From the IMG/VR virus record IMGVR_UViG_3300020473_000011, positions 186,001 through 250,000 of that record: 64,000 nucleotides of DNA, one strand, 5' to 3'. Numbering within the stretch: the stretch's first letter is position 1; every line of letters starts with the position of its first letter. Shown in pieces: positions 1 to 64,000 of the stretch. Under the pieces are notes generated by a model. It searched no databases, had not been told where the DNA came from, and was given only the letters and a program-made list of their open reading frames with translations. Made by a program: the position numbers and the translations under genes.

Positions 1-2220
1 TAGCTCACGTAAGTGTGGAAGCTCTTCTGTGCGCTCTACCAAGTTCTGTTTAGTGTTAGAACCTGTAAGACGCGTCAGTGTCGACGCACTTGTATTAAAC
101 ATACGGCTAAACGTCGAAGAACGAACCCTTTCAGTACGCGTACGTGTTTGTGTGATCGTACGACGTAAGTTCTGCGATACCGTCCAGTTATCCAGCGCAG
201 GCGATAACTTAATCGCTGGCGGGATTGGGTCGAACGCTGAGTACGGGTTCACTTTCATCGACGATGACGAAAGATTCTGCGATAGAACTGTACGTAGCGT
301 GTAAGGCAGCATTGCTAGACCGTTAGGTGCATCGTTTTTACTGATGTCTTTCGTGTCCATCGTATGCACGTCAGAAGAAAGCGTAAGCTCGCCTGCTGCT
401 GAGTTAACCATCGCTGTTTGAATAGCGCCACCATCACGTTGACTGTCGTCGACAAACGCATCGACAAAGATACCACGCTTCGTACGTGGGTCGTCGCCTG
501 CTGCCATGCGAGCAATACGCTCTTCGGCCATCATATCGAATAAGTTCGTGATGTTCTGCTTCATAGCCGTCAGCTCATCAGCACGGATAGCAACTACGCC
601 TGTGTTCTGCACAGCTGGGTTAATGCCCGATGTCCAGTGATGGCCAAGCTCAGCAATCGCGAGTGTGCCCGCTGGTGCTTTCGGAGCCGATAATGCGCGA
701 GTGTCGCCTTTACCACGAATACGGTTAATCGCACCATTACGCTCAAGGACAATAAGGTCTTTACGCGGTAGTAGTGTTTCGTACTCAATGTGGAAGTTAG
801 ACCCAACAATGGCACCCTCAAAGGTAAAGCCTGACTCAAGTACATCACTTTCTGGGATTGTGCGCTCAACGATGTGCTCACAGTCAATTGTGAATAGTGA
901 CCCCGTTGGCGGCTCGGCACCTAGTGGTGACCAATCAATTAGGCTTCCCTTAATTAGGAAGTCTCGACCTTCTAAAAATGATGATGTACCGTAGCGAATG
1001 CTGTGTACCGTCAGTAAGTTTTCAACGATAAAGTCGCTAGTGCCTGACACTTGGCCACGCTCTATACCCAGCGTCGAACGCTTCGTATACGTCACCTTCA
1101 CAGGTTCGTGCGTTGCAATTGGCATATTATCAACGACAACACCCATCTGGCCTTTTTCATCTGGTTGGAACTGGTGAAGCTCTGCAACTACGCGCTCAGT
1201 ATCAGGGTCAAAGTTGTAAGTGCGCTCAACGATACGTGGCTGGTCTATCTCAGTACCATCAATGTGTGCTTTACCTTCACCGATCTGAACCACATAGTGG
1301 CTATCACCAGTCTCTGTAATGCGCACATCCATACCGTGTACGACGTAGCTACCGTTTGCATCGCGGTCATAACGCGCAACGCTCGTATGCACAGGCTCTT
1401 CTTTGATTGTCCCATCAGTTAGGGTCATCAAGAAGCCATCTTGGATAATGTGAACTTCATGATAGGCGTCGCCTGCTGCTGAGTAGCGTGTACCCCATGA
1501 CAGCGTCTCTTCGCCTTTCTCATCAACACCTGTCCAGATACCTAACGATACCGTGCCACTTAGCGGAATCGCGAAGCTTGCGGCTGGTACGCGTTTAAGG
1601 ATGCCCTTATGGTAGAACTTAGCGTCGTCCACTTGTGCTGTGCCACTTTTGCGGTCGATATAAACGGCACCGCCGCTTGATACTTGATTTTCCACAAGAA
1701 TAGCGTCACCCAGTGACTTGATCTGATCCGACAACGCACCGAATAGCTCTTGGTGAGCATCGCTGTTTTGGTTGTGGTCTTCAATGCTACGATGGCCTGC
1801 ATACTTAATTTCAAATACTTGTGAAGCCTGTACGTTCGCGAGTGTTACGTGCATACGCAACGTGATCGTACCGTCTTTAAAGTAAGTGATAGTGTCGGTT
1901 GGCTGGCCTACTGCAAGTAGAAATTCAGACTGGTCTTCTGAGTTCTCACCAAATAGGTAGATTTCATTGATGCGCTCGTCCGTCTCAATTACCTGTGGCG
2001 GTATTGTACAAACGAACTGAATTGTGTTTTCTGACACGACCGTTTGATCACTAATCGGTGCTTCATACCAAATTAACTTAGTGTCTTCTCGGGTCGGTCG
2101 TAGCTCACCGCTATCGGCTGAAACACCAAATCGAGTAGGGTGTATAGCCCAGCCTTTATTGCTGGATGCTTTAACCGATTCAGTCAAGCCTTTATTAGTG
2201 ACAACGCCTACAATTGCCAT
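1..2220 (-). CDS. Tail fibre / baseplate-attached protein, DUF4815-like (runs off the left edge of the window)
   Basis: Hand translation from ATG at 2220 (MAIVGVVTNKGL...) stays open to position 1; absent from the ORF track because it is truncated. Motifs DHNQNSDAH, ARYDRDANGSYVVHG, GEGKAHIDG, KRGIFVDAFVDD and VNPYSAFDP resemble DUF4815 tail proteins. Lies directly downstream of the wedge genes. Confidence 0.75.
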   Translation of the reverse strand, partial: MAIVGVVTNKGLTESVKASSNKGWAIHPTRFGVSADSGELRPTREDTKLIWYEAPISDQTVVSENTIQFVCTIPPQVIETDERINEIYLFGENSEDQSEFLLAVGQPTDTITYFKDGTITLRMHVTLANVQASQVFEIKYAGHRSIEDHNQNSDAHQELFGALSDQIKSLGDAILVENQVSSGGAVYIDRKSGTAQVDDAKFYHKGILKRVPAASFAIPLSGTVSLGIWTGVDEKGEETLSWGTRYSAAGDAYHEVHIIQDGFLMTLTDGTIKEEPVHTSVARYDRDANGSYVVHGMDVRITETGDSHYVVQIGEGKAHIDGTEIDQPRIVERTYNFDPDTERVVAELHQFQPDEKGQMGVVVDNMPIATHEPVKVTYTKRSTLGIERGQVSGTSDFIVENLLTVHSIRYGTSSFLEGRDFLIKGSLIDWSPLGAEPPTGSLFTIDCEHIVERTIPESDVLESGFTFEGAIVGSNFHIEYETLLPRKDLIVLERNGAINRIRGKGDTRALSAPKAPAGTLAIAELGHHWTSGINPAVQNTGVVAIRADELTAMKQNITNLFDMMAEERIARMAAGDDPRTKRGIFVDAFVDDSQRDGGAIQTAMVNSAAGELTLSSDVHTMDTKDISKNDAPNGLAMLPYTLRTVLSQNLSSSSMKVNPYSAFDPIPPAIKLSPALDNWTVSQNLRRTITQTRTRTERVRSSTFSRMFNTSASTLTRLTGSNTKQNLVERTEELPHLREL

Positions 2221-2381
2221 ATAGTAGTTACCCCTCTATCTCAAAGCGTACATGGTGGCAGGCGTGCCACCGTCAAATCTCGTCATAAAAAATTATGAAT
2301 GTCTCAATGTATTAGTTTAAATCATTGTACAAAGCTAAACCAGCTTTAATGGTGCAGACTGCTTGCGTTGTACAATGATTT

Positions 2382-4010
2382 CTAAGGTGCGTCGTTTATA
2401 TCCGCTATGATAGCCCCGTCATACGCTTGGTCTAGCATCCCACGAAGCATTAGCATCATAGGCGACTGGCCTTGTGCTGGTATCGAGCGCTTAACAAAGC
2501 CTTTTGTACCGTTAGCGACATGAAGAGAAAAGTCGATGGCTTGCTCAGTGGCCGTCTGCTTAAATTCCATGAAGACTTCGCGGTCGACTAAACCGCTGGT
2601 CTCAACTACGATAGGGCTGTCTGCGTGTCCGTGATAGCGCGCTATGCTGACACCCGCGATGCCTAGAAGAACCTGTGTTGTCGTTGAGCCTGTCACTTCC
2701 ATACGAGGAAGCACGTTAAAGCCCGTATTCAGTGTCTCGTTAACCATTTCGTAGGTAACGTCGGACTGCACGCTGTTCATTTCGACTTTGTATTCACGCT
2801 CGGTCAAACCGCTTATGCCCGCTACGACGGGTGATGAACTTGCAGCGGGGACTGTTTGATAGGGTCTAATAAGCGACGACAGTACTAGCGGTGACGATAC
2901 GTTACCATTGATAGTCTGGTGCGTTAGTACGTTATAGCCCGTCTTTAGGCGCTCATCGACGAAATTCATGATCAGCGCAAAGTCAGTCATAAGCGGGTAA
3001 ACGTACTGGCGCAAGAAGAGTCTCAGCGCCTGTAGACTGTTACCATCAAACTTCGTATTATCGCGTAGGTCAACCTCAGTGCGGTACGTCATTTCTTGCA
3101 CGGTTTCGCCTGTTGGGTCATCTTCCCACCACTCGATCAACTGAACGTAGTCACGTAACTTCAACAAGTCGAGCATCAGGTCTACGCCTTTGCGGGAACC
3201 TTTAAGCTGGTGGATAACCGTTATAAACGAGCGTATTAGTGCCACATCTAAGGCCGACATGCCCAGTGCATCAATAAGATACTGATAGCCGAACTCACTA
3301 ACAACCTGTGAGTTGCGCTCACGACTTAGGTCAAGCTCTACGGGATCATGGCGCTTACCATTTATACCCCAGTCGAAGCCATCTGCCGTCGCGTACACGT
3401 GATACGTGAAATCAGGCTCCATCGCGTAAAGGTCTGAGTCCCTTAGATTCTGGCTATCGTAGGTCAGGCCAAACATTGGCTCAATAATCTTATCTATCGG
3501 TGCCTGAGTGCCATGGCGTAGCCCTTTAAACTCAAAGTTAATAGGGTACTCGCATTCAATCTCGTAGAAACAGTTTTCCTCAAAGTAACCTTCTTTCATG
3601 TTACCAAATAACGGGGTCAGCTGCGTTATCGTAGCGCCACGTACGTTGTGAGCCTCAAAGATTTCCTCAATACTCTCTAGTGAAAGTACAGGTGAAGAAA
3701 ACTGGTGCTTGCCCGTCGCAAAGCTAAACTCAGCCACTTCGCGAACGATAAGGGGTTCAGCCATGTATATCGTTGGCGTGACCTCAGTCATGGCTGGGGC
3801 ACTTTTTATTTGAAAAGACTCTTTAGCATCTGTCTTGGCCAAAACAAGGTACGTCGTGTACTTGTCTTTAATCGCCTCAAGCTGCTGAGCAACGTTTTCG
3901 TCGCGTTCGTAGAACACGTGCTCAAGCGACTCTATACAGTCCTTCAATAACGGCTCATCGCGCAGACGCTCTGGGATGAGGTTGGGTATATCAATAAAAC
4001 GTTCTGTCAT
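2382..4010 (-). CDS. Baseplate wedge protein (P2 gpI / T4 gp7-like domain plus C-terminal extension)
   Basis: 542 aa; HQLKGSRKGVDLMLDLL...IEWWE resembles the gpI-type motif; follows a gp6-like gene. Confidence 0.65.
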   Translation of the reverse strand: MTERFIDIPNLIPERLRDEPLLKDCIESLEHVFYERDENVAQQLEAIKDKYTTYLVLAKTDAKESFQIKSAPAMTEVTPTIYMAEPLIVREVAEFSFATGKHQFSSPVLSLESIEEIFEAHNVRGATITQLTPLFGNMKEGYFEENCFYEIECEYPINFEFKGLRHGTQAPIDKIIEPMFGLTYDSQNLRDSDLYAMEPDFTYHVYATADGFDWGINGKRHDPVELDLSRERNSQVVSEFGYQYLIDALGMSALDVALIRSFITVIHQLKGSRKGVDLMLDLLKLRDYVQLIEWWEDDPTGETVQEMTYRTEVDLRDNTKFDGNSLQALRLFLRQYVYPLMTDFALIMNFVDERLKTGYNVLTHQTINGNVSSPLVLSSLIRPYQTVPAASSSPVVAGISGLTEREYKVEMNSVQSDVTYEMVNETLNTGFNVLPRMEVTGSTTTQVLLGIAGVSIARYHGHADSPIVVETSGLVDREVFMEFKQTATEQAIDFSLHVANGTKGFVKRSIPAQGQSPMMLMLRGMLDQAYDGAIIADINDAP

Positions 4011-4028
4011 GTCTCAGTCCCAAAGTAA

Positions 4029-5474
4029 TTAACTGGCCTGTACTGGCGCGCTGGTTTCTGTATAGAAGTCACTAGCTGTATCAAGCAGCTTCACGCGTGG
4101 CTGAAACTCAAAGTAATCATCCCAGCTAATGGCCAAGGGGTTCCAATCTTCTAGCTCTTCGTCACTGAGGTCAGGGTCAGCCGTTAGTGACACACGCACG
4201 GCCTTAGCGTAATCAAGACCGTCCCTGATGGCATCTTCAATGTCATAGAGGTCGACGCGCTTACCAAGCTTTTTCTCGTAGGGTTGCAGTGAGATCATCA
4301 CATCATCGACAACCGAGGCCGTTGTGATAAGCGAGTTACGTAGCACGACTTGAACGTCAAGCTTTACCTGCTTGCGGTTACCTGACGATAACGACGGCGG
4401 ACTAACACCCATTGGACGGTTAGCCGCATTAGAAATGTTGTTACGCACGGTGGCCAGCTCTACATCGGTTAAGTCTTTATCGCCTTCGATAATATAGGCT
4501 AATGCAAGGTTGGCTGAATCTAAGTCACGCGCATTAACATCAATTGCGTTGGGCAGCTCCTGTTTTAGGCGCTTCATGTAATCATCACGCCCACGGATAA
4601 CGCGGCCTGTTTCGTGGCGAAGAGGTGCCTTAACTTGGATCTCTTCGACCGTGTCAGGCTCTTGGTAGCGTAGACCAACTTGAACGTTCTCTAGTGACCC
4701 AATAGATAGATTCGTATTTGCTAAAAGCGGTTTTGCTATCTCTTTAAGTGGCACATAAATAACTTCGAGTTCATAGCCAGCTTGATACTTGTGCTCGTCG
4801 TCTAAGTAATCGTTCATTGCCATGATGTCTAGCGAGCCATGCGCGTTGGTCAGACATACGTACTTACCATTGATCAAGTCAATGACGTCCTCGCTGTGGG
4901 GCACGACTTTACCATTCAGTTTAAGGTAGAAGTGGTCGCTAATATGTTCTTGTGTATAGCGCAGGATCTGTGGCTTATGGCTCGGGAATACTTGGCTTGT
5001 TGAGGCCAGATTACCGATAACGGCGTTAACCGTCGACGGCATCGAGTTCGCGCTTGTCGGTGGGTCAAGTGTATAGTCATCAAGTGCTAGGATGTCATAG
5101 ACGCCCGAGTCATCTTCGTAATATCCGATTTTGTCTAAGCGTGAAATACTCGTTAGGCTGCTAACATGAATCGACATATCCAAACTTGTGTTATTACCAC
5201 GGTAGGCTGAGTAGCCCAATGGTGCCGCAATCGCACGAGCTGAGCTTGGTAGTACCGTCTGTGTAAGGTAGGCTTCTCGGCGGTTCGCTACCGCTGAGTA
5301 AGTTGTAAATGAACCAATACCTGCTAATAGCTCAAGAATGATTTGGCCTGTACCAAACGCATAAAAATCTTGCCACGCCGCATCAGTTTCGGAGTAACGT
5401 TCCTCAAGAACAGCCTTTAGCTCCTTTAGGATTTCTTCGTAACTAAAGCTAGCCTTGCTAATCATATCTGCCAT
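4029..5474 (-). CDS. Baseplate wedge subunit (T4 gp6 / gpJ-like)
   Basis: 481 aa; FSYEEILKEL...WQDF...G.GQIILELLAG...REAYL..A...LGY and EPDTVEEIQVKAP...R..RDDY are gp6-type motifs; follows gp25. Confidence 0.85.
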   Translation of the reverse strand: MADMISKASFSYEEILKELKAVLEERYSETDAAWQDFYAFGTGQIILELLAGIGSFTTYSAVANRREAYLTQTVLPSSARAIAAPLGYSAYRGNNTSLDMSIHVSSLTSISRLDKIGYYEDDSGVYDILALDDYTLDPPTSANSMPSTVNAVIGNLASTSQVFPSHKPQILRYTQEHISDHFYLKLNGKVVPHSEDVIDLINGKYVCLTNAHGSLDIMAMNDYLDDEHKYQAGYELEVIYVPLKEIAKPLLANTNLSIGSLENVQVGLRYQEPDTVEEIQVKAPLRHETGRVIRGRDDYMKRLKQELPNAIDVNARDLDSANLALAYIIEGDKDLTDVELATVRNNISNAANRPMGVSPPSLSSGNRKQVKLDVQVVLRNSLITTASVVDDVMISLQPYEKKLGKRVDLYDIEDAIRDGLDYAKAVRVSLTADPDLSDEELEDWNPLAISWDDYFEFQPRVKLLDTASDFYTETSAPVQAS

Positions 5475-5487
5475 TGTCTTTTACCTC

Positions 5488-5865
5488 TTAACCTACGCCT
5501 GCGCCTGCGCTCAATGTATCGTTGAATTGGAATTGCCTGTCACCCAAGCCTGTGATGCGGTAGTACATACTCAACTCGTATGTGTAATTGTCTGGGTCGG
5601 GTGTTACTACTATCTTTAAGATCTTGACGCGTGGCTCCCATTTCGTAATGGCTTGCTTTATACGCACTTCAAGCTCTAAGGCCACATCGTCAGTGACTAG
5701 CTCAAATAATAGGTACTCAATATCCAACCCGTACTCTGGGTGGTACACGCGTTCGCCTTTGCGGGTACGTAAAAGGTTGTATAGCGCCTGTTGTACACTA
5801 TCCTCGTCTGTTACGCGTTCTTTCGCAAAAGGGTTTGTTTGATTAACATCACTGTACAATGGCAT
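5488..5865 (-). CDS. gp25: Baseplate wedge subunit, gp25-like
   Basis: 125 aa; SVQQALYNLLRTRKGERVYHPEYG...AITKWEPRVKI. Confidence 0.92.
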   Translation of the reverse strand: MPLYSDVNQTNPFAKERVTDEDSVQQALYNLLRTRKGERVYHPEYGLDIEYLLFELVTDDVALELEVRIKQAITKWEPRVKILKIVVTPDPDNYTYELSMYYRITGLGDRQFQFNDTLSAGAGVG

Positions 5866-5888
5866 TAATAAAAACCTTCCTCGTTCGA

Positions 5889-6182
5889 TTAGGTTGTTGT
5901 GATAGTGCCAGCGGAACTGATAATCGACCCGACCATGGCACCTGCTACAGCATCACCAAGGCGTGCAGCGCCTGACCCTTCGGCTATCGTCAGGTCTGAG
6001 CTACTTACGACGACACCTGCATGACCACAGCCACCTATGACGACATCGCCAAATCGTGCTTTGCTTGATGCCTCGCCCTGTACGGTTCCTGCGCCTGTTA
6101 CAATTACGCCGACCATGGGCTTAGGCGTCTTATGAGCAAAACAAACGCCTGCCCAAACATCGAATATACGTGCTGCGCTCAT
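5889..6182 (-). CDS. PAAR-like spike tip protein
   Basis: 97 aa, Gly-rich; ARxxD repeats (AARIFD, KARFGD, AARLGD); Cys/His residues (CFAH, CGH); located in the baseplate cluster. Confidence 0.8.
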   Translation of the reverse strand: MSAARIFDVWAGVCFAHKTPKPMVGVIVTGAGTVQGEASSKARFGDVVIGGCGHAGVVVSSSDLTIAEGSGAARLGDAVAGAMVGSIISSAGTITTT

Positions 6183-6375
6183 CGCTTAACCTAAAGTCTC
6201 AATTAGTATTGGATTAATTGTACAACACTTCACCGCAGCACAGCACGTACTAAAAGAGAGCGTTGTACTACGATTTTCTAAAAGCATTGCGCCGCAGAGT
6301 ATTTACTGAATCCAAGATGTTGTGGTATAAAGGGGCAGAATTGTACAAAATAGCCAAATTAGGACTGCGTAGCTA

Positions 6376-6816
6376 ATGACACTGGATGATATTGAAAAGG
6401 CTGAGTTACCCGTGAAGGTAATGGTCACTGATGAACAACGCTTAATTAGCTACGATGGGACTGATTTTAACTTCTTGCTCGTCACGGAACTTTACGAGGA
6501 CGATGACTGGGTTCAACGCGCAATAACCGACAATGACCGTATTGTACACATCGTTGATACTTTCGTTGTTGCTAATAAGGCAACGCTGGCCTATAAAGAA
6601 CTTGCACACAAGGCAGGGTGCTTTGCGTTGGCCTTGAGACTTAATGAAGTTATCGCTAATGAGCTTAGCCGTCGTGAGAAAGAAAAGCGGGGCACTAAGC
6701 GTTGGCTAGACCGCGTACAAAGCGAAGTCAGGCAGCTCTTTATCTATGACTTTGATCTTTTAGATGAAGTGCTCGCAGACCCTGACTGGTTCATTAAAAA
6801 CAATATACTTGCCTGA
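6376..6816 (+). CDS. Hypothetical protein
   Basis: 146-aa ORF with AGGA upstream; no family recognised. Confidence 0.7.
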   Translation: MTLDDIEKAELPVKVMVTDEQRLISYDGTDFNFLLVTELYEDDDWVQRAITDNDRIVHIVDTFVVANKATLAYKELAHKAGCFALALRLNEVIANELSRREKEKRGTKRWLDRVQSEVRQLFIYDFDLLDEVLADPDWFIKNNILA

Positions 6817-6849
6817 AACTAGGCACCTACTAAAGAAATAGGAATACCA

Positions 6850-7176
6850 ATGGCCGAGCATAAGCCGTTAGTTGGCCAATTAGAGCCACACGTTGATAAA
6901 ATTATCCCAGTAAGTAAGGCCGAAAATGCCGAACAAGCTTTTGCGCAGCACTCTTACTCAGTCGGTGAGTTTTACTTTGTGATTGACCGTGCGTATGCCG
7001 ACGCATGTAAAACACGGACTAAATACTTTTATGTTGATAGTCGTTTTACGGATGAGATTTTCAATATTGACAGTGATAAGGGGTTCACGACACCCGAAGG
7101 TGCCGCGCGTTACATCGACAAACAAGTTCTTCAAGCGACTAAGCGTATGGCCAAAGTCGCCGCACTCTTTAATTAG
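6850..7176 (+). CDS. Hypothetical protein
   Basis: 108-aa ORF with AGGA RBS; follows the previous gene. Confidence 0.7.
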   Translation: MAEHKPLVGQLEPHVDKIIPVSKAENAEQAFAQHSYSVGEFYFVIDRAYADACKTRTKYFYVDSRFTDEIFNIDSDKGFTTPEGAARYIDKQVLQATKRMAKVAALFN

Positions 7177-8596
7177 TGTTGTCCGTGCGCTCAACAATGT
7201 GGAACGCAATACCTTGGCCTAGTGCTATAAAGCCTACGTTCTGTGTTGTGAGGGTTGCACGGGGAACTTGAAGCATATCAAACTTGTTCGTGTCAGCTGT
7301 ATCGTCTATATCGGCAGCATAAACTGTAAAGTACGTATCATCTGCCACGAGCCTCATTGCTACCGCTTTCGTATCAGCCCACGTCTCAAATACCTGTTCA
7401 CTACCATGGTCTGTCTCTGGCTCGTATGTGATCGGGGTATTCAATGTATTAGGCTCAAACTCAAATAACGCCAGCCCTGTCGTACCACGTTTAACAATAC
7501 CCACATAGTTACCGTTTGCTAGCGTACCCAGCACAAGACCCGCAGCATAACGGTGAGTGGCTTGTGAGGCGATGTTGAAATTAAGATGCCCCTGCCATGT
7601 AGTACGGCTAAGGTCTTCGTACTCTAAGATGCCCTTTTGCATGCGACTGCGAAGGCTTATGGCCACCGAGTTATTATCGTTCCATTGCCACTCGGCTAAG
7701 CGTGGCGTCCACTTATCAGACTCATAGTCATGCTCTACCACTGGGTCTACGATAGGGTCAGGTGTTTCAGTTCCCACGTTACCTAGACCACCGTCAGCAT
7801 TCTTGTCGTCTTCTTCTTTCTGCTGTACTTCGTAAGCTGCCATGTAGTCCTCTAAGGTGTCACGACTGCGCCCTATAGGCATCTGGTCTTGGGCTGCGAT
7901 AACACGTTCACTAAACAAGTTCTGCTTACGTGTGTTCTCACGGATCTTCAAAGGTAGCCGCGCTTTCGGAACAGTACCAGACCTTAGATCCGCAGCGAGG
8001 TCTGTAGCGATGTTATACGACTCACCGACACTCGGGCTGTGAACAGCGGCAACTTCAAAGCAATCTGAAAACGGTGTGAAGCCTTCGAGCGCTCCCCCTA
8101 TCATCATCATTATTTTGCTGACCTTTTCCATGATGTCCTTACCTAATTGTGAGAGGCCATCATTAACACGACTCGTACCGTCTACAAGCTCATCGAAAAA
8201 GTCTAAGGCTGACCGTGCTGCACTGATAAGTCCACTTAGTAGGGCACACTGACCATTACGTACAGCGCCTTCTATACTGTCGATACTGTCTAACAGCTCC
8301 TGTGAAAACTTACCGCTTGTAATGTCTTTGAGTAGGCGACCTACGCCGCCAATAGTGCGCTTTGCCTCGGCGTCTTCTTCCATACCCGAAGCAGCTGAGT
8401 AAAGTTTCATATCGCTGAACTGGTCGGCAAAGGTAGTCATTTTTAGTGAGTTGGCCTGCTCACTCGCGGCAACCATGTTGCGAAGGCTTGATAAGCTTAC
8501 GCCGCAGGTTGACACCGATAGGTTATTAATTGAATCAAGCTTAGCTTTCGCTGTTGCATAGCTTTGCGCCATGCCGTTTGGTATTGATGGTAGCAT
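7169..8596 (-). CDS. Hypothetical protein, probably virion/baseplate-associated
   Basis: 475 aa; helical N-terminal part, acidic linker, beta-rich C-terminal part; lies between the spike and PAAR genes. Confidence 0.6.
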   Translation of the reverse strand: MLPSIPNGMAQSYATAKAKLDSINNLSVSTCGVSLSSLRNMVAASEQANSLKMTTFADQFSDMKLYSAASGMEEDAEAKRTIGGVGRLLKDITSGKFSQELLDSIDSIEGAVRNGQCALLSGLISAARSALDFFDELVDGTSRVNDGLSQLGKDIMEKVSKIMMMIGGALEGFTPFSDCFEVAAVHSPSVGESYNIATDLAADLRSGTVPKARLPLKIRENTRKQNLFSERVIAAQDQMPIGRSRDTLEDYMAAYEVQQKEEDDKNADGGLGNVGTETPDPIVDPVVEHDYESDKWTPRLAEWQWNDNNSVAISLRSRMQKGILEYEDLSRTTWQGHLNFNIASQATHRYAAGLVLGTLANGNYVGIVKRGTTGLALFEFEPNTLNTPITYEPETDHGSEQVFETWADTKAVAMRLVADDTYFTVYAADIDDTADTNKFDMLQVPRATLTTQNVGFIALGQGIAFHIVERTDNTN

Positions 8597-8625
8597 CGTC
8601 GTTTATCTCTCAGTCTCAATCATAA

Positions 8626-8653
8626 ATAAAGGGGTGGCCAAGCGAGGCCACCC
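8626..8653 (-). terminator. Rho-independent terminator after the spike gene
   Basis: GGGTGGCC/GGCCACCC stem followed by a T-rich run on the minus strand. Confidence 0.6.
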
Positions 8654-10653
8654 TAGTTTTCCGCGATTGTCGGTGCCGTGATAACAACCATTGAGCCTCC
8701 CTCAACAGTATTAACAGCGCCTGCTTTCGTAGTCATATTTGCGCCAGCCTCAACCGTTGCGTTCGCGCCTGCTTTCGTATCTACATTTGCGCCTGCTTCT
8801 TGGCTCAAGTTCTGGCCAACGTCATACGACGCGTTTTGACCTATCGTGTACGACATATTTATGCCGACGTCACTCGTTAAGTTCTTGCCTATGACCCAGT
8901 CGGTATTCTCACCAACATTGATCCACAAGTTCTTGTCGATAACCCAGTCCATAGACTCTGTTACGTGCCAGCCTCTATTTGTCTTCGTTAGGTGACTTGA
9001 ACCGCTACCGCCTTCGAGTAGCATAAAGCCTGTATTCTTGACGTCGGAAGCGTTAACGTTACCAACTAGCACAATCCCTTTAACTGTTAGCACGCCACCA
9101 AAGGTATCACCGCCTAACGTCCCGAAACCAACATCTATATTCCCCGTACCATCAAACGTGTTACCGCCACTTTGGTAGTGTCCACCTGTTGCATCAAGCT
9201 TTCCGTTGGTCTGGGTTCCATAAATTTCCATAGCGGCCACGTTGCCTAATGAAATGTCACCGCCCACTGATACGTCACTTAGTCTCACATGACCACAGCC
9301 ATTACCTTGTAATGATTGTGCAAGAGAACCACCTTCCACCGTCAAGGAACCACCCTGTGCGAGCACGTCAGCGCCGTCTGAGGCGATGTCGAGTAGTTTT
9401 AGCGTCGTACTACAGTCTGTTAGTTTAAGCCCGCCCAGATTGCCCTGACAGGCTCCCTTGTCGAATGAAACGACTGTATCAGCCGCATCAAGGCAAATAC
9501 CTTCGCCTTTCATTGCGGTACTTGTACTTTCAAAGTGCGAGTCTTCCAGCGTGAAGGCAGGATCAGCCGCATCACAAACCAGCTCGGACTCCTTTAAGTT
9601 AACGCGTGCATTCTTCGCGTTGCCTAGTAAAACTGATGTCTTAACGTTTGCGTTGATCATCGACAGGCGGCTATCAGCATCCATGATTAAGTACCCCGCC
9701 TCCACAGTCGTCTTATTACCAAGGTAGATGCGACTCTGTGTTGGGGCGTTAAGCAAGCCTCCTGTGCCCGTCGTCGTTTTAATATGACAACCCGTTGCAG
9801 ACAGGACTGGCCGCTCTACCGTATCAAACATCCAATCTCGGAACGTCACCACGCTACTGTGTGATATTAAGGCAAGTCGGTTACACTTCTTGGCTATTGC
9901 TACGGCGGCTGTAATGTTGCTGTTGTGGTGCTGGGTAAGCACTTCGTGGCACTCATCAAACACAAGTGCTGACGGTAAGTTCATTACTAGTGCTGTGTGA
10001 TGCCACTGGAAGCGAAGTCGTTCGCTTCTTTGAGCTAAATAGTTACCGACACACACGACTTTTGCGCCATTTGTAAGTGCAATACTAAACCTAAGATTTC
10101 GGCAGTTTCGTATGTTATTTTCAGCGACCCAATCCTTGCTCTGTAGTAGGCGTATATTACCTTCTTTACAATTAAACAGCCCGCCGTTCCATGTGGTACG
10201 CCCGTGTAGGCTTAGGTAGAAATTATCGAAGTTCTCAACGCGCTCTAGCGTTGAGTCTACTAAAATTATCTTTGCTTGGCCTGTGGTGTTCTCGGATTCA
10301 TCCTGTAGCGCGTCGCCAGTAATGTGACGCACACTACTATTAACTAAAATGATAGTACAAACACTTTCAATCGTAAGACTACTGATCGAGCAGCCCACAA
10401 AGCGATAGGTACCATCACGGTCAGCCGTAAAGTTACCGTTCTTACCGTGTATCGAGTACGTCGGAAATTTAAGCGTACGCTCTTCGGCGTAAACTTCGCC
10501 ACCATCAAGCTCGTTAAGCACTGGCTTTGTCATCATATCGAGTGACTTGGAGATCTCTAAGTCCTCGGGAGCCAAGTCTGCTGGGTGCGGGTTGTTGTCT
10601 ATAACGCCTGCACTAACGTCGCGTCTGTGTAGCTTTCGGTTCTCATGTGCCAT
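8653..10653 (-). CDS. Spike-like protein: long beta-helix plus gp5/VgrG-type C-terminal repeats
   Basis: Start moved to ATG 10653 (AGGAGG RBS). The C-terminus VGENTDWVIGKNLTSDVG...VGQNLSQEAGANVDTKAGAN...ITAPTIAEN matches gp5/VgrG tip repeats. Confidence 0.7.
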   Translation of the reverse strand: MAHENRKLHRRDVSAGVIDNNPHPADLAPEDLEISKSLDMMTKPVLNELDGGEVYAEERTLKFPTYSIHGKNGNFTADRDGTYRFVGCSISSLTIESVCTIILVNSSVRHITGDALQDESENTTGQAKIILVDSTLERVENFDNFYLSLHGRTTWNGGLFNCKEGNIRLLQSKDWVAENNIRNCRNLRFSIALTNGAKVVCVGNYLAQRSERLRFQWHHTALVMNLPSALVFDECHEVLTQHHNSNITAAVAIAKKCNRLALISHSSVVTFRDWMFDTVERPVLSATGCHIKTTTGTGGLLNAPTQSRIYLGNKTTVEAGYLIMDADSRLSMINANVKTSVLLGNAKNARVNLKESELVCDAADPAFTLEDSHFESTSTAMKGEGICLDAADTVVSFDKGACQGNLGGLKLTDCSTTLKLLDIASDGADVLAQGGSLTVEGGSLAQSLQGNGCGHVRLSDVSVGGDISLGNVAAMEIYGTQTNGKLDATGGHYQSGGNTFDGTGNIDVGFGTLGGDTFGGVLTVKGIVLVGNVNASDVKNTGFMLLEGGSGSSHLTKTNRGWHVTESMDWVIDKNLWINVGENTDWVIGKNLTSDVGINMSYTIGQNASYDVGQNLSQEAGANVDTKAGANATVEAGANMTTKAGAVNTVEGGSMVVITAPTIAEN

Positions 10654-10660
10654 TGGTGCG

Positions 10661-11398
10661 TTAGCCTCCTGTACTCTCTTCAATGGCCTTGGCAATGCTC
10701 TCTATGTAAGAGCCGATACCATGACCATCAACCAAGCTACTCATGTCCATACCAGACCCAGAAAGCATGCTTAGCGCGTCTTCTGCATTAATCGTAAGCG
10801 ACGGTGTGTTTATGCTTACACCTTCTGGGCTTACTGTAATTTCTAGTCCACCAAACTTTGCAAAAAGGCGCTGGTTCGGCCTATCAATTTCGATCACAGT
10901 GCCATAGGGATCCGTGATTAACTGTGTACCCGTCACTGTATTATGGTAGTTTAAGCTACCGTCTTGCAGTCGTTCCTCTTTGCTGGAATGCCCCTCGCGC
11001 TTATTAATAACAAGCTTGTTTCCTTGACGGTCTTGACGCCCATAACGGTCAGGGTACTCTGAGTTAAAGTCCTTGGGGCGGGTCTTTCTGTTGACAGCGC
11101 GCCAGCGGTAGATAGGGTGATAGATGTCCTCAGTTGGGAACTCTACAAGAATAGTAGACCCAACCTCTGGCACGACTATCGAACTACCGTCGTGAAGGTT
11201 GCCGTGCTCTGTCGGGTACTGAGGCGAGATCCATGGTAGATTATCTATGCCGATAAACTTTATGTCTAGCAGACCCTCAATTGAGCACTTAACACGACCC
11301 ATCATACGCGGGTCGTCATTCTTAACGACCTCGGCTTCATATTGTCTGCGAAGCTCATGTCGTGGTCTTAGCCAATCCGCTTGTTTTAATAAACCCAT
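10661..11398 (-). CDS. Baseplate central spike protein, gp5 N-terminal OB-fold type
   Basis: VVKNDDPRMMGRVKCSIEGL...LPW...VPEVGSTILVEF...PIY is the gp5/VgrG OB-fold pattern. Confidence 0.85.
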   Translation of the reverse strand: MGLLKQADWLRPRHELRRQYEAEVVKNDDPRMMGRVKCSIEGLLDIKFIGIDNLPWISPQYPTEHGNLHDGSSIVVPEVGSTILVEFPTEDIYHPIYRWRAVNRKTRPKDFNSEYPDRYGRQDRQGNKLVINKREGHSSKEERLQDGSLNYHNTVTGTQLITDPYGTVIEIDRPNQRLFAKFGGLEITVSPEGVSINTPSLTINAEDALSMLSGSGMDMSSLVDGHGIGSYIESIAKAIEESTGG

Positions 11399-12570
11399 TA
11401 GCGTACGTCTCCGTCGATGTCGGTTAAGGTCTCACGACTAAGCTCGACCGTGGTAACAACCTTGTTCTTATTAAATTTGCGGCTTAACTTTGAAATGATG
11501 TACAAGCCTGTGTACGGGTTATCGTATTGCGCAGAGGTGCTATCCACCTCTGCGAAGTACACAAGGTCGAGTACTCGCATATTCTTATGCAAGATACTGT
11601 CATAGTTGAACTTAACCGTCACAGCACTGTACAAGCCTAATTGAGTCGTGTTCTGTTGGTAAGCATGCCAATAGCGCGGGTACATGTTGTCATTAACGTA
11701 GCGTGGTGTTCCTTTTCGGCCATGAACCTCTGAGTGCCTTGGGAACGAGCTGGCCTTGGCGAGTTGCGGCTCTGAGTGCTCTAACACGGCCTCGTACTCA
11801 CCGAGGTCTTGGTCTCGCATGTCGAGTTCGTTACCATAACCTAACCAGTGATTCATGAAGCCCGAGTTATTATCAATCACATAATCACCGTGGTACCAGA
11901 TCTTGTTATCCGAACCTTTATCGGTTTCATCGGCACGCTGGTAAAACTCCCATGTCGGCTTGCGGCCTTCTTCTTTCACCATTGTCTTGAGGTCACGCAG
12001 ACGGAATCGCCCGTCAGTCGTTACGGCTATCATTGGAAATGAGTCGGGGAGATCTGCGTGCATCCACGTATTGGCTATAAACTTCTTGTCAGTTACTGAC
12101 GCCTGCAACCACGTCATGCGGTCTTCTGAGCGTGAGATATTTGAGTCAATGTAGTCGGAACCAAAATGGTCTTTGGCCGCACCAAGGATGGCCTCTACTG
12201 CTGACATGTTAGCGAAGGCGCGCTGTTTGTGTGTTACAAGATAAGCTGGTGCATCGTATAGACCTGTGAACGTCACATTGTACTGGTGGTTCGTACGCGT
12301 CGCAGTCACACGGCTGAGCATAAAGCGCGTGTCGATAGTGTCGTCGCGGTCATCGTTGCCAATACCGTAACTTACTGTGATCTTATTACCTTCGTGGAAC
12401 TTTGCCCGTACGTGTGGCTCATTGATGATAATGTGACCCTGTACCATAGGCAAGCCTACGCCAGCCACCTCAATTAATTCGAGGTGTACAAGGTTTAGGG
12501 CATTCGTTTCTAAGTCATCCAACCCATCAAGGGTCAAGTTGATCTGGAATAGACCTTCTACTTTCAACAT
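11398..12570 (-). CDS. Baseplate hub protein (gp27 / gpD-like)
   Basis: 390 aa; directly upstream of the OB-fold spike gene; two-barrel hub-like pattern. Confidence 0.65.
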   Translation of the reverse strand: MLKVEGLFQINLTLDGLDDLETNALNLVHLELIEVAGVGLPMVQGHIIINEPHVRAKFHEGNKITVSYGIGNDDRDDTIDTRFMLSRVTATRTNHQYNVTFTGLYDAPAYLVTHKQRAFANMSAVEAILGAAKDHFGSDYIDSNISRSEDRMTWLQASVTDKKFIANTWMHADLPDSFPMIAVTTDGRFRLRDLKTMVKEEGRKPTWEFYQRADETDKGSDNKIWYHGDYVIDNNSGFMNHWLGYGNELDMRDQDLGEYEAVLEHSEPQLAKASSFPRHSEVHGRKGTPRYVNDNMYPRYWHAYQQNTTQLGLYSAVTVKFNYDSILHKNMRVLDLVYFAEVDSTSAQYDNPYTGLYIISKLSRKFNKNKVVTTVELSRETLTDIDGDVR

Positions 12571-12755
12571 ACTTCAAGTCTCATTTAGCTCATACCGCCA
12601 CAAAATGGCAGCCATTAGCCGTATTCTAACATTAAAGCATTGTACAAGGGAGTGGGGTGCTCGAAAAAAGAAACCCGAGACAGGGGTCAAGCTGTACTCG
12701 GGTTCGTTCTTTAAATTTGCTAGGTACAAATCAGCGGAGCACCTAACAAACTATG

Positions 12756-12847
12756 TGGTAGTGAGCTAGGGATTCGAACCCTAGGTACGCTATTAACGTA
12801 CGACGGTTTTCAAGACCGTTGCCTTAAACCAGCTCAGCCAGCTCACT
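12756..12847 (-). tRNA. tRNA-Ser(UGA)
   Basis: Cloverleaf AGTGAGC...ACGGT-CTTGAAA-ACCGT, long variable arm, GGTTCGAATCC, encoded CCA. Confidence 0.95.
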
Positions 12848-12879
12848 AAAAGTCTATAGAAATCAATTAAAAACTATGT

Positions 12880-12966
12880 TGGTACAGACGGAGAGACTTG
12901 AACTCTCACACCCTCACGGGTATCGGAACCTAAATCCGACGCGTCTACCAATTCCGCCACGTCTGC
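12880..12966 (-). tRNA. tRNA-Leu(UAG)
   Basis: GCAGACG...TCGGA-TTTAGGT-TCCGA, long variable arm, encoded CCA. Confidence 0.95.
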
Positions 12967-13159
12967 ATCATAGTTCTAACAAGGTTACTAACGTCACCGT
13001 ATCTGGGTAAGTCTTCTGCCTTGTCTCAATCAGGACGCCTATAGTAGTTTAGCGGGGCTACGTTGTACAGCACTTTTTGAAAATATTTATAAAAAACTTT
13101 AAGCAGCCCGATGATTGTACAATAAATTTAATGAGTTCGCACATGTGCACTTTTTTTAG

Positions 13160-13188
13160 TTGACTTGTGCACGGGTGTGCACTAAGCT
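13160..13188 (+). promoter_or_regulatory. Sigma70-type promoter with operator-like GTGCAC repeats
   Basis: TTGACT, 17-bp spacer TGTGCACGGGTGTGCAC, TAAGCT; a third TGTGCAC at 13144-13150. Confidence 0.7.
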
Positions 13189-13218
13189 GACGCTAATTAC
13201 TATTACAAGGAAAAATTC

Positions 13219-13902
13219 ATGATCATCGACCCAAACAGTCAACTAGCTGCTGATATGCGTAAAGCCCTAAAAGGCCATGACCTTGAGTCTGTCATTAGTA
13301 CGCTAGAAGGTCTTACAGTCGACTCTACGACCGAGCTATCAGGTCGAGAACTGGCAGCCCTTCGCATGCACCTTCAAATATCAGTGCCACAGGCCATTGA
13401 GTACATTGACGAAGTTAAGTCTAAGCGTGCGTGGTATTACTATGAGGAAGGCCGTAACCCTGTCCCAAAAGAGATTGCGAGCAAGATGCTCTTCCTTCTT
13501 AACATGCGACAAGCAACCTTCACCTCTTTTGTTAAGGGTGATTACGAGGTTGGCCAGTTCTCAAACTTTGATCAGTTTAAGAATGAGATCGAGTCCGCAA
13601 CTGAAATTCGATGGGCGCTCCATCAATCGGCAGAGGCTGAGTTCGTTGCAAAATCACTTAATAACGAAGTTGTTGCGACTGTCTCTGCGCCATGCTGTGC
13701 GACAGCGCTTTACCATGACGGACGTAACAACTTCCAGACAAATTATACGGGTGGTTCAGTAGGCAAGCTTAAAGCACGCTTTGTTGAGGAAATGAAACAG
13801 CGTAAGGCCGTTTGGGGCACACTGCACCGCGAGTCAGACGGGGCATTGATTGACACATACAAGCGTGAGGATGATGCCTGCGAGGTTAGTGGCAATGAGT
13901 AG
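13219..13902 (+). CDS. Aca2/DUF1870-like HTH regulator with N- and C-terminal extensions
   Basis: ELAALRMHLQISVPQAIEYI...RAWYYYEEGRNPVPKEIA...MRQ and F..F......IRWALHQSAEAE resemble the Aca2/YdiL pattern. Confidence 0.7.
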   Translation: MIIDPNSQLAADMRKALKGHDLESVISTLEGLTVDSTTELSGRELAALRMHLQISVPQAIEYIDEVKSKRAWYYYEEGRNPVPKEIASKMLFLLNMRQATFTSFVKGDYEVGQFSNFDQFKNEIESATEIRWALHQSAEAEFVAKSLNNEVVATVSAPCCATALYHDGRNNFQTNYTGGSVGKLKARFVEEMKQRKAVWGTLHRESDGALIDTYKREDDACEVSGNE

Positions 13903-14194
13903 TAAGGGTTGGCTTTACGGTGAGCCTATGAATGGTCGAGCTTTCCAACACAGCGCTAATGGTTTCGACTTCTTTAGCGAGCGATGTGACTTTAAGGACG
14001 GGCTTTACGTCGTCAAACCCGATACCTACGAGACCAGTGAGTCTGACCTCATCGCAGCAACCGCGCACGTTGTTGGGTACCATGCCTGCAACGTGCGACC
14101 TGAGCTTAACGGCTTTGCAGGCTATGATGCGATTACCTTTAAGGTTGTCTCAGCCGCAGAAGCTGGGGCGTTGAAGGCGAGCTTTGGTTTGTGA
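13895..14194 (+). CDS. Small hypothetical protein coupled to the Aca2-like gene (99 aa)
   Basis: ATG at 13895 overlaps the upstream stop; GAGGT RBS; terminator follows. Confidence 0.75.
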   Translation: MSSKGWLYGEPMNGRAFQHSANGFDFFSERCDFKDGLYVVKPDTYETSESDLIAATAHVVGYHACNVRPELNGFAGYDAITFKVVSAAEAGALKASFGL

Positions 14195-14218
14195 ATGTAG
14201 CAGACTATCCCACTTAAC

Positions 14219-14252
14219 AAAAAGCCCTGTCATTTGACGGGGCTTTCTTTTT
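14219..14252. terminator. Bidirectional rho-independent terminator
   Basis: AAAAGCCCTGTCA-TTT-GACGGGGCTTTCTTTTT between convergent genes. Confidence 0.8.
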
Positions 14253-14617
14253 TAGCGGCTTAGGCGCTTAGCTAGTGCTTGGCCAATAGGGCTGTTCTTA
14301 TCGAGGTCAGCTGCTGTGCCTTCTAGCTGTGATAAACGCAGGCGACTAACAATGTAAGAGCCTACCGTGTGCGAGTCGCGTTCATACGCGAAACGTAGAA
14401 TATCTTTGTCATTGCAACGTAAGTCACTAAACAACGTGCGAACCTTATTCGACGACTCAAAGAGAGCAGCGCGGAAACGTTTCTTATCGTCGTTCGCAAC
14501 CGCTTGGCAAAGTCTTTGCCCTAATGCTTCGGTTGTTACGGCCTTGGCGGGGTTCACGATTGATGACATCGCAAAAAGAATAGTTATTGCAGCGATTGCA
14601 GCTATCAGGTACTTCAA
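14252..14617 (-). CDS. DUF3718-like secreted/periplasmic protein
   Basis: Signal peptide, then LCQAVANDDKKRFRAAL...LRCNDKDILRFA (two conserved Cys). Confidence 0.7.
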   Translation of the reverse strand: MKYLIAAIAAITILFAMSSIVNPAKAVTTEALGQRLCQAVANDDKKRFRAALFESSNKVRTLFSDLRCNDKDILRFAYERDSHTVGSYIVSRLRLSQLEGTAADLDKNSPIGQALAKRLSR

Positions 14618-14666
14618 AGTAGCTCCTTGTGTCAGTTGTGTAAGTAATCAGCACAGCTAAAGGGAG

Positions 14667-14756
14667 TGGTAGCGAGCTTGGGATTCGAACCCAAGAAGGA
14701 CTTTCGCCCTTACACCCTTAGCAGGGGTGCGCCTTCGACCACTCGGCCAGCTCGCT
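14667..14756 (-). tRNA. tRNA-Ser(GCU)
   Basis: AGCGAGC...ACCCC-TGCTAA-GGGT anticodon arm, long variable arm, encoded CCA. Confidence 0.95.
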
Positions 14757-14875
14757 ATAATGGGGTTTTCGATAGAAAAGAAGGCTATAGCGTAAAAAGT
14801 GTTCCCACTCAACAGAGGCTATAGCGCTGTTATTTTAGTTTCGCACTTACGGTAGCGACTCTCCGTTTTTTTGTA

Positions 14876-14950
14876 TGGTACTCCCTAGGGGATTCGAACC
14901 CCTGTTTCCGCCGTGAAAGGGCGGGATCCTGACCGCTAGATGAAGGGAGC
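14876..14950 (-). tRNA. tRNA-Glu(UUC)
   Basis: GCTCCCT...CCGCC-CTTTCAC-GGCGG...GGTTCGAATCC, encoded CCA. Confidence 0.95.
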
Positions 14951-14958
14951 GTCAATAC

Positions 14959-15034
<76 letters not shown>

Positions 15035-15042
15035 ATACAATA

Positions 15043-15119
15043 TGGTTGCGAGAGACGGATTTGAACCATCGACCTTGTGGTTATGAGCCACACGAGCTGC
15101 CAGACTGCTCTATCTCGCA
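15043..15119 (-). tRNA. tRNA-Met(CAU), initiator-like scaffold
   Basis: TGCGAGA TAGAGCAGTCTGGCAGCTCG TGTGG-CTCATAA-CCACA...CGCAACCA. Confidence 0.93.
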
Positions 15120-15150
15120 TAAATTCTTTTCGTTACTACTTTGAAAGTAG

Positions 15151-15226
15151 TGGTGGAGCTAGGCGGGTTCGAACCGCCGACCTCTTGCGTGCAAGGCAAG
15201 CGCTCTCCCAACTGAGCTACAGCCCC
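15151..15226 (-). tRNA. tRNA-Ala(UGC)
   Basis: GGGGCTG with G3.U70; CTTGC-CTTGCAC-GCAAG; encoded CCA. Confidence 0.95.
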
Positions 15227-15402
15227 AAGCTTAACCCTTGGTGTCTGACAAGTGTACGGTTCAATACGTTACACTGCCACCTAGAGATAAGTAAGCCAAG
15301 CTGAGAGGCTTGGCTTAAACAGTACGGGAGATTATATAGAAAAGGGAAAGCGTTGTACAACCCTTTCCCTTAAAAATATTTAAACTTTTTCAAAAAGTTC
15401 AG

Positions 15403-15759
15403 TTATGTTTTTGGGGTAACCCAAACGAACGCGTTCTTTTTATCGCGCTGGTTCTTCTTTCGGTCAAGCACATCTTGGTAGAAGATTGATTGACGCCACT
15501 TGTTCGCTGAGCGCGTGATCCACATAATGATGTCATGAACTTTGACATTACCACGCGGGGCACGTAGTCCTGTTACCTTAGTCAGGTCTTTTACTGACAA
15601 GTTCCAGAACTCTGCTTCGCGGGGTAGCTGCCCCGCGACTAGACGTTGTGTAAGCTCATCGCGCTCGTTAACATCTTGCGTTGACTCAACTAACTGCTCT
15701 ACAGTCTGGCTAGTGTCGTATTCTTCAAAGCGTGCAAGGATTTGGTCTGCGCGTGTCAT
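15403..15759 (-). CDS. Hypothetical protein with shared N-terminal leader (MTRADQILARFEE)
   Basis: Start moved to ATG 15759 (AAGGTG RBS); basic C-terminus. Confidence 0.75.
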   Translation of the reverse strand: MTRADQILARFEEYDTSQTVEQLVESTQDVNERDELTQRLVAGQLPREAEFWNLSVKDLTKVTGLRAPRGNVKVHDIIMWITRSANKWRQSIFYQDVLDRKKNQRDKKNAFVWVTPKT

Positions 15760-15769
15760 ACGAGTCACC

Positions 15770-16603
15770 TTAAAATTCAAATTTCCAGTTAGCTACTAGG
15801 TTCTTGCGGTCTTTAGCTGGGATTGCATTAACGACCTTCGCTAAGTCAGCATCTAGTGCGACAGGCTCAATGTCAGTAACCATTTTCTTTGTGATTGCAT
15901 CGGTAGCATTTACAGCAACACGAAGGCGCGTAAAGGCTTCGGTGACGCCATCAGAGTTAGCCTGAATCTTCTCTAGTTCCATTAAGGCCACAAGCACCCA
16001 GTCTGGACGTCTACGCTTAATAGCTGTTGCAACACCTGCCACGTTGTGGTCGTTCGCGCCTTCGAAGTAGTCGACTAGTTCGTCAATCGCGACGGGTTCA
16101 TGCTTTCCGATGTCCATTGTATCGGCTAGCGCTTTCGCACCCTTTTTGTAACCGTTGGCTTTGGCCATTGTATGGAGTAAAAGCAGTGCTGCCTCATAGC
16201 TGTCGTCGGCGTCGTGGTCTAGTGCGCCTTCCGCAACATCAACACGAGATTCTACAACATCAATAGCATCACCCGACTGCTTTTCATCGGCGGCTTCGTC
16301 TAAGCCATCCTGTAGGTCTGCGATTTGAGCTTCAATGCCACGTAGGCTCTTAACTGCTTTTTCGAGGTCTTCTAGACTGTCGAAGAATCGGATCTGACCC
16401 ATGGTAGCCATGTTCTTACGCTTAGACCAAACTTCCCAGTCACCCTGTTTATTTTGGTGAATAGTGTATTGGGTCTGACGCACTGATGTCTGGTAGTAGG
16501 TGTGGTTACCTTCGGTAGATACTTCGATTTTAAGAAGTGCTGCTTCGTTTGAAGCTACAAGGGATTCGTCATGACGTGTGATTAATTGTCCAGCTCGGCT
16601 CAT
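15770..16603 (-). CDS. Hypothetical protein with shared N-terminal leader (MSRAGQLITRHDE)
   Basis: 277 aa; two apparent domains joined by an acidic linker. Confidence 0.8.
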   Translation of the reverse strand: MSRAGQLITRHDESLVASNEAALLKIEVSTEGNHTYYQTSVRQTQYTIHQNKQGDWEVWSKRKNMATMGQIRFFDSLEDLEKAVKSLRGIEAQIADLQDGLDEAADEKQSGDAIDVVESRVDVAEGALDHDADDSYEAALLLLHTMAKANGYKKGAKALADTMDIGKHEPVAIDELVDYFEGANDHNVAGVATAIKRRRPDWVLVALMELEKIQANSDGVTEAFTRLRVAVNATDAITKKMVTDIEPVALDADLAKVVNAIPAKDRKNLVANWKFEF

Positions 16604-16691
16604 CTTTGTCTCAGTCTTGGTTATTTTAGAAGCTCACTAGCCTAGCTTCTAAAAGACTAAGCCAGTCCTTTTAATCTTTTTATGCTTATAG

Positions 16692-16768
16692 TGGCGAGGA
16701 TGATGGGACTCGAACCCACGACCTCTTGCGTGACAGGCAAGTATTCTAACCAACTGAACTACATCCCC
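16692..16768 (-). tRNA. tRNA-Asp(GUC)
   Basis: GGGGATG...CTTGC-CTGTCAC-GCAAG, G73, encoded CCA. Confidence 0.95.
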
Positions 16769-16991
16769 AGCTAATAAGCACAATGGTTAGCACCATTGAG
16801 TAGACTTAGTTTACCGTATCGTTGTACAACTGGTCAACACTATAATTCAATCGTTGTACAACTTGTTTCTTGTGATTGGTCAGGACTTAATCGTTTACAG
16901 TGTAATTACACTCTGTATAATCCGTGGTACTGAGACCTGCACACGAATATACCTAGAGCACAGCTGTATTCGGTTACTTTGGAGAAACTTC

Positions 16992-17342
16992 ATGCTAGAC
17001 GCACTCTATTACTGGACGGGGGTTGTCGTCGTATATGCTTTAATCGGCGCTGTACTGCTTATCCCCCTGACGTTGTTGTACATCCATCTTTCTATTGGAT
17101 TCACGTATGTTTACCACATTACGAAAGCACAAACGCTCCACCCCTCGGAGCCAATCGTCGCCGATGAGTTTAAGGGTAAGCGCTTTTGGCGACTGCGGTT
17201 ATATTTTCATGTGATGTTCTCGCCTAAAATCTCATTTGGTCTGCTTGGGACAAAGCGAAGTTGCCAGTGGTACAGCATCGACTGCATGGGCTGGGTACCA
17301 CGTGGACGAGCTTACAAGAGTAATCCTTACTTTACATCCTGA
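16992..17342 (+). CDS. Hypothetical membrane protein (116 aa)
   Basis: ATG 16992 with GGAGA RBS; long hydrophobic N-terminal segment. Confidence 0.65.
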   Translation: MLDALYYWTGVVVVYALIGAVLLIPLTLLYIHLSIGFTYVYHITKAQTLHPSEPIVADEFKGKRFWRLRLYFHVMFSPKISFGLLGTKRSCQWYSIDCMGWVPRGRAYKSNPYFTS

Positions 17343-17347
17343 CAAAG

Positions 17348-17373
17348 AAAAGGGAAGCTCTGCTTCCCTTTTT
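17348..17373. terminator. Bidirectional terminator
   Basis: AAAAGGGAAGC-TCT-GCTTCCCTTTTT between convergent genes. Confidence 0.8.
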
Positions 17374-17379
17374 CATTCT

Positions 17380-18075
17380 TTAGCCTTCACCGTAGAAAAG
17401 GTTTGTAACATCATCGGCGTATAGCATTCGGTATGGGATGAACGTCGCTGTTACGTTGGCATATAAAGGGTTTCCTTGTGGTGTGACCTCTTTACTGAAC
17501 TCGGCCACGACGTCTTCAATAAGTAAGCCGTCTGCGCGGAACCAGCGCCCAATTTTGAGAGTAGCCGTGTTCTCAGCTGTATCGTCTTCACCCGCCTTCG
17601 CAATGTAACCCATCGGTGCTCGCATACCTACGCCGACGCCAAAACCCTCGCCAGCATTCCCTAGTGGGTACACGCAGCGTAGCAGCTTACTAACATCACG
17701 TCGAACGTCAATATCGTCTTTATAGGCGACCAACACAAAGTTTATAGGGAACTGTGCAGGTTCGCTCGACGTCCAGCGCCTCACCGTTGAAGCTCGCGAC
17801 GTCGTTGATACCTGACCAACGTTAGTAAGACCCACTGAGTTACCTGCCATGCCTAGTGTGTTCGCAACGCCATCAAGCATGCTGTTCTCACCAATTGCCT
17901 TACCTTCCCAAGAGGCTGATCCTTGAATAGAGAAGTTCTCTATTGTAAAGCCCGTGATGGTTCCTGTTTGACCAGCGGGCAGGGCTGTTTGAGGTATTAC
18001 GATAGAGACCTTTGCGTGTTCAAACTGACCTGACGCTAGTGCCTCTATATCCATTACTGCATTTTCTGTAGCCAT
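17380..18075 (-). CDS. Tail tube initiator / baseplate-tube junction protein (gp48-like)
   Basis: 231 aa directly after the tape measure; FPINFVLVAY and L.IG.WF...LIEDV...FS...G.P..A.VT.TF tube-fold pattern. Confidence 0.6.
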   Translation of the reverse strand: MATENAVMDIEALASGQFEHAKVSIVIPQTALPAGQTGTITGFTIENFSIQGSASWEGKAIGENSMLDGVANTLGMAGNSVGLTNVGQVSTTSRASTVRRWTSSEPAQFPINFVLVAYKDDIDVRRDVSKLLRCVYPLGNAGEGFGVGVGMRAPMGYIAKAGEDDTAENTATLKIGRWFRADGLLIEDVVAEFSKEVTPQGNPLYANVTATFIPYRMLYADDVTNLFYGEG

Positions 18076-18083
18076 AGGTATTC

Positions 18084-21000
18084 CTAATCAAAAAGAATTG
18101 AGTTCATGATTGCAATACCCGTGTCGTCCACATTGAACGAACCAGCATGCCCCGAACTAGATGGACGTGGCGAACTTACTGTTGTGCGGCGCTGGGCTTT
18201 TGGCCTTGACGCCGACACCACATTCGGGTTATTACGATCAGGTCGCTTACCTTGTCCACCTGTAGCTGCACCCGATAGCTGTGCTTGTACAGTTGGCGAC
18301 ATAAGCGTGTCATTCATCAATTTCTCATCGCGCAGTGTTGGTGGCATTTCAACGTGGGCATTAAGCTGGCCACCTGCCGTAGCAACTGTGGCTGCTCCTG
18401 CAAGTGTCCCGCCCATTGCGGTATTACCTTGGCTAAGCAGTGAGCCTATCGCACCTGTACTAAACGCACGGCTTGAAACATTGCTCTTGGACGATGTTGA
18501 CCCACCGATGTTAGTAAGGTTGCTATAACTCGCAAGGTTAGACACCTTCGACACACTTGACCCATCATTACTCAAGCCAAACGTTTTATTTATCACATTC
18601 CGTGCGTTTTGAAGATGTGCATCTAGTTGACTATCACCTGTACTTCTATTCGACAAGTCAGGCGCTCGCCCAACGATAGTTGCTGCCGAAGACAAGCCGC
18701 CTTTTGCAGTGTAACCATCACCCATAAATAGCTGGTCGGCACTACCGCCTTCGGCTAACGATGGGTTAAAGAACGTGCCATCTTTTGATGCGATACTTGA
18801 TGAGCTTGGTTTGCTCTCTGAGCCGAACATGCTCGACCACGCATTATATGCCAGACCCATTGGCGTATAAGACGCTGCCGTACCAATCGCACCACCTACA
18901 CGGCTTAGCAGTGAAGGGGAGTCAGCTGTCTTACCATGTAGGTTAATAGACCCTGTGTTGCCATCGCTAACAAGACTGCTAACGCCTTTGTAAGCTAAGC
19001 CCATCGGCGTGTAAGACACCGCTGTGCTTGCCGCATCTTTTAAGCGGTCAAACATGGATGGTGACTCGCTGACTTTGCCTGACGGTGTTGCAGCTGCTCC
19101 CGTATTACCGTCGCTTACTAGGCTGCTAACGCCTTTGTAAGCTAAGCCCATCGGTGTGTAAGACACAGCGGTGCTTGCCGCGTCTTTTAAGCGGTCGAAC
19201 ATTGATGATGGTTCGCTTGCTTTGCCTGACGGTGTTGCAGCCGCTCCCGTGCTGCCGTCGCTTACAAGGCTACTAACGCCTTTGTAAGCTAAGCCCATCG
19301 GTGTGTACGACACAGCGGTGCTTGCCGCATCTTTTAAGCGGTCAAACATTGATGGCGTCTTTTCTTCCTTGGCACTTAAAGGCACTGACCCCGACGCATC
19401 GCTACTGAATAGACTAGAAGCGCCTGTCGCTGCCATACCAATAGGTGTATACGACATAGCAGTACTTGCTGCGTCAGACATTCTGCTAAGTAATGACGGC
19501 TTTTCATCGTCATCGCTAGCACTCCCTAAGCCCAATAGACTTGAGACTCCTGATGCGGCTAACCCCAAGGGTGTATACGACGCTGCGGTTGATGCGATAC
19601 TCGATGCTTTGCTTAATAATGAACTAGACTCATTGTTTGAGCTTTTGCCAACGCTCGTCGCCAAGCTTTTCGCAGCTTGGCTCGCAATCGCACTAGATGA
19701 ACCTGTTTGTTTATTAACACGGTCTCGTGGCTTAAATAGGTCAAGTTCCTTACTATCGTCTTTCGCAAGACTAAGACCTGTCATTGCCGCAGTACCCGCC
19801 AGTGCACCTGATGTTGCTAAGCTTGGCAAGGCATCGTCTACTAACTCGTCAGCATTTGGCGCTAGTGCATCACTGCTAGTGCCTGCAATCTTGGCAGCGG
19901 CACTCTTAGCCTCTTCCTCATCGTCGTCGCCACCCCATAGACCAAAGGTCATACGGTTCATGAGCGAATTACCGACATCACCAAGCATACTGCCCGCCGA
20001 GTGTATTCCGCGAGAGACTGAGCCTTCATCTAACAAACCAAAAGAAAGCCCAGATACGATGCCACCTAATGCCGACGACATTTTCTGACCTGTTGTGGCC
20101 TCTTGACCTTCTTCTAATCCGAAGTTGCTGCCCGCATTGTTCCATCCATTGAAACCATCGTAAGCCGCCATCAGTGGGGCTAGTAATGGAACCTTACCAA
20201 GCACGCCTTTCGCTAGACTACCAGCGCCTTTTAGTAAACCACTCGCGCCACCTGCGACACTAGCAATGCCACCACCTACACCACCTAATAAGCCGCCAGC
20301 ACCTCCCAGTAGCCCAGCGCCTTTAGACGCAATATTACCTAGGAAGCCTTTACCTTTCGAAAGGGCACCGCCTACGCCGCCAGCACCTCCCAGTAACCCA
20401 GCGCCTTTAGACGCGATATTACCTAGGAAACCTTTCCCTTTCGAAAAGGCACCGCTAACAGCACCGCCTATTCGAGATCCTAGGCCACCTTTACGTCGGC
20501 CAGACCCTCGGCTACGGTCTCTATCTGACCCACCAAAGTCAAGGAAGTCACCCGCCATGTCAAGCAGACCACCGCCTTCACCGCCTGTCGCTAGGTTAAC
20601 CATGCCTGTAGCTGCACCACTAATCGCAGCCTTCGCTGTCGAAGCCATATTACCAAGGGCACTGCGTACGCGACCCCCACGTGTACCTCCACGGCGTCCA
20701 CGGCGACCGCTTTCTATGTCTTGATTGCCTACACGGTCACGTCGTCTGTTCTTTCGACCACCTAGGAAGTCATCAAACAGGTCACCCGCACCAAGTAGGT
20801 CACCGATACCACCGCCGCCACCGAGCAAGCCTCCAAGAAGGCTTTCATCGGGGAGTGCGCCCTCTACACGCTTCAAAGTCTTACGCATATCTTTGATCAG
20901 AATCATTTCCTGATCGATGACATCCATTTCCTCTTTGTTGAGCTTCAAGGTTGAGCCAACTAGCGCCTCGCCATCTTTACCAGCTAAAGGGTTTGTAGCC

Positions 21001-22988
21001 ACCTGCATCATAGGTGATAGCGTTTCAGCTTTCTTTGAGACGGCTGAGTTTCCATCACGCTTTGCTTGGCGCTGCTGTTTCTTACTTTGCTGTGGCGTAG
21101 GGTGTGCCATCAAGTCGTTTTTACGGTCTGTCTTACCGACTGCAATTGATGCCGTCGTTGAGCTTAGCTGACCTTTTACCTTACGCTGACTACCGATGCT
21201 CGTTCTACGCGTTTCTGCGGGGGCAGGTAATGCTAGTACGGGCGAAGTATTTCTACGAGACGTACGTGGCTGATCAGGCAGCGCCAGAGTACTTCCTGTA
21301 TTGTTGTAGTTAGCAATACTTTTAGAACCCGACACCGAACGACGGTTATCAGTGTTCGTGATATTCGTTACGTTGCTGTTGTTCGTTACGCTTTTCGCAG
21401 CGTTTGCAGCATCCTGTGCCGACTTTGCAGAATTGACTGCTATGGTCTCTAGAGCGTCTAGCGTCTTTTCTTGCGTACGGTCTTTCGGCGCAAACAAGTC
21501 TAATTCTGTTGTTTTCGATTGCCCTGCATTCAAGCCATCAATATGCGCTGTGGAAGTTACCTTACTTCCTGCACTTGGCAATCGTGGGACTTCGGTCTCG
21601 ACATCAGCGCTGTTTTGCTTGAAAGCGCCTAGAAGTCGGTCTTTTAATGGTGCGCGCTTTGGAGCAGGTAAGGCCAGTACTTCCTGTTTCTCTTCTTTCT
21701 GCTCAGCATGGCGCTGCTTTTTATCTTCAAGGTACTTGTCGACCTCTTCGGCTGCACCTTCAAAGCCAATTGACCCTAGTGCGGCAGAAACCACCTCACT
21801 GCGGATATGAGAAAATGCGCGTGAACCAAAATCGCGAAGCATCCCCTTTTCTTTTTCGTTAGGCTCATCCTCGAAGTCGGCATCAGGGCGCTGATCCCCC
21901 TTGCCATCTTTAGACGACGCCTTATTCGACGTGCCTAGCCGTGCGGCTTCTTCCTGCTTTTCTGCACGGCGCTCACCGCGCTCTTCTATAAAACTTGAGA
22001 CCTCTGCGGCAGCACCTTCAAATCCGACGGTACCTAGGACAGCACCTAGCGCTTCTTCACGAAGACCAGCAATGTCGCCTGTCATGATCTTAGTTAGGAA
22101 GCTTGTACCACCTTTTTCTGGGTCGTCTTTACCGAACTGCCCCTTAGAGTTCCGTTTTTGTTTAGAATTTGCCTTCTTCTCTTCGTTTTCCTTAGCTTTC
22201 TTTTCGCGGTCTTCTTTTGACTTTTCTTTTTCAGCCTCACGCAGATCAAAGTCACGCTGCTTGTTCTGCTCATCGTGTACTAAACGGTTATGTGTTAGCT
22301 GGTCTTGATTGACTGATAGAACCTCGTGAACACCTCGGCTTAGCGTACCATTCTCTGAGGCTGAACTGCGTAAAAGCTCTACGATGTTACCTAGCTGTTT
22401 TGTCTGGTGAACATTGATACGGGCTTCTTGCTCGGCGAGCTTACGAATAACCGCCATATCATCAGCATCGGCGGCCGTATGGTCACCCAGTGATGCAAGT
22501 TGCTTTAACAGGACTGCTTGTTGCTTTGTGCTGGTGGCATTTTCAATAGCTTGAAGATAACCGTCAGTTAAGTCACCAACCGTGATCGGTTTAGCTGCCT
22601 GTATGTCGGACAGCTGGCCAGCTAGTGTATTTAAGGCATTAGCGCTATCAGCCATTTCCTCTTTTGTTAGTGAGAGGCCATCGGCTAGCTTAGTAAGAGC
22701 AGGTGTTTGATTAAAAGCATTATCAGCAACGTCACCAACATCGTTACGTGCAAACGACATTGCGCGCAACTGTGCAACTAACTCGGCTAAGTCATCTGCA
22801 ATGCTATCACTTGCCATATTAGTCGTATTATTGGTAGCCGCTGTAGGTTGAGCCAAAGCAGCCAGCTGAGCTTCTAGGGTAGACGCCAGCGTGTCTGAAC
22901 TTGGAAGAGTTGATGACGGCTCTAGGTGGTCTCTGACCTTACCGTAGTCAGATAAGCGGTCAGCTGTTTTAGTAAAGCCAAGTGGCAT
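18084..22988 (-). CDS. Tape measure protein
   Basis: 1634 aa, Ala/Gly/Ser-rich with coiled-coil stretches; follows tube and chaperone genes; KVPLLAPLMAAYD...GGIVSGLSFGLLD segment. Confidence 0.8.
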   Translation of the reverse strand: MPLGFTKTADRLSDYGKVRDHLEPSSTLPSSDTLASTLEAQLAALAQPTAATNNTTNMASDSIADDLAELVAQLRAMSFARNDVGDVADNAFNQTPALTKLADGLSLTKEEMADSANALNTLAGQLSDIQAAKPITVGDLTDGYLQAIENATSTKQQAVLLKQLASLGDHTAADADDMAVIRKLAEQEARINVHQTKQLGNIVELLRSSASENGTLSRGVHEVLSVNQDQLTHNRLVHDEQNKQRDFDLREAEKEKSKEDREKKAKENEEKKANSKQKRNSKGQFGKDDPEKGGTSFLTKIMTGDIAGLREEALGAVLGTVGFEGAAAEVSSFIEERGERRAEKQEEAARLGTSNKASSKDGKGDQRPDADFEDEPNEKEKGMLRDFGSRAFSHIRSEVVSAALGSIGFEGAAEEVDKYLEDKKQRHAEQKEEKQEVLALPAPKRAPLKDRLLGAFKQNSADVETEVPRLPSAGSKVTSTAHIDGLNAGQSKTTELDLFAPKDRTQEKTLDALETIAVNSAKSAQDAANAAKSVTNNSNVTNITNTDNRRSVSGSKSIANYNNTGSTLALPDQPRTSRRNTSPVLALPAPAETRRTSIGSQRKVKGQLSSTTASIAVGKTDRKNDLMAHPTPQQSKKQQRQAKRDGNSAVSKKAETLSPMMQVATNPLAGKDGEALVGSTLKLNKEEMDVIDQEMILIKDMRKTLKRVEGALPDESLLGGLLGGGGGIGDLLGAGDLFDDFLGGRKNRRRDRVGNQDIESGRRGRRGGTRGGRVRSALGNMASTAKAAISGAATGMVNLATGGEGGGLLDMAGDFLDFGGSDRDRSRGSGRRKGGLGSRIGGAVSGAFSKGKGFLGNIASKGAGLLGGAGGVGGALSKGKGFLGNIASKGAGLLGGAGGLLGGVGGGIASVAGGASGLLKGAGSLAKGVLGKVPLLAPLMAAYDGFNGWNNAGSNFGLEEGQEATTGQKMSSALGGIVSGLSFGLLDEGSVSRGIHSAGSMLGDVGNSLMNRMTFGLWGGDDDEEEAKSAAAKIAGTSSDALAPNADELVDDALPSLATSGALAGTAAMTGLSLAKDDSKELDLFKPRDRVNKQTGSSSAIASQAAKSLATSVGKSSNNESSSLLSKASSIASTAASYTPLGLAASGVSSLLGLGSASDDDEKPSLLSRMSDAASTAMSYTPIGMAATGASSLFSSDASGSVPLSAKEEKTPSMFDRLKDAASTAVSYTPMGLAYKGVSSLVSDGSTGAAATPSGKASEPSSMFDRLKDAASTAVSYTPMGLAYKGVSSLVSDGNTGAAATPSGKVSESPSMFDRLKDAASTAVSYTPMGLAYKGVSSLVSDGNTGSINLHGKTADSPSLLSRVGGAIGTAASYTPMGLAYNAWSSMFGSESKPSSSSIASKDGTFFNPSLAEGGSADQLFMGDGYTAKGGLSSAATIVGRAPDLSNRSTGDSQLDAHLQNARNVINKTFGLSNDGSSVSKVSNLASYSNLTNIGGSTSSKSNVSSRAFSTGAIGSLLSQGNTAMGGTLAGAATVATAGGQLNAHVEMPPTLRDEKLMNDTLMSPTVQAQLSGAATGGQGKRPDRNNPNVVSASRPKAQRRTTVSSPRPSSSGHAGSFNVDDTGIAIMNSILFD
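18952..19352 (-). repeat. 147-bp (49-aa) tandem repeat inside the tape measure gene
   Basis: SMFDRLKDAASTAVSYTPMGLAYKGVSSLVSDG three times; three more degenerate SYTPxG units flank it. Confidence 0.9.
20292..20445 (-). repeat. 84-bp-period duplication inside the tape measure gene
   Basis: SKGKGFLGNIASKGAGLLGGAGG twice. Confidence 0.85.
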
Positions 22989-23027
22989 AGTCTATTCCTC
23001 GTTTTAAAGAAAAATAGATCCGAGCCG

Positions 23028-23201
23028 TTATTGACCCGAATCTAAATATTTCGCCAAGCGTTGCTGCAAGAGAATAGCTGTACCGTAATCAAAGCCAGCT
23101 AACTCGGCTGGCGACATGACTCCCTTAATCGCCAAACCGAACTCGACTTCCAGTAGCTGACTCAGATTTGCGAAAGGGTGTAATAAGGCTGGCCTCGTCA
23201 T
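23028..23201 (-). CDS. Small tail-assembly ORF (gp51 / GT-like, 57 aa) overlapping the chaperone; possibly reached by frameshift
   Basis: Hand translation (MTRPALLHP)FANLSQLLEVEFGLAIKGVMSPAELAGFDYGTAILLQQRLAKYLDSGQ; lies between chaperone and tape measure. Confidence 0.6.
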   Translation of the reverse strand: MTRPALLHPFANLSQLLEVEFGLAIKGVMSPAELAGFDYGTAILLQQRLAKYLDSGQ

Positions 23202-23898
23202 CCAGCGCAGCTAAAAATTGTGTCTCACACGCCTTACAAGTCGCCTTGGCAGGCTTCAAGTCGTGGAATAATAATTTGTCGATTTCACCCAGTAGGGCAG
23301 CATCATCACCAAGTGCGTCGTAGAACAATTCACGTGCTGCTTTAAAATCAAGAGACGATGTCATTGCTGCAATAGCGACTTCATCTTCTGCGATACCTAA
23401 GCGTGCAAGCTCCTTGTACTGACCAACTGTCAGAGGCATAAATTTCACGTCTTGATGACCACAAATATCCACAACAACAGGAAGCTTCGGAGCTGGCATA
23501 TCATCGAAGACCAAGCCTTCCCAACTGAATTGGTGCTTAACTGGCGCGCCACAGTTAGGGCAACCTACTGACAGCGTGAACTCAATCGCGTTCATAGTCG
23601 TTAGGCGGCGTAGTAGTGAGATATACACAAAGTCAAAGAAGGTAAGATCCTCTTTTGACATGCCCGTGATTTCCACACCGCTAAGGATCTGGTCGATGCG
23701 CTTAGCCATCGTCATCTTGCCTTGCGACTGTGAAAAACTTTTCACTTCACCGAATGTGTATGGCTTGTAATGGATTTCAACGCCATCAGGGTACGCCTTA
23801 CCCATCGACGGTAGCGTCGTTAACTTAACAGACGTCGAAGGTAAGTTTTTGTTTTCCGTTGACGCAGTATCGTGCGTCGAAGTGTTGTCAATAGACAT
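23125..23898 (-). CDS. Tail/baseplate assembly chaperone (T4 gp26-like) with two CxxC motifs
   Basis: LPSMGKAY, LTFFDFVYISLLRR, CPNCG, CKACE; located between tube and tape measure. Confidence 0.7.
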   Translation of the reverse strand: MSIDNTSTHDTASTENKNLPSTSVKLTTLPSMGKAYPDGVEIHYKPYTFGEVKSFSQSQGKMTMAKRIDQILSGVEITGMSKEDLTFFDFVYISLLRRLTTMNAIEFTLSVGCPNCGAPVKHQFSWEGLVFDDMPAPKLPVVVDICGHQDVKFMPLTVGQYKELARLGIAEDEVAIAAMTSSLDFKAARELFYDALGDDAALLGEIDKLLFHDLKPAKATCKACETQFLAALDDEASLITPFRKSESATGSRVRFGD

Positions 23899-23930
23899 AG
23901 GACTCACTCTCAGTTAGTTATAGCTTTGGA

Positions 23931-24215
23931 TTACTCATCACCATCAATAGCATCAACAGGCTTTACAGCCTCTTCGCGCTTACGAGGGATTGTTTTTAAA
24001 ACGTGCTCAGTTGTTTCGAAGATACCTAATGTTTGGAAGCCTAGGCTCTTCATTCGCTTTTCTTGCTGCTCTGCTGAGGTTTTAGAACGAACCCATGCAG
24101 GCTGTACTTTCGCAGAAGGGATGCGGTTACGGTAAAGTAGTACAAAGTTTGAATTTTCTGCGTCTGTACCGAAGCTACCGTGCTTAGTATTCACTGTAAA
24201 ACGTTGTTGTGCCAT
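23931..24215 (-). CDS. Hypothetical protein (94 aa)
   Basis: ATG 24215 with GGAGA RBS. Confidence 0.65.
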   Translation of the reverse strand: MAQQRFTVNTKHGSFGTDAENSNFVLLYRNRIPSAKVQPAWVRSKTSAEQQEKRMKSLGFQTLGIFETTEHVLKTIPRKREEAVKPVDAIDGDE

Positions 24216-24350
24216 TTCAATAATCTCCAAAGCAACTCACTGGTGCCAGCCCGAATGGCCGACAGTCTCTATTACATAAATTGTACAATTAAGTGCCCGT
24301 CAGCGTAAATCTTAATCTCATTTAATTGTACAACGATTTTTCGTTAACTC

Positions 24351-24869
24351 TTAATGGCCTTTACTGAATTGAATCCCAAGTACTTTGAATGACATGCTGT
24401 ATTCGTGGCTACCTGCCTCGCTGTGCCCCTCAAAGTCCAGATTCCCCTCTGGTATAACCCAATAAATTGTATCGGACAGTAGCTCGTGCTGTGCATTGAA
24501 CTTACGTATTTGCAAAAGTCGTCGTGCTGATTGTGCTGTCGATATGCAACGGCCGCCATTCAGTATGCCGTTGTTAATCCAGTCTGTTAGCCAGTACGTA
24601 ATAGAATGCTCAATGTCGTCGTAAAACGATAAATCAATTGTGAACTCGCTGCTATTCAACGGCACTGAGTATGATGACAAAAAGCCTTCAAACTCGTGGT
24701 TGTTGATGGTTGCTAAGTTCTCCACTACTGACGTTGCGGGGAACCAGTTCGTAAACTGGCCAATCGGGTTCTTATTGCTGTCCATTAGGCGCGCGTCCCA
24801 CAAATGGTCTTGCGCGAAATCGACGCTACGCATTTGCTCGATGGTTAGTACATCTGTTAGCTGTGCCAT
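24351..24869 (-). CDS. Tail tube-like protein 2 (gp54 / gp19-type fold)
   Basis: 172 aa next to the tube gene; HLWD..., FTIDLSFYDD...WL.DW pattern similar to the tube protein. Confidence 0.7.
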   Translation of the reverse strand: MAQLTDVLTIEQMRSVDFAQDHLWDARLMDSNKNPIGQFTNWFPATSVVENLATINNHEFEGFLSSYSVPLNSSEFTIDLSFYDDIEHSITYWLTDWINNGILNGGRCISTAQSARRLLQIRKFNAQHELLSDTIYWVIPEGNLDFEGHSEAGSHEYSMSFKVLGIQFSKGH

Positions 24870-24958
24870 GAAACATGCCCATTAAAAGTTAAACTCTACT
24901 ACCCAAAAAGGGGCGTACCTCTCGGCACTCCCCTGTAGATTTGATTGCTCAGACGGGA

Positions 24959-25489
24959 TTAACCGCCTGCGCCTGCACCCATGGTGAAGTAGTCGTAACT
25001 AAGCGTCATTACTGGGCGCATGATGTCTGACGTGTCACCGCCAAGTTCACCACCCCAGTCGATACCCTCTAGGTACGCACCGATAACCTTGTAGTGCCAG
25101 ATTACTTCGTCTTGTTGGTTAAGGCGCTGTAGTAAGAAGTCCGTTTGGTACTCCGAACGTTTAACCTGACGACCTACACCTGACTCCCAGATAGCTTCAC
25201 GCCAGTTGTGCAACATAGTGTGAACTACGTTATCAACCGTTTCGGCCATGGTTAGTGTGATTGTGTGCTCGTCGTCACTGATACCAGCTTGCTTGATGTG
25301 GTGACCACGAATTTGAATGTCGATACTTTGTACTGCCGACGTTGGTAGTGCACTCGACAAACAGCGTACGTTGATGTCTTCTGACGACGGGAACTCTACA
25401 CCCGACGGCGCAGCGAACTGTACGTCCCACTTGTACAAGACTGCAAAGTCATCTAACTTACGGATGTCTTCAATATTTAGACCTGCCAT
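24959..25489 (-). CDS. Tail tube protein
   Basis: 176 aa directly after the sheath; YKWDVQF, RG.HIKQAG, ITLTMAET..., LEGIDWG, TLSYDYF. Confidence 0.85.
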   Translation of the reverse strand: MAGLNIEDIRKLDDFAVLYKWDVQFAAPSGVEFPSSEDINVRCLSSALPTSAVQSIDIQIRGHHIKQAGISDDEHTITLTMAETVDNVVHTMLHNWREAIWESGVGRQVKRSEYQTDFLLQRLNQQDEVIWHYKVIGAYLEGIDWGGELGGDTSDIMRPVMTLSYDYFTMGAGAGG

Positions 25490-25542
25490 TTCAGGATTCT
25501 CCTATCAAAAATTAAGTACGAGAACTACTTAAAGGGGAGCGC

Positions 25543-27420
25543 TTACGCGCCACCCAGTAGTTGTTCAGCTAGGCCGAAATCAAGACCCGTCGGCAAGATC
25601 GCTGTCGTGAACGGGATGTACTCAACCGAACGCGTCGGCTTAACGAATAACCACAAGTTCATACGACCTGCGTCGATGTCTGTCGCAGAGTTGTTCGTCT
25701 CGTCACAAACAACCTTAAAGTCAGAAACACCACGGCGCGCCTTGATGTTGTTCATGTACGACGTAACCATCATTGACGCGATAGAACGCGTTGACTCGTC
25801 GTTCAAGTCGAATAGGAAGCCTTCTAGGGCATCACGGATTGCAGGCTCGATAGTGATCAACATCATACGAACGTTGATGCGGTCTAACGCGCTTGGCACC
25901 GATGCAAGAGTCTTCTGACCCCAGATAAGAACACCCTTACCAGCCGCGAAACGAATAGGGTTGATACCCGCATCGTACAGTAAGTCCATTTCACCCTTAT
26001 CGAAGCGACGACGTGCATCAAGTACCTTGATAACACCACGGTTTAGACCAGCGGCTGGGTACCATACTTCTGAGTTCATCGCAGTCTTGCTCAGTGCTAA
26101 AGCGGCGTACGCTTCTGGTGAGACAAACACACTACGATTGTTGAACTTGTCGTAGATCTTACAGTGAGGGCTATAGATAGCGCCGTACGAGCTGTTCGCG
26201 TTAAGAACAAGGTTGCGGTAGTCCTTGATCTCGTTAAGGTACGAGCTTGAAGACTCGGCGCTGTAAGGCGTCGATAGCATCGCAAAACAGTCCTTACGTT
26301 TCTCAGCTAACGCTAAAAGCGCTTTCTGGTACGACGGTAGCGTGTAGCCGCCATCCATCAGGATTGTGATCGGGAAGCTGTCTTCGTTTTCCAGCTCTTT
26401 CAGTGCAGCTTGCATGTGGCCTGCCATTACGGCACCACCTAAGTCACCGCCTGCTAGGAACTGGCCTTCGAATACGTCGGCTGGCGCACCCGAATAGAAC
26501 GGGTTAACGAACGCACGAATGTATTCCGATTGTTCAAGCTGGTTCTCGATAAAGATGTTACGGTTGAAGCCGTCAACAGCACCTTCATCTAATGAACACG
26601 TGAAAGTCTCGCGAGGGTCGCGCTCGTTGTCCAAGTACACTTGAACTTCAAACGTGTTCGGCGTCTTCGCAACCTGACGGTATAGACCCATCATGATCTT
26701 GCCGTCGCCTTGGTCAGTCAGCGCCAAGAACTCACCGTCTTTCATTTTGTCTTCCGACTCAGATAGCCACAGCTTGCCGTCGACGTCACGAGTAACCCAA
26801 TAGGCTGTATCGGCTTTAATACCCGTAGGTAGTGCGCCAATGGTGCCATCTTCTTTGATCACACTGAAACGTACGACACTGCCTGTGCTGAACTCTTGAG
26901 TCGCACTTAGGCTGCCATCTGGGATCATTACGCCACTGCCGTCGTCGACTTCGTTAAAGCTCACAGCTTCAACTTGACGATAGTTATGAACTTGGATGTT
27001 CACGCGATTAGCCCAATCACCTTGGTCTACGGCTGTAACGATGAACGCTTCATCGTCGTCTGCTTCAACTGACGCTAGGTCATCGAAACCGTCGGCAATC
27101 GCAGCTGTTGCTGCTTCTTTACCAAGCTGACCGATAGCTGCTGCGGCGAACTTTGCGTCGTCTGCTAGGACACGCTTAACCCATAGCTTATCGGCACCGC
27201 CAAGGTACGTAAGCGCTGAGAAGTATGCGTTATCAAAACCAATTTTGATTTTGTTGTCGATTGTGTAACGAGATAAGAACATGTTCTCGTTGGTGTTAAG
27301 CTGCGCTTCCACTGAACCGCGCTCTGCACGAGGGATTAATACGCATGCGTAAATACCTTCACTACCGCCCACGCGCTGTGAAAGATTCACTTCTTTCAAG
27401 ATAACTTGTGCTGATGACAT
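25543..27420 (-). CDS. Tail sheath protein
   Basis: 625 aa; WYPAAGLNRG, LYDAGINPIR, LIWGQKTL, ALDRINVRMMLI are gp18-type sheath motifs. Confidence 0.97.
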   Translation of the reverse strand: MSSAQVILKEVNLSQRVGGSEGIYACVLIPRAERGSVEAQLNTNENMFLSRYTIDNKIKIGFDNAYFSALTYLGGADKLWVKRVLADDAKFAAAAIGQLGKEAATAAIADGFDDLASVEADDDEAFIVTAVDQGDWANRVNIQVHNYRQVEAVSFNEVDDGSGVMIPDGSLSATQEFSTGSVVRFSVIKEDGTIGALPTGIKADTAYWVTRDVDGKLWLSESEDKMKDGEFLALTDQGDGKIMMGLYRQVAKTPNTFEVQVYLDNERDPRETFTCSLDEGAVDGFNRNIFIENQLEQSEYIRAFVNPFYSGAPADVFEGQFLAGGDLGGAVMAGHMQAALKELENEDSFPITILMDGGYTLPSYQKALLALAEKRKDCFAMLSTPYSAESSSSYLNEIKDYRNLVLNANSSYGAIYSPHCKIYDKFNNRSVFVSPEAYAALALSKTAMNSEVWYPAAGLNRGVIKVLDARRRFDKGEMDLLYDAGINPIRFAAGKGVLIWGQKTLASVPSALDRINVRMMLITIEPAIRDALEGFLFDLNDESTRSIASMMVTSYMNNIKARRGVSDFKVVCDETNNSATDIDAGRMNLWLFVKPTRSVEYIPFTTAILPTGLDFGLAEQLLGGA

Positions 27421-27475
27421 CAGTTAGTCTCCACTTTGATTAAGTCAGATAAGTAAAATCGTTGTACAACGATAT

Positions 27476-27646
27476 TTATTTCGCGCGAACGCCTTTAGGA
27501 AGGGCACCAAGCTTTGAAGGCTCAATGTTTTTAACCTTACCGCGAGGTGCAAGCATTAAAGCTTCGCCGTCGTACGAAATAGTTACTGGGTGATCAAGGG
27601 TGGACGCTAGCGTCACCAACTGAGGTGTAGCTGATTTTTTAGCCAT
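27476..27646 (-). CDS. Small hypothetical protein (56 aa)
   Basis: ATG 27646 (MAKKSATPQLV...) with GGAG RBS. Confidence 0.6.
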   Translation of the reverse strand: MAKKSATPQLVTLASTLDHPVTISYDGEALMLAPRGKVKNIEPSKLGALPKGVRAK

Positions 27647-27912
27647 AATGCTATGCTCCAAATATAAAGTAAAATAAGTCGCCTTGGACGCGACGACGCA
27701 GCGTGATAGCTGCTTACTCAACTCACATAGCTCAGGTCTCGGCTGATTGCAGAGGGTGCAACCAGTAAACTAATAGTACAAAGATGTGCTACCAGTTCCA
27801 AACAATTGTACAACAAATTTTAAGCGTGTTGCTAGCTCGTATTTTAAACTAATTGAAAATAAACAAGGTGACCCTTGTACAATGAATGTAGTCGGGGTCA
27901 CCTAATCCAGTG

Positions 27913-28554
27913 TTAGGCAGGCTCTTTTATGTGAATTTGCACAGCACCACCCGTGAAGATGTTTTTTATGCGAGCAAGACTTTCACCCGTTGAAACGATA
28001 AAGGCACCCCTGACTTTGGCTTGGGCACCGATTGTCTTGTAGTAGCCCTCGTCAATAGAAAGCTGAAAGTCCTCTAGCGACTCCCACTCAACCTTGTACT
28101 CAAGGTAATCGTCGAGTGCAGGTATGTGCAGTTTGAAGCGTTTCTCGTTCTTCACGGCCGAACTGGTTGAATAGAGCATTTCAAACCGTTCTAGCTCTTC
28201 CATCTGTGTTGTCACGTACAAGAAGCGGAAATCAAACTCACCCATGAGTACCTTTAGCTGAGTGTGATCCGTGCCGCTATCATCTTTAGGATGGATGATT
28301 TTTTGACGTGATCGCTTACCAAAGACCTCATTACTTCGCAGTGTACTGCGGTTGAAAAGAAGTAAGGGCAGGGCTGTTGTATCGAAAACCTGCTTTTTAT
28401 CATTCTGTGCACGCAGCGCCTCAAGCCCGTCACGGTAGCTCAGGTTCGGCTGGAATAAAGCCGTTGCATTAGGTAAGTGCTGACCCAATTCTTGTAGCAG
28501 TTGCCAAACAACCATAGAGGGCGTTGAGTAAACGTCTATCTTATCGGCGGCCAT
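27913..28554 (-). CDS. Putative tail completion / terminator protein
   Basis: ATG 28554 with AAGGAG RBS; upstream of the sheath; function inferred from position. Confidence 0.5.
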
Positions 28555-29236
28555 GACTGTCTTCTCCTTCAATCGGCGTTAAGTACGTTTTAGTTAACAG
28601 CTCTTCTGTAATGCCCAGTGTCTTCTCATGTAGAACACGGTAATGGAACAGGGCACCGTCTGAGCGCTTAAATGTGATCTTGTCATCTGGTAGCAGGTCA
28701 TTATTGGCAAACACTTCTACGGCCTCAAAACCACCGATGTTTCGTGTACCCGCCGTGACCCAATCTCGACGTGGTGGAATGATCACCGTTTCGAAGGTTT
28801 CCTCACGGTACTTAGGATTTTCGTCCTGTATCGTAATATCGCCCGCCATTGAGCCATAAACTTCTTCGACGGCTTCTTGGACAGTGACCTCTTGGACTGG
28901 CTCAGGCTCTGGCTCAGGTTCTGGCTCAGGTTCTGGCTCAGGTTGTGGGTTACTCAACGAGATAGCACCCCCGTAGAGGCCACCCATAAAGCCCGCTGGT
29001 GCCGTCGGTGCAGGTGGTACGTATTCTTCCTCTTCTTCTACTGGTTCAGGCTCTACTACAGGCTCAGGGGTTGGTTCTGGGACTGGCGCAGGTTCGACTA
29101 CGGTACTATCATCGTCGGTGTCTTCGATGGCCACCTGACGTATCACTGTGACTGGGACACCAAATAGCTTAATGAGTACAGGTAGGCTATTACGGCTCCA
29201 ACCTGCAACAGCGCCTTCAATAGCGTTGTACAACAT
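28541..29236 (-). CDS. Putative head-closure/neck protein with Pro-Glu-rich insertion
   Basis: 231 aa; G.PVTVIRQ N-terminus and LLPDDKITF...YRV C-terminus around a low-complexity insert. Confidence 0.5.
28897..28944. repeat. Four copies of a 12-bp tandem repeat (CTGGCTCAGGYT) encoding (EP)n
   Basis: Read directly from the sequence. Confidence 0.9.
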
Positions 29237-29287
29237 AAGGAATAATCTCCAAAGTTTGGTTTATAGGTCTCAGCCTCAGTCTCACAG

Positions 29288-29755
29288 TTACGTATTTTCG
29301 TTACCCACAAATATCTTGAAAGTGAAGGGGTGACCCGTGAAGCCTCGGCGGGGCACTACAGGTCTAACAGTAAACGAGTCTTGACCTTCATAACCAATAG
29401 CAGGTATGTACACCAGCTTGTCGTACATGGGCATAAACTCAACAACCCGCAGTGTGCCGAACTCAGGTAGGCGCGTCACCTCAAATGTACAACGGAACTT
29501 TTCTGAAAAGTCTTTCTCAAGTTCCTTTTGGTCAATGAAGTGCATGTCGTAGTAAGTACGCTGATAGTCATACGTCCAATAGTCGATCTGCCTGTGCAAC
29601 CAAAGACCACCTGCACTGAAACGACTGTCTTGTGTGTGGTCTAAGAATGAGAACCACACTTCTTGGTCTTTTCTAATGGCTGTTTCGTACGGGTCAAATA
29701 TGCGTACGTAAGCAGGGCGTCTGTTTGGCTCTACAGGTGCAAACATTGTTAGCAT
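29288..29755 (-). CDS. Hypothetical protein with C-terminal Ig/cadherin-like (Big_9-type) motif
   Basis: VTRLPEFGTL...LVYIPAIGYEGQDSFTV. Confidence 0.55.
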   Translation of the reverse strand: MLTMFAPVEPNRRPAYVRIFDPYETAIRKDQEVWFSFLDHTQDSRFSAGGLWLHRQIDYWTYDYQRTYYDMHFIDQKELEKDFSEKFRCTFEVTRLPEFGTLRVVEFMPMYDKLVYIPAIGYEGQDSFTVRPVVPRRGFTGHPFTFKIFVGNENT

Positions 29756-29764
29756 TATTTAGTC

Positions 29765-30196
29765 TCACTCATCTAATAGCTTTACGGGGTCGAGCACTAT
29801 CATTAGGCCATGTTCCTGATGTCGTACGACACCACTCACGGCAGGGTTCTTTGACCATTCGTAAGGCTCAATCATTGTGCGGTCAAGATGTAAAACATCA
29901 ATAAATTCAGTTACAGCAAGCGCGTAGGATTGGTCGGCCAAGTCAAACACAATAAAGTAGCCCTGTGTTGTCGCAAGGTCTTTCGGGTAGTCTAGCCCAA
30001 GCCTAAGTACACCGTTTACAACGCAAAGTGCCTGACCCCTGTGAAGCGTTAAGCCTTCGGTTCCGTCCGACGTTAAGTTGTCGGCTTGCACTGCTTGTCG
30101 TCGAATCAATTCACGAATATAGCTGGCATTAATCGCATAGGTTTCATAGCCAATCTTCACGGAAAGCCATTCGTCTTGTAGCGCTGTGGTGCTCAC
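29765..30196 (-). CDS. cheW: CheW-domain protein
   Basis: WLSVKIGYETYAINASYIREL / GLTLHRGQALCVVN / YALAVTEFIDVL / VSGVV...MIVLDPVKLL reproduce the CheW block pattern; GTG start. Confidence 0.8.
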   Translation of the reverse strand: MSTTALQDEWLSVKIGYETYAINASYIRELIRRQAVQADNLTSDGTEGLTLHRGQALCVVNGVLRLGLDYPKDLATTQGYFIVFDLADQSYALAVTEFIDVLHLDRTMIEPYEWSKNPAVSGVVRHQEHGLMIVLDPVKLLDE

Positions 30197-30342
30197 AACA
30201 TCACCTCGTATCTGTCCTGTTTGGCCAGCGTCAGGCCAGCAAGTCTCAATTAGATAGTATTGTACAAAGTATTGGCTGTATTGTCATCGAACCTTGATGG
30301 CGTTAGACTTCATTGGTGATTAATTGAGACAGGTGAACTCGT

Positions 30343-31080
30343 ATGAGTGCTGAGATAGAAACAACCGATGATAATGCTGCATCACGTGCAGATAAGATTA
30401 TTAGCCGTGCCTCGTTGGTCGGCTTGTTTAGCAGTAATGAAGCCAAGGTGGTTGCTGGTAACTTCATTAAGACACACGGTGGTGCCTACGATGGTGATTG
30501 GCACCTCGTAAAGTACGTGTACCTTGAGGGCAGTGATAACGTCGTTAACCAAAAGATGATGTCATGTATTGGTATAGGTAAGTCTTACGAGTACCCCATA
30601 TCTATGAGAAAGGCTTCTATTGTGCGTGAGCACGAGTCTGCCCTCCATAAGTTTCATGGCAACCGCACGGTAATTTGGGTGGATGACTTAGGCAACGTAT
30701 TTACGACGCGACCTGAGCTAGGATTAGAAGACGATAAGCCTATCAAGAACGTGTATGTTAAGACACGATACCTCTTGGACAATGGAAGCTTTACGGTTAA
30801 TGACCTGCCGTTCTCTCCCGTGGGCTTCGACTGGCACATCATGGGTAAGGCCGAAAAAGCATATATCATTGGCAGCCTGCCTTATAAAGGGTCGTTACTT
30901 AATGAACTCAACGCTGAGTTCGATGCTGTAATGAAGCTGCGCGAAAAGGCCATGAAAGGTTTATTTAAGCCTAATGAGGTCGAATCGTTCGAGTTTATCG
31001 CCGAGGATGAGTGTGACACGAGTCTTGTAGGTGAGGAACGCTACTTCTTCGAGCTGAATACTTTGCTATTCAGTCAGTAG
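30343..31080 (+). CDS. Hypothetical protein
   Basis: 245-aa ORF; leader-like SRADKII motif near the N-terminus. Confidence 0.75.
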   Translation: MSAEIETTDDNAASRADKIISRASLVGLFSSNEAKVVAGNFIKTHGGAYDGDWHLVKYVYLEGSDNVVNQKMMSCIGIGKSYEYPISMRKASIVREHESALHKFHGNRTVIWVDDLGNVFTTRPELGLEDDKPIKNVYVKTRYLLDNGSFTVNDLPFSPVGFDWHIMGKAEKAYIIGSLPYKGSLLNELNAEFDAVMKLREKAMKGLFKPNEVESFEFIAEDECDTSLVGEERYFFELNTLLFSQ

Positions 31081-31081
31081 C

Positions 31082-31108
31082 AAAAAGCCCGCATTACGCG
31101 GGCTTTTT
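31082..31108. terminator. Bidirectional terminator
   Basis: AAAAAGCCCGC-ATTAC-GCGGGCTTTTT. Confidence 0.85.
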
Positions 31109-31114
31109 AATGGA

Positions 31115-31855
31115 TTAACCAAGCGCTAGATTTACTTCGCACGTACGGTGGTCGCCCGTACTGATACCGTAAACTATCGTGGCTTCGGTTGCGCTGCGTC
31201 GGTCATAGCTTATGATCGTAGGGTTACCGCCCAAGAGGTGGGCTACCTCGTTCAACACATCTGTAATACGTGCACGGTTATCCTTCGCTGACAAATGACT
31301 ATACTGGCCATTCACCAAAATGTTACGCAATTCTTTTACCGACATATCGTTCACTGACGGCAATTTACGAAGCCGTGGTAGTTCCGCCGCTACATGCGGG
31401 CTAAATACATTGGCGGCACGTACCGTACGAACCACAATGTCGACTTCGCCCACTGTTTCAACACCGTTCCCCTCTCTAGTCATGGCCTTCATAAAGGCTT
31501 CAATACTTGGGTATTTGCTATCGTTTTCTTTGAGGTAATCAAAGACCGCTTCTTCATTACGACCGTTGACGTTTTCAAGTGTGACACGGTCTAGTTTTTT
31601 CCCTTTTTCCATAGCGCCATCAAGCGCTGTAATCGTGACCTCATCGTACATAAAATCCCACTCAAGTAGGAATTTACCGTCGGCCGTGTAAACATCTTCC
31701 GTCGCGGTTCGCTCACCATTTTTAAGCTCAGCCACTTCGCTAAGCTTAGTATAGGGCTTGATTAGAATTGTTGTGCTCTTCATCGGGTCGCGACGTGCTT
31801 CTGTTAACGCGTCATAATTACCCTGACATTCATGAAGTCTCTTAAATGCACTCAT
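31115..31855 (-). CDS. Paralogue family A, member 5 (unknown function)
   Basis: FSP...LPRLRKLP...NGQY motif shared with four neighbours. Confidence 0.8.
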   Translation of the reverse strand: MSAFKRLHECQGNYDALTEARRDPMKSTTILIKPYTKLSEVAELKNGERTATEDVYTADGKFLLEWDFMYDEVTITALDGAMEKGKKLDRVTLENVNGRNEEAVFDYLKENDSKYPSIEAFMKAMTREGNGVETVGEVDIVVRTVRAANVFSPHVAAELPRLRKLPSVNDMSVKELRNILVNGQYSHLSAKDNRARITDVLNEVAHLLGGNPTIISYDRRSATEATIVYGISTGDHRTCEVNLALG

Positions 31856-31871
31856 TGATTTGTTCCTTCTG

Positions 31872-32570
31872 TTATCTTAGGCCGAGGTCTACTTGCAGGC
31901 GGCGTGTGGTGTAGCGTAATAATCCCGCTGTGCGGCTAGACGCCTCAAACTTCATGCGGTCGATAAAACGGCCTTTTTCAAACAGGCTCTCTAACTCACT
32001 TAACACATCGGAGATACGATCCTTTCTGAGATTTGCAAAGTAGCTGAACTGGCCATTGGCAAGTATGCGCATGACGTCTCGATGGCTCCAAGTAGTCGGG
32101 ATCTTTGTTAATCGTGGTAGATTGGCCATGGCCATAGGGCTGAACGTTTTTGATGCCTCGACCTCGTAGACTCTGATTTCAAAGTCATCAAAGTTCTCGT
32201 CTTTCACGCGTTCAATAAAGTCATCGAGTGTTCCAAATTCTGCATCGAGGTCAGCGATAGCCGCTGCCATGTCGTCACCCTCATACTCCACTAAGATGTC
32301 CCGTAGCCTCTTATCAGCGTCAGGGTCATCGTACAGCTCTGTCACATAGAGTGATTCTGAATGCCAGTTTACGCGGTAATTACCATCTTCGGAGTAGATG
32401 TCGACACCGTCGTCGTAGTCTTTAAGTGCCATAAGGTCAGTTAAGGTCTCGAATTTCTCGAAACGTAGTGCCGTTGGCTGTTTTAGTAGGTCGAAGCGCT
32501 CATCTAGGCTTCTGTGTGCCATGGCTTCATAGCGCGCGTGGCATTCGTGTAATTCATTAAATGCTGTCAT
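31872..32570 (-). CDS. Paralogue family A, member 4
   Basis: FSP...LPRLTKIP...NGQF. Confidence 0.8.
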   Translation of the reverse strand: MTAFNELHECHARYEAMAHRSLDERFDLLKQPTALRFEKFETLTDLMALKDYDDGVDIYSEDGNYRVNWHSESLYVTELYDDPDADKRLRDILVEYEGDDMAAAIADLDAEFGTLDDFIERVKDENFDDFEIRVYEVEASKTFSPMAMANLPRLTKIPTTWSHRDVMRILANGQFSYFANLRKDRISDVLSELESLFEKGRFIDRMKFEASSRTAGLLRYTTRRLQVDLGLR

Positions 32571-32578
32571 GACTACCC

Positions 32579-33310
32579 CTAACCTAGCCCTAGGTTTACT
32601 TCACAGATACGGCGTCTATTGTGCTGGTTATAGTACTCAACCATCGCGCGTGTGGTGTCTTTGTTGTCTGCCATGATGATAGAGCCATCACCTTGCACAA
32701 GACCCTGTACCTCTGCTAAGAAGTCGGTAACGCGCTTTTGATTGCCTGTCGCCAGTGACTTAAATTGGCCGTTTGCAATCACGCGAGCAAGTATATCGAC
32801 GCTCCAACGGTTAGGGAGCCGCGCCACGCGCTTTAGCTTTGAAGCAGTGACAGGGTTGAAGATGTTCTTACCTTTTTGGATGCGTACAGCAAGGTCAAAA
32901 TCGTCAATACGCGCGTCATCCGTAAGCGAGTTCATGAACGCTTCAATAGTTCCATGTTCCTCGGCCATACGACCCAAATAGATGATAATAGAGTCAAGGC
33001 TCTCGTAGCCGTTTTGGTCAAGCTCAACGTACTTAACCGATTTACCTGCCTGCATTGCATCTGTAATGTCTGTGATTGCGAGACCCCATGGATCCCACTT
33101 CACCATGTACTTACCATCAGCACTGTAGACATTAAAGTTGTAATTTTTGAATTTAAGTAGGTCTTCAACACGCTTGAAGTCTTCAATGTGGATGTTTGTT
33201 TTGCTCTTCATTAAAGCGAGGCGACGTTCGTTAAGCTCTGCGCTTTCATCAAAGTCCAAGCCCGTGATGAAGTCTTCTGTGCTCTCTAGTAGGGTAGCAA
33301 TTACGGTCAT
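32579..33310 (-). CDS. Paralogue family A, member 3
   Basis: ESAELNERR; FNP...LKRVARLP...IANGQF. Confidence 0.8.
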   Translation of the reverse strand: MTVIATLLESTEDFITGLDFDESAELNERRLALMKSKTNIHIEDFKRVEDLLKFKNYNFNVYSADGKYMVKWDPWGLAITDITDAMQAGKSVKYVELDQNGYESLDSIIIYLGRMAEEHGTIEAFMNSLTDDARIDDFDLAVRIQKGKNIFNPVTASKLKRVARLPNRWSVDILARVIANGQFKSLATGNQKRVTDFLAEVQGLVQGDGSIIMADNKDTTRAMVEYYNQHNRRRICEVNLGLG

Positions 33311-33377
33311 TGTATTCTCACGCTCAAAAGGAAAGATTAGGGCTGCCTTATTTGCAGCCCTATACGGTTACTTGGTC

Positions 33378-34157
33378 TTAATTTTGTAGGTTAACGATAC
33401 ACGTGCGTGAGTCGTTTGAGTGTGCACGGTAACGTACACGAACTTCATGCGAGTCTTCGATTTCTTCGTGATAGCGGCTAACTTCAACATCTTTATTCAC
33501 GATGTCTTTAAGCTCGCCTAGCGGGCTAAGACGCGCATTTCGAAGGTCTTCACGGTCTGTCGGCTCGTCGTAGCCCATGTAGAAGTTCTGCTTTAGAACC
33601 GAGAACTGGCCATTAGCGATGACCTTAGCTAACGCGTCTAACGTCCACTTATTAGGAAGCTTTGTAAGGCGCTTTAACTTAGCAGCTGCAAATGGGCTAA
33701 ATGTACTTTTCGCCTTGTCTTCAACTACTGTAATAGTTACTTGGTCAACGTCAGCACGCTCTGTTGTTGCGTCCATGAACTTCTCAATGGTGCCATGCTC
33801 TTCTTCGATGGCCACCAAGAAATTATGGATAGCTGCTGCACCACCTTGCCATGAGTCAAGCGTCACGGTCTTGCACGTCTTGCCTACGCGCATTGCGTTT
33901 TTAATTTCAGTGATGCTGATCTGCATACCTGAACCACGGTAAATTTTAATGCTGAACTTCTCGTCTTTTGTGAAGTAGTCATAGCCCGATGTTTGGTTGA
34001 TGAAATCCGTTGGCTTAGTCCAGTTTTCGAACTTCATGCTGTGCGGTAGGTTCTCTTTCAGTAGATTGAATCGACGCTCGTAAAGCTCTGCTGATTCGCA
34101 GAAATCGTCTGTCATTACTGTGTCTAGTGCTTCTAAAGCATTATTAATACGTGTCAT
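33378..34157 (-). CDS. Paralogue family A, member 2
   Basis: DFCESAELYERR; FSP...LKRLTKLP...IANGQFSVLKQ. Confidence 0.8.
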   Translation of the reverse strand: MTRINNALEALDTVMTDDFCESAELYERRFNLLKENLPHSMKFENWTKPTDFINQTSGYDYFTKDEKFSIKIYRGSGMQISITEIKNAMRVGKTCKTVTLDSWQGGAAAIHNFLVAIEEEHGTIEKFMDATTERADVDQVTITVVEDKAKSTFSPFAAAKLKRLTKLPNKWTLDALAKVIANGQFSVLKQNFYMGYDEPTDREDLRNARLSPLGELKDIVNKDVEVSRYHEEIEDSHEVRVRYRAHSNDSRTCIVNLQN

Positions 34158-34216
34158 TGCAATACCCTTAAAATGGAAAAGAGGGTTAGCCCCTCTTATA
34201 ATTTTGAAAAAATGGA

Positions 34217-34996
34217 TTAACGGCCACCAGCCATGTTAAACACCATGCTACGTGAATCGTTTGAGTGCGCGCCGTAGTTGATCACAACACGGCCATCATC
34301 AAGCTCTTTGGTGTAGTCGACTTTCAGGCGCTTCTCTGCAAACCCTTTGATTTCTTCCATCGGGTCAAGGCGCATGTCCGTCTTGTTCGGATCGTTCGTC
34401 GGCTCGTCGTAGCCCATGTAGTAATCTTGCTTTAGAACAGAGAACTGGCCGTTAGCAATAGCCTTCATCATTGCATCTGCATTCCAACGCTTAGGAAGCT
34501 TAACAAGACGCTTTAGTTTTGCTGCGTTAAATGGGTTAAAGACTTCTTTAGACTTCTGCTCGTAGACATGAATATCAACGCGGCCGCTCTCGGTCTCGAC
34601 GCTGCTTGTTTCAATGTGGTTTACGAAGTCTTCTAATGAACGGTATTCACCACTTGTCGCCAGCTTGTGAAGGTATTCTGATGTAGGCTCATAGCTGCGA
34701 GGAACCGCTGATAGTGAGATTTTCTTACAGGTTTTACCTGCTTTCATACCGTGTTCGATGTCCATGATTTCGATTGAACCCATGTACGCGTGAATACGAT
34801 GCTTACCGTCTTTTGTGTAGATAGTTTGACCGACGCTGATGTCATCAATCTCAGTCAATTCTACGTCTTTGATAATAAGCTTTGAGCTTTGCTTTAGAAG
34901 GTCAAAACGGCGTTCATTTAGTTCTGCTGATTCGCAGAAATCATGAGCTTCTAACTGTTCGGTGACAGCTAGAACCTGTGCGATTCTTGTGGTCAT
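34217..34996 (-). CDS. Paralogue family A, member 1
   Basis: DFCESAELNERR; FNP...LKRLVKLP...IANGQFSVLKQ. Confidence 0.8.
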   Translation of the reverse strand: MTTRIAQVLAVTEQLEAHDFCESAELNERRFDLLKQSSKLIIKDVELTEIDDISVGQTIYTKDGKHRIHAYMGSIEIMDIEHGMKAGKTCKKISLSAVPRSYEPTSEYLHKLATSGEYRSLEDFVNHIETSSVETESGRVDIHVYEQKSKEVFNPFNAAKLKRLVKLPKRWNADAMMKAIANGQFSVLKQDYYMGYDEPTNDPNKTDMRLDPMEEIKGFAEKRLKVDYTKELDDGRVVINYGAHSNDSRSMVFNMAGGR

Positions 34997-35075
34997 ATCT
35001 CAGTCCCAATTGTTTAAGTTTATGACGGTAGGAGTCCCAGCCCGTCGGCTAAACTCATTGTACAACGATGCACCT

Positions 35076-35103
35076 GTGACAGCAACGACCAATGGAGTAT
35101 AAT
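35076..35103 (+). promoter_or_regulatory. Sigma70-type promoter upstream of arfA
   Basis: GTGACA, 16 bp, TATAAT. Confidence 0.5.
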
Positions 35104-35138
35104 GGTGCATTATGTAACGAAAAATTGGAGTAATACAC

Positions 35139-35369
35139 ATGTCGAAAAGTAAGAAAATGTCGGTCGATGCTGGCCGTGGGACTATTAATGACTGCGCCTT
35201 GGCAGCCCTTGTAACCAGTAAGGTTTTCCGTACTCAAGTTGTAAAAGCGAAGAAAGGGAAAGGCTCGTACAAGCGTAACGGAAAGCATAAGCTAAAAGCT
35301 TATCCAGTAGCTTCTTTAATTAAGAAGTTAGCGGATAGCCTTTTAGCGCGTATTTCATTACTGCGATAA
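35139..35369 (+). CDS. arfA: Alternative ribosome rescue factor A homologue
   Basis: GRGTINDCALAALVTSKVFRTQVVKAKKGKGSYKRNGKH matches the ArfA signature (G.I.DNA..AL....LFR.......KGKGSY.RK.KH); GGAG RBS. Confidence 0.88.
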   Translation: MSKSKKMSVDAGRGTINDCALAALVTSKVFRTQVVKAKKGKGSYKRNGKHKLKAYPVASLIKKLADSLLARISLLR

Positions 35370-35418
35370 CTGTTGTACAATGATTTTCGATTAATTGAGA
35401 CACTTTTGAGGAAAACTA

Positions 35419-35955
35419 ATGACGACCCCTTCTCGCGCAAGCGCCGTACTAGCAAAGTACGAAGGCATGAAAGCCCCTAAGAAAATTGAAACAATCACGA
35501 ACAAAAACGGCGACGAGGTTATTCTCGTTAAAGCGGGTGAGTGGGATTACCACCGCAAAGCTCCAAATGCTGACAACTCTCCAATTAAGCTTGTTTCTAT
35601 GGTTGGTGGCCGTAACGGTGCAGACTATGAAATCGTTTACCGTGACCATTCGTCTCAGCTGTTCAAGTTTGAGGAAGGTCTTACCGTGGACGAAGCACTG
35701 TCAGACCGCGACTTTGCTATCCGTGAGGTGGCTATCGAGACACCGTCTAAGAGTTTCATGGATATTCCTAACGGTGATGATGTTGCCGATGAGTTGCTTA
35801 AAATTGATGGCGTGAGCGACGTTCAGCACTATGCGTCGTTTGTTGTGACATGCAGCCCTGACGGTGTTAGTGACCGTAACGTTATTCGTGACTTGCAACG
35901 CATCCGCGCTGAAATCTTCCATGTACTAAAAGCACATGACGCGCTTGAGTCGTAA
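35419..35955 (+). CDS. Hypothetical protein with leader-like N-terminus (MTTPSRASAVLAKYE)
   Basis: 178 aa; GAGG RBS. Confidence 0.75.
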   Translation: MTTPSRASAVLAKYEGMKAPKKIETITNKNGDEVILVKAGEWDYHRKAPNADNSPIKLVSMVGGRNGADYEIVYRDHSSQLFKFEEGLTVDEALSDRDFAIREVAIETPSKSFMDIPNGDDVADELLKIDGVSDVQHYASFVVTCSPDGVSDRNVIRDLQRIRAEIFHVLKAHDALES

Positions 35956-35972
35956 GACCAACGCAGCTAAAG

Positions 35973-35998
35973 AAAAGGCGTCGTATGACGCCTTTTTT
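35973..35998. terminator. Bidirectional terminator
   Basis: AAAAGGCGTCG-TAT-GACGCCTTTTTT. Confidence 0.85.
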
Positions 35999-36018
35999 GT
36001 TGAGTCCAGTTTAGAGTG

Positions 36019-36585
36019 CTACTCGAAAAGCAGTGCGTTGTACCAACGCACAGTTATCTTCTCTACGTAATCAATCGTCTCTTTGCTATGACGGCCTGTT
36101 ACATCAGGTAAACACTTTATGATCTCGTCGTATAAGACGGCCATACCACACTTTTTCTGTGCTTTAGTGATATTGCCTGCGCCTGCATTATAGCTCGCGA
36201 GTGCAAGCTTGTAGCGGTCTTCTTGTGGCCTTTCCGACAACCAGTAGTTGTTAAGCTGGCGCATATAAAGCGCTCCCGCGTTAATCGACACGGCTGGTAA
36301 CCAGAAGTCATCAAGATGGTCGTACTTGCTTTGCATATCCTTCGCTGTTGCAGGCATGAACTGCATAACACCTCGTGCACCTACGGGAGACACTGCAAAC
36401 GGGTCAAATCTTGACTCTTGCCATGCCTGAGCTTTCAAGTAGCGCCAGTCCGTGCCGAACGGCAGTAGCAGGGCGTACTCTTTAAACTCTTTGTCGTAAG
36501 TGCTTGGGATAATGCTAGCCGAGTGCGCAACCGATAATGACAGAAATTGCCAAAAAACGACCAGCATAATAAATAGCCTTTGCAT
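36019..36585 (-). CDS. Lytic transglycosylase (SLT domain), putative endolysin with N-terminal signal
   Basis: AQAWQESRFDP.AVSPVGARGVMQFMPATA, LASYNAGAG, ETIDYVEKI; start probably 36585 or 36567. Confidence 0.88.
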   Translation of the reverse strand: MQRLFIMLVVFWQFLSLSVAHSASIIPSTYDKEFKEYALLLPFGTDWRYLKAQAWQESRFDPFAVSPVGARGVMQFMPATAKDMQSKYDHLDDFWLPAVSINAGALYMRQLNNYWLSERPQEDRYKLALASYNAGAGNITKAQKKCGMAVLYDEIIKCLPDVTGRHSKETIDYVEKITVRWYNALLFE

Positions 36586-36736
36586 TGTCACCCGCCTGTT
36601 TAATCCAGTTTGAAAAAGTGGTTTCTCGCTTCTCAATCAGGTTGTCCATCCAAAACAGTGCCAGTCGGCCAAAGCCAATGCCAACGAGTGCCAGACAGAT
36701 TTTAAACAGCCCTTGGGCAATTGCAGTCTCTAACAT
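36515..36736 (-). CDS. Putative holin (73 aa, two hydrophobic segments)
   Basis: MLETAIAQGLFKICLALVGIGFGRLALFW...AIYYAGRFLAISVIIGCALG; upstream of and overlapping the SLT gene. Confidence 0.6.
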   Translation of the reverse strand: MLETAIAQGLFKICLALVGIGFGRLALFWMDNLIEKRETTFSNWIKQAGDNAKAIYYAGRFLAISVIIGCALG

Positions 36737-36863
36737 AATAAAGCCTCTTAGATTCGTGTTAACGTATCGCGGCTCAAGTCTCAACGATTGGATTATATCA
36801 CTAGAAGTATTCGGGTAGCAAAAAGGCGTCACATGGACGCCTTTGGCAGGATAGGGCACAAGC

Positions 36864-37172
36864 CTAAATAAGGTTGCCCAAGTCGTCGACCATGTCGACA
36901 AAAGCTTCTAGCGGCTCTTCTGAGCGGTCTACAAAGGCTTTAAGATAAGCGTGATGCTTCTCTAGGCGCTCAACCTCATCTTTCGTCAGTTCTTGCTGGT
37001 TGTTTAGGTGATTACCTACACGGTCAAGCTCAGCTTTTACATCACGCATTAGGTTCGACACCTCACGGTAATGCTTAAAGTGTTTGCGTTGGATGTCTTT
37101 TAGCTCATCCTTGCCAATGTTTGTTTGTACTGTGATTTTTGCTTCGTTTAATAGGCCAGCTGCGCGTGACAT
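36864..37172 (-). CDS. Coiled-coil hypothetical protein with leader (MSRAAGLLNE)
   Basis: ATG 37172 with GAGG RBS. Confidence 0.7.
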   Translation of the reverse strand: MSRAAGLLNEAKITVQTNIGKDELKDIQRKHFKHYREVSNLMRDVKAELDRVGNHLNNQQELTKDEVERLEKHHAYLKAFVDRSEEPLEAFVDMVDDLGNLI

Positions 37173-37235
37173 GACGTTTTCCTCAATAGTTCGATTAGTT
37201 AACAGCCTAAAGAATAGCATCGTTGTACAATGATG

Positions 37236-37430
37236 TTAAGGCACAAAAGCAACGTCGGCAGTTTTATCTTCATCGTCGACCAGTGGGACATCGTCTTTCA
37301 GGCAAAAACCGTAGTTGCCGTGATTCATAGTCAGGTGATAATCACCTTTCCCCTCAGCGCTTATTTCCTGCAACATCGCGATAGCTTCGTCCACCGTCAT
37401 TATTTCTTCGTTTTTGTGAAGATAGGGCAT
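37236..37430 (-). CDS. Small acidic hypothetical protein
   Basis: 64 aa; AAGGA RBS. Confidence 0.6.
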   Translation of the reverse strand: MPYLHKNEEIMTVDEAIAMLQEISAEGKGDYHLTMNHGNYGFCLKDDVPLVDDEDKTADVAFVP

Positions 37431-37668
37431 TTGTTGTTTCCTTTAGGGTCTCGTCATTATCACCGTTAGTGTTGCCCGCCAGTTTAGTTGGGATAAACCA
37501 GCTAGGCAACACTAATCGTTGTACAATGACTAGAGCGCGCCCCATCAGTGTTGACAGTTTTCTATGGGAATAAATATGGAAACCCTATTGTAATGGGCTT
37601 TATCGGGCGTTTTAGGCGTTTTCCATAGGTTTCCATAGAAATGTGTGGTTTTCGTCAGGATTTTCCAT

Positions 37669-37694
37669 AAAAAAGCCAGTCGTTGTGACTGGCT
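37669..37694 (-). terminator. Rho-independent terminator of the recombinase operon
   Basis: AAAAAAGCCAGT-CGTTGTG-ACTGGCT. Confidence 0.65.
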
Positions 37695-37700
37695 CGTTTA

Positions 37701-37874
37701 CTATTGCTTTTTGGGCTGAGCTAACTTAACGGCTCGTTGTACAATCAAATCGGCTCTCGATGGGGTCACACCATTGGCTTCCTTTGGCTCTACGCCTTTT
37801 ATGTGTGAATGACTATCTACCTCCAAGCTGATACCTGTTAGACTGTCTGTCACGTCGTAAATGCCCTTACTCAT
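37701..37874 (-). CDS. Small ORF (57 aa) missed by the ORF track
   Basis: MSKGIYDVTDSLTGISLEVDSHSHIKGVEPKEANGVTPSRADLIVQRAVKLAQPKKQ; GAGG RBS at the end of the upstream gene. Confidence 0.5.
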   Translation of the reverse strand: MSKGIYDVTDSLTGISLEVDSHSHIKGVEPKEANGVTPSRADLIVQRAVKLAQPKKQ

Positions 37875-37879
37875 ACTCT

Positions 37880-38311
37880 CTACCTCAAGGCTACTACATT
37901 AGCATGTCTCATCTGTGACTCTAGGTCTGACACCTGACGGCGGCTTACCCATAGCTGATAGACTAGGTTAGCCTCGCGTGTCACTGACTTATCCAGTTCG
38001 GCTTTGTACTCGTCGCGCTCTTCGCGGTAGCGTTCCTTAGCGCCTTCCTGTTCCTTAATATTACTACGATACTTCTCCTTTTGGGTAGGTGTGGCTTGCC
38101 CTGCTTTTTGTTTCGCAGCGTTCTTCAAGTCTTTTATACGCTGAATGACGCTAGGGTAGTGGTAAGCTGTACTTAGGCCAACGCCTGCTTCCTCTTCCAC
38201 TGCCTTAGCCGATAGCTTCCGTTTAGCTTCCACGCGAATAGGCGTACCGCTCTGTATGCGCGTAATCGCGTCAAATAGTTCTCTTTCAGTAGATTCACTC
38301 ATCTTTACCAC
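37880..38311 (-). CDS. HTH plus coiled-coil accessory protein (TnpC-like)
   Basis: LSAKAVEEEAGVGLSTAYHYP HTH, then a long coiled coil; last large gene of the operon. Confidence 0.6.
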   Translation of the reverse strand: MVKMSESTERELFDAITRIQSGTPIRVEAKRKLSAKAVEEEAGVGLSTAYHYPSVIQRIKDLKNAAKQKAGQATPTQKEKYRSNIKEQEGAKERYREERDEYKAELDKSVTREANLVYQLWVSRRQVSDLESQMRHANVVALR

Positions 38312-38315
38312 CTAA

Positions 38316-40391
38316 TTAGTTCGTGAAAGGTTCAAAAGCTACGTTGGCTTTCTGTAGCATGTGTTCAATCATTTTGATCTGCATCGTGCCTGAGTACATG
38401 ATCAAGTTACCGCCTGCAAAGTCTTCGGCATTCTTTTGGTCGTCACATAGCTCTTTATGAAGGTCTAGTAACAGTTCGAAGCTTTCGTCAGTATAAATCT
38501 GGCTGTCGCAATCCATACAAAGAGCAGGGTTGCTCTCATTGTCCATGTTGCACTTGTAGCCGCTTGAGCAGTAGCCTGCACCTGCCGCATGAATGCTTAT
38601 CTCGCCTTTCTTGATAAGCTTTTTCAGACCTTCCACTGACTGGTACATTTTGGGCATTTTATCACGTGAAGCTACGATGGACTCGCCTTTTTTGCCGTAC
38701 AAGGGCTTGTCTGTATTATACAAGTTGTCTGCAATTTTAGCCTGCATGTTCAAGCGTTCATCTAGGATTTGACTAATAAGCTCTAACTGCGACTTACTAT
38801 CCTTATTCGCGTCAAAGAAACCCGCGAAGGCTGCGTGGTTTGCATAGTGACGCGACATGTCTGCACAAAGATGTTTGAACTGTTGCTTTATGGCAGACAC
38901 CGACGCTAAGTCATGGCGAACTGCAAATACAGCTAAGCTACGGCGCAGTTGATGTAGCGATAATTGCCATACACTACCAACGAGAATTGGGTCTGATGCC
39001 AAAGTTGGATTCAAACGCTTGTACTCTTCTACGTCATCAGCTGTAACGCGGTAGCCGCACGCGTCGCTCACTGCTTGTGTATACTGGCTATTGTGCGCAG
39101 GCAACTCTGTAGGCGGCACACCTGCCCGTTGATTCGCTACCCATAAATGGTCGCGTAGCGTTTCAATCTCCGCAGCTTTAGGGTGACCTTCATCAATGAA
39201 TTTTTGGCAACGGCCTTGAATGGGCTTTGCTAAGATAGCCGCAGTTTCTATGGCCTTTTTAGTGATAGGCGCTGTCACCCAAACATCAGGCGTACCCTGA
39301 TGTGAGTTAGACATCTTATGTGTTACCGACTTAATCAAAGGGACGTTTGTGTTGTTGTAATTTGCGATGTAGTAGCTGTCTGGTTTAATCTCATAGGCGT
39401 CACTACTGCGCATACCCGTATACGCCACACAGGCCACAAAACAAGTTACTTGCGCTCTGTTGTAAAGTACTGTGTAAGCACGGAATAACGCATTAGGTGC
39501 ATTTATCGGTGCTGCAATAGCTTTTAGCTCTTCGTAAAGCTTTGTGCCTTTTAGACCGTCCTCAATGATAGCGCGTGATTCACGGGGTGTACGACTGTTA
39601 ATTGCACGCGCCTTAACCTCGACCCCTTTTTCAATACAAGCAGTTACGCCCGCATCATAATTCTGGTACAGTTCCGCTTGAACACGTGCTAGCACTGAGG
39701 CTTCTGCCCAGTAGCGTTCGATTGAATCGTCTAAGTGATTCAAAAGACTTGCGTAAACGTTCGTAGGCAAGGCAGGGTACTGCCTAATTAGCTGCTTATC
39801 GTCTGCGCCAATTGCCTTGGCGCTCAACGGGTTTACACCTAGTGTTGGAACGCGAAACGGTAATAAGCTCTCTAGGTTCTCTAGGTGCGATAACAGTGCG
39901 TTATAGCCACTTATTGATTGGGCTGATAAGTTCTTACTGGCCAAGTGTACTGCTAGGTTATCAAACACCTGCGTATTGCAAAGGGCTGCAAACGACGAGT
40001 GCTGTTCCTTGTCTAAGAAGGATGCCATGCTTTTAGCGTTAGAAAGCAGCCCTGAGATAGAACCCGCTTTAAGCAGGCGCGTCGATCCCGCTGGTGCTCG
40101 AAGAAACGTGTAGATGATTGACTTAACTTCGGCTCTAAGTGCTGGGTTCTTAATCTTCTCAAAGCGAAAGATCAGCTTATTTCCATTTTTCAGCGATTTC
40201 TGCTGATTCAAGTCCCATATATCATCTGCAAACGTAACTACTTCGCCATTGGGGAAAGCGGCTACGGTGATGCTCTTTTGCTTGTCGTCACTCAGTGGGC
40301 TTTTTAGCTCACCAAGGTTGATAAAATCAACCTTGCCCTCAAAGACTACATTTGCGTCATCTGTGACGTGAAGCTGTGTGGCTGCACCCAT
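38316..40391 (-). CDS. Tyrosine recombinase, large (TnpB-like)
   Basis: TGMRSSD (R), HKMS (K), HQLRRSLA (HxxR), FKHLCADMSRHY (H...Y); C-terminal Cys cluster. Confidence 0.85.
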   Translation of the reverse strand: MGAATQLHVTDDANVVFEGKVDFINLGELKSPLSDDKQKSITVAAFPNGEVVTFADDIWDLNQQKSLKNGNKLIFRFEKIKNPALRAEVKSIIYTFLRAPAGSTRLLKAGSISGLLSNAKSMASFLDKEQHSSFAALCNTQVFDNLAVHLASKNLSAQSISGYNALLSHLENLESLLPFRVPTLGVNPLSAKAIGADDKQLIRQYPALPTNVYASLLNHLDDSIERYWAEASVLARVQAELYQNYDAGVTACIEKGVEVKARAINSRTPRESRAIIEDGLKGTKLYEELKAIAAPINAPNALFRAYTVLYNRAQVTCFVACVAYTGMRSSDAYEIKPDSYYIANYNNTNVPLIKSVTHKMSNSHQGTPDVWVTAPITKKAIETAAILAKPIQGRCQKFIDEGHPKAAEIETLRDHLWVANQRAGVPPTELPAHNSQYTQAVSDACGYRVTADDVEEYKRLNPTLASDPILVGSVWQLSLHQLRRSLAVFAVRHDLASVSAIKQQFKHLCADMSRHYANHAAFAGFFDANKDSKSQLELISQILDERLNMQAKIADNLYNTDKPLYGKKGESIVASRDKMPKMYQSVEGLKKLIKKGEISIHAAGAGYCSSGYKCNMDNESNPALCMDCDSQIYTDESFELLLDLHKELCDDQKNAEDFAGGNLIMYSGTMQIKMIEHMLQKANVAFEPFTN

Positions 40392-40392
40392 C

Positions 40393-42141
40393 CTATACCT
40401 CCAAACTTAGTGTAGATTTCGCGTAGGAACGCCAAAATTTGTGGATTCCTTCGCTGAACAGCTTAGATTCTGCGGCTTTTACGTTATCTTTAACGAACAA
40501 AGCAAGCAGGCTCTCAATTCTTGCCAACAACTTACCCTTTGATTTCTCGAAGTGGTCGGCATCCTTGTACTTACTTGAAGACGCAAGAACGACTTCTTTG
40601 TAAGACAACAATTGGTAGGCATCGTCGATAGTGTCAACTAGCGCATAGTTGCTGCACGTTAGGCAGCTATCAAACATCGTACACGGCATTTCCTCAGCAC
40701 TGGCTAGACCAAGCTTCTCAAGGATAGGCGCATGTTTGCGTTGTGATTTAGTTGGGTTTGCACCCTCATACGGGTTAGAACAACGACCGCCCGATGGTAC
40801 AGCCTCATTCTTTTTGTACTTCTGGTTTATGGCATCCAGCGGTAGTAGCTCAATACCAAGCTCGTCAGCAAGTTCTTGCTTGGCCTCGTCGACCGTCAAA
40901 CCCTTACCGAGTTTACTTAATACTGTGATGGCTGCGTGTGACTGCTCGTAGTTCTCCGCTTCGTTACCACTGCCGAGGTAGTGCTCAACTGCGACGCCTG
41001 TTGAGTGCCCAGCGTCTTTTGCAGCGGCTACGATACCTGCTGCTCTGGTAGCTGTTTGGAAACGGTTTTTACGGAAGCGCTCGGCACTAAGCATTAGCTT
41101 GGAACCATCGTCAGCCTGTACCTTAAAATGTCTGAATAACATATCAGACACAGCGGTGATGAAGTTCATCACAGGCTGAACAATCTTGCCGTTGACTTGT
41201 AAGAAACTAAATAACTTCCCATCAGCTGCGGGATTATGCTTTGTATTCTCTAACAGTAGCTCTACCAGTGCTATCTCACGAGGTGTAGACATTAAGCGCG
41301 AAACATCATGGTTCGCACGTGCTTTATGCGCATTGATCTCATAGACTGTGCTCGACTTAGATTTTTTGCGCGTGATACAGTCAATTGTTAGGCTCTGCAA
41401 TACAGCCGTATTTAGACCTGTGTATAGCGATAAGCGGAACATGCCTAGGGTACTTAATAGCCACCAAGCTGTCCCTTTAGCCTCTGGTACGTTATAAGAA
41501 AAATTGCGGTCATTAGCCCTCAAACTAAACGTGCTACCGTTAGGGTTGGCTTTCAATTGCTTAGACAGCTGGTCGTGCAAGTCACAAACCGCTTTCTTTA
41601 GGCAGCGTTGCTCGGTCTGAGAGTAAGCGCGGCGTACCTCACGACCACCACGTTTAACAAAAGGCGGCGTGGCTCCTATGATCGGCTTAGGGTCAATACC
41701 CGCGACCACCAGTAGCTTCTTGTAAGCTGACCAGTCCCCCCATGCGGTTGATTGCTTGTAGCGTACCCGAGGGTCACGTACTTTTTGAGTCCAGTACTCA
41801 ATGACCGCGTTACCACCTTCTGGTGAATCTAGGCTTACTTCTAATTCGTCACTTAGGGCTGTGAGTTTGCACCAGCGCTTATACGTTGACTTAATAGTGC
41901 TTGCGCTATTTGTCGCTGTCGTAACCCATTCCCATAATGCGTTAACGATGTGCTGGCGTGCTGGCACAAGCTCAGCATGCACGTCGCAATTTAGATGGTA
42001 AAGATGTGATACAGCCACTTCGTAATTTTCCCCGCTTGGAAGCGTTACCTTACGCGATTGTGCGTGCATTGGTAAAGCCAGCGCTGTAGGCTTACTCGGG
42101 GCTTTTAAACTTGATGCACGTGATCGACTAATTCTTCGCAT
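40393..42141 (-). CDS. Degenerate tyrosine-recombinase-like protein
   Basis: TGLNTAVL (catalytic R replaced), KARAN, ERFRK, AGHSTGVAVEHY; C-terminal Cys cluster. Confidence 0.65.
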   Translation of the reverse strand: MRRISRSRASSLKAPSKPTALALPMHAQSRKVTLPSGENYEVAVSHLYHLNCDVHAELVPARQHIVNALWEWVTTATNSASTIKSTYKRWCKLTALSDELEVSLDSPEGGNAVIEYWTQKVRDPRVRYKQSTAWGDWSAYKKLLVVAGIDPKPIIGATPPFVKRGGREVRRAYSQTEQRCLKKAVCDLHDQLSKQLKANPNGSTFSLRANDRNFSYNVPEAKGTAWWLLSTLGMFRLSLYTGLNTAVLQSLTIDCITRKKSKSSTVYEINAHKARANHDVSRLMSTPREIALVELLLENTKHNPAADGKLFSFLQVNGKIVQPVMNFITAVSDMLFRHFKVQADDGSKLMLSAERFRKNRFQTATRAAGIVAAAKDAGHSTGVAVEHYLGSGNEAENYEQSHAAITVLSKLGKGLTVDEAKQELADELGIELLPLDAINQKYKKNEAVPSGGRCSNPYEGANPTKSQRKHAPILEKLGLASAEEMPCTMFDSCLTCSNYALVDTIDDAYQLLSYKEVVLASSSKYKDADHFEKSKGKLLARIESLLALFVKDNVKAAESKLFSEGIHKFWRSYAKSTLSLEV

Positions 42142-43399
42142 GACCTTCCCCTAGTAAAGCTATTTCAAGTTCACGGTCACGAGCCTCAGCGATGTATCGT
42201 GCTGCGTCGTTACCATTTACGAAGTCTAGGTAGTCCATTAAGGTTTTAACGTCCTCGTGACCCATCCAGCGCTGTAGAACACTAAGCGCACTGCCACTGT
42301 TCATTGTTTCCAATAGCTCAGATAGGCGGTGTGTTGCATACGTCGAGCGTAAATCGTGGAATGAATACTCGAATGGGTTTGAGGTTTCGGCGCGTATCAG
42401 GTCAACCACGCGACGAAAGCCTTTGTACGCAGCTGACTGACCGAAGCCTAGACCTTTCTGAGTAATGAATAATGGTATGTTACCGCCGTCAAACGCGTCG
42501 CTTGCTTCAAATAGCGCACGGCGCTTCTTGTGTTTCTCTGATGAGCGGTAATCTAAAAGTTTGTTGTTTAACCAGTCAGGCATTTCGATTGGGCGGTCTT
42601 TGTTGCCCTTAGTTTCGTTACCACCTGTACTTAAACCAATCCAGACTTCGTTACCACCTGATAGCTTAGCGTCGACTAATTTCTCTGTGTACGTAGCAAC
42701 TTCGGTAATACGCATGCCTGTAAACAACGACAGCTGAACCATCAATTGAGTTTCTTCGTTTGCACGTACTAGGTAATCCCCCAATAAGCGTAGGTCTGAC
42801 AAGGTTAAAGGACGTAGCACACGACCCCCTTGTTTCTTACCACCGACAATACGTAGGTCAGTACTATCAACCACAATTTTCTTAGTGGCCATCGTATCGC
42901 TTTTAAGGTTGTGGGTGAGTGATTCACAGCGGAATGGGGCGCGGCGTTGGTCATATTCGAATACGCCCTCATACAGCGCCCATTTGTAAAAACTCACGAC
43001 AACATTCATGTAGCTTTTAGCTGTAGACGCAGCTAACGTACCGCCATCAACGGCAGCTTGCAGCGTATCTCTGAAAACGTAAGTAGGGCGCGTAGACGGC
43101 GTCGTACCAAACGTAAACCAATCAAAGTTGTTAATCTCTAAGAATCGGCAGTAGAAGAGTAAAGCTGTAGCTGTACTAGATAAACTCTTTAGGTTCTTAC
43201 GCAGCTTACGGTCGAAGAAGTACATCACCGCCTCTTGAACGATTTCACCTTCTCCATTGAATAAAACTGGGAACCTATCAATCGTACGTGATACCTCATC
43301 GCTGAACACGGCCAACAGTTCGCCAGCGTCTTCTGTGATCTCAACCGATTTATGCAACGGCATATCGGTAATCCAATGTAGGTAAGCTTCTTGTGTCAT
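42128..43399 (-). CDS. Tyrosine recombinase / integrase
   Basis: TGMRITEV, KGNKDR, HDLRSTYA, MGHEDVKTLMDY: complete R-K-H-R-H-Y set. Confidence 0.93.
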   Translation of the reverse strand: MTQEAYLHWITDMPLHKSVEITEDAGELLAVFSDEVSRTIDRFPVLFNGEGEIVQEAVMYFFDRKLRKNLKSLSSTATALLFYCRFLEINNFDWFTFGTTPSTRPTYVFRDTLQAAVDGGTLAASTAKSYMNVVVSFYKWALYEGVFEYDQRRAPFRCESLTHNLKSDTMATKKIVVDSTDLRIVGGKKQGGRVLRPLTLSDLRLLGDYLVRANEETQLMVQLSLFTGMRITEVATYTEKLVDAKLSGGNEVWIGLSTGGNETKGNKDRPIEMPDWLNNKLLDYRSSEKHKKRRALFEASDAFDGGNIPLFITQKGLGFGQSAAYKGFRRVVDLIRAETSNPFEYSFHDLRSTYATHRLSELLETMNSGSALSVLQRWMGHEDVKTLMDYLDFVNGNDAARYIAEARDRELEIALLGEGHAKN

Positions 43400-44523
43400 A
43401 CTACTGCTGCCTTTTTAAAGTCGTCTAGTGTCCAAGTATCAAAGTAGCCTTCGTTACCGTCACCCTCACAGGCCGCATAGGCCATCTGGCCGTAGCCATA
43501 ACAGTTGAACTCACAATTAACGAGGTCGGCACTATCGGCAAGGTCAGTGTGTGTTTTACGGTCGTATTCTTCCATGCCCATTGCTTGGATGGGGCACTCT
43601 TCGTCACAGCCTTCTGGCGTTATTAAATGGTTATCTTTTACGTAGGTTTCCATGACGCGTTGCGTGGCGTCGCCGAAGACTCCCGCTACGAACTCTTCGC
43701 GCGTTTCAGTACGCATACCGCTGCCTGATTCAAAGGTTGGAACGTCTAAGCCTGTGTTAGATTCGAAGAACTCAAGGTACGTCGTTATGTTGTCTTTTAG
43801 CGGCTCACCTGTACGCTTGGCGTAAGTCGATTTGTCGTAACCTGTGTCACGAAAGTCGCTCTCTACGTACTCAGCGCCTGACCATTCTTTAATAACGGCG
43901 AGTATAAATTTTTGACGGAAGCCGTCTTTGTTTTCGGGATCGACGTACTTAGTAAGGATTGCGTGCAGCTCGTCGAAATGGTCTGCCGTGACTTCAATAG
44001 GCTGCTCACTTGCTGCTTGAAAGTCGTTGAATGTCCAGTCTTGAAAGTCAGCATTCTCAACAAAGCTATCCCGTAGGGCAGTGCCTAGTTGCGTGTAGCC
44101 CACAAAAATTGACTCTAACGCTAATTCTTCGGCATCTGTTTCAGCTTCGGCTCCCATAATGTACTTGTGAGCTTCTTCGTGATTTAAAGGACGCTTTTTG
44201 TCGTATGACATGCCCAAAAAGTTTTTACGCACATAGTGCTGAACAAAGCTACTCGTTAGTGAATGTAGGAACTGGTAGACCGCCTCGTCGTAGCGTAGGT
44301 ACTGACGGCATAGGTCTGTGAGATATACGTCGGGACGTACGTCACTTTCCATTAAGCATAGTTCTTTGAATGTCGTAGCATCGTCGGCATCTGGCCATAC
44401 TTCTGTAACGTAGCTAACAAACTTTTGGAATGCGAAGCCTTTCTTACCTGTTTCGTAAAACTTAGCTAGTCCAGCTTCTATCTTTTCTAAATCTTCTAAC
44501 GTAACGACTCTTAACGTGGTCAT
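43396..44523 (-). CDS. Acidic hypothetical protein, first gene of the recombinase operon
   Basis: 375 aa; ATGA overlap with the integrase gene. Confidence 0.75.
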   Translation of the reverse strand: MTTLRVVTLEDLEKIEAGLAKFYETGKKGFAFQKFVSYVTEVWPDADDATTFKELCLMESDVRPDVYLTDLCRQYLRYDEAVYQFLHSLTSSFVQHYVRKNFLGMSYDKKRPLNHEEAHKYIMGAEAETDAEELALESIFVGYTQLGTALRDSFVENADFQDWTFNDFQAASEQPIEVTADHFDELHAILTKYVDPENKDGFRQKFILAVIKEWSGAEYVESDFRDTGYDKSTYAKRTGEPLKDNITTYLEFFESNTGLDVPTFESGSGMRTETREEFVAGVFGDATQRVMETYVKDNHLITPEGCDEECPIQAMGMEEYDRKTHTDLADSADLVNCEFNCYGYGQMAYAACEGDGNEGYFDTWTLDDFKKAAVV

Positions 44524-44608
44524 AGGAATACTCTAAAGCTACATCAATAACTTTATTATATTCCATACTTTCCATAATTACAATAAGGCTACATTACTTT
44601 CCATAGAA

Positions 44609-47600
44609 TTAGGCTAGGTTACCCCATATAACGTACCCGTATTCGGTATCTCCCAGCGTATAACGGCGATATAGCCAGCTACCGTCATCAGGGTCTCTGT
44701 ACAGGATAGGCTCAACCACACCGTTTCGTATTGCCTCGATCATAGCTGCACGTGGTGAGTAAGTTCCTCGTGCTGTTCCGTTTTGCACTTTCTCGATCAA
44801 CTCTTCACGGTACTTAGTACGCAAGTCACGTAACCACTGCATCAGGTCAATCTGAACGATACCTGCCTTATAGCGTCGGAAGTCCTCACTTCGGAACTTA
44901 ATAGGCAAGTTAACATCAACCCTGTCATGGAACGGCAATGGCTTCATAAGTGAGTAGTCGATGCTATCAAGCACAGTGGCCATATCAACAGCATACTCTA
45001 CAAACAGGTCATCAGACTTAGCCACGGCCGCTTGCTTATAGCGGTCAATAATATCGAACGTTGGAAGAATATTACCGACTAGCTTCGCGTAGTCAGCCGT
45101 GTCCATCGGCTTCATCATACGGTAGTGCATGTTCGCAACAGGGTCACTGAGCAGGTACTGCTCGTAAGCTTGGCCAACGGCATTCACCATATCTTGGTAA
45201 CTCGCGTACTTAGAGTGCAGCACGCCACCTGCTTCGGCACCTGTTGCCTGTGCGTACGCTTCATCAATACGCGCGTCACTCAAGCCCATTGCCTTCAATG
45301 AACTGTAGAGCGAAGCAAGACCTTGCTCGTACTGCTCGTACAGACGGTCTAAGCGTTTTGCACTCACAGACTCTTGGTCATACTCGTCGTACAACGCAGT
45401 GTCACCTAGGTTAGACTGATCGAACTTATTGTAGCTCTCCGTGTCGCCTAGCCCTGCTTGTGCTACATCGGCGAATAGCTCGCCTTGCCCTAGCTGATAC
45501 TGTTTCAGGCGCATGTAGTGTGCCTTTGACACCTCTTTTGCTTGTGCAAAGAACATATCAGCTTGTGTAACGCTTAACCCAGCTTGCAGTAGTGCATTGT
45601 AGATTTCAGGCGCAACCAAGTCAGACTGTACTAGCTTGTTGTAAATAGCGCTGTCGCTTTCCAGTGATTGCTTGTAGCTCTGGTATGAGTCTGTTGTCTC
45701 TGCCAGCGCTTGACGCATAGCATGGTAGAACTCCGTCATACTCTCAGGCTTTTGTGCATACCACTGATTACCAAACCAGTTCTCGCGCATGACCTTAACG
45801 ACCTCGTCGTGCTCTTTCTCAGACAAGGCGACCTTTTGTTGTTTGAAGTCCCAGTGGTCGATAGCCACTTCGGTCAAGTTTGCGACCCACTTCTGGTATA
45901 GCTGACTTTCGCTCGGCGCAGCAAGTCTCTCAAAATCAAGACTATCAGCCAGCTTTGTGATCGTCTTGCGTAGCACAATCTCAATCTTCTTCGCGATACT
46001 CGACACATTCTGTGGATTAATACGCTTCATATCTGTAATGCGTATATCCGACGATGATACCTTGTCCCGCAACCCGATTGGTCGGTCGTTCAACAGACTG
46101 TAGCCACGGCCATCACGTCGCATCGCTATCCAAAAGTCGGTCGACACTATATCGCGTATTGGTACATACGCCTTGTTGGCTGCATGACCCAGTGGCACAC
46201 CCACTGGGAGTGATAAGCTATAGGCCGTTGACGTTGGACGTACATGCGGTGTAAAGCGCTTTTTAATGTCCGTCTTTGTCGCCATTTCTGACGTCAGTGT
46301 TTGATAGAACTTAGTGTGTGTTGCGTAACGGCTTTCACTTAGCTGGTGGTAGCCCGTACCACTAAATACTTCGCTGTAGTTGTCCAGCTGTTCAAAATGG
46401 ATCGCGTTAGAGAATACGTCGAACGGTGACCACTTCGTGTAGGTCACATCAGCATTAACATACTCTGACTCTATGCGGATAAAATCTTTATTCACGTAGT
46501 CATGCGCTTGTGCATTACGCAAGCGTATTACATCGGTAATTTTCACGTCTGGACGCGTCCGTACATCTTGGTCATACCGACGGTTCACGTCGACAGCTGA
46601 GACCTCAAGCTGCACCGAGTGGATAATACGACTTAACGTATGTTGGTCGTAGCGCTGTGTCCATTTTGGTAAACGGTAGTTCTCCACAAATGTTCGGGTA
46701 GGGATGACCCAGCGGTCAGTCTCAACCGTAACAGGTATACGTTGACCCATCGCACTTTGTTTGTACAGTACGGATGAACCCACGCCTTTTATTTGGTCGA
46801 GCATCTTAACCCACGCACTACCTACAATGCTGATTGATGGCGCTGTCGGCATCATAACTTGATGGTAGCGTGCGCCCTGCATCATTGGTGCCGCATGCTG
46901 CTGAGGTTTGACCCATTGCTCACCCGTCATACGCACAGCTGTGCTGGTGGTCGGATTAACCTGCTTAGTCAGAATATCTTGTGACAAACTCAATGAGTCC
47001 GTTTTCTTCTTGATAAGCTCAAGCTCTTGGGTTCCCATTATCTGGTCTGTACTTGCACGGTACGGCGACTGTATATGACTGCGCCCTAAGCTCTGCGAGA
47101 TATGACCGTAGTCTTGCAACCAGTTCGGCAGCCCATAAGGGAACGTATGGCGGAATTTAGGGAACCAGTACTCAGCCTTTTGAGACAGCGTACTTCTAAA
47201 GCCCGTCAGTGAATCGAACTTAACTTCTTGTAGGTTAAGACTCGCCTTAGCAACTTTCATTTCAATACTTTTCAGACGCATAGAGTCTGCTTGCGACCAC
47301 GGGGTCAGCTCTATTCGCTGAGTTACATAGCGCGTCAGTGCCTTTCGGCCATTGATGAGCTGTAGTGACCCCGATACATGGAAATCACTCTTAGTCATCG
47401 TCAGTGCAAACGGCTGGAACTTCGACATGTATGTCGTGCTCATGAATTTACCGTCACGTGGCTTATAACCCTTCACGGTCTTAACGCGCATGTGTCGCCC
47501 AAGTGCATCAGTCACACTCGGGATCTTCATGTGCTTGTAATGCTCCGTCGTTGCTTTCTCCATCTGAGCACCTGCCATCGCTAAGTGGAAGTCCGTTGCT

Positions 47601-50600
47601 TTTGCAAGGTCAACCGCTGCAAACTTTGGATTAAACCCACGCAGTACTTCAAGTGCTACATCAGTCAGGACAGGATTCTCGGCATAGCCTTCCTTCACGG
47701 CCATCGTTTCGTGCAAGTTGATCAGGGGCTGCATTACTTTTGAGTGTGCGTCGGCTAAGCGTATCGTCGTTCCAAACACTTCACTTGTCGTGTCAATTTT
47801 TGGCACGTTGTCCATCGTGATCTTAATCAATTCGACGGCAGTCTCCATCGTGTTGATTTGCAGCTTAGTGCCCGTAACATCAGCTAAATACTTAGCCCAG
47901 CGCATAACAACCGACTCGACATGCTTCATTGCAAGGCTGTGCGGTTCCATCACAAGCATAGCAACGTCGTTCATGATGGCATTGTATGAGGTTTCCGATT
48001 GCATTAGCACATCATTCATCGCCTTGATTTGACTACCTGCAATATTAAAGTTAGCCACTTCTGGTAACTGCTCTACAAAGTTGTCCATCAGCCTCATGTG
48101 AGTTGTTTGAAGTCCTGCTATCTCCATTGAAGACTCTTTACTCAGCGTCACCTTATTTTGCAGCGCACGTTGTGCAAGTCTATTTAGTAATACAGCCTGT
48201 TCAAGTATAGTAAGAGCATCTTGGTTTTGGTAGTTAACGCCAATTTCTTTCGTGAGCTGACGGTCGCGAACAAGCAGCAAGCGCTCGCCTAAGTGTGCTG
48301 CATAGCTCGTTAGGCTCGCCAGCGACACATTGTTTAGCTCTGTACGAATGTGACCACCACGCGTTAGTTTTGCACTGCCCTGTAGCTCAGTTGTTTTGAC
48401 TGTGCTTAACGGCAAACCATCCTCATAATGCGTCTGGCCACCTGCAACGCGTGTGTACAACAAGCCATCGGCCGTCGTGTCTTGTGACATTACGACGGTA
48501 GACGCGACGCCGTGCTCAATCGCTTGTCGTAGCGTCTGGTACTCGACAGTTGTCTCGACTAAATTTGACGCATAGTCAGTGCCTGCCACGACTGAGGCAT
48601 CGCTACTTAGGCGCGACGTACGCTGAACGGCCGAAGTTTCAATACGGTCTACCCAATAGCGCACCGATGGCTCTGACGTTAGTGTGACCGCCTTAACGTG
48701 TTTACGGTTAAGGTCATGACCTTGACGGTGATAGATGTCCTGCTGTGTGCTACTAAGTTTAGACGTAACCAGCTGTGTACCAACTTGCACATTAGTCCAT
48801 GATGCTTTCGTAAATGGCAGCTCTTCGCGGTGTGCTGATATTGAATCGGCCGTAACCAGCTTAATTAGCTCATCAATCGTAATACCGACTTTATCTAGCT
48901 TGAAGTTAACTAAGTCAGAGAGCACGCGGCTATTCTTGTCGACCTTAGTGAAGACACCTTTTGGTATGGCTTTCAGTTGGCTAAACGCCCAATCGACTAG
49001 ATTAGACTTTACAGCTTTAAGCCAGTCATTCGTATTGTAGGCGACTGCCTCAGCCTCAATATTGCTAACAGCATCGCGGCCAATCAGCACCGCATTTATC
49101 TGTGTTGAGGTATTTGATTTAGTCTCAAAATCAACACCATTCAATACACGCGTAATCCCTGAGTCTATGGCTAGTTGGGCACTGTCCATTAAAGTTGTGG
49201 ATGCGTGCAGGGCAGTGTCTAGTGTCTGTGTGTTCTTTGGCGAAATTGCTTGCGAGCGTATCAGTTTCACAAGGTCTTGGTAGTACGTTGACCCCGAAAT
49301 CACGTCCATACCCACAGGTTGTGGGAACATCGGCACGCCAGCTCTTTGAACATCAAAGTTACTTGCTGTTAGTGAATAGTTCTCGACCTCTATGATACGC
49401 AGGTCTACCTTGTTCTCTACGCGGGTGAATGGCTGTAGCGTGAACGCCTGACCCTTAACAAGTTCAGCACCTGTCTTAGCGCCACGCGCCACAAGCGTTG
49501 ACGACTTACTCGTGCCTAGGAAGCCCTGCACGCGCAGTGGTACCGTGCTAAAGCGGTTAATGGAAGTCTGCGCCATGTAGTATTCTAGAACGCTCTCAGC
49601 CTCACTACGGGCTTCGGTAAGGCGCAGAGGAACCACATTAAGTGACACCTTCGTTTCACCCATAGCAAAAGGTACTGCGTCCATAAAGCCACTACGGCTC
49701 TTTTCAACAGTGAACGTTAAGCGGTCAGTCCTTGTGCTCATACCACTGACTTTATGCAGTTGCAGCGTATTCTCTTTGGTTGACGCTTTGTGCTTCCCGA
49801 ATGGGATCAGGCGTGCTTCACTTGAGAACAGATAGCCCATCTTATTTAGGTCTATCGTTGTGGCGAACTTCTTAATCGTGTGGTTAACGTAACCTAGCCC
49901 TTTTGCTTGCGCTAAGGTTGAGCGGTGTACACGGCTGGGTATTTTTAACCCATCGCTATAATTCCACGCCGATCCTGATTGCATTTCAAAGGGTACAACC
50001 TGTGCTTGTGCTACACGATTGCCCGTGCCCACATCAAACGCTGCGCGCTGCCACTTGTAGGCTGCATCACGGAAAAGTCGCAGGGCGACTGTCGAGATAA
50101 AACCGCTTTGACTGTTCAGTGTAAAGGTGACATCGTCGTCAGCGACTGACGACCGAGCTAACGCATTGTATAACAGCTCAATTGTGCTTGAGAATGCGTT
50201 ACTCTCGCGTGCATCATAGCTTACCGTTTCAGGTAGACTGCTTGTAAGGTACGCTGCCGTTAAAAACTTGACTAGTTCCGCCGCAGGGACATCCTGATCG
50301 TCTCTAACGAGATTGATTATGTCTGTCCCAGCGGTGCTCAAGCGTGACATTAAGTAGCTCACGTCCTCGGCACTATCAGACGACAACAATGCCCGTGTGA
50401 AGCGTACTTTATCGACCCCCGAGTCAATTGACCAATTGCTCAGTACTTCGTAAAAAAGCTCAGCTACGTCACTTGTTCCTTTTGCTTGAGAAAAGACCAG
50501 CTTTTGTGCAGCTGGCATATTGCCGCCATTATCCAGACGGGTATTAATCCCCACCACATCATTTGAGGTGCCCACAGGCTTAGGCACTAGCGGATCAGTC

Positions 50601-53600
50601 GGTGCTGATGTTCGTGGTGCATTACGGCCATTCATAGGGTCGGCCGCCGCAGAGGTCGGAAACCCTCTGTTAGCCAGTATCGCATCGGCCATCGACGCTG
50701 TTGTGCTGCCTACTAAGTTGAAATTGAAGGATAGCGGGGCTTCCATCATGATGCGGTCAAGCGCATAACGTATAGCATACTTTAGCTCTTGTAATGCGTT
50801 TTGATTCGTCACTATATAGCGTAGTGTGTCGGCTATATGCGATTTAGTAGCACTTACCTTGAAGAGCTGAACCAAGTGGTTTGACGCATGAAGCGACAAG
50901 GCACTTGTTGGCGCATAGCCAAGTGCGTCGGGTGCCGTGAAAGTATAGAGCTGCACAGGGTACGCCAGCATAGGCTCCGCGTATTGCATGCCACGACCTG
51001 TCACCGTCATGTTAACGTGCTTAGCGTCTCTCATGCGGTTAGCCGTCACTTGTAGGGCACTCATCGGCGCGCCTACCTTTGAGGTTAGGTGGCTTAGCTC
51101 TGCCATGGTCAGCTTTGTCGAGGCAAATGCGCGGTTGCTTTCTACGTACGAAGCTAACCAGCGGTCTATTTTATCTTTCCCAGACCAGACACTACGTGTG
51201 GCATACGTACTATCAAAACCAGCTAGCGGTGCTTTAACACGCCATGATTTAATAACTTGTGAAAGTCCCAGTCTGTTCGTCTTAGTGAATGCCGAGCGTA
51301 GAGCCTCTAGCACGGTTTCCCCATGCGAAGAGGCTGACGAGGTGCCCTTTGTATCACCTTGAAAGTCTGAACTACGGTGGAGTGATGCAAGCACTGTGTC
51401 ATACCCCATCGCGATATGACGGCGAGCATGCGTGTAGTACTGCTGGTCGTAACCTAATACCTCTTTTCGCTGGTATTGGCCAGCCACAAAAAGGCCATCA
51501 AAGGCTTGAAAGGGTACCTGATAGCGAATACCCCTCATATCTTCGTCAGCAATAGAGATTGCACGCTTATCGCCTGTGAATAAAGCTGCTTGAGTCATGC
51601 TCTTTCGTGACGGGTAGGCCGCGCCGTATGACGCATTAGCACCCTCGTGGATAGACCTCGATACAAACGTAAAAGTCCATGTCTTGTAGGCAAGTCTACC
51701 CGCCAGCGTATTCAGTCCAATAAAGTACTGAACATCCGAATACGTCATCACGTTATGATAAGTACGTGATGCAATTGTTCGATTGGTTTCACCGTTAGAC
51801 AGTGCGCGACTGTAGTCAATATCTTGTGAAAAGCTGGTGCCTCGTTGCATTCCCTCAGAGTTAAGTAACTGGCGCTGAGCCGAGCGACTGTAGAGCATCA
51901 TCATGCGCATGAACGGATCAGCCGTTGCTGCTTGCGTACCATGTATACCTGTTTTTGTGCTGTAACCCGAACGTGAAGTAAATTGACGCGCTAGGTAGGC
52001 GTGAGCCGTGTTTGCCCAGTTCCGAATGCTTGTCTGCTGGATCTCAAACTTAAAGTTACCCACGGACAAGTCAACGTTCGACCTTAATAGCTTGTAGGAC
52101 GCATCCATCGTGCGCACTGTTACGGTACTACCCAAGGCGTAGTTATGTTTGTTCGCATGGTGTGCTGAACTACTTTGCATTACACGTGCTGAGTTATCAT
52201 TTGTTTCATGGGATGTCTGGTAAAGGCCAACCATTGCATTTGTGTTCGTACTCGCACGCGTAGACGGGGCGGAGATACCCACACGTTGAGGCTTAGCCTT
52301 GTAGTTGTCCCAAAAACCAGTCGTTAGCCTGACGTGGCGAACTTGGTCAACAGCGAAGCTTGGGATCTCAGGCGTCTTGTTCAAATCAGACGTCGACAGG
52401 TAGCATCGTATTTGATAACCCGTAAGTGTTCCATCTGCTGGTAACTGCTGTGGCTCGTTAGAGTATTCGGTGTACTTAGTTGTTAAAGACGATTGGTCAC
52501 GATACTGTAGGCGGAACTCCGTAAGTACCGAGGTGCCCGTCGGTATGACTGAATACAACGACGGTTCAACGCTCTGAATAACACGAAGAGACTCTACCTT
52601 AATGACATCAGATTCAAAGCTACCCACCCAGAAGCCACTCGCTTCCACAGGGTCTGATAGAAATAGGCGCTTTTGGCCATCGCTATCATACTGGAAGTCT
52701 GTGCCTTTCATTTCACCGTGAATGTCATCATGTAACGCTACTTCATCAACAGGCTCGTAGACTTCGACTCGGCTCCTGAAATGAAGGCCATCCATCACGT
52801 TGTACTGACGCTCAAGTCGCAATTCTTCATCAGTTACCCATGCAACCTGCGTGCTTGACTCCGTACCTTCGCTATCGGTAACAACCAATGTGCTGCCGTC
52901 ACTAACAACCAATAATGGGTCACCGTCATGCCCTAGTGAAAAAGATTGGCTCTCGTAGTGCTCGCCCACAAGGCAATCACTAACACTCGGTAGATTAAAA
53001 TAATCCGCCTTTTCTTCAAATAATATAACGGTCTCTGGTTGCTCACTATTAACTGCACCGTTAGTCTTCTCAATAGACTGGATGACCGTTGAGACCTCTG
53101 CACCATCAGGCTCGCTGATGGCGACCATCGTCACGACATAATTACCATGCCATGTGCTGTAGTAACCTTTGCGCTGCACGACGATTGGGTCTTCGTTTAG
53201 GGTCTCTGATTCTACGCTGTATAAATCAACAAGTAGCGAGCTGGCAAGGTCTAAGCAGTAAACTTCACCCGTAACCCGTGCCGAGAAAACAACTAAAGAA
53301 TTGTGAGCGTAAGCATGACCCACCTCGAAAGGAAGGGGCACCTCTTCAACGGTAAACTCGTCAAATGAAATAAAGTAAACAGCCGTCGTTGATACCGCAA
53401 CAATGCTACGAGAATAACCAAGCCACATTACGTGGTTTATATCGGCAACACCCTCTACGTAACGAAATGGCGCAAAGACAAGGCAGCCATCAGGATCTTG
53501 CTGTACATAGAATACATCAATATGATTGCGAGTATTTCCTACCACCCACAACAGGTCTTCTGCCCACACGACATCGGTTGCAGGGTCGGAGAGGGTGATC

Positions 53601-53935
53601 GTTTGTTGATGCTCAAGGGTTGGAGAGAAGACCTCAATGGTTCCTCGGTCGGTCAGGACTAAGACAACCTCTTTGCCTTCAATTGTACCGCTTATGGCAC
53701 GCTTAGGGGCGTCGACCTCGACCACATAAACAATGTCATGGCCAAGCGGTGTTACGGCAACCACGTAGTTCTCAGCATGGTTATGCAGATACACGAGTCC
53801 TCTGTTATCGGGTATAACAGGCGCAACAAGCTGGTCTTTTTTATTAGACCACCATGACCACTTACGGTCTAAATCGTCTACAAACGCTCTTAATTGAAGC
53901 GCGTCAATGCTTTCTCTTACACTCAAACTCGTCAC
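44609..53935 (-). CDS. Giant putative virion protein (3108 aa), tail-fibre/appendage-like
   Basis: Acidic N-terminus with propeller-like repeats; a Q.R..L.T.D...TP domain near aa 500; long Ser/Thr/Ala-rich middle; helical quasi-repeats at the C-terminus; GTG start. Confidence 0.6.
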   Translation of the reverse strand: MTSLSVRESIDALQLRAFVDDLDRKWSWWSNKKDQLVAPVIPDNRGLVYLHNHAENYVVAVTPLGHDIVYVVEVDAPKRAISGTIEGKEVVLVLTDRGTIEVFSPTLEHQQTITLSDPATDVVWAEDLLWVVGNTRNHIDVFYVQQDPDGCLVFAPFRYVEGVADINHVMWLGYSRSIVAVSTTAVYFISFDEFTVEEVPLPFEVGHAYAHNSLVVFSARVTGEVYCLDLASSLLVDLYSVESETLNEDPIVVQRKGYYSTWHGNYVVTMVAISEPDGAEVSTVIQSIEKTNGAVNSEQPETVILFEEKADYFNLPSVSDCLVGEHYESQSFSLGHDGDPLLVVSDGSTLVVTDSEGTESSTQVAWVTDEELRLERQYNVMDGLHFRSRVEVYEPVDEVALHDDIHGEMKGTDFQYDSDGQKRLFLSDPVEASGFWVGSFESDVIKVESLRVIQSVEPSLYSVIPTGTSVLTEFRLQYRDQSSLTTKYTEYSNEPQQLPADGTLTGYQIRCYLSTSDLNKTPEIPSFAVDQVRHVRLTTGFWDNYKAKPQRVGISAPSTRASTNTNAMVGLYQTSHETNDNSARVMQSSSAHHANKHNYALGSTVTVRTMDASYKLLRSNVDLSVGNFKFEIQQTSIRNWANTAHAYLARQFTSRSGYSTKTGIHGTQAATADPFMRMMMLYSRSAQRQLLNSEGMQRGTSFSQDIDYSRALSNGETNRTIASRTYHNVMTYSDVQYFIGLNTLAGRLAYKTWTFTFVSRSIHEGANASYGAAYPSRKSMTQAALFTGDKRAISIADEDMRGIRYQVPFQAFDGLFVAGQYQRKEVLGYDQQYYTHARRHIAMGYDTVLASLHRSSDFQGDTKGTSSASSHGETVLEALRSAFTKTNRLGLSQVIKSWRVKAPLAGFDSTYATRSVWSGKDKIDRWLASYVESNRAFASTKLTMAELSHLTSKVGAPMSALQVTANRMRDAKHVNMTVTGRGMQYAEPMLAYPVQLYTFTAPDALGYAPTSALSLHASNHLVQLFKVSATKSHIADTLRYIVTNQNALQELKYAIRYALDRIMMEAPLSFNFNLVGSTTASMADAILANRGFPTSAAADPMNGRNAPRTSAPTDPLVPKPVGTSNDVVGINTRLDNGGNMPAAQKLVFSQAKGTSDVAELFYEVLSNWSIDSGVDKVRFTRALLSSDSAEDVSYLMSRLSTAGTDIINLVRDDQDVPAAELVKFLTAAYLTSSLPETVSYDARESNAFSSTIELLYNALARSSVADDDVTFTLNSQSGFISTVALRLFRDAAYKWQRAAFDVGTGNRVAQAQVVPFEMQSGSAWNYSDGLKIPSRVHRSTLAQAKGLGYVNHTIKKFATTIDLNKMGYLFSSEARLIPFGKHKASTKENTLQLHKVSGMSTRTDRLTFTVEKSRSGFMDAVPFAMGETKVSLNVVPLRLTEARSEAESVLEYYMAQTSINRFSTVPLRVQGFLGTSKSSTLVARGAKTGAELVKGQAFTLQPFTRVENKVDLRIIEVENYSLTASNFDVQRAGVPMFPQPVGMDVISGSTYYQDLVKLIRSQAISPKNTQTLDTALHASTTLMDSAQLAIDSGITRVLNGVDFETKSNTSTQINAVLIGRDAVSNIEAEAVAYNTNDWLKAVKSNLVDWAFSQLKAIPKGVFTKVDKNSRVLSDLVNFKLDKVGITIDELIKLVTADSISAHREELPFTKASWTNVQVGTQLVTSKLSSTQQDIYHRQGHDLNRKHVKAVTLTSEPSVRYWVDRIETSAVQRTSRLSSDASVVAGTDYASNLVETTVEYQTLRQAIEHGVASTVVMSQDTTADGLLYTRVAGGQTHYEDGLPLSTVKTTELQGSAKLTRGGHIRTELNNVSLASLTSYAAHLGERLLLVRDRQLTKEIGVNYQNQDALTILEQAVLLNRLAQRALQNKVTLSKESSMEIAGLQTTHMRLMDNFVEQLPEVANFNIAGSQIKAMNDVLMQSETSYNAIMNDVAMLVMEPHSLAMKHVESVVMRWAKYLADVTGTKLQINTMETAVELIKITMDNVPKIDTTSEVFGTTIRLADAHSKVMQPLINLHETMAVKEGYAENPVLTDVALEVLRGFNPKFAAVDLAKATDFHLAMAGAQMEKATTEHYKHMKIPSVTDALGRHMRVKTVKGYKPRDGKFMSTTYMSKFQPFALTMTKSDFHVSGSLQLINGRKALTRYVTQRIELTPWSQADSMRLKSIEMKVAKASLNLQEVKFDSLTGFRSTLSQKAEYWFPKFRHTFPYGLPNWLQDYGHISQSLGRSHIQSPYRASTDQIMGTQELELIKKKTDSLSLSQDILTKQVNPTTSTAVRMTGEQWVKPQQHAAPMMQGARYHQVMMPTAPSISIVGSAWVKMLDQIKGVGSSVLYKQSAMGQRIPVTVETDRWVIPTRTFVENYRLPKWTQRYDQHTLSRIIHSVQLEVSAVDVNRRYDQDVRTRPDVKITDVIRLRNAQAHDYVNKDFIRIESEYVNADVTYTKWSPFDVFSNAIHFEQLDNYSEVFSGTGYHQLSESRYATHTKFYQTLTSEMATKTDIKKRFTPHVRPTSTAYSLSLPVGVPLGHAANKAYVPIRDIVSTDFWIAMRRDGRGYSLLNDRPIGLRDKVSSSDIRITDMKRINPQNVSSIAKKIEIVLRKTITKLADSLDFERLAAPSESQLYQKWVANLTEVAIDHWDFKQQKVALSEKEHDEVVKVMRENWFGNQWYAQKPESMTEFYHAMRQALAETTDSYQSYKQSLESDSAIYNKLVQSDLVAPEIYNALLQAGLSVTQADMFFAQAKEVSKAHYMRLKQYQLGQGELFADVAQAGLGDTESYNKFDQSNLGDTALYDEYDQESVSAKRLDRLYEQYEQGLASLYSSLKAMGLSDARIDEAYAQATGAEAGGVLHSKYASYQDMVNAVGQAYEQYLLSDPVANMHYRMMKPMDTADYAKLVGNILPTFDIIDRYKQAAVAKSDDLFVEYAVDMATVLDSIDYSLMKPLPFHDRVDVNLPIKFRSEDFRRYKAGIVQIDLMQWLRDLRTKYREELIEKVQNGTARGTYSPRAAMIEAIRNGVVEPILYRDPDDGSWLYRRYTLGDTEYGYVIWGNLA

Positions 53936-54113
53936 CGTCTCAATAGAACCTGCTTAGTTAGCTTGCAGGCTGTCAGCTCAAATCTTGTCTCACATATATT
54001 CACTATTGTACAGTGCATCGCCAGTTGTAGCCAGTATTGTACAATGATTTGAAGGTCTGAGGGCTTCGCAGGTAGCGTGGGGCAGGCTAGACGATGGGCA
54101 GGTAATGCTGCAC

Positions 54114-54141
54114 AAAAAAGCCCGCGCGGGGCGGGCTTTTT
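54114..54141. terminator. Terminator hairpin
   Basis: AAAAAAGCCCGC-GCGGG-GCGGGCTTTTT. Confidence 0.8.
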
Positions 54142-54153
54142 AACGAGCTGCGT

Positions 54154-55374
54154 CTACTTCTTCTTTTTAACTTCTGACTCTGGAATACCAGCGTCAACAA
54201 GATGAAGCATAATCAACTGCGTGTTGTATGGACCTGTCGGTTGGATGGCCACATAACGACGGTACAGCTTCTCGCCAGAATCTGGGTCAGTCTCACCATA
54301 CACGTGTACGTTAACTGGTAAGCCTGAGCTGATCACGTCTGCTGAGGTGAACGCAACCATATCCATTTCTGATTTGAAGCGGAAACGTGCCGTGTTCAAG
54401 CGTGATGGGAATAAGATGGCGTAACGAGAACCCGCTTTTTCCACACTTGCAACACCGATGTCACGCATTTCGATACGTGCTTGTTGTTGACGTAAGTTAA
54501 CCACGGCGTTCGAGTCGCGGCTATTACGCCATGCGTCAGCTTGACGTGAAGGTGCATTTACATCCTTCTCGCGTACAACAAAGCGCTTAACACAGATCGC
54601 ACCGTTCTTAGTTGCGCCACTAATAGGCACATTATGCTGCTCAGCATACTCTTCGAAGAATTGCTGGTGGGCAGGCGTACGCTGGTTAGCCTCGTTAGAG
54701 ATACCATACAACGCAAAGATCGGGTTACGACTACCAACAGGGTCAGCATCGCGAAGAGGCTCACCTGATGACTGGTCAACAGGGCGCTGAATAACGAACC
54801 AGCTTTGTGTCGGTGGATCACGCTGCTCGTCACCTTCTAACCACATACATAAGAAGATACCGTAGTCTGTCACCGAGCCACGCCATGAAACAGGGTGTGC
54901 ACGAAGGCGGCCTTTAACCACTGACGTATCGAAAAACGCACCTTGGCCGTTTTCAGAACGCTTAGTTTCAACGGTATCAATATATGAGTACTCGTCGGCA
55001 TGGCCTAGGTTACCCGATGGAATACCACGTGCATCCTGAATTACACCACCGTTACCTAAATCGCACTGTAGTAAGGTCGTTACCTGTGTCGAAATAGTTT
55101 GGTAGTTAAAGCTTGAATCAGCATGACCAGACTGGAACTGATTATTGCTGCTCATCTTGAGTGCAATCGGCTCATCTTCAAATAGATTTGTGCTATCACC
55201 AAGCGGCATGGCTAGGAAAGAGTAATCACTGTTATCAGTGAACTTCTCAAGCGAGTTCGGGAACTCATGTTTAATTTCCCAGCCCACAGTTTCCAACCAG
55301 CGCGCGATGTCGAATAACATCACGCGTAGGTCGCTGTAGCCGTATTTTACTGTACTGTCTACAGAAATTGACAT
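54154..55374 (-). CDS. Paralogue family B member (406 aa), putative virion protein
   Basis: SWFVIQRPVD / FVVREKDV / RLNTARFR / AFTSADVI. Confidence 0.75.
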   Translation of the reverse strand: MSISVDSTVKYGYSDLRVMLFDIARWLETVGWEIKHEFPNSLEKFTDNSDYSFLAMPLGDSTNLFEDEPIALKMSSNNQFQSGHADSSFNYQTISTQVTTLLQCDLGNGGVIQDARGIPSGNLGHADEYSYIDTVETKRSENGQGAFFDTSVVKGRLRAHPVSWRGSVTDYGIFLCMWLEGDEQRDPPTQSWFVIQRPVDQSSGEPLRDADPVGSRNPIFALYGISNEANQRTPAHQQFFEEYAEQHNVPISGATKNGAICVKRFVVREKDVNAPSRQADAWRNSRDSNAVVNLRQQQARIEMRDIGVASVEKAGSRYAILFPSRLNTARFRFKSEMDMVAFTSADVISSGLPVNVHVYGETDPDSGEKLYRRYVAIQPTGPYNTQLIMLHLVDAGIPESEVKKKK

Positions 55375-55388
55375 TGTCTCACCTCAAC

Positions 55389-57305
55389 TTAAATTTGGTT
55401 ATCTTTAATGGTACCTAGACGACCACCGTACCAACGCATTAGCATACGCATGCCTGTGTTGTACTTACCCGTCGAAGGTAGACCTTTATAAAGACGCGTC
55501 GTGCTTTCCCACTCACCGCCGTTTGCTTCACACGAAGCTTGGTCGGCATGGCCTGTCACTGAACACACGCCTTCGTCGTACATAGCAAACTCAGAAAGTG
55601 CACCATTACTGATAACGTCCGCTGAGGTGTAGCCAATTAAGTCGGCTTCTTCTAGGTACAGGTAGCGCTGCGTTGTTAAGCCTGACGGTACCGTGATTAC
55701 GTACTCGTAATCTTCTGATACAGCAACTTGCTCAAACGTATTCAGCACCGCATTTGAATCTGGCGCGTCTTCACCTGCGTTCAGCTCTTCACTTGGACGG
55801 TGGATGTCCGATTCACGTACCACGAAGTACATCGACTTCTGGAATTTCTCGTGATAAACACCATACATACAGAAAAGTGGGCAGAATGACTTATTCTGGT
55901 CAACGAGTGGTGCACCTGTGTCCTTATCAACTAGACGTTGGATATTCAGCCAGCTAAAGCGGTGACCTTCATTCGTTTCGTATTGGTCAACAGCCTGATC
56001 CCATACTGCTAGAACAATACCGTGGTCAGACACAGTTAATGCGTAAGACATCGGAACGTTTAGCGCGCCTTCCCGTGGATCACGTGCTTCACCATCGGTA
56101 TCAAATGAGTTTTGCGCCATAGGGATCAACTCATAACGGCTGTTGTCATAAACTTCAACACCGATGTTAGCTGTATCATCAATCGTCGTTAGATCCGTGA
56201 TGGCGTGCTCTGTTAGCGTCCATACAGCATCACGCGCAGAGTCGTTAGCGAATTTAACGCGCCAATCGAAGCTAAAGGCTGTGCCCGCATTCTTAACATC
56301 AATGCGCCAACCTTTTAGCTCTGAGTAGCTACCCTTCACAGTGAAGGCCACCTGCTGTGCTAGACCGTTTTCGTCACGTTCAGTACCTACTATAGCATCG
56401 GCGTCGATTGACGGTGGTAGGTCGCCCACTACTTTATAAGTAATGTAGCGCTGACCATCTAGGTCTGCTAGGGTCTGGCTACCGTACTCTTTAAAGTAAA
56501 GCGTACACTTTCTTGGCTCGTATACAGGTTTCTTTAAGAGGTGGCCATAATCCGCGTCAGAAGGTGGCGTACGTTGTGAGTAACGACCTGATTCAGGGAA
56601 AGTCGCATTTAAGTCAACTTCCGATGCGTTCGTCATTTCGAACCATTCGATGTCAAGCTCGTACGTCACGCGACCCGATGTATCAAGACCCGCGACAGGT
56701 TCGATACGACGGCTGCCCCATACTTCTTGTGGTAGGCCACCACCTGATAACGGCTTTAAGTACCATTTAAGATTACCGTATGGGTCAGTTGATTGAACTT
56801 GAGTAACACGCGTATGATAAACCGCACGGTTAATAAAGCCATTTTCTTTATAGGCTTCATCAGTCATACGTAGACCGACAAAACCTAGCGTGCCCATCGT
56901 TGAGACTTGGTCAGCAAGATATTCTGTGTTCGGTGGAATATACGGAATTGCTGGTGCTTTTTTCTTGCCCCAGTCAATTTGCAGTGGTGTGGTTACGTTA
57001 ATGTGACCCATACCATGGCCAATGCTATGTTGTGTATCAAAGCGGATAACCCAAGGTTGCTTCGCTTCAACACCATCCACACAAGCGTCGATATGCGGTG
57101 TAGCCTGAATAATGATCACGTCATTCGCAGGGCTGTTTGGATTTGTAAAGTCTAAGTCACTAATATCGGTAGGATAAGTGATCTCAAATGCGTTGTTATC
57201 TGCGCCATCGTAGAACTCTGTCAGGTCTTTTACAACAGACGTGAATAGCTCTCTTGGCGTCGCAAAACCGCCACGTGTGACGGAATACGGCTCAAATGCT
57301 GCCAT
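55389..57305 (-). CDS. Paralogue family B member (638 aa, with large insertion)
   Basis: SWLNIQRLVD / FVVRESDI / GLTTQRY / GYTSADVI. Confidence 0.75.
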   Translation of the reverse strand: MAAFEPYSVTRGGFATPRELFTSVVKDLTEFYDGADNNAFEITYPTDISDLDFTNPNSPANDVIIIQATPHIDACVDGVEAKQPWVIRFDTQHSIGHGMGHINVTTPLQIDWGKKKAPAIPYIPPNTEYLADQVSTMGTLGFVGLRMTDEAYKENGFINRAVYHTRVTQVQSTDPYGNLKWYLKPLSGGGLPQEVWGSRRIEPVAGLDTSGRVTYELDIEWFEMTNASEVDLNATFPESGRYSQRTPPSDADYGHLLKKPVYEPRKCTLYFKEYGSQTLADLDGQRYITYKVVGDLPPSIDADAIVGTERDENGLAQQVAFTVKGSYSELKGWRIDVKNAGTAFSFDWRVKFANDSARDAVWTLTEHAITDLTTIDDTANIGVEVYDNSRYELIPMAQNSFDTDGEARDPREGALNVPMSYALTVSDHGIVLAVWDQAVDQYETNEGHRFSWLNIQRLVDKDTGAPLVDQNKSFCPLFCMYGVYHEKFQKSMYFVVRESDIHRPSEELNAGEDAPDSNAVLNTFEQVAVSEDYEYVITVPSGLTTQRYLYLEEADLIGYTSADVISNGALSEFAMYDEGVCSVTGHADQASCEANGGEWESTTRLYKGLPSTGKYNTGMRMLMRWYGGRLGTIKDNQI

Positions 57306-57493
57306 TGCTCATTTCCTCGTTACTTTAGTCTCAGCACCATTGATACGGCGATACTGCAATCTCAGGTGTAGTTATGATTGTACAACGGATGTGCAGGCGT
57401 TGTACAACGGAGACTATAAAAAACTTACAAGAAGCAACCTAGGGAAAAACTGCACACTAGGCCACTTCGTCAATTAATACCTTAAAACGTTCT

Positions 57494-58840
57494 TTAGTTT
57501 TGAGGCGGTGCGTCAGCGTCGATCTCAGTCAGCATTAGAACCGTCATATTCGTGTTGTACGAGTTATTCGGTGTTAACGCTGTGTACTTACGATAGCGCG
57601 CTTGGTTCTCAAGTACCTTACCGTCGGCATCTTTCGCACCTTCGTTGTAAACATTTACACGAATAGTAAGCTGTGGCGCGATAACGTCACTACTTGTATA
57701 CGCGATCATGTCAAGGTCATGCTGATAGCGGAAGCGCTTAGTGTTTAAGCGGTTAGGGTACAAGATAACGTACTTTGCACCCGCCAAAATAAAGCTACCT
57801 TGGTTGGTGGTCTCTGAGCTAGCTCGGAACTCAACACGCGTCTGCTGTTGCACTTCGTTTAACCACGCATTCGAGTCACGCGTATTACGAGTGGCATCTT
57901 CTGGGTAAGTTGGTTTAAGTACGTCTTTTTCGCGCACAGTAAATTTCTGTACGATACCCGATAGCGGACGTAACGACACAGGTGTTGCCATACCGATTGG
58001 CACTTGGCCATTCATATCGTAGGTGTACGTCGTGCGGTCGTCAGTAAAGCCATACGTATCATAGATGTGTTTGTTGTAGATACCGTACATACAGAACACA
58101 GGGTTACGACTGCCTAGTGGATCAGGGTCTTGTAGGGCGTTACCTGTCTTTTGGTCAACAGGACGCTGCACACAAACCCAAGATTGCGTAGGTGAGTCAC
58201 CCGCTGATTGGTCGTCAGACTCAATCCAATAAGCGAACACAAAGCCACGGTTTGATACTGATAAACGGAAGCTCATTGGGTAAGCTCGTAGCATTCCGTT
58301 GAACTCACGCACGTCGATGAAGTTCAACGTTTGGATATTGAAGCCATGCGCAGGGATCGGGTCGTTCTTGATTGAGTTCACTGCTGATGACGCGCCCATC
58401 ACAACCACATCGCGGTAGTTGTGTGGTACTGTATGCGGTGATTCACCTACGTGGCCACACACATAGCCGCGAAGGTTAGGGATAGCCTCATCATAGTCAT
58501 CACCTAATTGAAGTGGGGTTGCCACTTGGATCTGACAGGTGTACTGGCTATCGGCCGTCACACGAATACGCCAAGGTTCTTCATCGTGAAGCATGTTAAC
58601 TGCATCAGTCGTTTCAAGCACGGCTTCGATGTTTTGTGGATTAGCTGGATCGAATGTGATTGGCGTACGTGTGATTAACGTAAAGCCATTCGCAATCATG
58701 AGTTGCAGCCAATCCGAGACCATTTCACGTACGTCGGTAAAACCGTCACGCGTCACAGTCGTTACAAATTGCGTATCACCACTTGTTAGTGGTGCTGCTA
58801 GGGTTGACGTGTAAACGTCACCGTTGATGTTTAGTGCCAT
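57494..58840 (-). CDS. Paralogue family B member (448 aa)
   Basis: SWVCVQRPVD / FTVREKDV / RLNTKRFR / AYTSSDVI. Confidence 0.75.
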   Translation of the reverse strand: MALNINGDVYTSTLAAPLTSGDTQFVTTVTRDGFTDVREMVSDWLQLMIANGFTLITRTPITFDPANPQNIEAVLETTDAVNMLHDEEPWRIRVTADSQYTCQIQVATPLQLGDDYDEAIPNLRGYVCGHVGESPHTVPHNYRDVVVMGASSAVNSIKNDPIPAHGFNIQTLNFIDVREFNGMLRAYPMSFRLSVSNRGFVFAYWIESDDQSAGDSPTQSWVCVQRPVDQKTGNALQDPDPLGSRNPVFCMYGIYNKHIYDTYGFTDDRTTYTYDMNGQVPIGMATPVSLRPLSGIVQKFTVREKDVLKPTYPEDATRNTRDSNAWLNEVQQQTRVEFRASSETTNQGSFILAGAKYVILYPNRLNTKRFRYQHDLDMIAYTSSDVIAPQLTIRVNVYNEGAKDADGKVLENQARYRKYTALTPNNSYNTNMTVLMLTEIDADAPPQN

Positions 58841-58854
58841 TAGTCAGCCCCTTC

Positions 58855-60195
58855 TTAATTTCCGCCCGCAGGAATGATGCCCGACACGCCAATGTTGTCT
58901 TGCGTCATAATCGCGTTGTTATACCAGCGCATTAAGATGCGTAAGCCCGTATTGTACTCACCCGTTGCACGTAAGCCTTTGTAGCGCTTCTTCGTACCGT
59001 CTTCGTACATAGATAGCTCGGCGATGCCGTCTTGTGAAATGATGTCTGCTGAGCAGTAGCCCATCAAATCCATTTCCTCTAAGTACATGTAACGTTGCGT
59101 GTTCAAACCAGACGGGATAGTTACAACGTACTCGTAGTTCTCCGTCACGCTGATCTGTTCAAGCGGGTTGATTAGGGCAACACTATCTCGCGTGTTGATT
59201 GTCGCGTCTAAGTCTTCACTTGGACGATGCACGTCTGATTCACGCACTACGAAGTAGCGTGTCTCATTCAGTGTTTGGTTTTGAATGCCGTACATACAAA
59301 CAAGCGGCGCGTGGCTCTCTGCTTGGTTGATTAGTGGTGCACCTGAGTCTTTGTCGACTAGACGTTGTGCTGCGAACCAGCTGTGACGACAACCTGTATG
59401 GTCGTACTGGTCGGTTGCTTCTTCCCAGATAGCTAACATAATACCGTGGTCTGATACAGTTAATGCGTAAGACATTGGAATGTTAGGCGTACCCGCAACG
59501 GCAACCTGTGCTGTATCAGGGAACTTGTCTTCGAACTCACGCTTTGCATCATATAGTGGACGACGGCAGAAAAAGCCTTTGTCTTCAATTTCTAGACGTA
59601 GCTGGTCGTTAGGGTCACACCACGAAACTTGCTTGTCGATAACGGGAATACGTCGACCTAAGAAACCCAGTGTACCTTCAACAACAGGGTCGTCATTCTT
59701 GCCGCCTTTGTTCGGTGGCGTGTAGTCATAGAGCTGCCAGTCACCTTGTGCAGGTTTAAATAACTGTAACGGCGTCGATACGTTAATGTGAAGGTTACCA
59801 ATCTCTGGTGCCTTATCATTACGGTCTTCACGACGGTTATTATGACTCGGGTGACATTGCTTACCTACACCTGAATCAAAGCGAATGATCCATGGTTGCG
59901 GTACGACTGATACACCGTGAGTCGCGCGCTCAGGGTCTGCACCTGCTAGGTGGTCTACGAAGCCAGTAGCTTCGATAACGAACACCGATGAATCAAACGA
60001 CAATGGGTCGCTCAGATCAGGGTTGTCCGATGGGTATAAAAGTTTGAAAGCATTCTCTGATGCCGTAGGGTCATCAGGGTGCTCATAATAATCTGTTAAA
60101 TCACGGACAACCGACGTAACCAGCGCTTTAAGCGTAGTGAAACCACCACGTTCAATGCTGTACGGTTGGAAATCCGCTCTCATTTCAAATGCCAT
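58855..60195 (-). CDS. Paralogue family B member (446 aa)
   Basis: SWFAAQRLVD / FVVRESDV / GLNTQRY / GYCSADII. Confidence 0.75.
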   Translation of the reverse strand: MAFEMRADFQPYSIERGGFTTLKALVTSVVRDLTDYYEHPDDPTASENAFKLLYPSDNPDLSDPLSFDSSVFVIEATGFVDHLAGADPERATHGVSVVPQPWIIRFDSGVGKQCHPSHNNRREDRNDKAPEIGNLHINVSTPLQLFKPAQGDWQLYDYTPPNKGGKNDDPVVEGTLGFLGRRIPVIDKQVSWCDPNDQLRLEIEDKGFFCRRPLYDAKREFEDKFPDTAQVAVAGTPNIPMSYALTVSDHGIMLAIWEEATDQYDHTGCRHSWFAAQRLVDKDSGAPLINQAESHAPLVCMYGIQNQTLNETRYFVVRESDVHRPSEDLDATINTRDSVALINPLEQISVTENYEYVVTIPSGLNTQRYMYLEEMDLMGYCSADIISQDGIAELSMYEDGTKKRYKGLRATGEYNTGLRILMRWYNNAIMTQDNIGVSGIIPAGGN

Positions 60196-60333
60196 AAGTT
60201 GTTAACTCCGTCACATCGGCAGCCATTGCTGCGATTAAAAGCCCAGTTACATGTCCGCGACGAGCGCGGTCTAGCACCATTGTACAATGAATGTGCAGAG
60301 TATTACAGTTTCATTGTACAACCATTGATGCCG

Positions 60334-61230
60334 TTATGCTGTGCGAAACATCACACTGATCCCCGCGTTGTCTGCCTCAGTACTAACCATACTGTGGTAG
60401 ATGCGCTGGGAGTTGAAAACTTCCATGTTCAAATTGGCGTTAGCCGATACGAGGTCAGTATTAGCAAAGCCAATAATGTCGAATACACCCTCGTAGCTAA
60501 AGCGCTCCGTAGAGAAATTGTTCGGAAACTGGATTATGTAATCACGGTTCTCCGCAATCTCCTTCAACTTAACAGTGTGCATGACACTGTTTCGGTTGTA
60601 GACGTAATCAATTGCGGTAGTGGCTGGGGCAGGGACGGGTATATCACTCTCCCGAACCAGCAATTGCTTTATGTCAGCTGTAAAACGGTTAAACGTACCA
60701 CTCAATGCCAGTACAGGGTTGTGTACCGTTGGGATAACAATACCTGTTTCCCAATCGACAGGTTTTTGTACGCAAAGCCAACTCAGCTGACGTTCGGGGC
60801 TATCCACCACGGCATGCTCCCATATCGCGATAGCAAACCCATGGCTGTCAGCCGTGAATAGAAGAGAGAAGGGGCGGTTATACTTGCCGTGGGTACCGAG
60901 TCGGTCTCGACGGAACCAGTACCCCAACTCATTCGGCGTGTCTGAGGTATTTAGACTTCCGACAACCCGTGCGTATAAGTCACCCGTCGTGCTTTCTACC
61001 TGCATTGGCGTCGCAATGTTCAAGCGTAAGCGCTGTTCGTCACTCGATAGCTCGAAGCGAACTACCCACTCTTGGTCGTACGAGTTTACGTCCAAGGCGA
61101 TTCGAGGCTTCATAAGCAAGACACGACCGTCTTGCTTCTCTATGATCTCAAAATGGTAGTTGGCCTTCTCTTTGAGAGCTTCAAAAACTTCCCTCAAGTC
61201 GACAAGGCCATGTCGGAAAAAGCTAAACAT
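60334..61230 (-). CDS. Paralogue family B member (298 aa)
   Basis: SWLCVQKPVD / LLVRESDI / NFSTERF. Confidence 0.75.
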   Translation of the reverse strand: MFSFFRHGLVDLREVFEALKEKANYHFEIIEKQDGRVLLMKPRIALDVNSYDQEWVVRFELSSDEQRLRLNIATPMQVESTTGDLYARVVGSLNTSDTPNELGYWFRRDRLGTHGKYNRPFSLLFTADSHGFAIAIWEHAVVDSPERQLSWLCVQKPVDWETGIVIPTVHNPVLALSGTFNRFTADIKQLLVRESDIPVPAPATTAIDYVYNRNSVMHTVKLKEIAENRDYIIQFPNNFSTERFSYEGVFDIIGFANTDLVSANANLNMEVFNSQRIYHSMVSTEADNAGISVMFRTA

Positions 61231-61238
61231 GCTCTGCC

Positions 61239-61895
61239 TTACACGCCTGTGAAACCGTTACCGATTGCGTTCATATCTAGGTTACTCGTGTCGTCTAACG
61301 AAAAGGTACTTGAGACTGTTTCCATGCCATCACTGACCATACCAACTGATTCACTTTCTAGGCCATCAGTGCCACTTGCTTTCTTACCTAGCGACTCAGT
61401 CTGCTTCACGGTTGTGAAACCTGCGTCTTTAAGCCCGCTAAGTTGTACTGTAGCCGTCGCGAAGTCGATGTCGCCTTCACCGTCTTCTTGTGGGAATGAC
61501 TTGCGCTCAAGCTCGGCGGTAACGCTAAAAGCATCGCTTTCGAACTCAGCGTCAACAGCTGGGATCAACGTTTCTTCTGCCCACGTTACAAACTCACCTA
61601 CGAACTCGTCACCGTTAGACTCGCTATTTACTGTCACTTCCCACTCAAGGTCGTCACTGTTTAATTGACGTAGTGACGGTGTCAGTGTTGGCCAGTCCCA
61701 CTTCATCATCGCGTTAAAGCCTTTGATAGTATCAGTTAGAAAGCCCTGAACACGCGATACGGTCTCTGTGCCTGCGTCGGTCAGTGTTAGGTTTTCGAGT
61801 TCTTCGCCAATATTCGATGAACCGCCACCAATACTTGATGAACCACCACCTACAAGGGCTTCATAACGTTCTAGGATTGTATTTGCTCGTGTCAT
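61239..61895 (-). CDS. Acidic hypothetical protein with leader (MTRANTILERYE) and Gly/Ser linker
   Basis: ATG 61895; GGGSSSIGGGSSNIG follows the leader. Confidence 0.75.
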   Translation of the reverse strand: MTRANTILERYEALVGGGSSSIGGGSSNIGEELENLTLTDAGTETVSRVQGFLTDTIKGFNAMMKWDWPTLTPSLRQLNSDDLEWEVTVNSESNGDEFVGEFVTWAEETLIPAVDAEFESDAFSVTAELERKSFPQEDGEGDIDFATATVQLSGLKDAGFTTVKQTESLGKKASGTDGLESESVGMVSDGMETVSSTFSLDDTSNLDMNAIGNGFTGV

Positions 61896-61927
61896 TATCA
61901 CAGTCTCACTTTAGTTGTTGTTTAAGG

Positions 61928-63007
61928 CTACGACATCATTGCCGTTAGCCAGTTACTTGATTCGTCTTGTACACTACGAACGTGTTCGCGTATCTCTGAA
62001 CCGTTGATCATGATAAACATGATCGTCCCTGATGTTTCTTGTGCATGGTTGATAACCGATTTGTACTTACGGGCTATCTGCTCACGAAACACCTTAGAAA
62101 ATTCTATGTTTTGCATGCTGCCAAACAGACGGGCTTCACTGAATGCGACTAAGTCCATTACATGCCTGTAACGGTATCGCCGAGTGTTGAGGTTGTGCGG
62201 GAAAAAGACCTTGGCCGTGTTTTCTTCGGTGTAGTAATTCACCTCTGCATCCCAGTGCGGCATGATGGCATTTTCCATGCGCTTAAACTGCCACGCGGGT
62301 TGTGACTTAGTCGGCACCACCACGTCAGATTCACGAACAACAAACTTATTGCGCTTATGGCCAAAACCATTTTTTATCTCATAGGCTGCAAAGACAGGTG
62401 ACATTTCGCTAACTAGTGGCTCACCTGATTCGGGGTCAACTGGGCGCTGTACGCACAGCCAGCTAAACCATGAACCATCATGCCACACGCTGGCATCATC
62501 GAACGTCTCTTCATACGTAAAGAACACAAAGCCTCTGTCGGTAAGCGTTAATACGTAGCCCATCGGATAAGCAGGCGCTGCTTTGCTTAGGTACGTTCGG
62601 TCAATAAATGGAATACCCACATTACCAATGTCACTGCCAATAACACCAACATGATCCCAGCCGAGCAGCTGTTCGTATTCCCCAAGCACTTCTGTTAAGA
62701 ACCCCGTATCAGGTAGCTGTAAGTCAGGTGCGACATAGACGCGCGCCTGATCCCATTCAACCTTAAACATGATACGGTACGAGTACTGCTTACCTGCCAG
62801 CATTGCGTTACCCTCGGGCAACACTTCGAGCAGACAAGAGAAGGGGATGTCATCTTCGAGCAGCTTCGGATGTAGTAGGAAGTCGTTCTCGCCTTGTTGA
62901 ATAGTTACCGACGTAAATGAGCCAGCCTCGACCATGTCGATGACTAGTTCTTTCATCATTGTAACGTGGCTTTTAAAACCGCTACGGTGGAACGAGTAAC
63001 CTGCCAT
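61928..63007 (-). CDS. Paralogue family B member (359 aa)
   Basis: SWLCVQRPVD / FVVRESDV / NLNTRRYRY. Confidence 0.75.
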   Translation of the reverse strand: MAGYSFHRSGFKSHVTMMKELVIDMVEAGSFTSVTIQQGENDFLLHPKLLEDDIPFSCLLEVLPEGNAMLAGKQYSYRIMFKVEWDQARVYVAPDLQLPDTGFLTEVLGEYEQLLGWDHVGVIGSDIGNVGIPFIDRTYLSKAAPAYPMGYVLTLTDRGFVFFTYEETFDDASVWHDGSWFSWLCVQRPVDPESGEPLVSEMSPVFAAYEIKNGFGHKRNKFVVRESDVVVPTKSQPAWQFKRMENAIMPHWDAEVNYYTEENTAKVFFPHNLNTRRYRYRHVMDLVAFSEARLFGSMQNIEFSKVFREQIARKYKSVINHAQETSGTIMFIMINGSEIREHVRSVQDESSNWLTAMMS

Positions 63008-63013
63008 TGGTGC

Positions 63014-63253
63014 CTACTCCTGCTCAAGACTGAGCGGGGATTCAAAGTCTATTCTGGCTGCACGTGAGTTAACCCACTTGATAGTCGTCAAACGTAGAGC
63101 TTCATGACCAATGTTACTCGCAGCCGCAAGTGCACTCATGAATAACAGTGATTGTTCGGCGGGTGTTAGCGTGCTTCGTCCATTCGTTGCGCGTGTGGCC
63201 ATGCTTTTTACATAGCGCGCAAGCGTAGAGTCAGCTGCAAATGTTAATGCCAT
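63014..63253 (-). CDS. Small hypothetical protein
   Basis: 79 aa; GGAGG RBS. Confidence 0.7.
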   Translation of the reverse strand: MALTFAADSTLARYVKSMATRATNGRSTLTPAEQSLLFMSALAAASNIGHEALRLTTIKWVNSRAARIDFESPLSLEQE

Positions 63254-63361
63254 TTAATTGCCTCCCAGTCAGGCGGTCTCAACTCAGTATCAATGCTACA
63301 ATTATAAACCATTGTACAAGAGTTTCATACTACCCGAAAGTGAGGCTAATTGGCACCTAAT

Positions 63362-63571
63362 TTAACGTTGGGGGTCTTGTTTGTTTTGTCGCTTAAAGCG
63401 CTGCATTTTGTTCCACAGGCGATACGAGTCACCGTCATTCACCTTGGCCATTCGTATACAGGCGTCATTCATCGCATCAAGGTCTTTGCTTTCCAGCGCT
63501 TTGTTAAAGTCGCGCTCTATGTAGCGTTTTAAGTCGCTCCCTTTCATAACAACGACGTCGGTTTGTCTCAT
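63362..63571 (-). CDS. Small basic hypothetical protein
   Basis: 69 aa; AGGT RBS. Confidence 0.6.
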   Translation of the reverse strand: MRQTDVVVMKGSDLKRYIERDFNKALESKDLDAMNDACIRMAKVNDGDSYRLWNKMQRFKRQNKQDPQR

Positions 63572-63586
63572 AGTTCTACCTATTTT

Positions 63587-64000
63587 TTAGCGTGCAGCTA
63601 TACGACCACCCGTATAGGCGACGTATACTTCTAAGTTGTGGTGCTTGGCACGTGCAATCATGTCCCGCGTTCCAGCGGAGTGTCCGTCCCAAAGGGCGAT
63701 TAAGCCACCTCGTGACTGCGCCGCATAGCAAGCCATGTCTTCGTTTCGTAAGAAGCCCGCTTCTAAGTTCGGGTCTTCTGAGTCACCCCAGTCAGGCTCA
63801 AAGTCTTCCACATGGATGCCGTGTGCTTTGGCATATTTAACACCGAGTGCATCGCCCCCTAAAGCCGTTCCGTTTACGACCTCCGTGATGTCCCAGCCGA
63901 ACTTGGTAACAGCCTTAGCGACTGCGCGTTCAAGCAGCGGGTAGTCCCGCATCGTTAGATGACGTGAGCCTGCTATTATCAAACGAGTAGTCTTTATCTT
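63587..64000 (-). CDS. SLOG-family (YspA / DUF2493-like) protein; start lies beyond the right edge
   Basis: IIAGSR...VVNGTALGGDALG..YA...F..DW...AG..RN..M...LIALWDG.S.GT..MI..A. Confidence 0.85.
   Translation of the reverse strand, partial: KIKTTRLIIAGSRHLTMRDYPLLERAVAKAVTKFGWDITEVVNGTALGGDALGVKYAKAHGIHVEDFEPDWGDSEDPNLEAGFLRNEDMACYAAQSRGGLIALWDGHSAGTRDMIARAKHHNLEVYVAYTGGRIAAR

What the first reader, a model, noticed from the sequence alone, without database searches (positions are those of the whole stretch)
31115..34996. Five-member tandem array of divergent paralogues with processing-like leaders
Seen: five adjacent 232-259-aa genes share Y[TS]xDG[KN], a Met/Ile-GK region, F[SN]Px5LxRxx[KR][LI]P and NGQ[FY], but differ widely elsewhere; a TTGTACAA site (35058) precedes the first. 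No invertase or reverse transcriptase is nearby. Established: T4-like internal-protein loci are hypervariable and counter restriction systems. Inference: an expanded, diversifying family of injected proteins, each possibly tuned to a different host defence variant.
Basis: partly seen in the sequence, partly recalled or inferred. Interest (0 to 1): 0.7.

Follow-up and report, generated by a model that had tools for sequence, protein, structure and literature searches.

The report
Leader-tagged paralogue array in a jumbo phage
A marine jumbo phage carries five old, diverged copies of an uncharacterised protein family that is otherwise found in plasmid and ICE establishment islands; here each copy has a conserved N-terminal tag like those that load proteins into T4-type phage heads, making them good but unproven candidates for injected counter-defence proteins.

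Summary
Five adjacent minus-strand genes (232-259 aa) are true paralogues; the most distant pairs give BLASTP E 2e-20 and 4e-19. They share the stated motifs, with small deviations in par2 and par4.

They match no Pfam, PHROG or NCBIfam family and no solved fold. A deep profile search still finds about 290 related clusters. These lie mostly on plasmids and ICE-like elements, beside ssb, orphan methylase, ParB-like, RadC and LPD genes. Some are fused to DarA_C, J domains or DUF3560.

The phage copies add an N-terminal extension of about 50 residues. It ends in an [LI]-x-E kept in 20 of 20 phage members. Its first nine residues recur on an unrelated 186-aa protein of the same genome, with six of nine codons differing synonymously. 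This resembles a T4-type capsid-targeting leader.

Metatranscriptome contigs show par1-par2 at about 70% of tail sheath and tube depth. They end 8 nt after the TTGTACAA box, which is a genome-wide element.

Copy number ranges from 1 to at least 5 among related phages. Only par4 and par5 turn over quickly, by allele replacement under purifying selection. Packaging, cleavage, injection and anti-defence activity are all untested.

The parts
34217..34996 (-). par1, 259 aa. First gene of the array and the most conserved member (89% identical to the L011 and L012 orthologues, dN/dS about 0.04).
33378..34157 (-). par2, 259 aa. Long form that keeps a degenerate YxxDExxx insertion. It is duplicated in relative L011.
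32579..33310 (-). par3, 243 aa. Short form. It is absent from relative L012.
31872..32570 (-). par4, 232 aa. The most acidic member (pI 4.7). Fast-turnover member: 84-85% identical between phages whose flanks are otherwise identical, and 43% against L012.
31115..31855 (-). par5, 246 aa. Fast-turnover member: 89-90% identical in sibling phages, 43% against L012.
34913..34996 (-). Codons 1-28 of par1: the N-terminal leader (MTTRIAQVL... ending LNE). The other four genes have equivalent leaders ending in LYE, LNE, LDE and LTE.
35058..35065 (.). TTGTACAA box, part of the palindrome aATCgTTGTACAAcGATt. On the array's strand it reads as a TACAAT -10-like hexamer. RNA-library contigs in two runs end at 35050, 8 nt downstream.
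34179..34197 (-). Hairpin followed by a T-run between par1 and par2 (possible partial terminator).
33338..33362 (-). Hairpin (9 pairs) followed by a T-rich tail between par2 and par3. RNA contig depth falls downstream of it.
31082..31108 (.). Strong GC hairpin flanked by an A-run and a T-run. Bidirectional terminator shared by par5 and the convergent 245-aa gene.
   Evidence: sequence read directly

Best explanation
The array is a lineage-specific expansion of an uncharacterised alpha+beta protein family. Elsewhere that family lives in the establishment and anti-defence islands of plasmids, ICE-like elements and a few phages.

In this T4-superfamily jumbo phage each copy has gained an N-terminal extension of about 50 residues. 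The extension starts with a conserved tag (MTTRI..VL type in par1 and par2, M[TS]AF..LHEC type in par4 and par5) and ends in [LI]-x-E. I infer that this is a capsid-targeting propeptide. It would load the proteins into the prohead and be removed by a gp21-type protease, so that the mature proteins (about 24-27 kDa) travel with the DNA into the next host.

There, or in the producing cell if they are not packaged, I infer that they act as non-enzymatic binders of host factors, most likely defence components. The five old orthogroups would have different targets. The distal members par4 and par5 are exchanged between phages by recombination.

The genes are transcribed from a TTGTACAA-box promoter upstream of par1, with decreasing output along the array.

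Shown: paralogy, family distribution and fusions, leader conservation and modularity, transcription, copy-number change, and selection regime.
Inferred: packaging, cleavage, injection, and the counter-defence target.
For: 1. Paralogy and orthogroups.

2. Wider family. A deep profile search finds 292 clusters at E<=1e-3. hhalign of the phage subfamily against the plasmid core family gives 99.95% probability, E 8e-38.

3. Context of relatives.
- A Bacillus subtilis plasmid member lies beside ssb and an orphan C5-methylase. A Clostridium plasmid member lies beside ParB-like, DnaJ and RadC genes. A Teredinibacter megaplasmid member lies near an LPD11 gene.
- An ICE-like contig carries a J-domain fusion.
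- One relative is fused to DarA_C and has an LPD28 neighbour.
- AlphaFold DB relatives are fused to DUF3560 or a J domain.
- Such islands and domains are associated with early counter-defence in the literature (PMC5512222; PMC11541004).

4. Same slot in related jumbo phages. The slot between the giant gene and CheW holds one or two family members plus a gene with a precomputed AcrVA2-like label.

5. Leader.
- It is phage-specific.
- [LI]xE is kept in 20 of 20 phage members but is absent from the non-jumbo relatives P0013 and P0018. The leader is better conserved than the adjacent core.
- An unrelated 186-aa protein shares MTTRIAQVL. It has its own family with M1, T2, T3, I5, V8, L9 and E22-A23 invariant.
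- The shared peptide is encoded with 6 of 9 codons differing synonymously, and the upstream DNA is unrelated.

6. Protease type. The nearest cultured kin use an S77 (gp21-type) protease and a gp23-type capsid. In the T4 CTS the processing determinants are at residues 8 and 10 (PMC9026906).

7. RNA. Depth is 166/44 for par1-2 against 226/58 for sheath and 273/62 for tube, and 0 for the convergent gene. The contig end lies 8 nt after a TTGTACAA box both for the array (two runs) and for the sheath operon (one run).

8. Precedent. Giant-phage ejection proteins form abundant paralogue families of about 31 kDa with conserved cleaved N-termini (PMC5694885).
Against: - There is no virion proteome and no isolate. 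Cleavage and packaging have not been observed.
- No prohead protease or major capsid gene was recognisable in the 281 kb held, which is about 67% of the genome.
- In the AlphaFold model the [LI]xE lies inside a helix (residues 24-37, pLDDT 73-83) that may be an integral part of the fold.
- The proteins are acidic and three times the size of T4 IPI.
- Anti-defence function rests only on guilt by association. The AcrVA2-like label could not be reproduced with the local Pfam copy or found among PDB sequences.
- The TTGTACAA box precedes many kinds of genes, so it does not fix the timing of expression.
- RNA evidence is assembler contigs from one sample. Contig ends are not mapped 5' ends.
- Strong purifying selection on par1-3 is unlike a classic arms-race locus.
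Confidence: 0.42

Rival explanations
1. The proteins are intracellular and not packaged. They would be abundant accessory proteins made in the infected cell, for anti-defence or host take-over. The N-terminal extension would be an ordinary structural helix pair or an interaction handle, not a cleaved targeting peptide.
For: - The AlphaFold model places residues 24-37 in a fairly confident helix.
- The TACAAT-like box could be read by host sigma-70, which would allow early expression.
- Plasmid and ICE homologues work without any capsid.
- The locus is flanked by non-structural genes: ArfA, CheW-like and, in relatives, an AcrVA2-like gene.
Against: - The same nine-residue tag is maintained on an unrelated protein through synonymous changes.
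- [LI]xE is invariant at the leader's boundary in 20 of 20 phage members.
- Transcript depth and the contig-end offset from the promoter box match the tail sheath operon.
Confidence: 0.27
2. The proteins are structural or morphogenetic head-interior components, such as a scaffold-like or inner-body-like mass or DNA-organising proteins. The five orthogroups would be distinct subunits with no dedicated counter-defence role.
For: - Five stable orthogroups are under strong purifying selection; par1 has dN/dS of about 0.04.
- Expression is close to that of the major tail genes.
- The array lies within a 36-kb block between neck and sheath genes. That block also holds a six-member array labelled tail sheath.
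- phiKZ and SPN3US provide a precedent for abundant head paralogue families.
Against: - Homologues occur on small, non-phage plasmids and on ICE-like elements.
- Copy number ranges from 1 to at least 5 among phages with the same backbone. Par3 can be lost and par2 duplicated. That is hard to reconcile with fixed stoichiometric subunits.
- The par1+par2 complex prediction gave no usable answer.
Confidence: 0.16
3. The family is a DNA-establishment factor that works with the DnaK/DnaJ chaperone system, for example by remodelling replication or partition complexes or by protecting incoming DNA. The phage copies would serve genome establishment rather than inhibit defence.
For: - Five of 62 sampled relatives carry an N-terminal J domain. 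One plasmid member lies two genes from a separate DnaJ-like gene and near a replication initiator.
- ssb and ParB-like genes are neighbours.
Against: - The phage copies have no J domain and no recognisable DNA-binding motif.
- They are acidic, with pI 4.7-5.95.
- They have lost motifs that are near-invariant in the plasmid core family: DDYAxD, GW and the Cys/His positions.
Confidence: 0.1

Closest known systems
[quoted passage not shown]
   Same: - A short conserved N-terminal tag ending in [LI]-x-E is shared by otherwise unrelated proteins.
- Expression is high.
- The gene set varies between related phages.
- The phage belongs to the T4 superfamily by its sheath, tube and neck genes, and its cultured kin have an S77 protease.
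- IPI is an injected restriction inhibitor (PMC9026906).
   Different: - There is no sequence or fold relationship.
- These proteins are 27-30 kDa and acidic, not 8-20 kDa and basic.
- The leader is about 17-28 residues to the conserved [LI]xE, not 10.
- The five are true paralogues with homologues on plasmids.
- Packaging and cleavage are unproven here.
phiKZ and SPN3US head ejection / inner-body paralogue family (PF12699)
   Same: - Both are jumbo phages.
- Copy number is 2-7 and varies between phages.
- The proteins are about 31 kDa and very abundant.
- Paralogues share N-termini that are cleaved at x-E motifs (PMC5694885).
   Different: - There is no Pfam hit to PF12699, even at E<=1.
- The phage lineage differs: T4-type S77 in the cultured kin rather than phiKZ-type S80.
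- This family also exists on plasmids and ICEs.
Phage P1 Dar system and the 'polyvalent protein' domains of phages and conjugative elements (DarA, LPDs)
   Same: - One distant relative fuses this domain to DarA_C and neighbours an LPD28 gene. Another relative lies near an LPD11 gene.
- The general logic matches: proteins delivered or made early to protect incoming DNA.
   Different: - The window proteins have no DarA or LPD domain.
- They are single-domain proteins, not polyvalent.
- The link is by fusion and neighbourhood only.
Plasmid leading-region anti-defence islands
   Same: Homologues lie beside ssb, an orphan methyltransferase, ParB-like and RadC genes, and are fused to DUF3560, itself a widespread plasmid gene.
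   Different: - Position relative to oriT was not determined for any homologue.
- The family is not among the named anti-defence genes.
- In the phage the genes sit in an accessory slot inside the structural region.

Membership tests
T4 internal proteins (IPI/IPII/IPIII) | Sequence or fold homology to an IP family | tested here: not met
   No Pfam, PHROG or NCBIfam hit. No tblastn hit in 50,697 phage records. No PDB fold match.
T4 internal proteins (IPI/IPII/IPIII) | Conserved N-terminal targeting tag ending in [LI]-x-E, shared by unrelated proteins | tested here: met
   [LI]xE is present in 20 of 20 phage members. The MTTRIAQVL tag recurs on an unrelated 186-aa family that has an invariant [LIV]xE-A. 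The tag is maintained through synonymous changes. This is sequence evidence only.
T4 internal proteins (IPI/IPII/IPIII) | Cleavage by a gp21-type (S77) prohead protease | not testable with these tools
   No protease was found in the 281 kb held, which is 67% of the genome. The cultured relative RHph_Y65 has one.
T4 internal proteins (IPI/IPII/IPIII) | Present in the virion and ejected with the DNA | not testable with these tools
   The phage is known only from metagenomes, and there is no proteome.
T4 internal proteins (IPI/IPII/IPIII) | Small, basic proteins | tested here: not met
   232-259 aa, pI 4.7-5.95.
phiKZ-type internal head proteins (PF12699) | Match to PF12699 | tested here: not met
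   Pfam scan at E<=1 returned no such hit.
P1 DarA / polyvalent-protein domains | DarA_N, DarA_C or LPD domain in the protein itself | tested here: not met
   None in the five proteins. DarA_C occurs only as a fusion partner in the distant relative P0098.
P1 DarA / polyvalent-protein domains | Domain recurs inside multidomain early-effector proteins or their neighbourhoods | tested here: inconclusive
   One DarA_C fusion, five J-domain fusions and one DUF3560 fusion, plus LPD28 and LPD11 neighbours. The sample is too small to be conclusive, and no large polyvalent protein was found.
Programmed diversification loci (DGR, shufflon, invertible cassettes) | Reverse transcriptase or invertase plus template/variable or inverted repeats | tested here: not met
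   The only repeats are par1/par2 homology (143 nt, 75%). The tyrosine recombinases lie on an insertion that is absent from sibling phages with the same array.
DNA-mimic anti-restriction proteins (Ocr/ArdA type) | Strongly acidic, elongated DNA-mimic protein | tested here: not met
   Net charge is -5 to -6, or -17 for par4. The model is a compact alpha+beta two-subdomain fold with no ArdA or Ocr match.

The most novel reading that the evidence does not exclude
This is a previously undescribed early-effector domain with a new fold, shared across mobile elements (plasmid establishment islands, ICEs and phages). T4-superfamily jumbo phages deliver it as protein by attaching a modular capsid-targeting leader. 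The five specialised paralogues each neutralise a different host defence or host factor, and the distal members are swapped between phages like alleles.
Probability: 0.27. Interest if true: 0.82.

Novelty: new variant of a known kind. Interest (0 to 1): 0.62.

Why it matters
If the leader is a true capsid-targeting propeptide, two things follow. First, it would extend the T4 system for loading cargo into the head to a very distant group of marine phages of about 420 kb. It would also provide a simple sequence signature, the tag plus [LI]xE, for listing their injected proteins from sequence alone.

Second, the cargo belongs to a family of about 290 clusters with no annotation and no solved fold. 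That family recurs in plasmid and ICE establishment islands, fused to DarA_C, J domains and DUF3560. This makes it a concrete and testable candidate for a new class of counter-defence or establishment protein shared by phages and conjugative elements.

The array also shows how such a family evolves. The members are old specialised paralogues under purifying selection, and turnover happens by gene gain, gene loss and allele replacement rather than by point-mutation hypervariability.

Tried and rejected
- Pfam, PHROG and NCBIfam scans of the five proteins and of distant relatives gave only sub-threshold noise: PIN7, HyaE, PnpCD.
- megablast and tblastn against 50,697 phage records with par1, P0040 and P0029 found no match.
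- The IMG/VR pattern scan found no confirmed relative.
The relatives' records are not held.
- Profile searches against PDB sequences found nothing.
- The ESM Atlas search gave only noise-level scores, at or below 0.76.
- The multi-stretch hits P0026, P0073 and P0135 are WD40, Calx-beta and fn3 repeat proteins. They were rejected as repeat artefacts.
- The hunt for the prohead protease and capsid gene found nothing in the held 281 kb. It used S77, S78 and Gp23 profiles, tblastn with Rhizobium phage head proteins, and PHROG scans of candidate ORFs.
- Complex prediction for par1+par2 returned 'no answer' because the chains did not fold without alignments. I do not use it as evidence either way.
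- The DNA-mimic idea was rejected on charge and fold.
- A DGR or shufflon mechanism was rejected.
- Positive selection was rejected: dN/dS is 0.04-0.16 wherever it can be measured.
- The AcrVA2-like label of the neighbouring gene in relatives could not be reproduced.


Full report
WHAT IS THERE

The window is bases 186,001-250,000 of a 281,557-bp IMG/VR viral record estimated to be 67% complete. Identical family members sit on contigs of 416-420 kb, so this is a very large jumbo phage. It carries eight tRNA genes and ORFs of 3108 and 1634 aa.

Its tail sheath, tube and several neck genes are of the T4 superfamily. The best cultured match is a group of ~200-kb Rhizobium phages (Kleczkowskaviridae), with 39% sheath identity. 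Those phages have an S77 gp21-type prohead protease and a gp23-type capsid.

The five ORFs of the finding are exactly as described and are genuine paralogues. Identity to par1 is 25-43%. The most distant pairs give BLASTP E 2e-20 and 4e-19. The quoted motifs are present, with small deviations: par2 has FTKDEK and par4 has DK in place of GK. The genome holds no further copies.

WHAT THE FAMILY IS

None of the five proteins matches Pfam, PHROGs or NCBIfam or any cultured phage genome. An exhaustive profile search against 1.84 billion cluster representatives nevertheless finds 292 relatives at E<=1e-3 and 64 at E<=1e-10. Most are proteins of 210-235 aa that match the core of the profile. Three multi-stretch hits are repeat-protein artefacts.

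Profile-profile comparison links the phage subfamily to this core family at 99.95% probability, E 8e-38. The alignment starts only at about column 62 of the phage profile, so the first ~50 residues are an addition specific to the phage lineage.

The core family has strong motifs: ITDLxNAxxxGKxC, FSPF..KPL...PxKWT..H..AL.NGQ, YTDDYAxDAA, PSGWW and CCHxFDxNSF. The phage copies keep GK, FSP, LP and NGQ. DDYAxD is degenerate in par1 and par2 and deleted in par3-5, and the GW and Cys/His positions are lost. That pattern argues for binding rather than catalysis in the phage proteins; this is inference.

WHERE THE RELATIVES LIVE

tblastn with a core member finds it on 28 plasmids of Bacillus, Clostridium, Vibrio and Teredinibacter. 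The neighbourhoods are:
- ssb and an orphan cytosine methyltransferase on a Bacillus subtilis plasmid;
- ParB-like, DnaJ-like, RadC and a replication initiator on a Clostridium plasmid;
- an LPD11 gene on the Teredinibacter megaplasmid.

A J-domain fusion sits on an ICE-like contig with DUF3275, DUF6094 and an integrase. Five of 62 sampled relatives carry J domains. One 612-aa protein carries DarA_C upstream of the core and has an LPD28 neighbour.

In the literature, DarA and its operon partners are processed, head-packaged counter-restriction proteins of P1. LPDs are proposed early-phase effectors of phages and conjugative elements (PMC5512222). Islands rich in ssb, orphan methylases and anti-defence genes mark plasmid leading regions (PMC11541004). 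DUF3560 is itself a gene found on about 1000 plasmids (PMC6965323). All of this is association, not a demonstration of function.

THE LOCUS IN RELATED PHAGES

Three close relatives (L008, L014, L015) have the same five genes in the same order: ArfA, then par1-5, then a convergent 245-aa gene, then a CheW-like gene, and on to sheath and tube. L012 has four copies, with no par3 and no convergent gene. L011 has at least five, with par2 duplicated and a truncated fifth gene of par4 type.

Two more distant lineages with the same backbone hold one copy (L021) or two copies (L027, L028) in the same slot. These are followed by a gene whose precomputed annotation is AcrVA2-like. I could not reproduce that label.

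A maximum-likelihood tree resolves five well-supported orthogroups. The duplications are therefore older than the split of these phages, and par3-5 form a derived clade.

SELECTION

Against near-identical phages, the flanking genes are 100% identical with dS near 0. Par4 and par5 are 84-90% identical, with dS 0.40-0.58 and dN/dS 0.13-0.15. That is a recombinational replacement of alleles, not point-mutation hypervariability.

Against L011 and L012:
- par1 is 89% identical (dN/dS 0.04), which is more conserved than ArfA (75%), the 178-aa gene (74-78%) or CheW (60%);
- par2 is 71-83% identical and par3 is 82%;
- par4 and par5 are 43%.

No reverse transcriptase, template/variable repeat pair or invertible repeats exist at the locus.

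THE LEADER

The N-terminal extension is better conserved between paralogues than the adjacent core: 54% against 25-30% for par1-3, and 45% against 18% for par4-5. All 20 phage-lineage members keep an [LI]-x-E at the homologous boundary (LNE, LYE, LTE, LDE, ILE, INE, LFE, ISE). The relatives P0013 and P0018, from other contexts, lack it.

A leader-only HMM finds a 186-aa ORF elsewhere in the genome (minus strand, 165,171-165,728). It begins MTTRIAQVLE, against par1's MTTRIAQVLA, and has LNE at residues 20-22. The rest of the protein shows no similarity to the family. That protein has its own family, 51-72% identical, in which M1, T2, T3, I5, V8, L9 and E22-A23 are invariant.

The nine shared residues are encoded with six synonymous codon differences, and the upstream DNA is unrelated. 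The peptide itself is therefore under selection, and this is not a recent cassette copy. Weaker look-alikes start the 220-aa gene at 61239-61901 and a small ORF at genome position 262,626.

This is the signature of the T4 capsid-targeting sequence: a short N-terminal tag shared by unrelated internal proteins, with processing determinants two residues apart ending in Glu (PMC9026906). It also resembles the conserved cleaved N-termini of the abundant ~31-kDa ejection-protein paralogues of SPN3US and phiKZ (PMC5694885).

There are three caveats. The protease was not found in the held part of the genome. The [LI]xE lies in a modelled helix. Nothing here shows cleavage.

EXPRESSION

The array's words occur in 20 public runs of marine and seawater samples, including two metatranscriptomic runs from one sample. 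In those RNA libraries:
- one contig spans par2 and par1 at depth 166 (X3) and 44 (X5), and ends at 35050 in both runs;
- depth falls along par3-5 to 5-113 (X3) and 0-22 (X5);
- the convergent 245-aa gene has depth 0, and ArfA 0.6-22;
- tube and sheath are at 273 and 226 (X3) and 62 and 58 (X5), neck genes at 8-50, and CheW at 1-28.

The uneven pattern argues against DNA carry-over.

Position 35050 is 8 nt downstream of the TTGTACAA box on the array's strand. The X5 sheath-operon contig ends at 27798, which is 8 nt downstream of another box (27806-27813). The box reads TACAAT and so looks like a -10 element (inference).

The box is part of an 18-bp palindrome. It is 17-fold over-represented in the window, 74% intergenic across the genome, and is found before many genes. 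In some places it overlaps sigma-70-like -35 or spacer positions. It therefore does not fix the temporal class of the array.

Hairpins followed by T-runs lie after par1 and par2. Par3-5 are tightly coupled, with 8- and 16-nt spacers. A strong bidirectional terminator follows par5. All of this fits the observed polarity.

Contig depths are flat per contig, and contig ends are not mapped 5' ends. This evidence is supportive, not decisive.

VERDICT

The expansion and the processing-like leaders stand up well. 'Hypervariable' holds only for the two distal genes and works by allele exchange. 'Injected' and 'tuned to defence variants' remain inferences, supported by the leader logic and by the company the wider family keeps.

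The array is not a member of the T4 IP, phiKZ PF12699 or Dar families, but it most plausibly works like them. My best explanation has confidence of about 0.4: leader-tagged, head-loaded effector proteins derived from a family shared across mobile elements. The main rival is an abundant intracellular accessory protein whose N-terminus is simply structural.

Noticed in passing
window-wide, e.g. 27462, 27806, 30260, 35058, 35373, 37223, 54037, 57378: TTGTACAA is the core of an 18-bp palindrome, aATCgTTGTACAAcGATt. The window has 29 copies against 1.7 expected, and the genome has 149, of which 74% are intergenic, mostly 30-200 nt upstream of start codons. Sometimes it serves as a -35 with TATAGT 17 nt downstream, and sometimes it sits between a -35 and a -10. 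RNA contig ends lie 8 nt downstream at two loci. It is probably a phage-wide promoter or operator element.
   Followed up: partly
window 35139-35369 (+): Phage-encoded homologue of the alternative ribosome-rescue factor ArfA (PF03889, 74 bits). It has a near-consensus sigma-70 promoter (GTGACA-16-TATAAT, 35076-35103). It is conserved next to the array in all close relatives.
   Followed up: partly
window 29765-30196 (-): Phage-encoded CheW-like protein (PF01584, E 1e-19). It is conserved at the distal border of the variable slot in every related lineage examined.
   Followed up: no
window 54154-63007 (-): A second tandem paralogue array. Six genes (406, 638, 448, 446, 298 and 359 aa) all match phrog_12249, which is labelled tail sheath, mostly through their C-terminal ~190 residues. 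They are interrupted by a 220-aa gene (61239-61901) whose N-terminus resembles the leader tag.
   Followed up: partly
window 37546-44621: A 7,076-bp insertion relative to sibling phage L008. It carries three adjacent tyrosine-recombinase-like genes (423, 582 and 691 aa; only the first has a clear Pfam integrase hit) plus 375- and 143-aa genes. It has imperfect terminal inverted repeats (about 37554-37594 and 44577-44608). It looks like a recombinase-trio-type mobile element inside a phage genome. Sibling L014 instead has an IS605-family OrfB/TnpB insertion close by.
   Followed up: partly
genome 165,171-165,728 (minus strand; outside the window; locus L029:2671-3228): A 186-aa protein family (P0161-P0166) that shares the par1/par2 N-terminal tag and an invariant [LIV]xE-A but is otherwise unrelated. 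One member lies on a 202-kb contig of an assembly labelled Pseudoalteromonas umbrosa.
   Followed up: partly
window ~28,600-64,000 and beyond: Compared with the Rhizobium T4-like phage RHph_Y65, about 36 kb is intercalated between neck-gene homologues (g285 and g287 at window-equivalent 64.3-65.5 kb) and the g289 homologue plus sheath. The block holds both paralogue arrays, the 3108-aa gene, ArfA, CheW and an SLT transglycosylase.
   Followed up: partly
window 28541-29236 (-): A 231-aa protein with a long Pro-Glu/Pro-Val repeat tract ([13 protein letters not shown]). Its length differs by 4 residues in sibling phages.
   Followed up: no
window 33454 (within the 3' part of par2): Both metatranscriptome contigs carry a 3-base deletion relative to the window. 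This is an in-frame strain variant of par2.
   Followed up: no
window 30343-31080 (+): A convergent 245-aa gene at the end of the array with no family match and zero depth in the RNA libraries. It is present in five-copy phages and absent from the four-copy relative L012.
   Followed up: partly
window 12756-16768 (-): A cluster of eight tRNA genes (Ser x2, Leu, Glu, Thr, Met, Ala, Asp).
   Followed up: no
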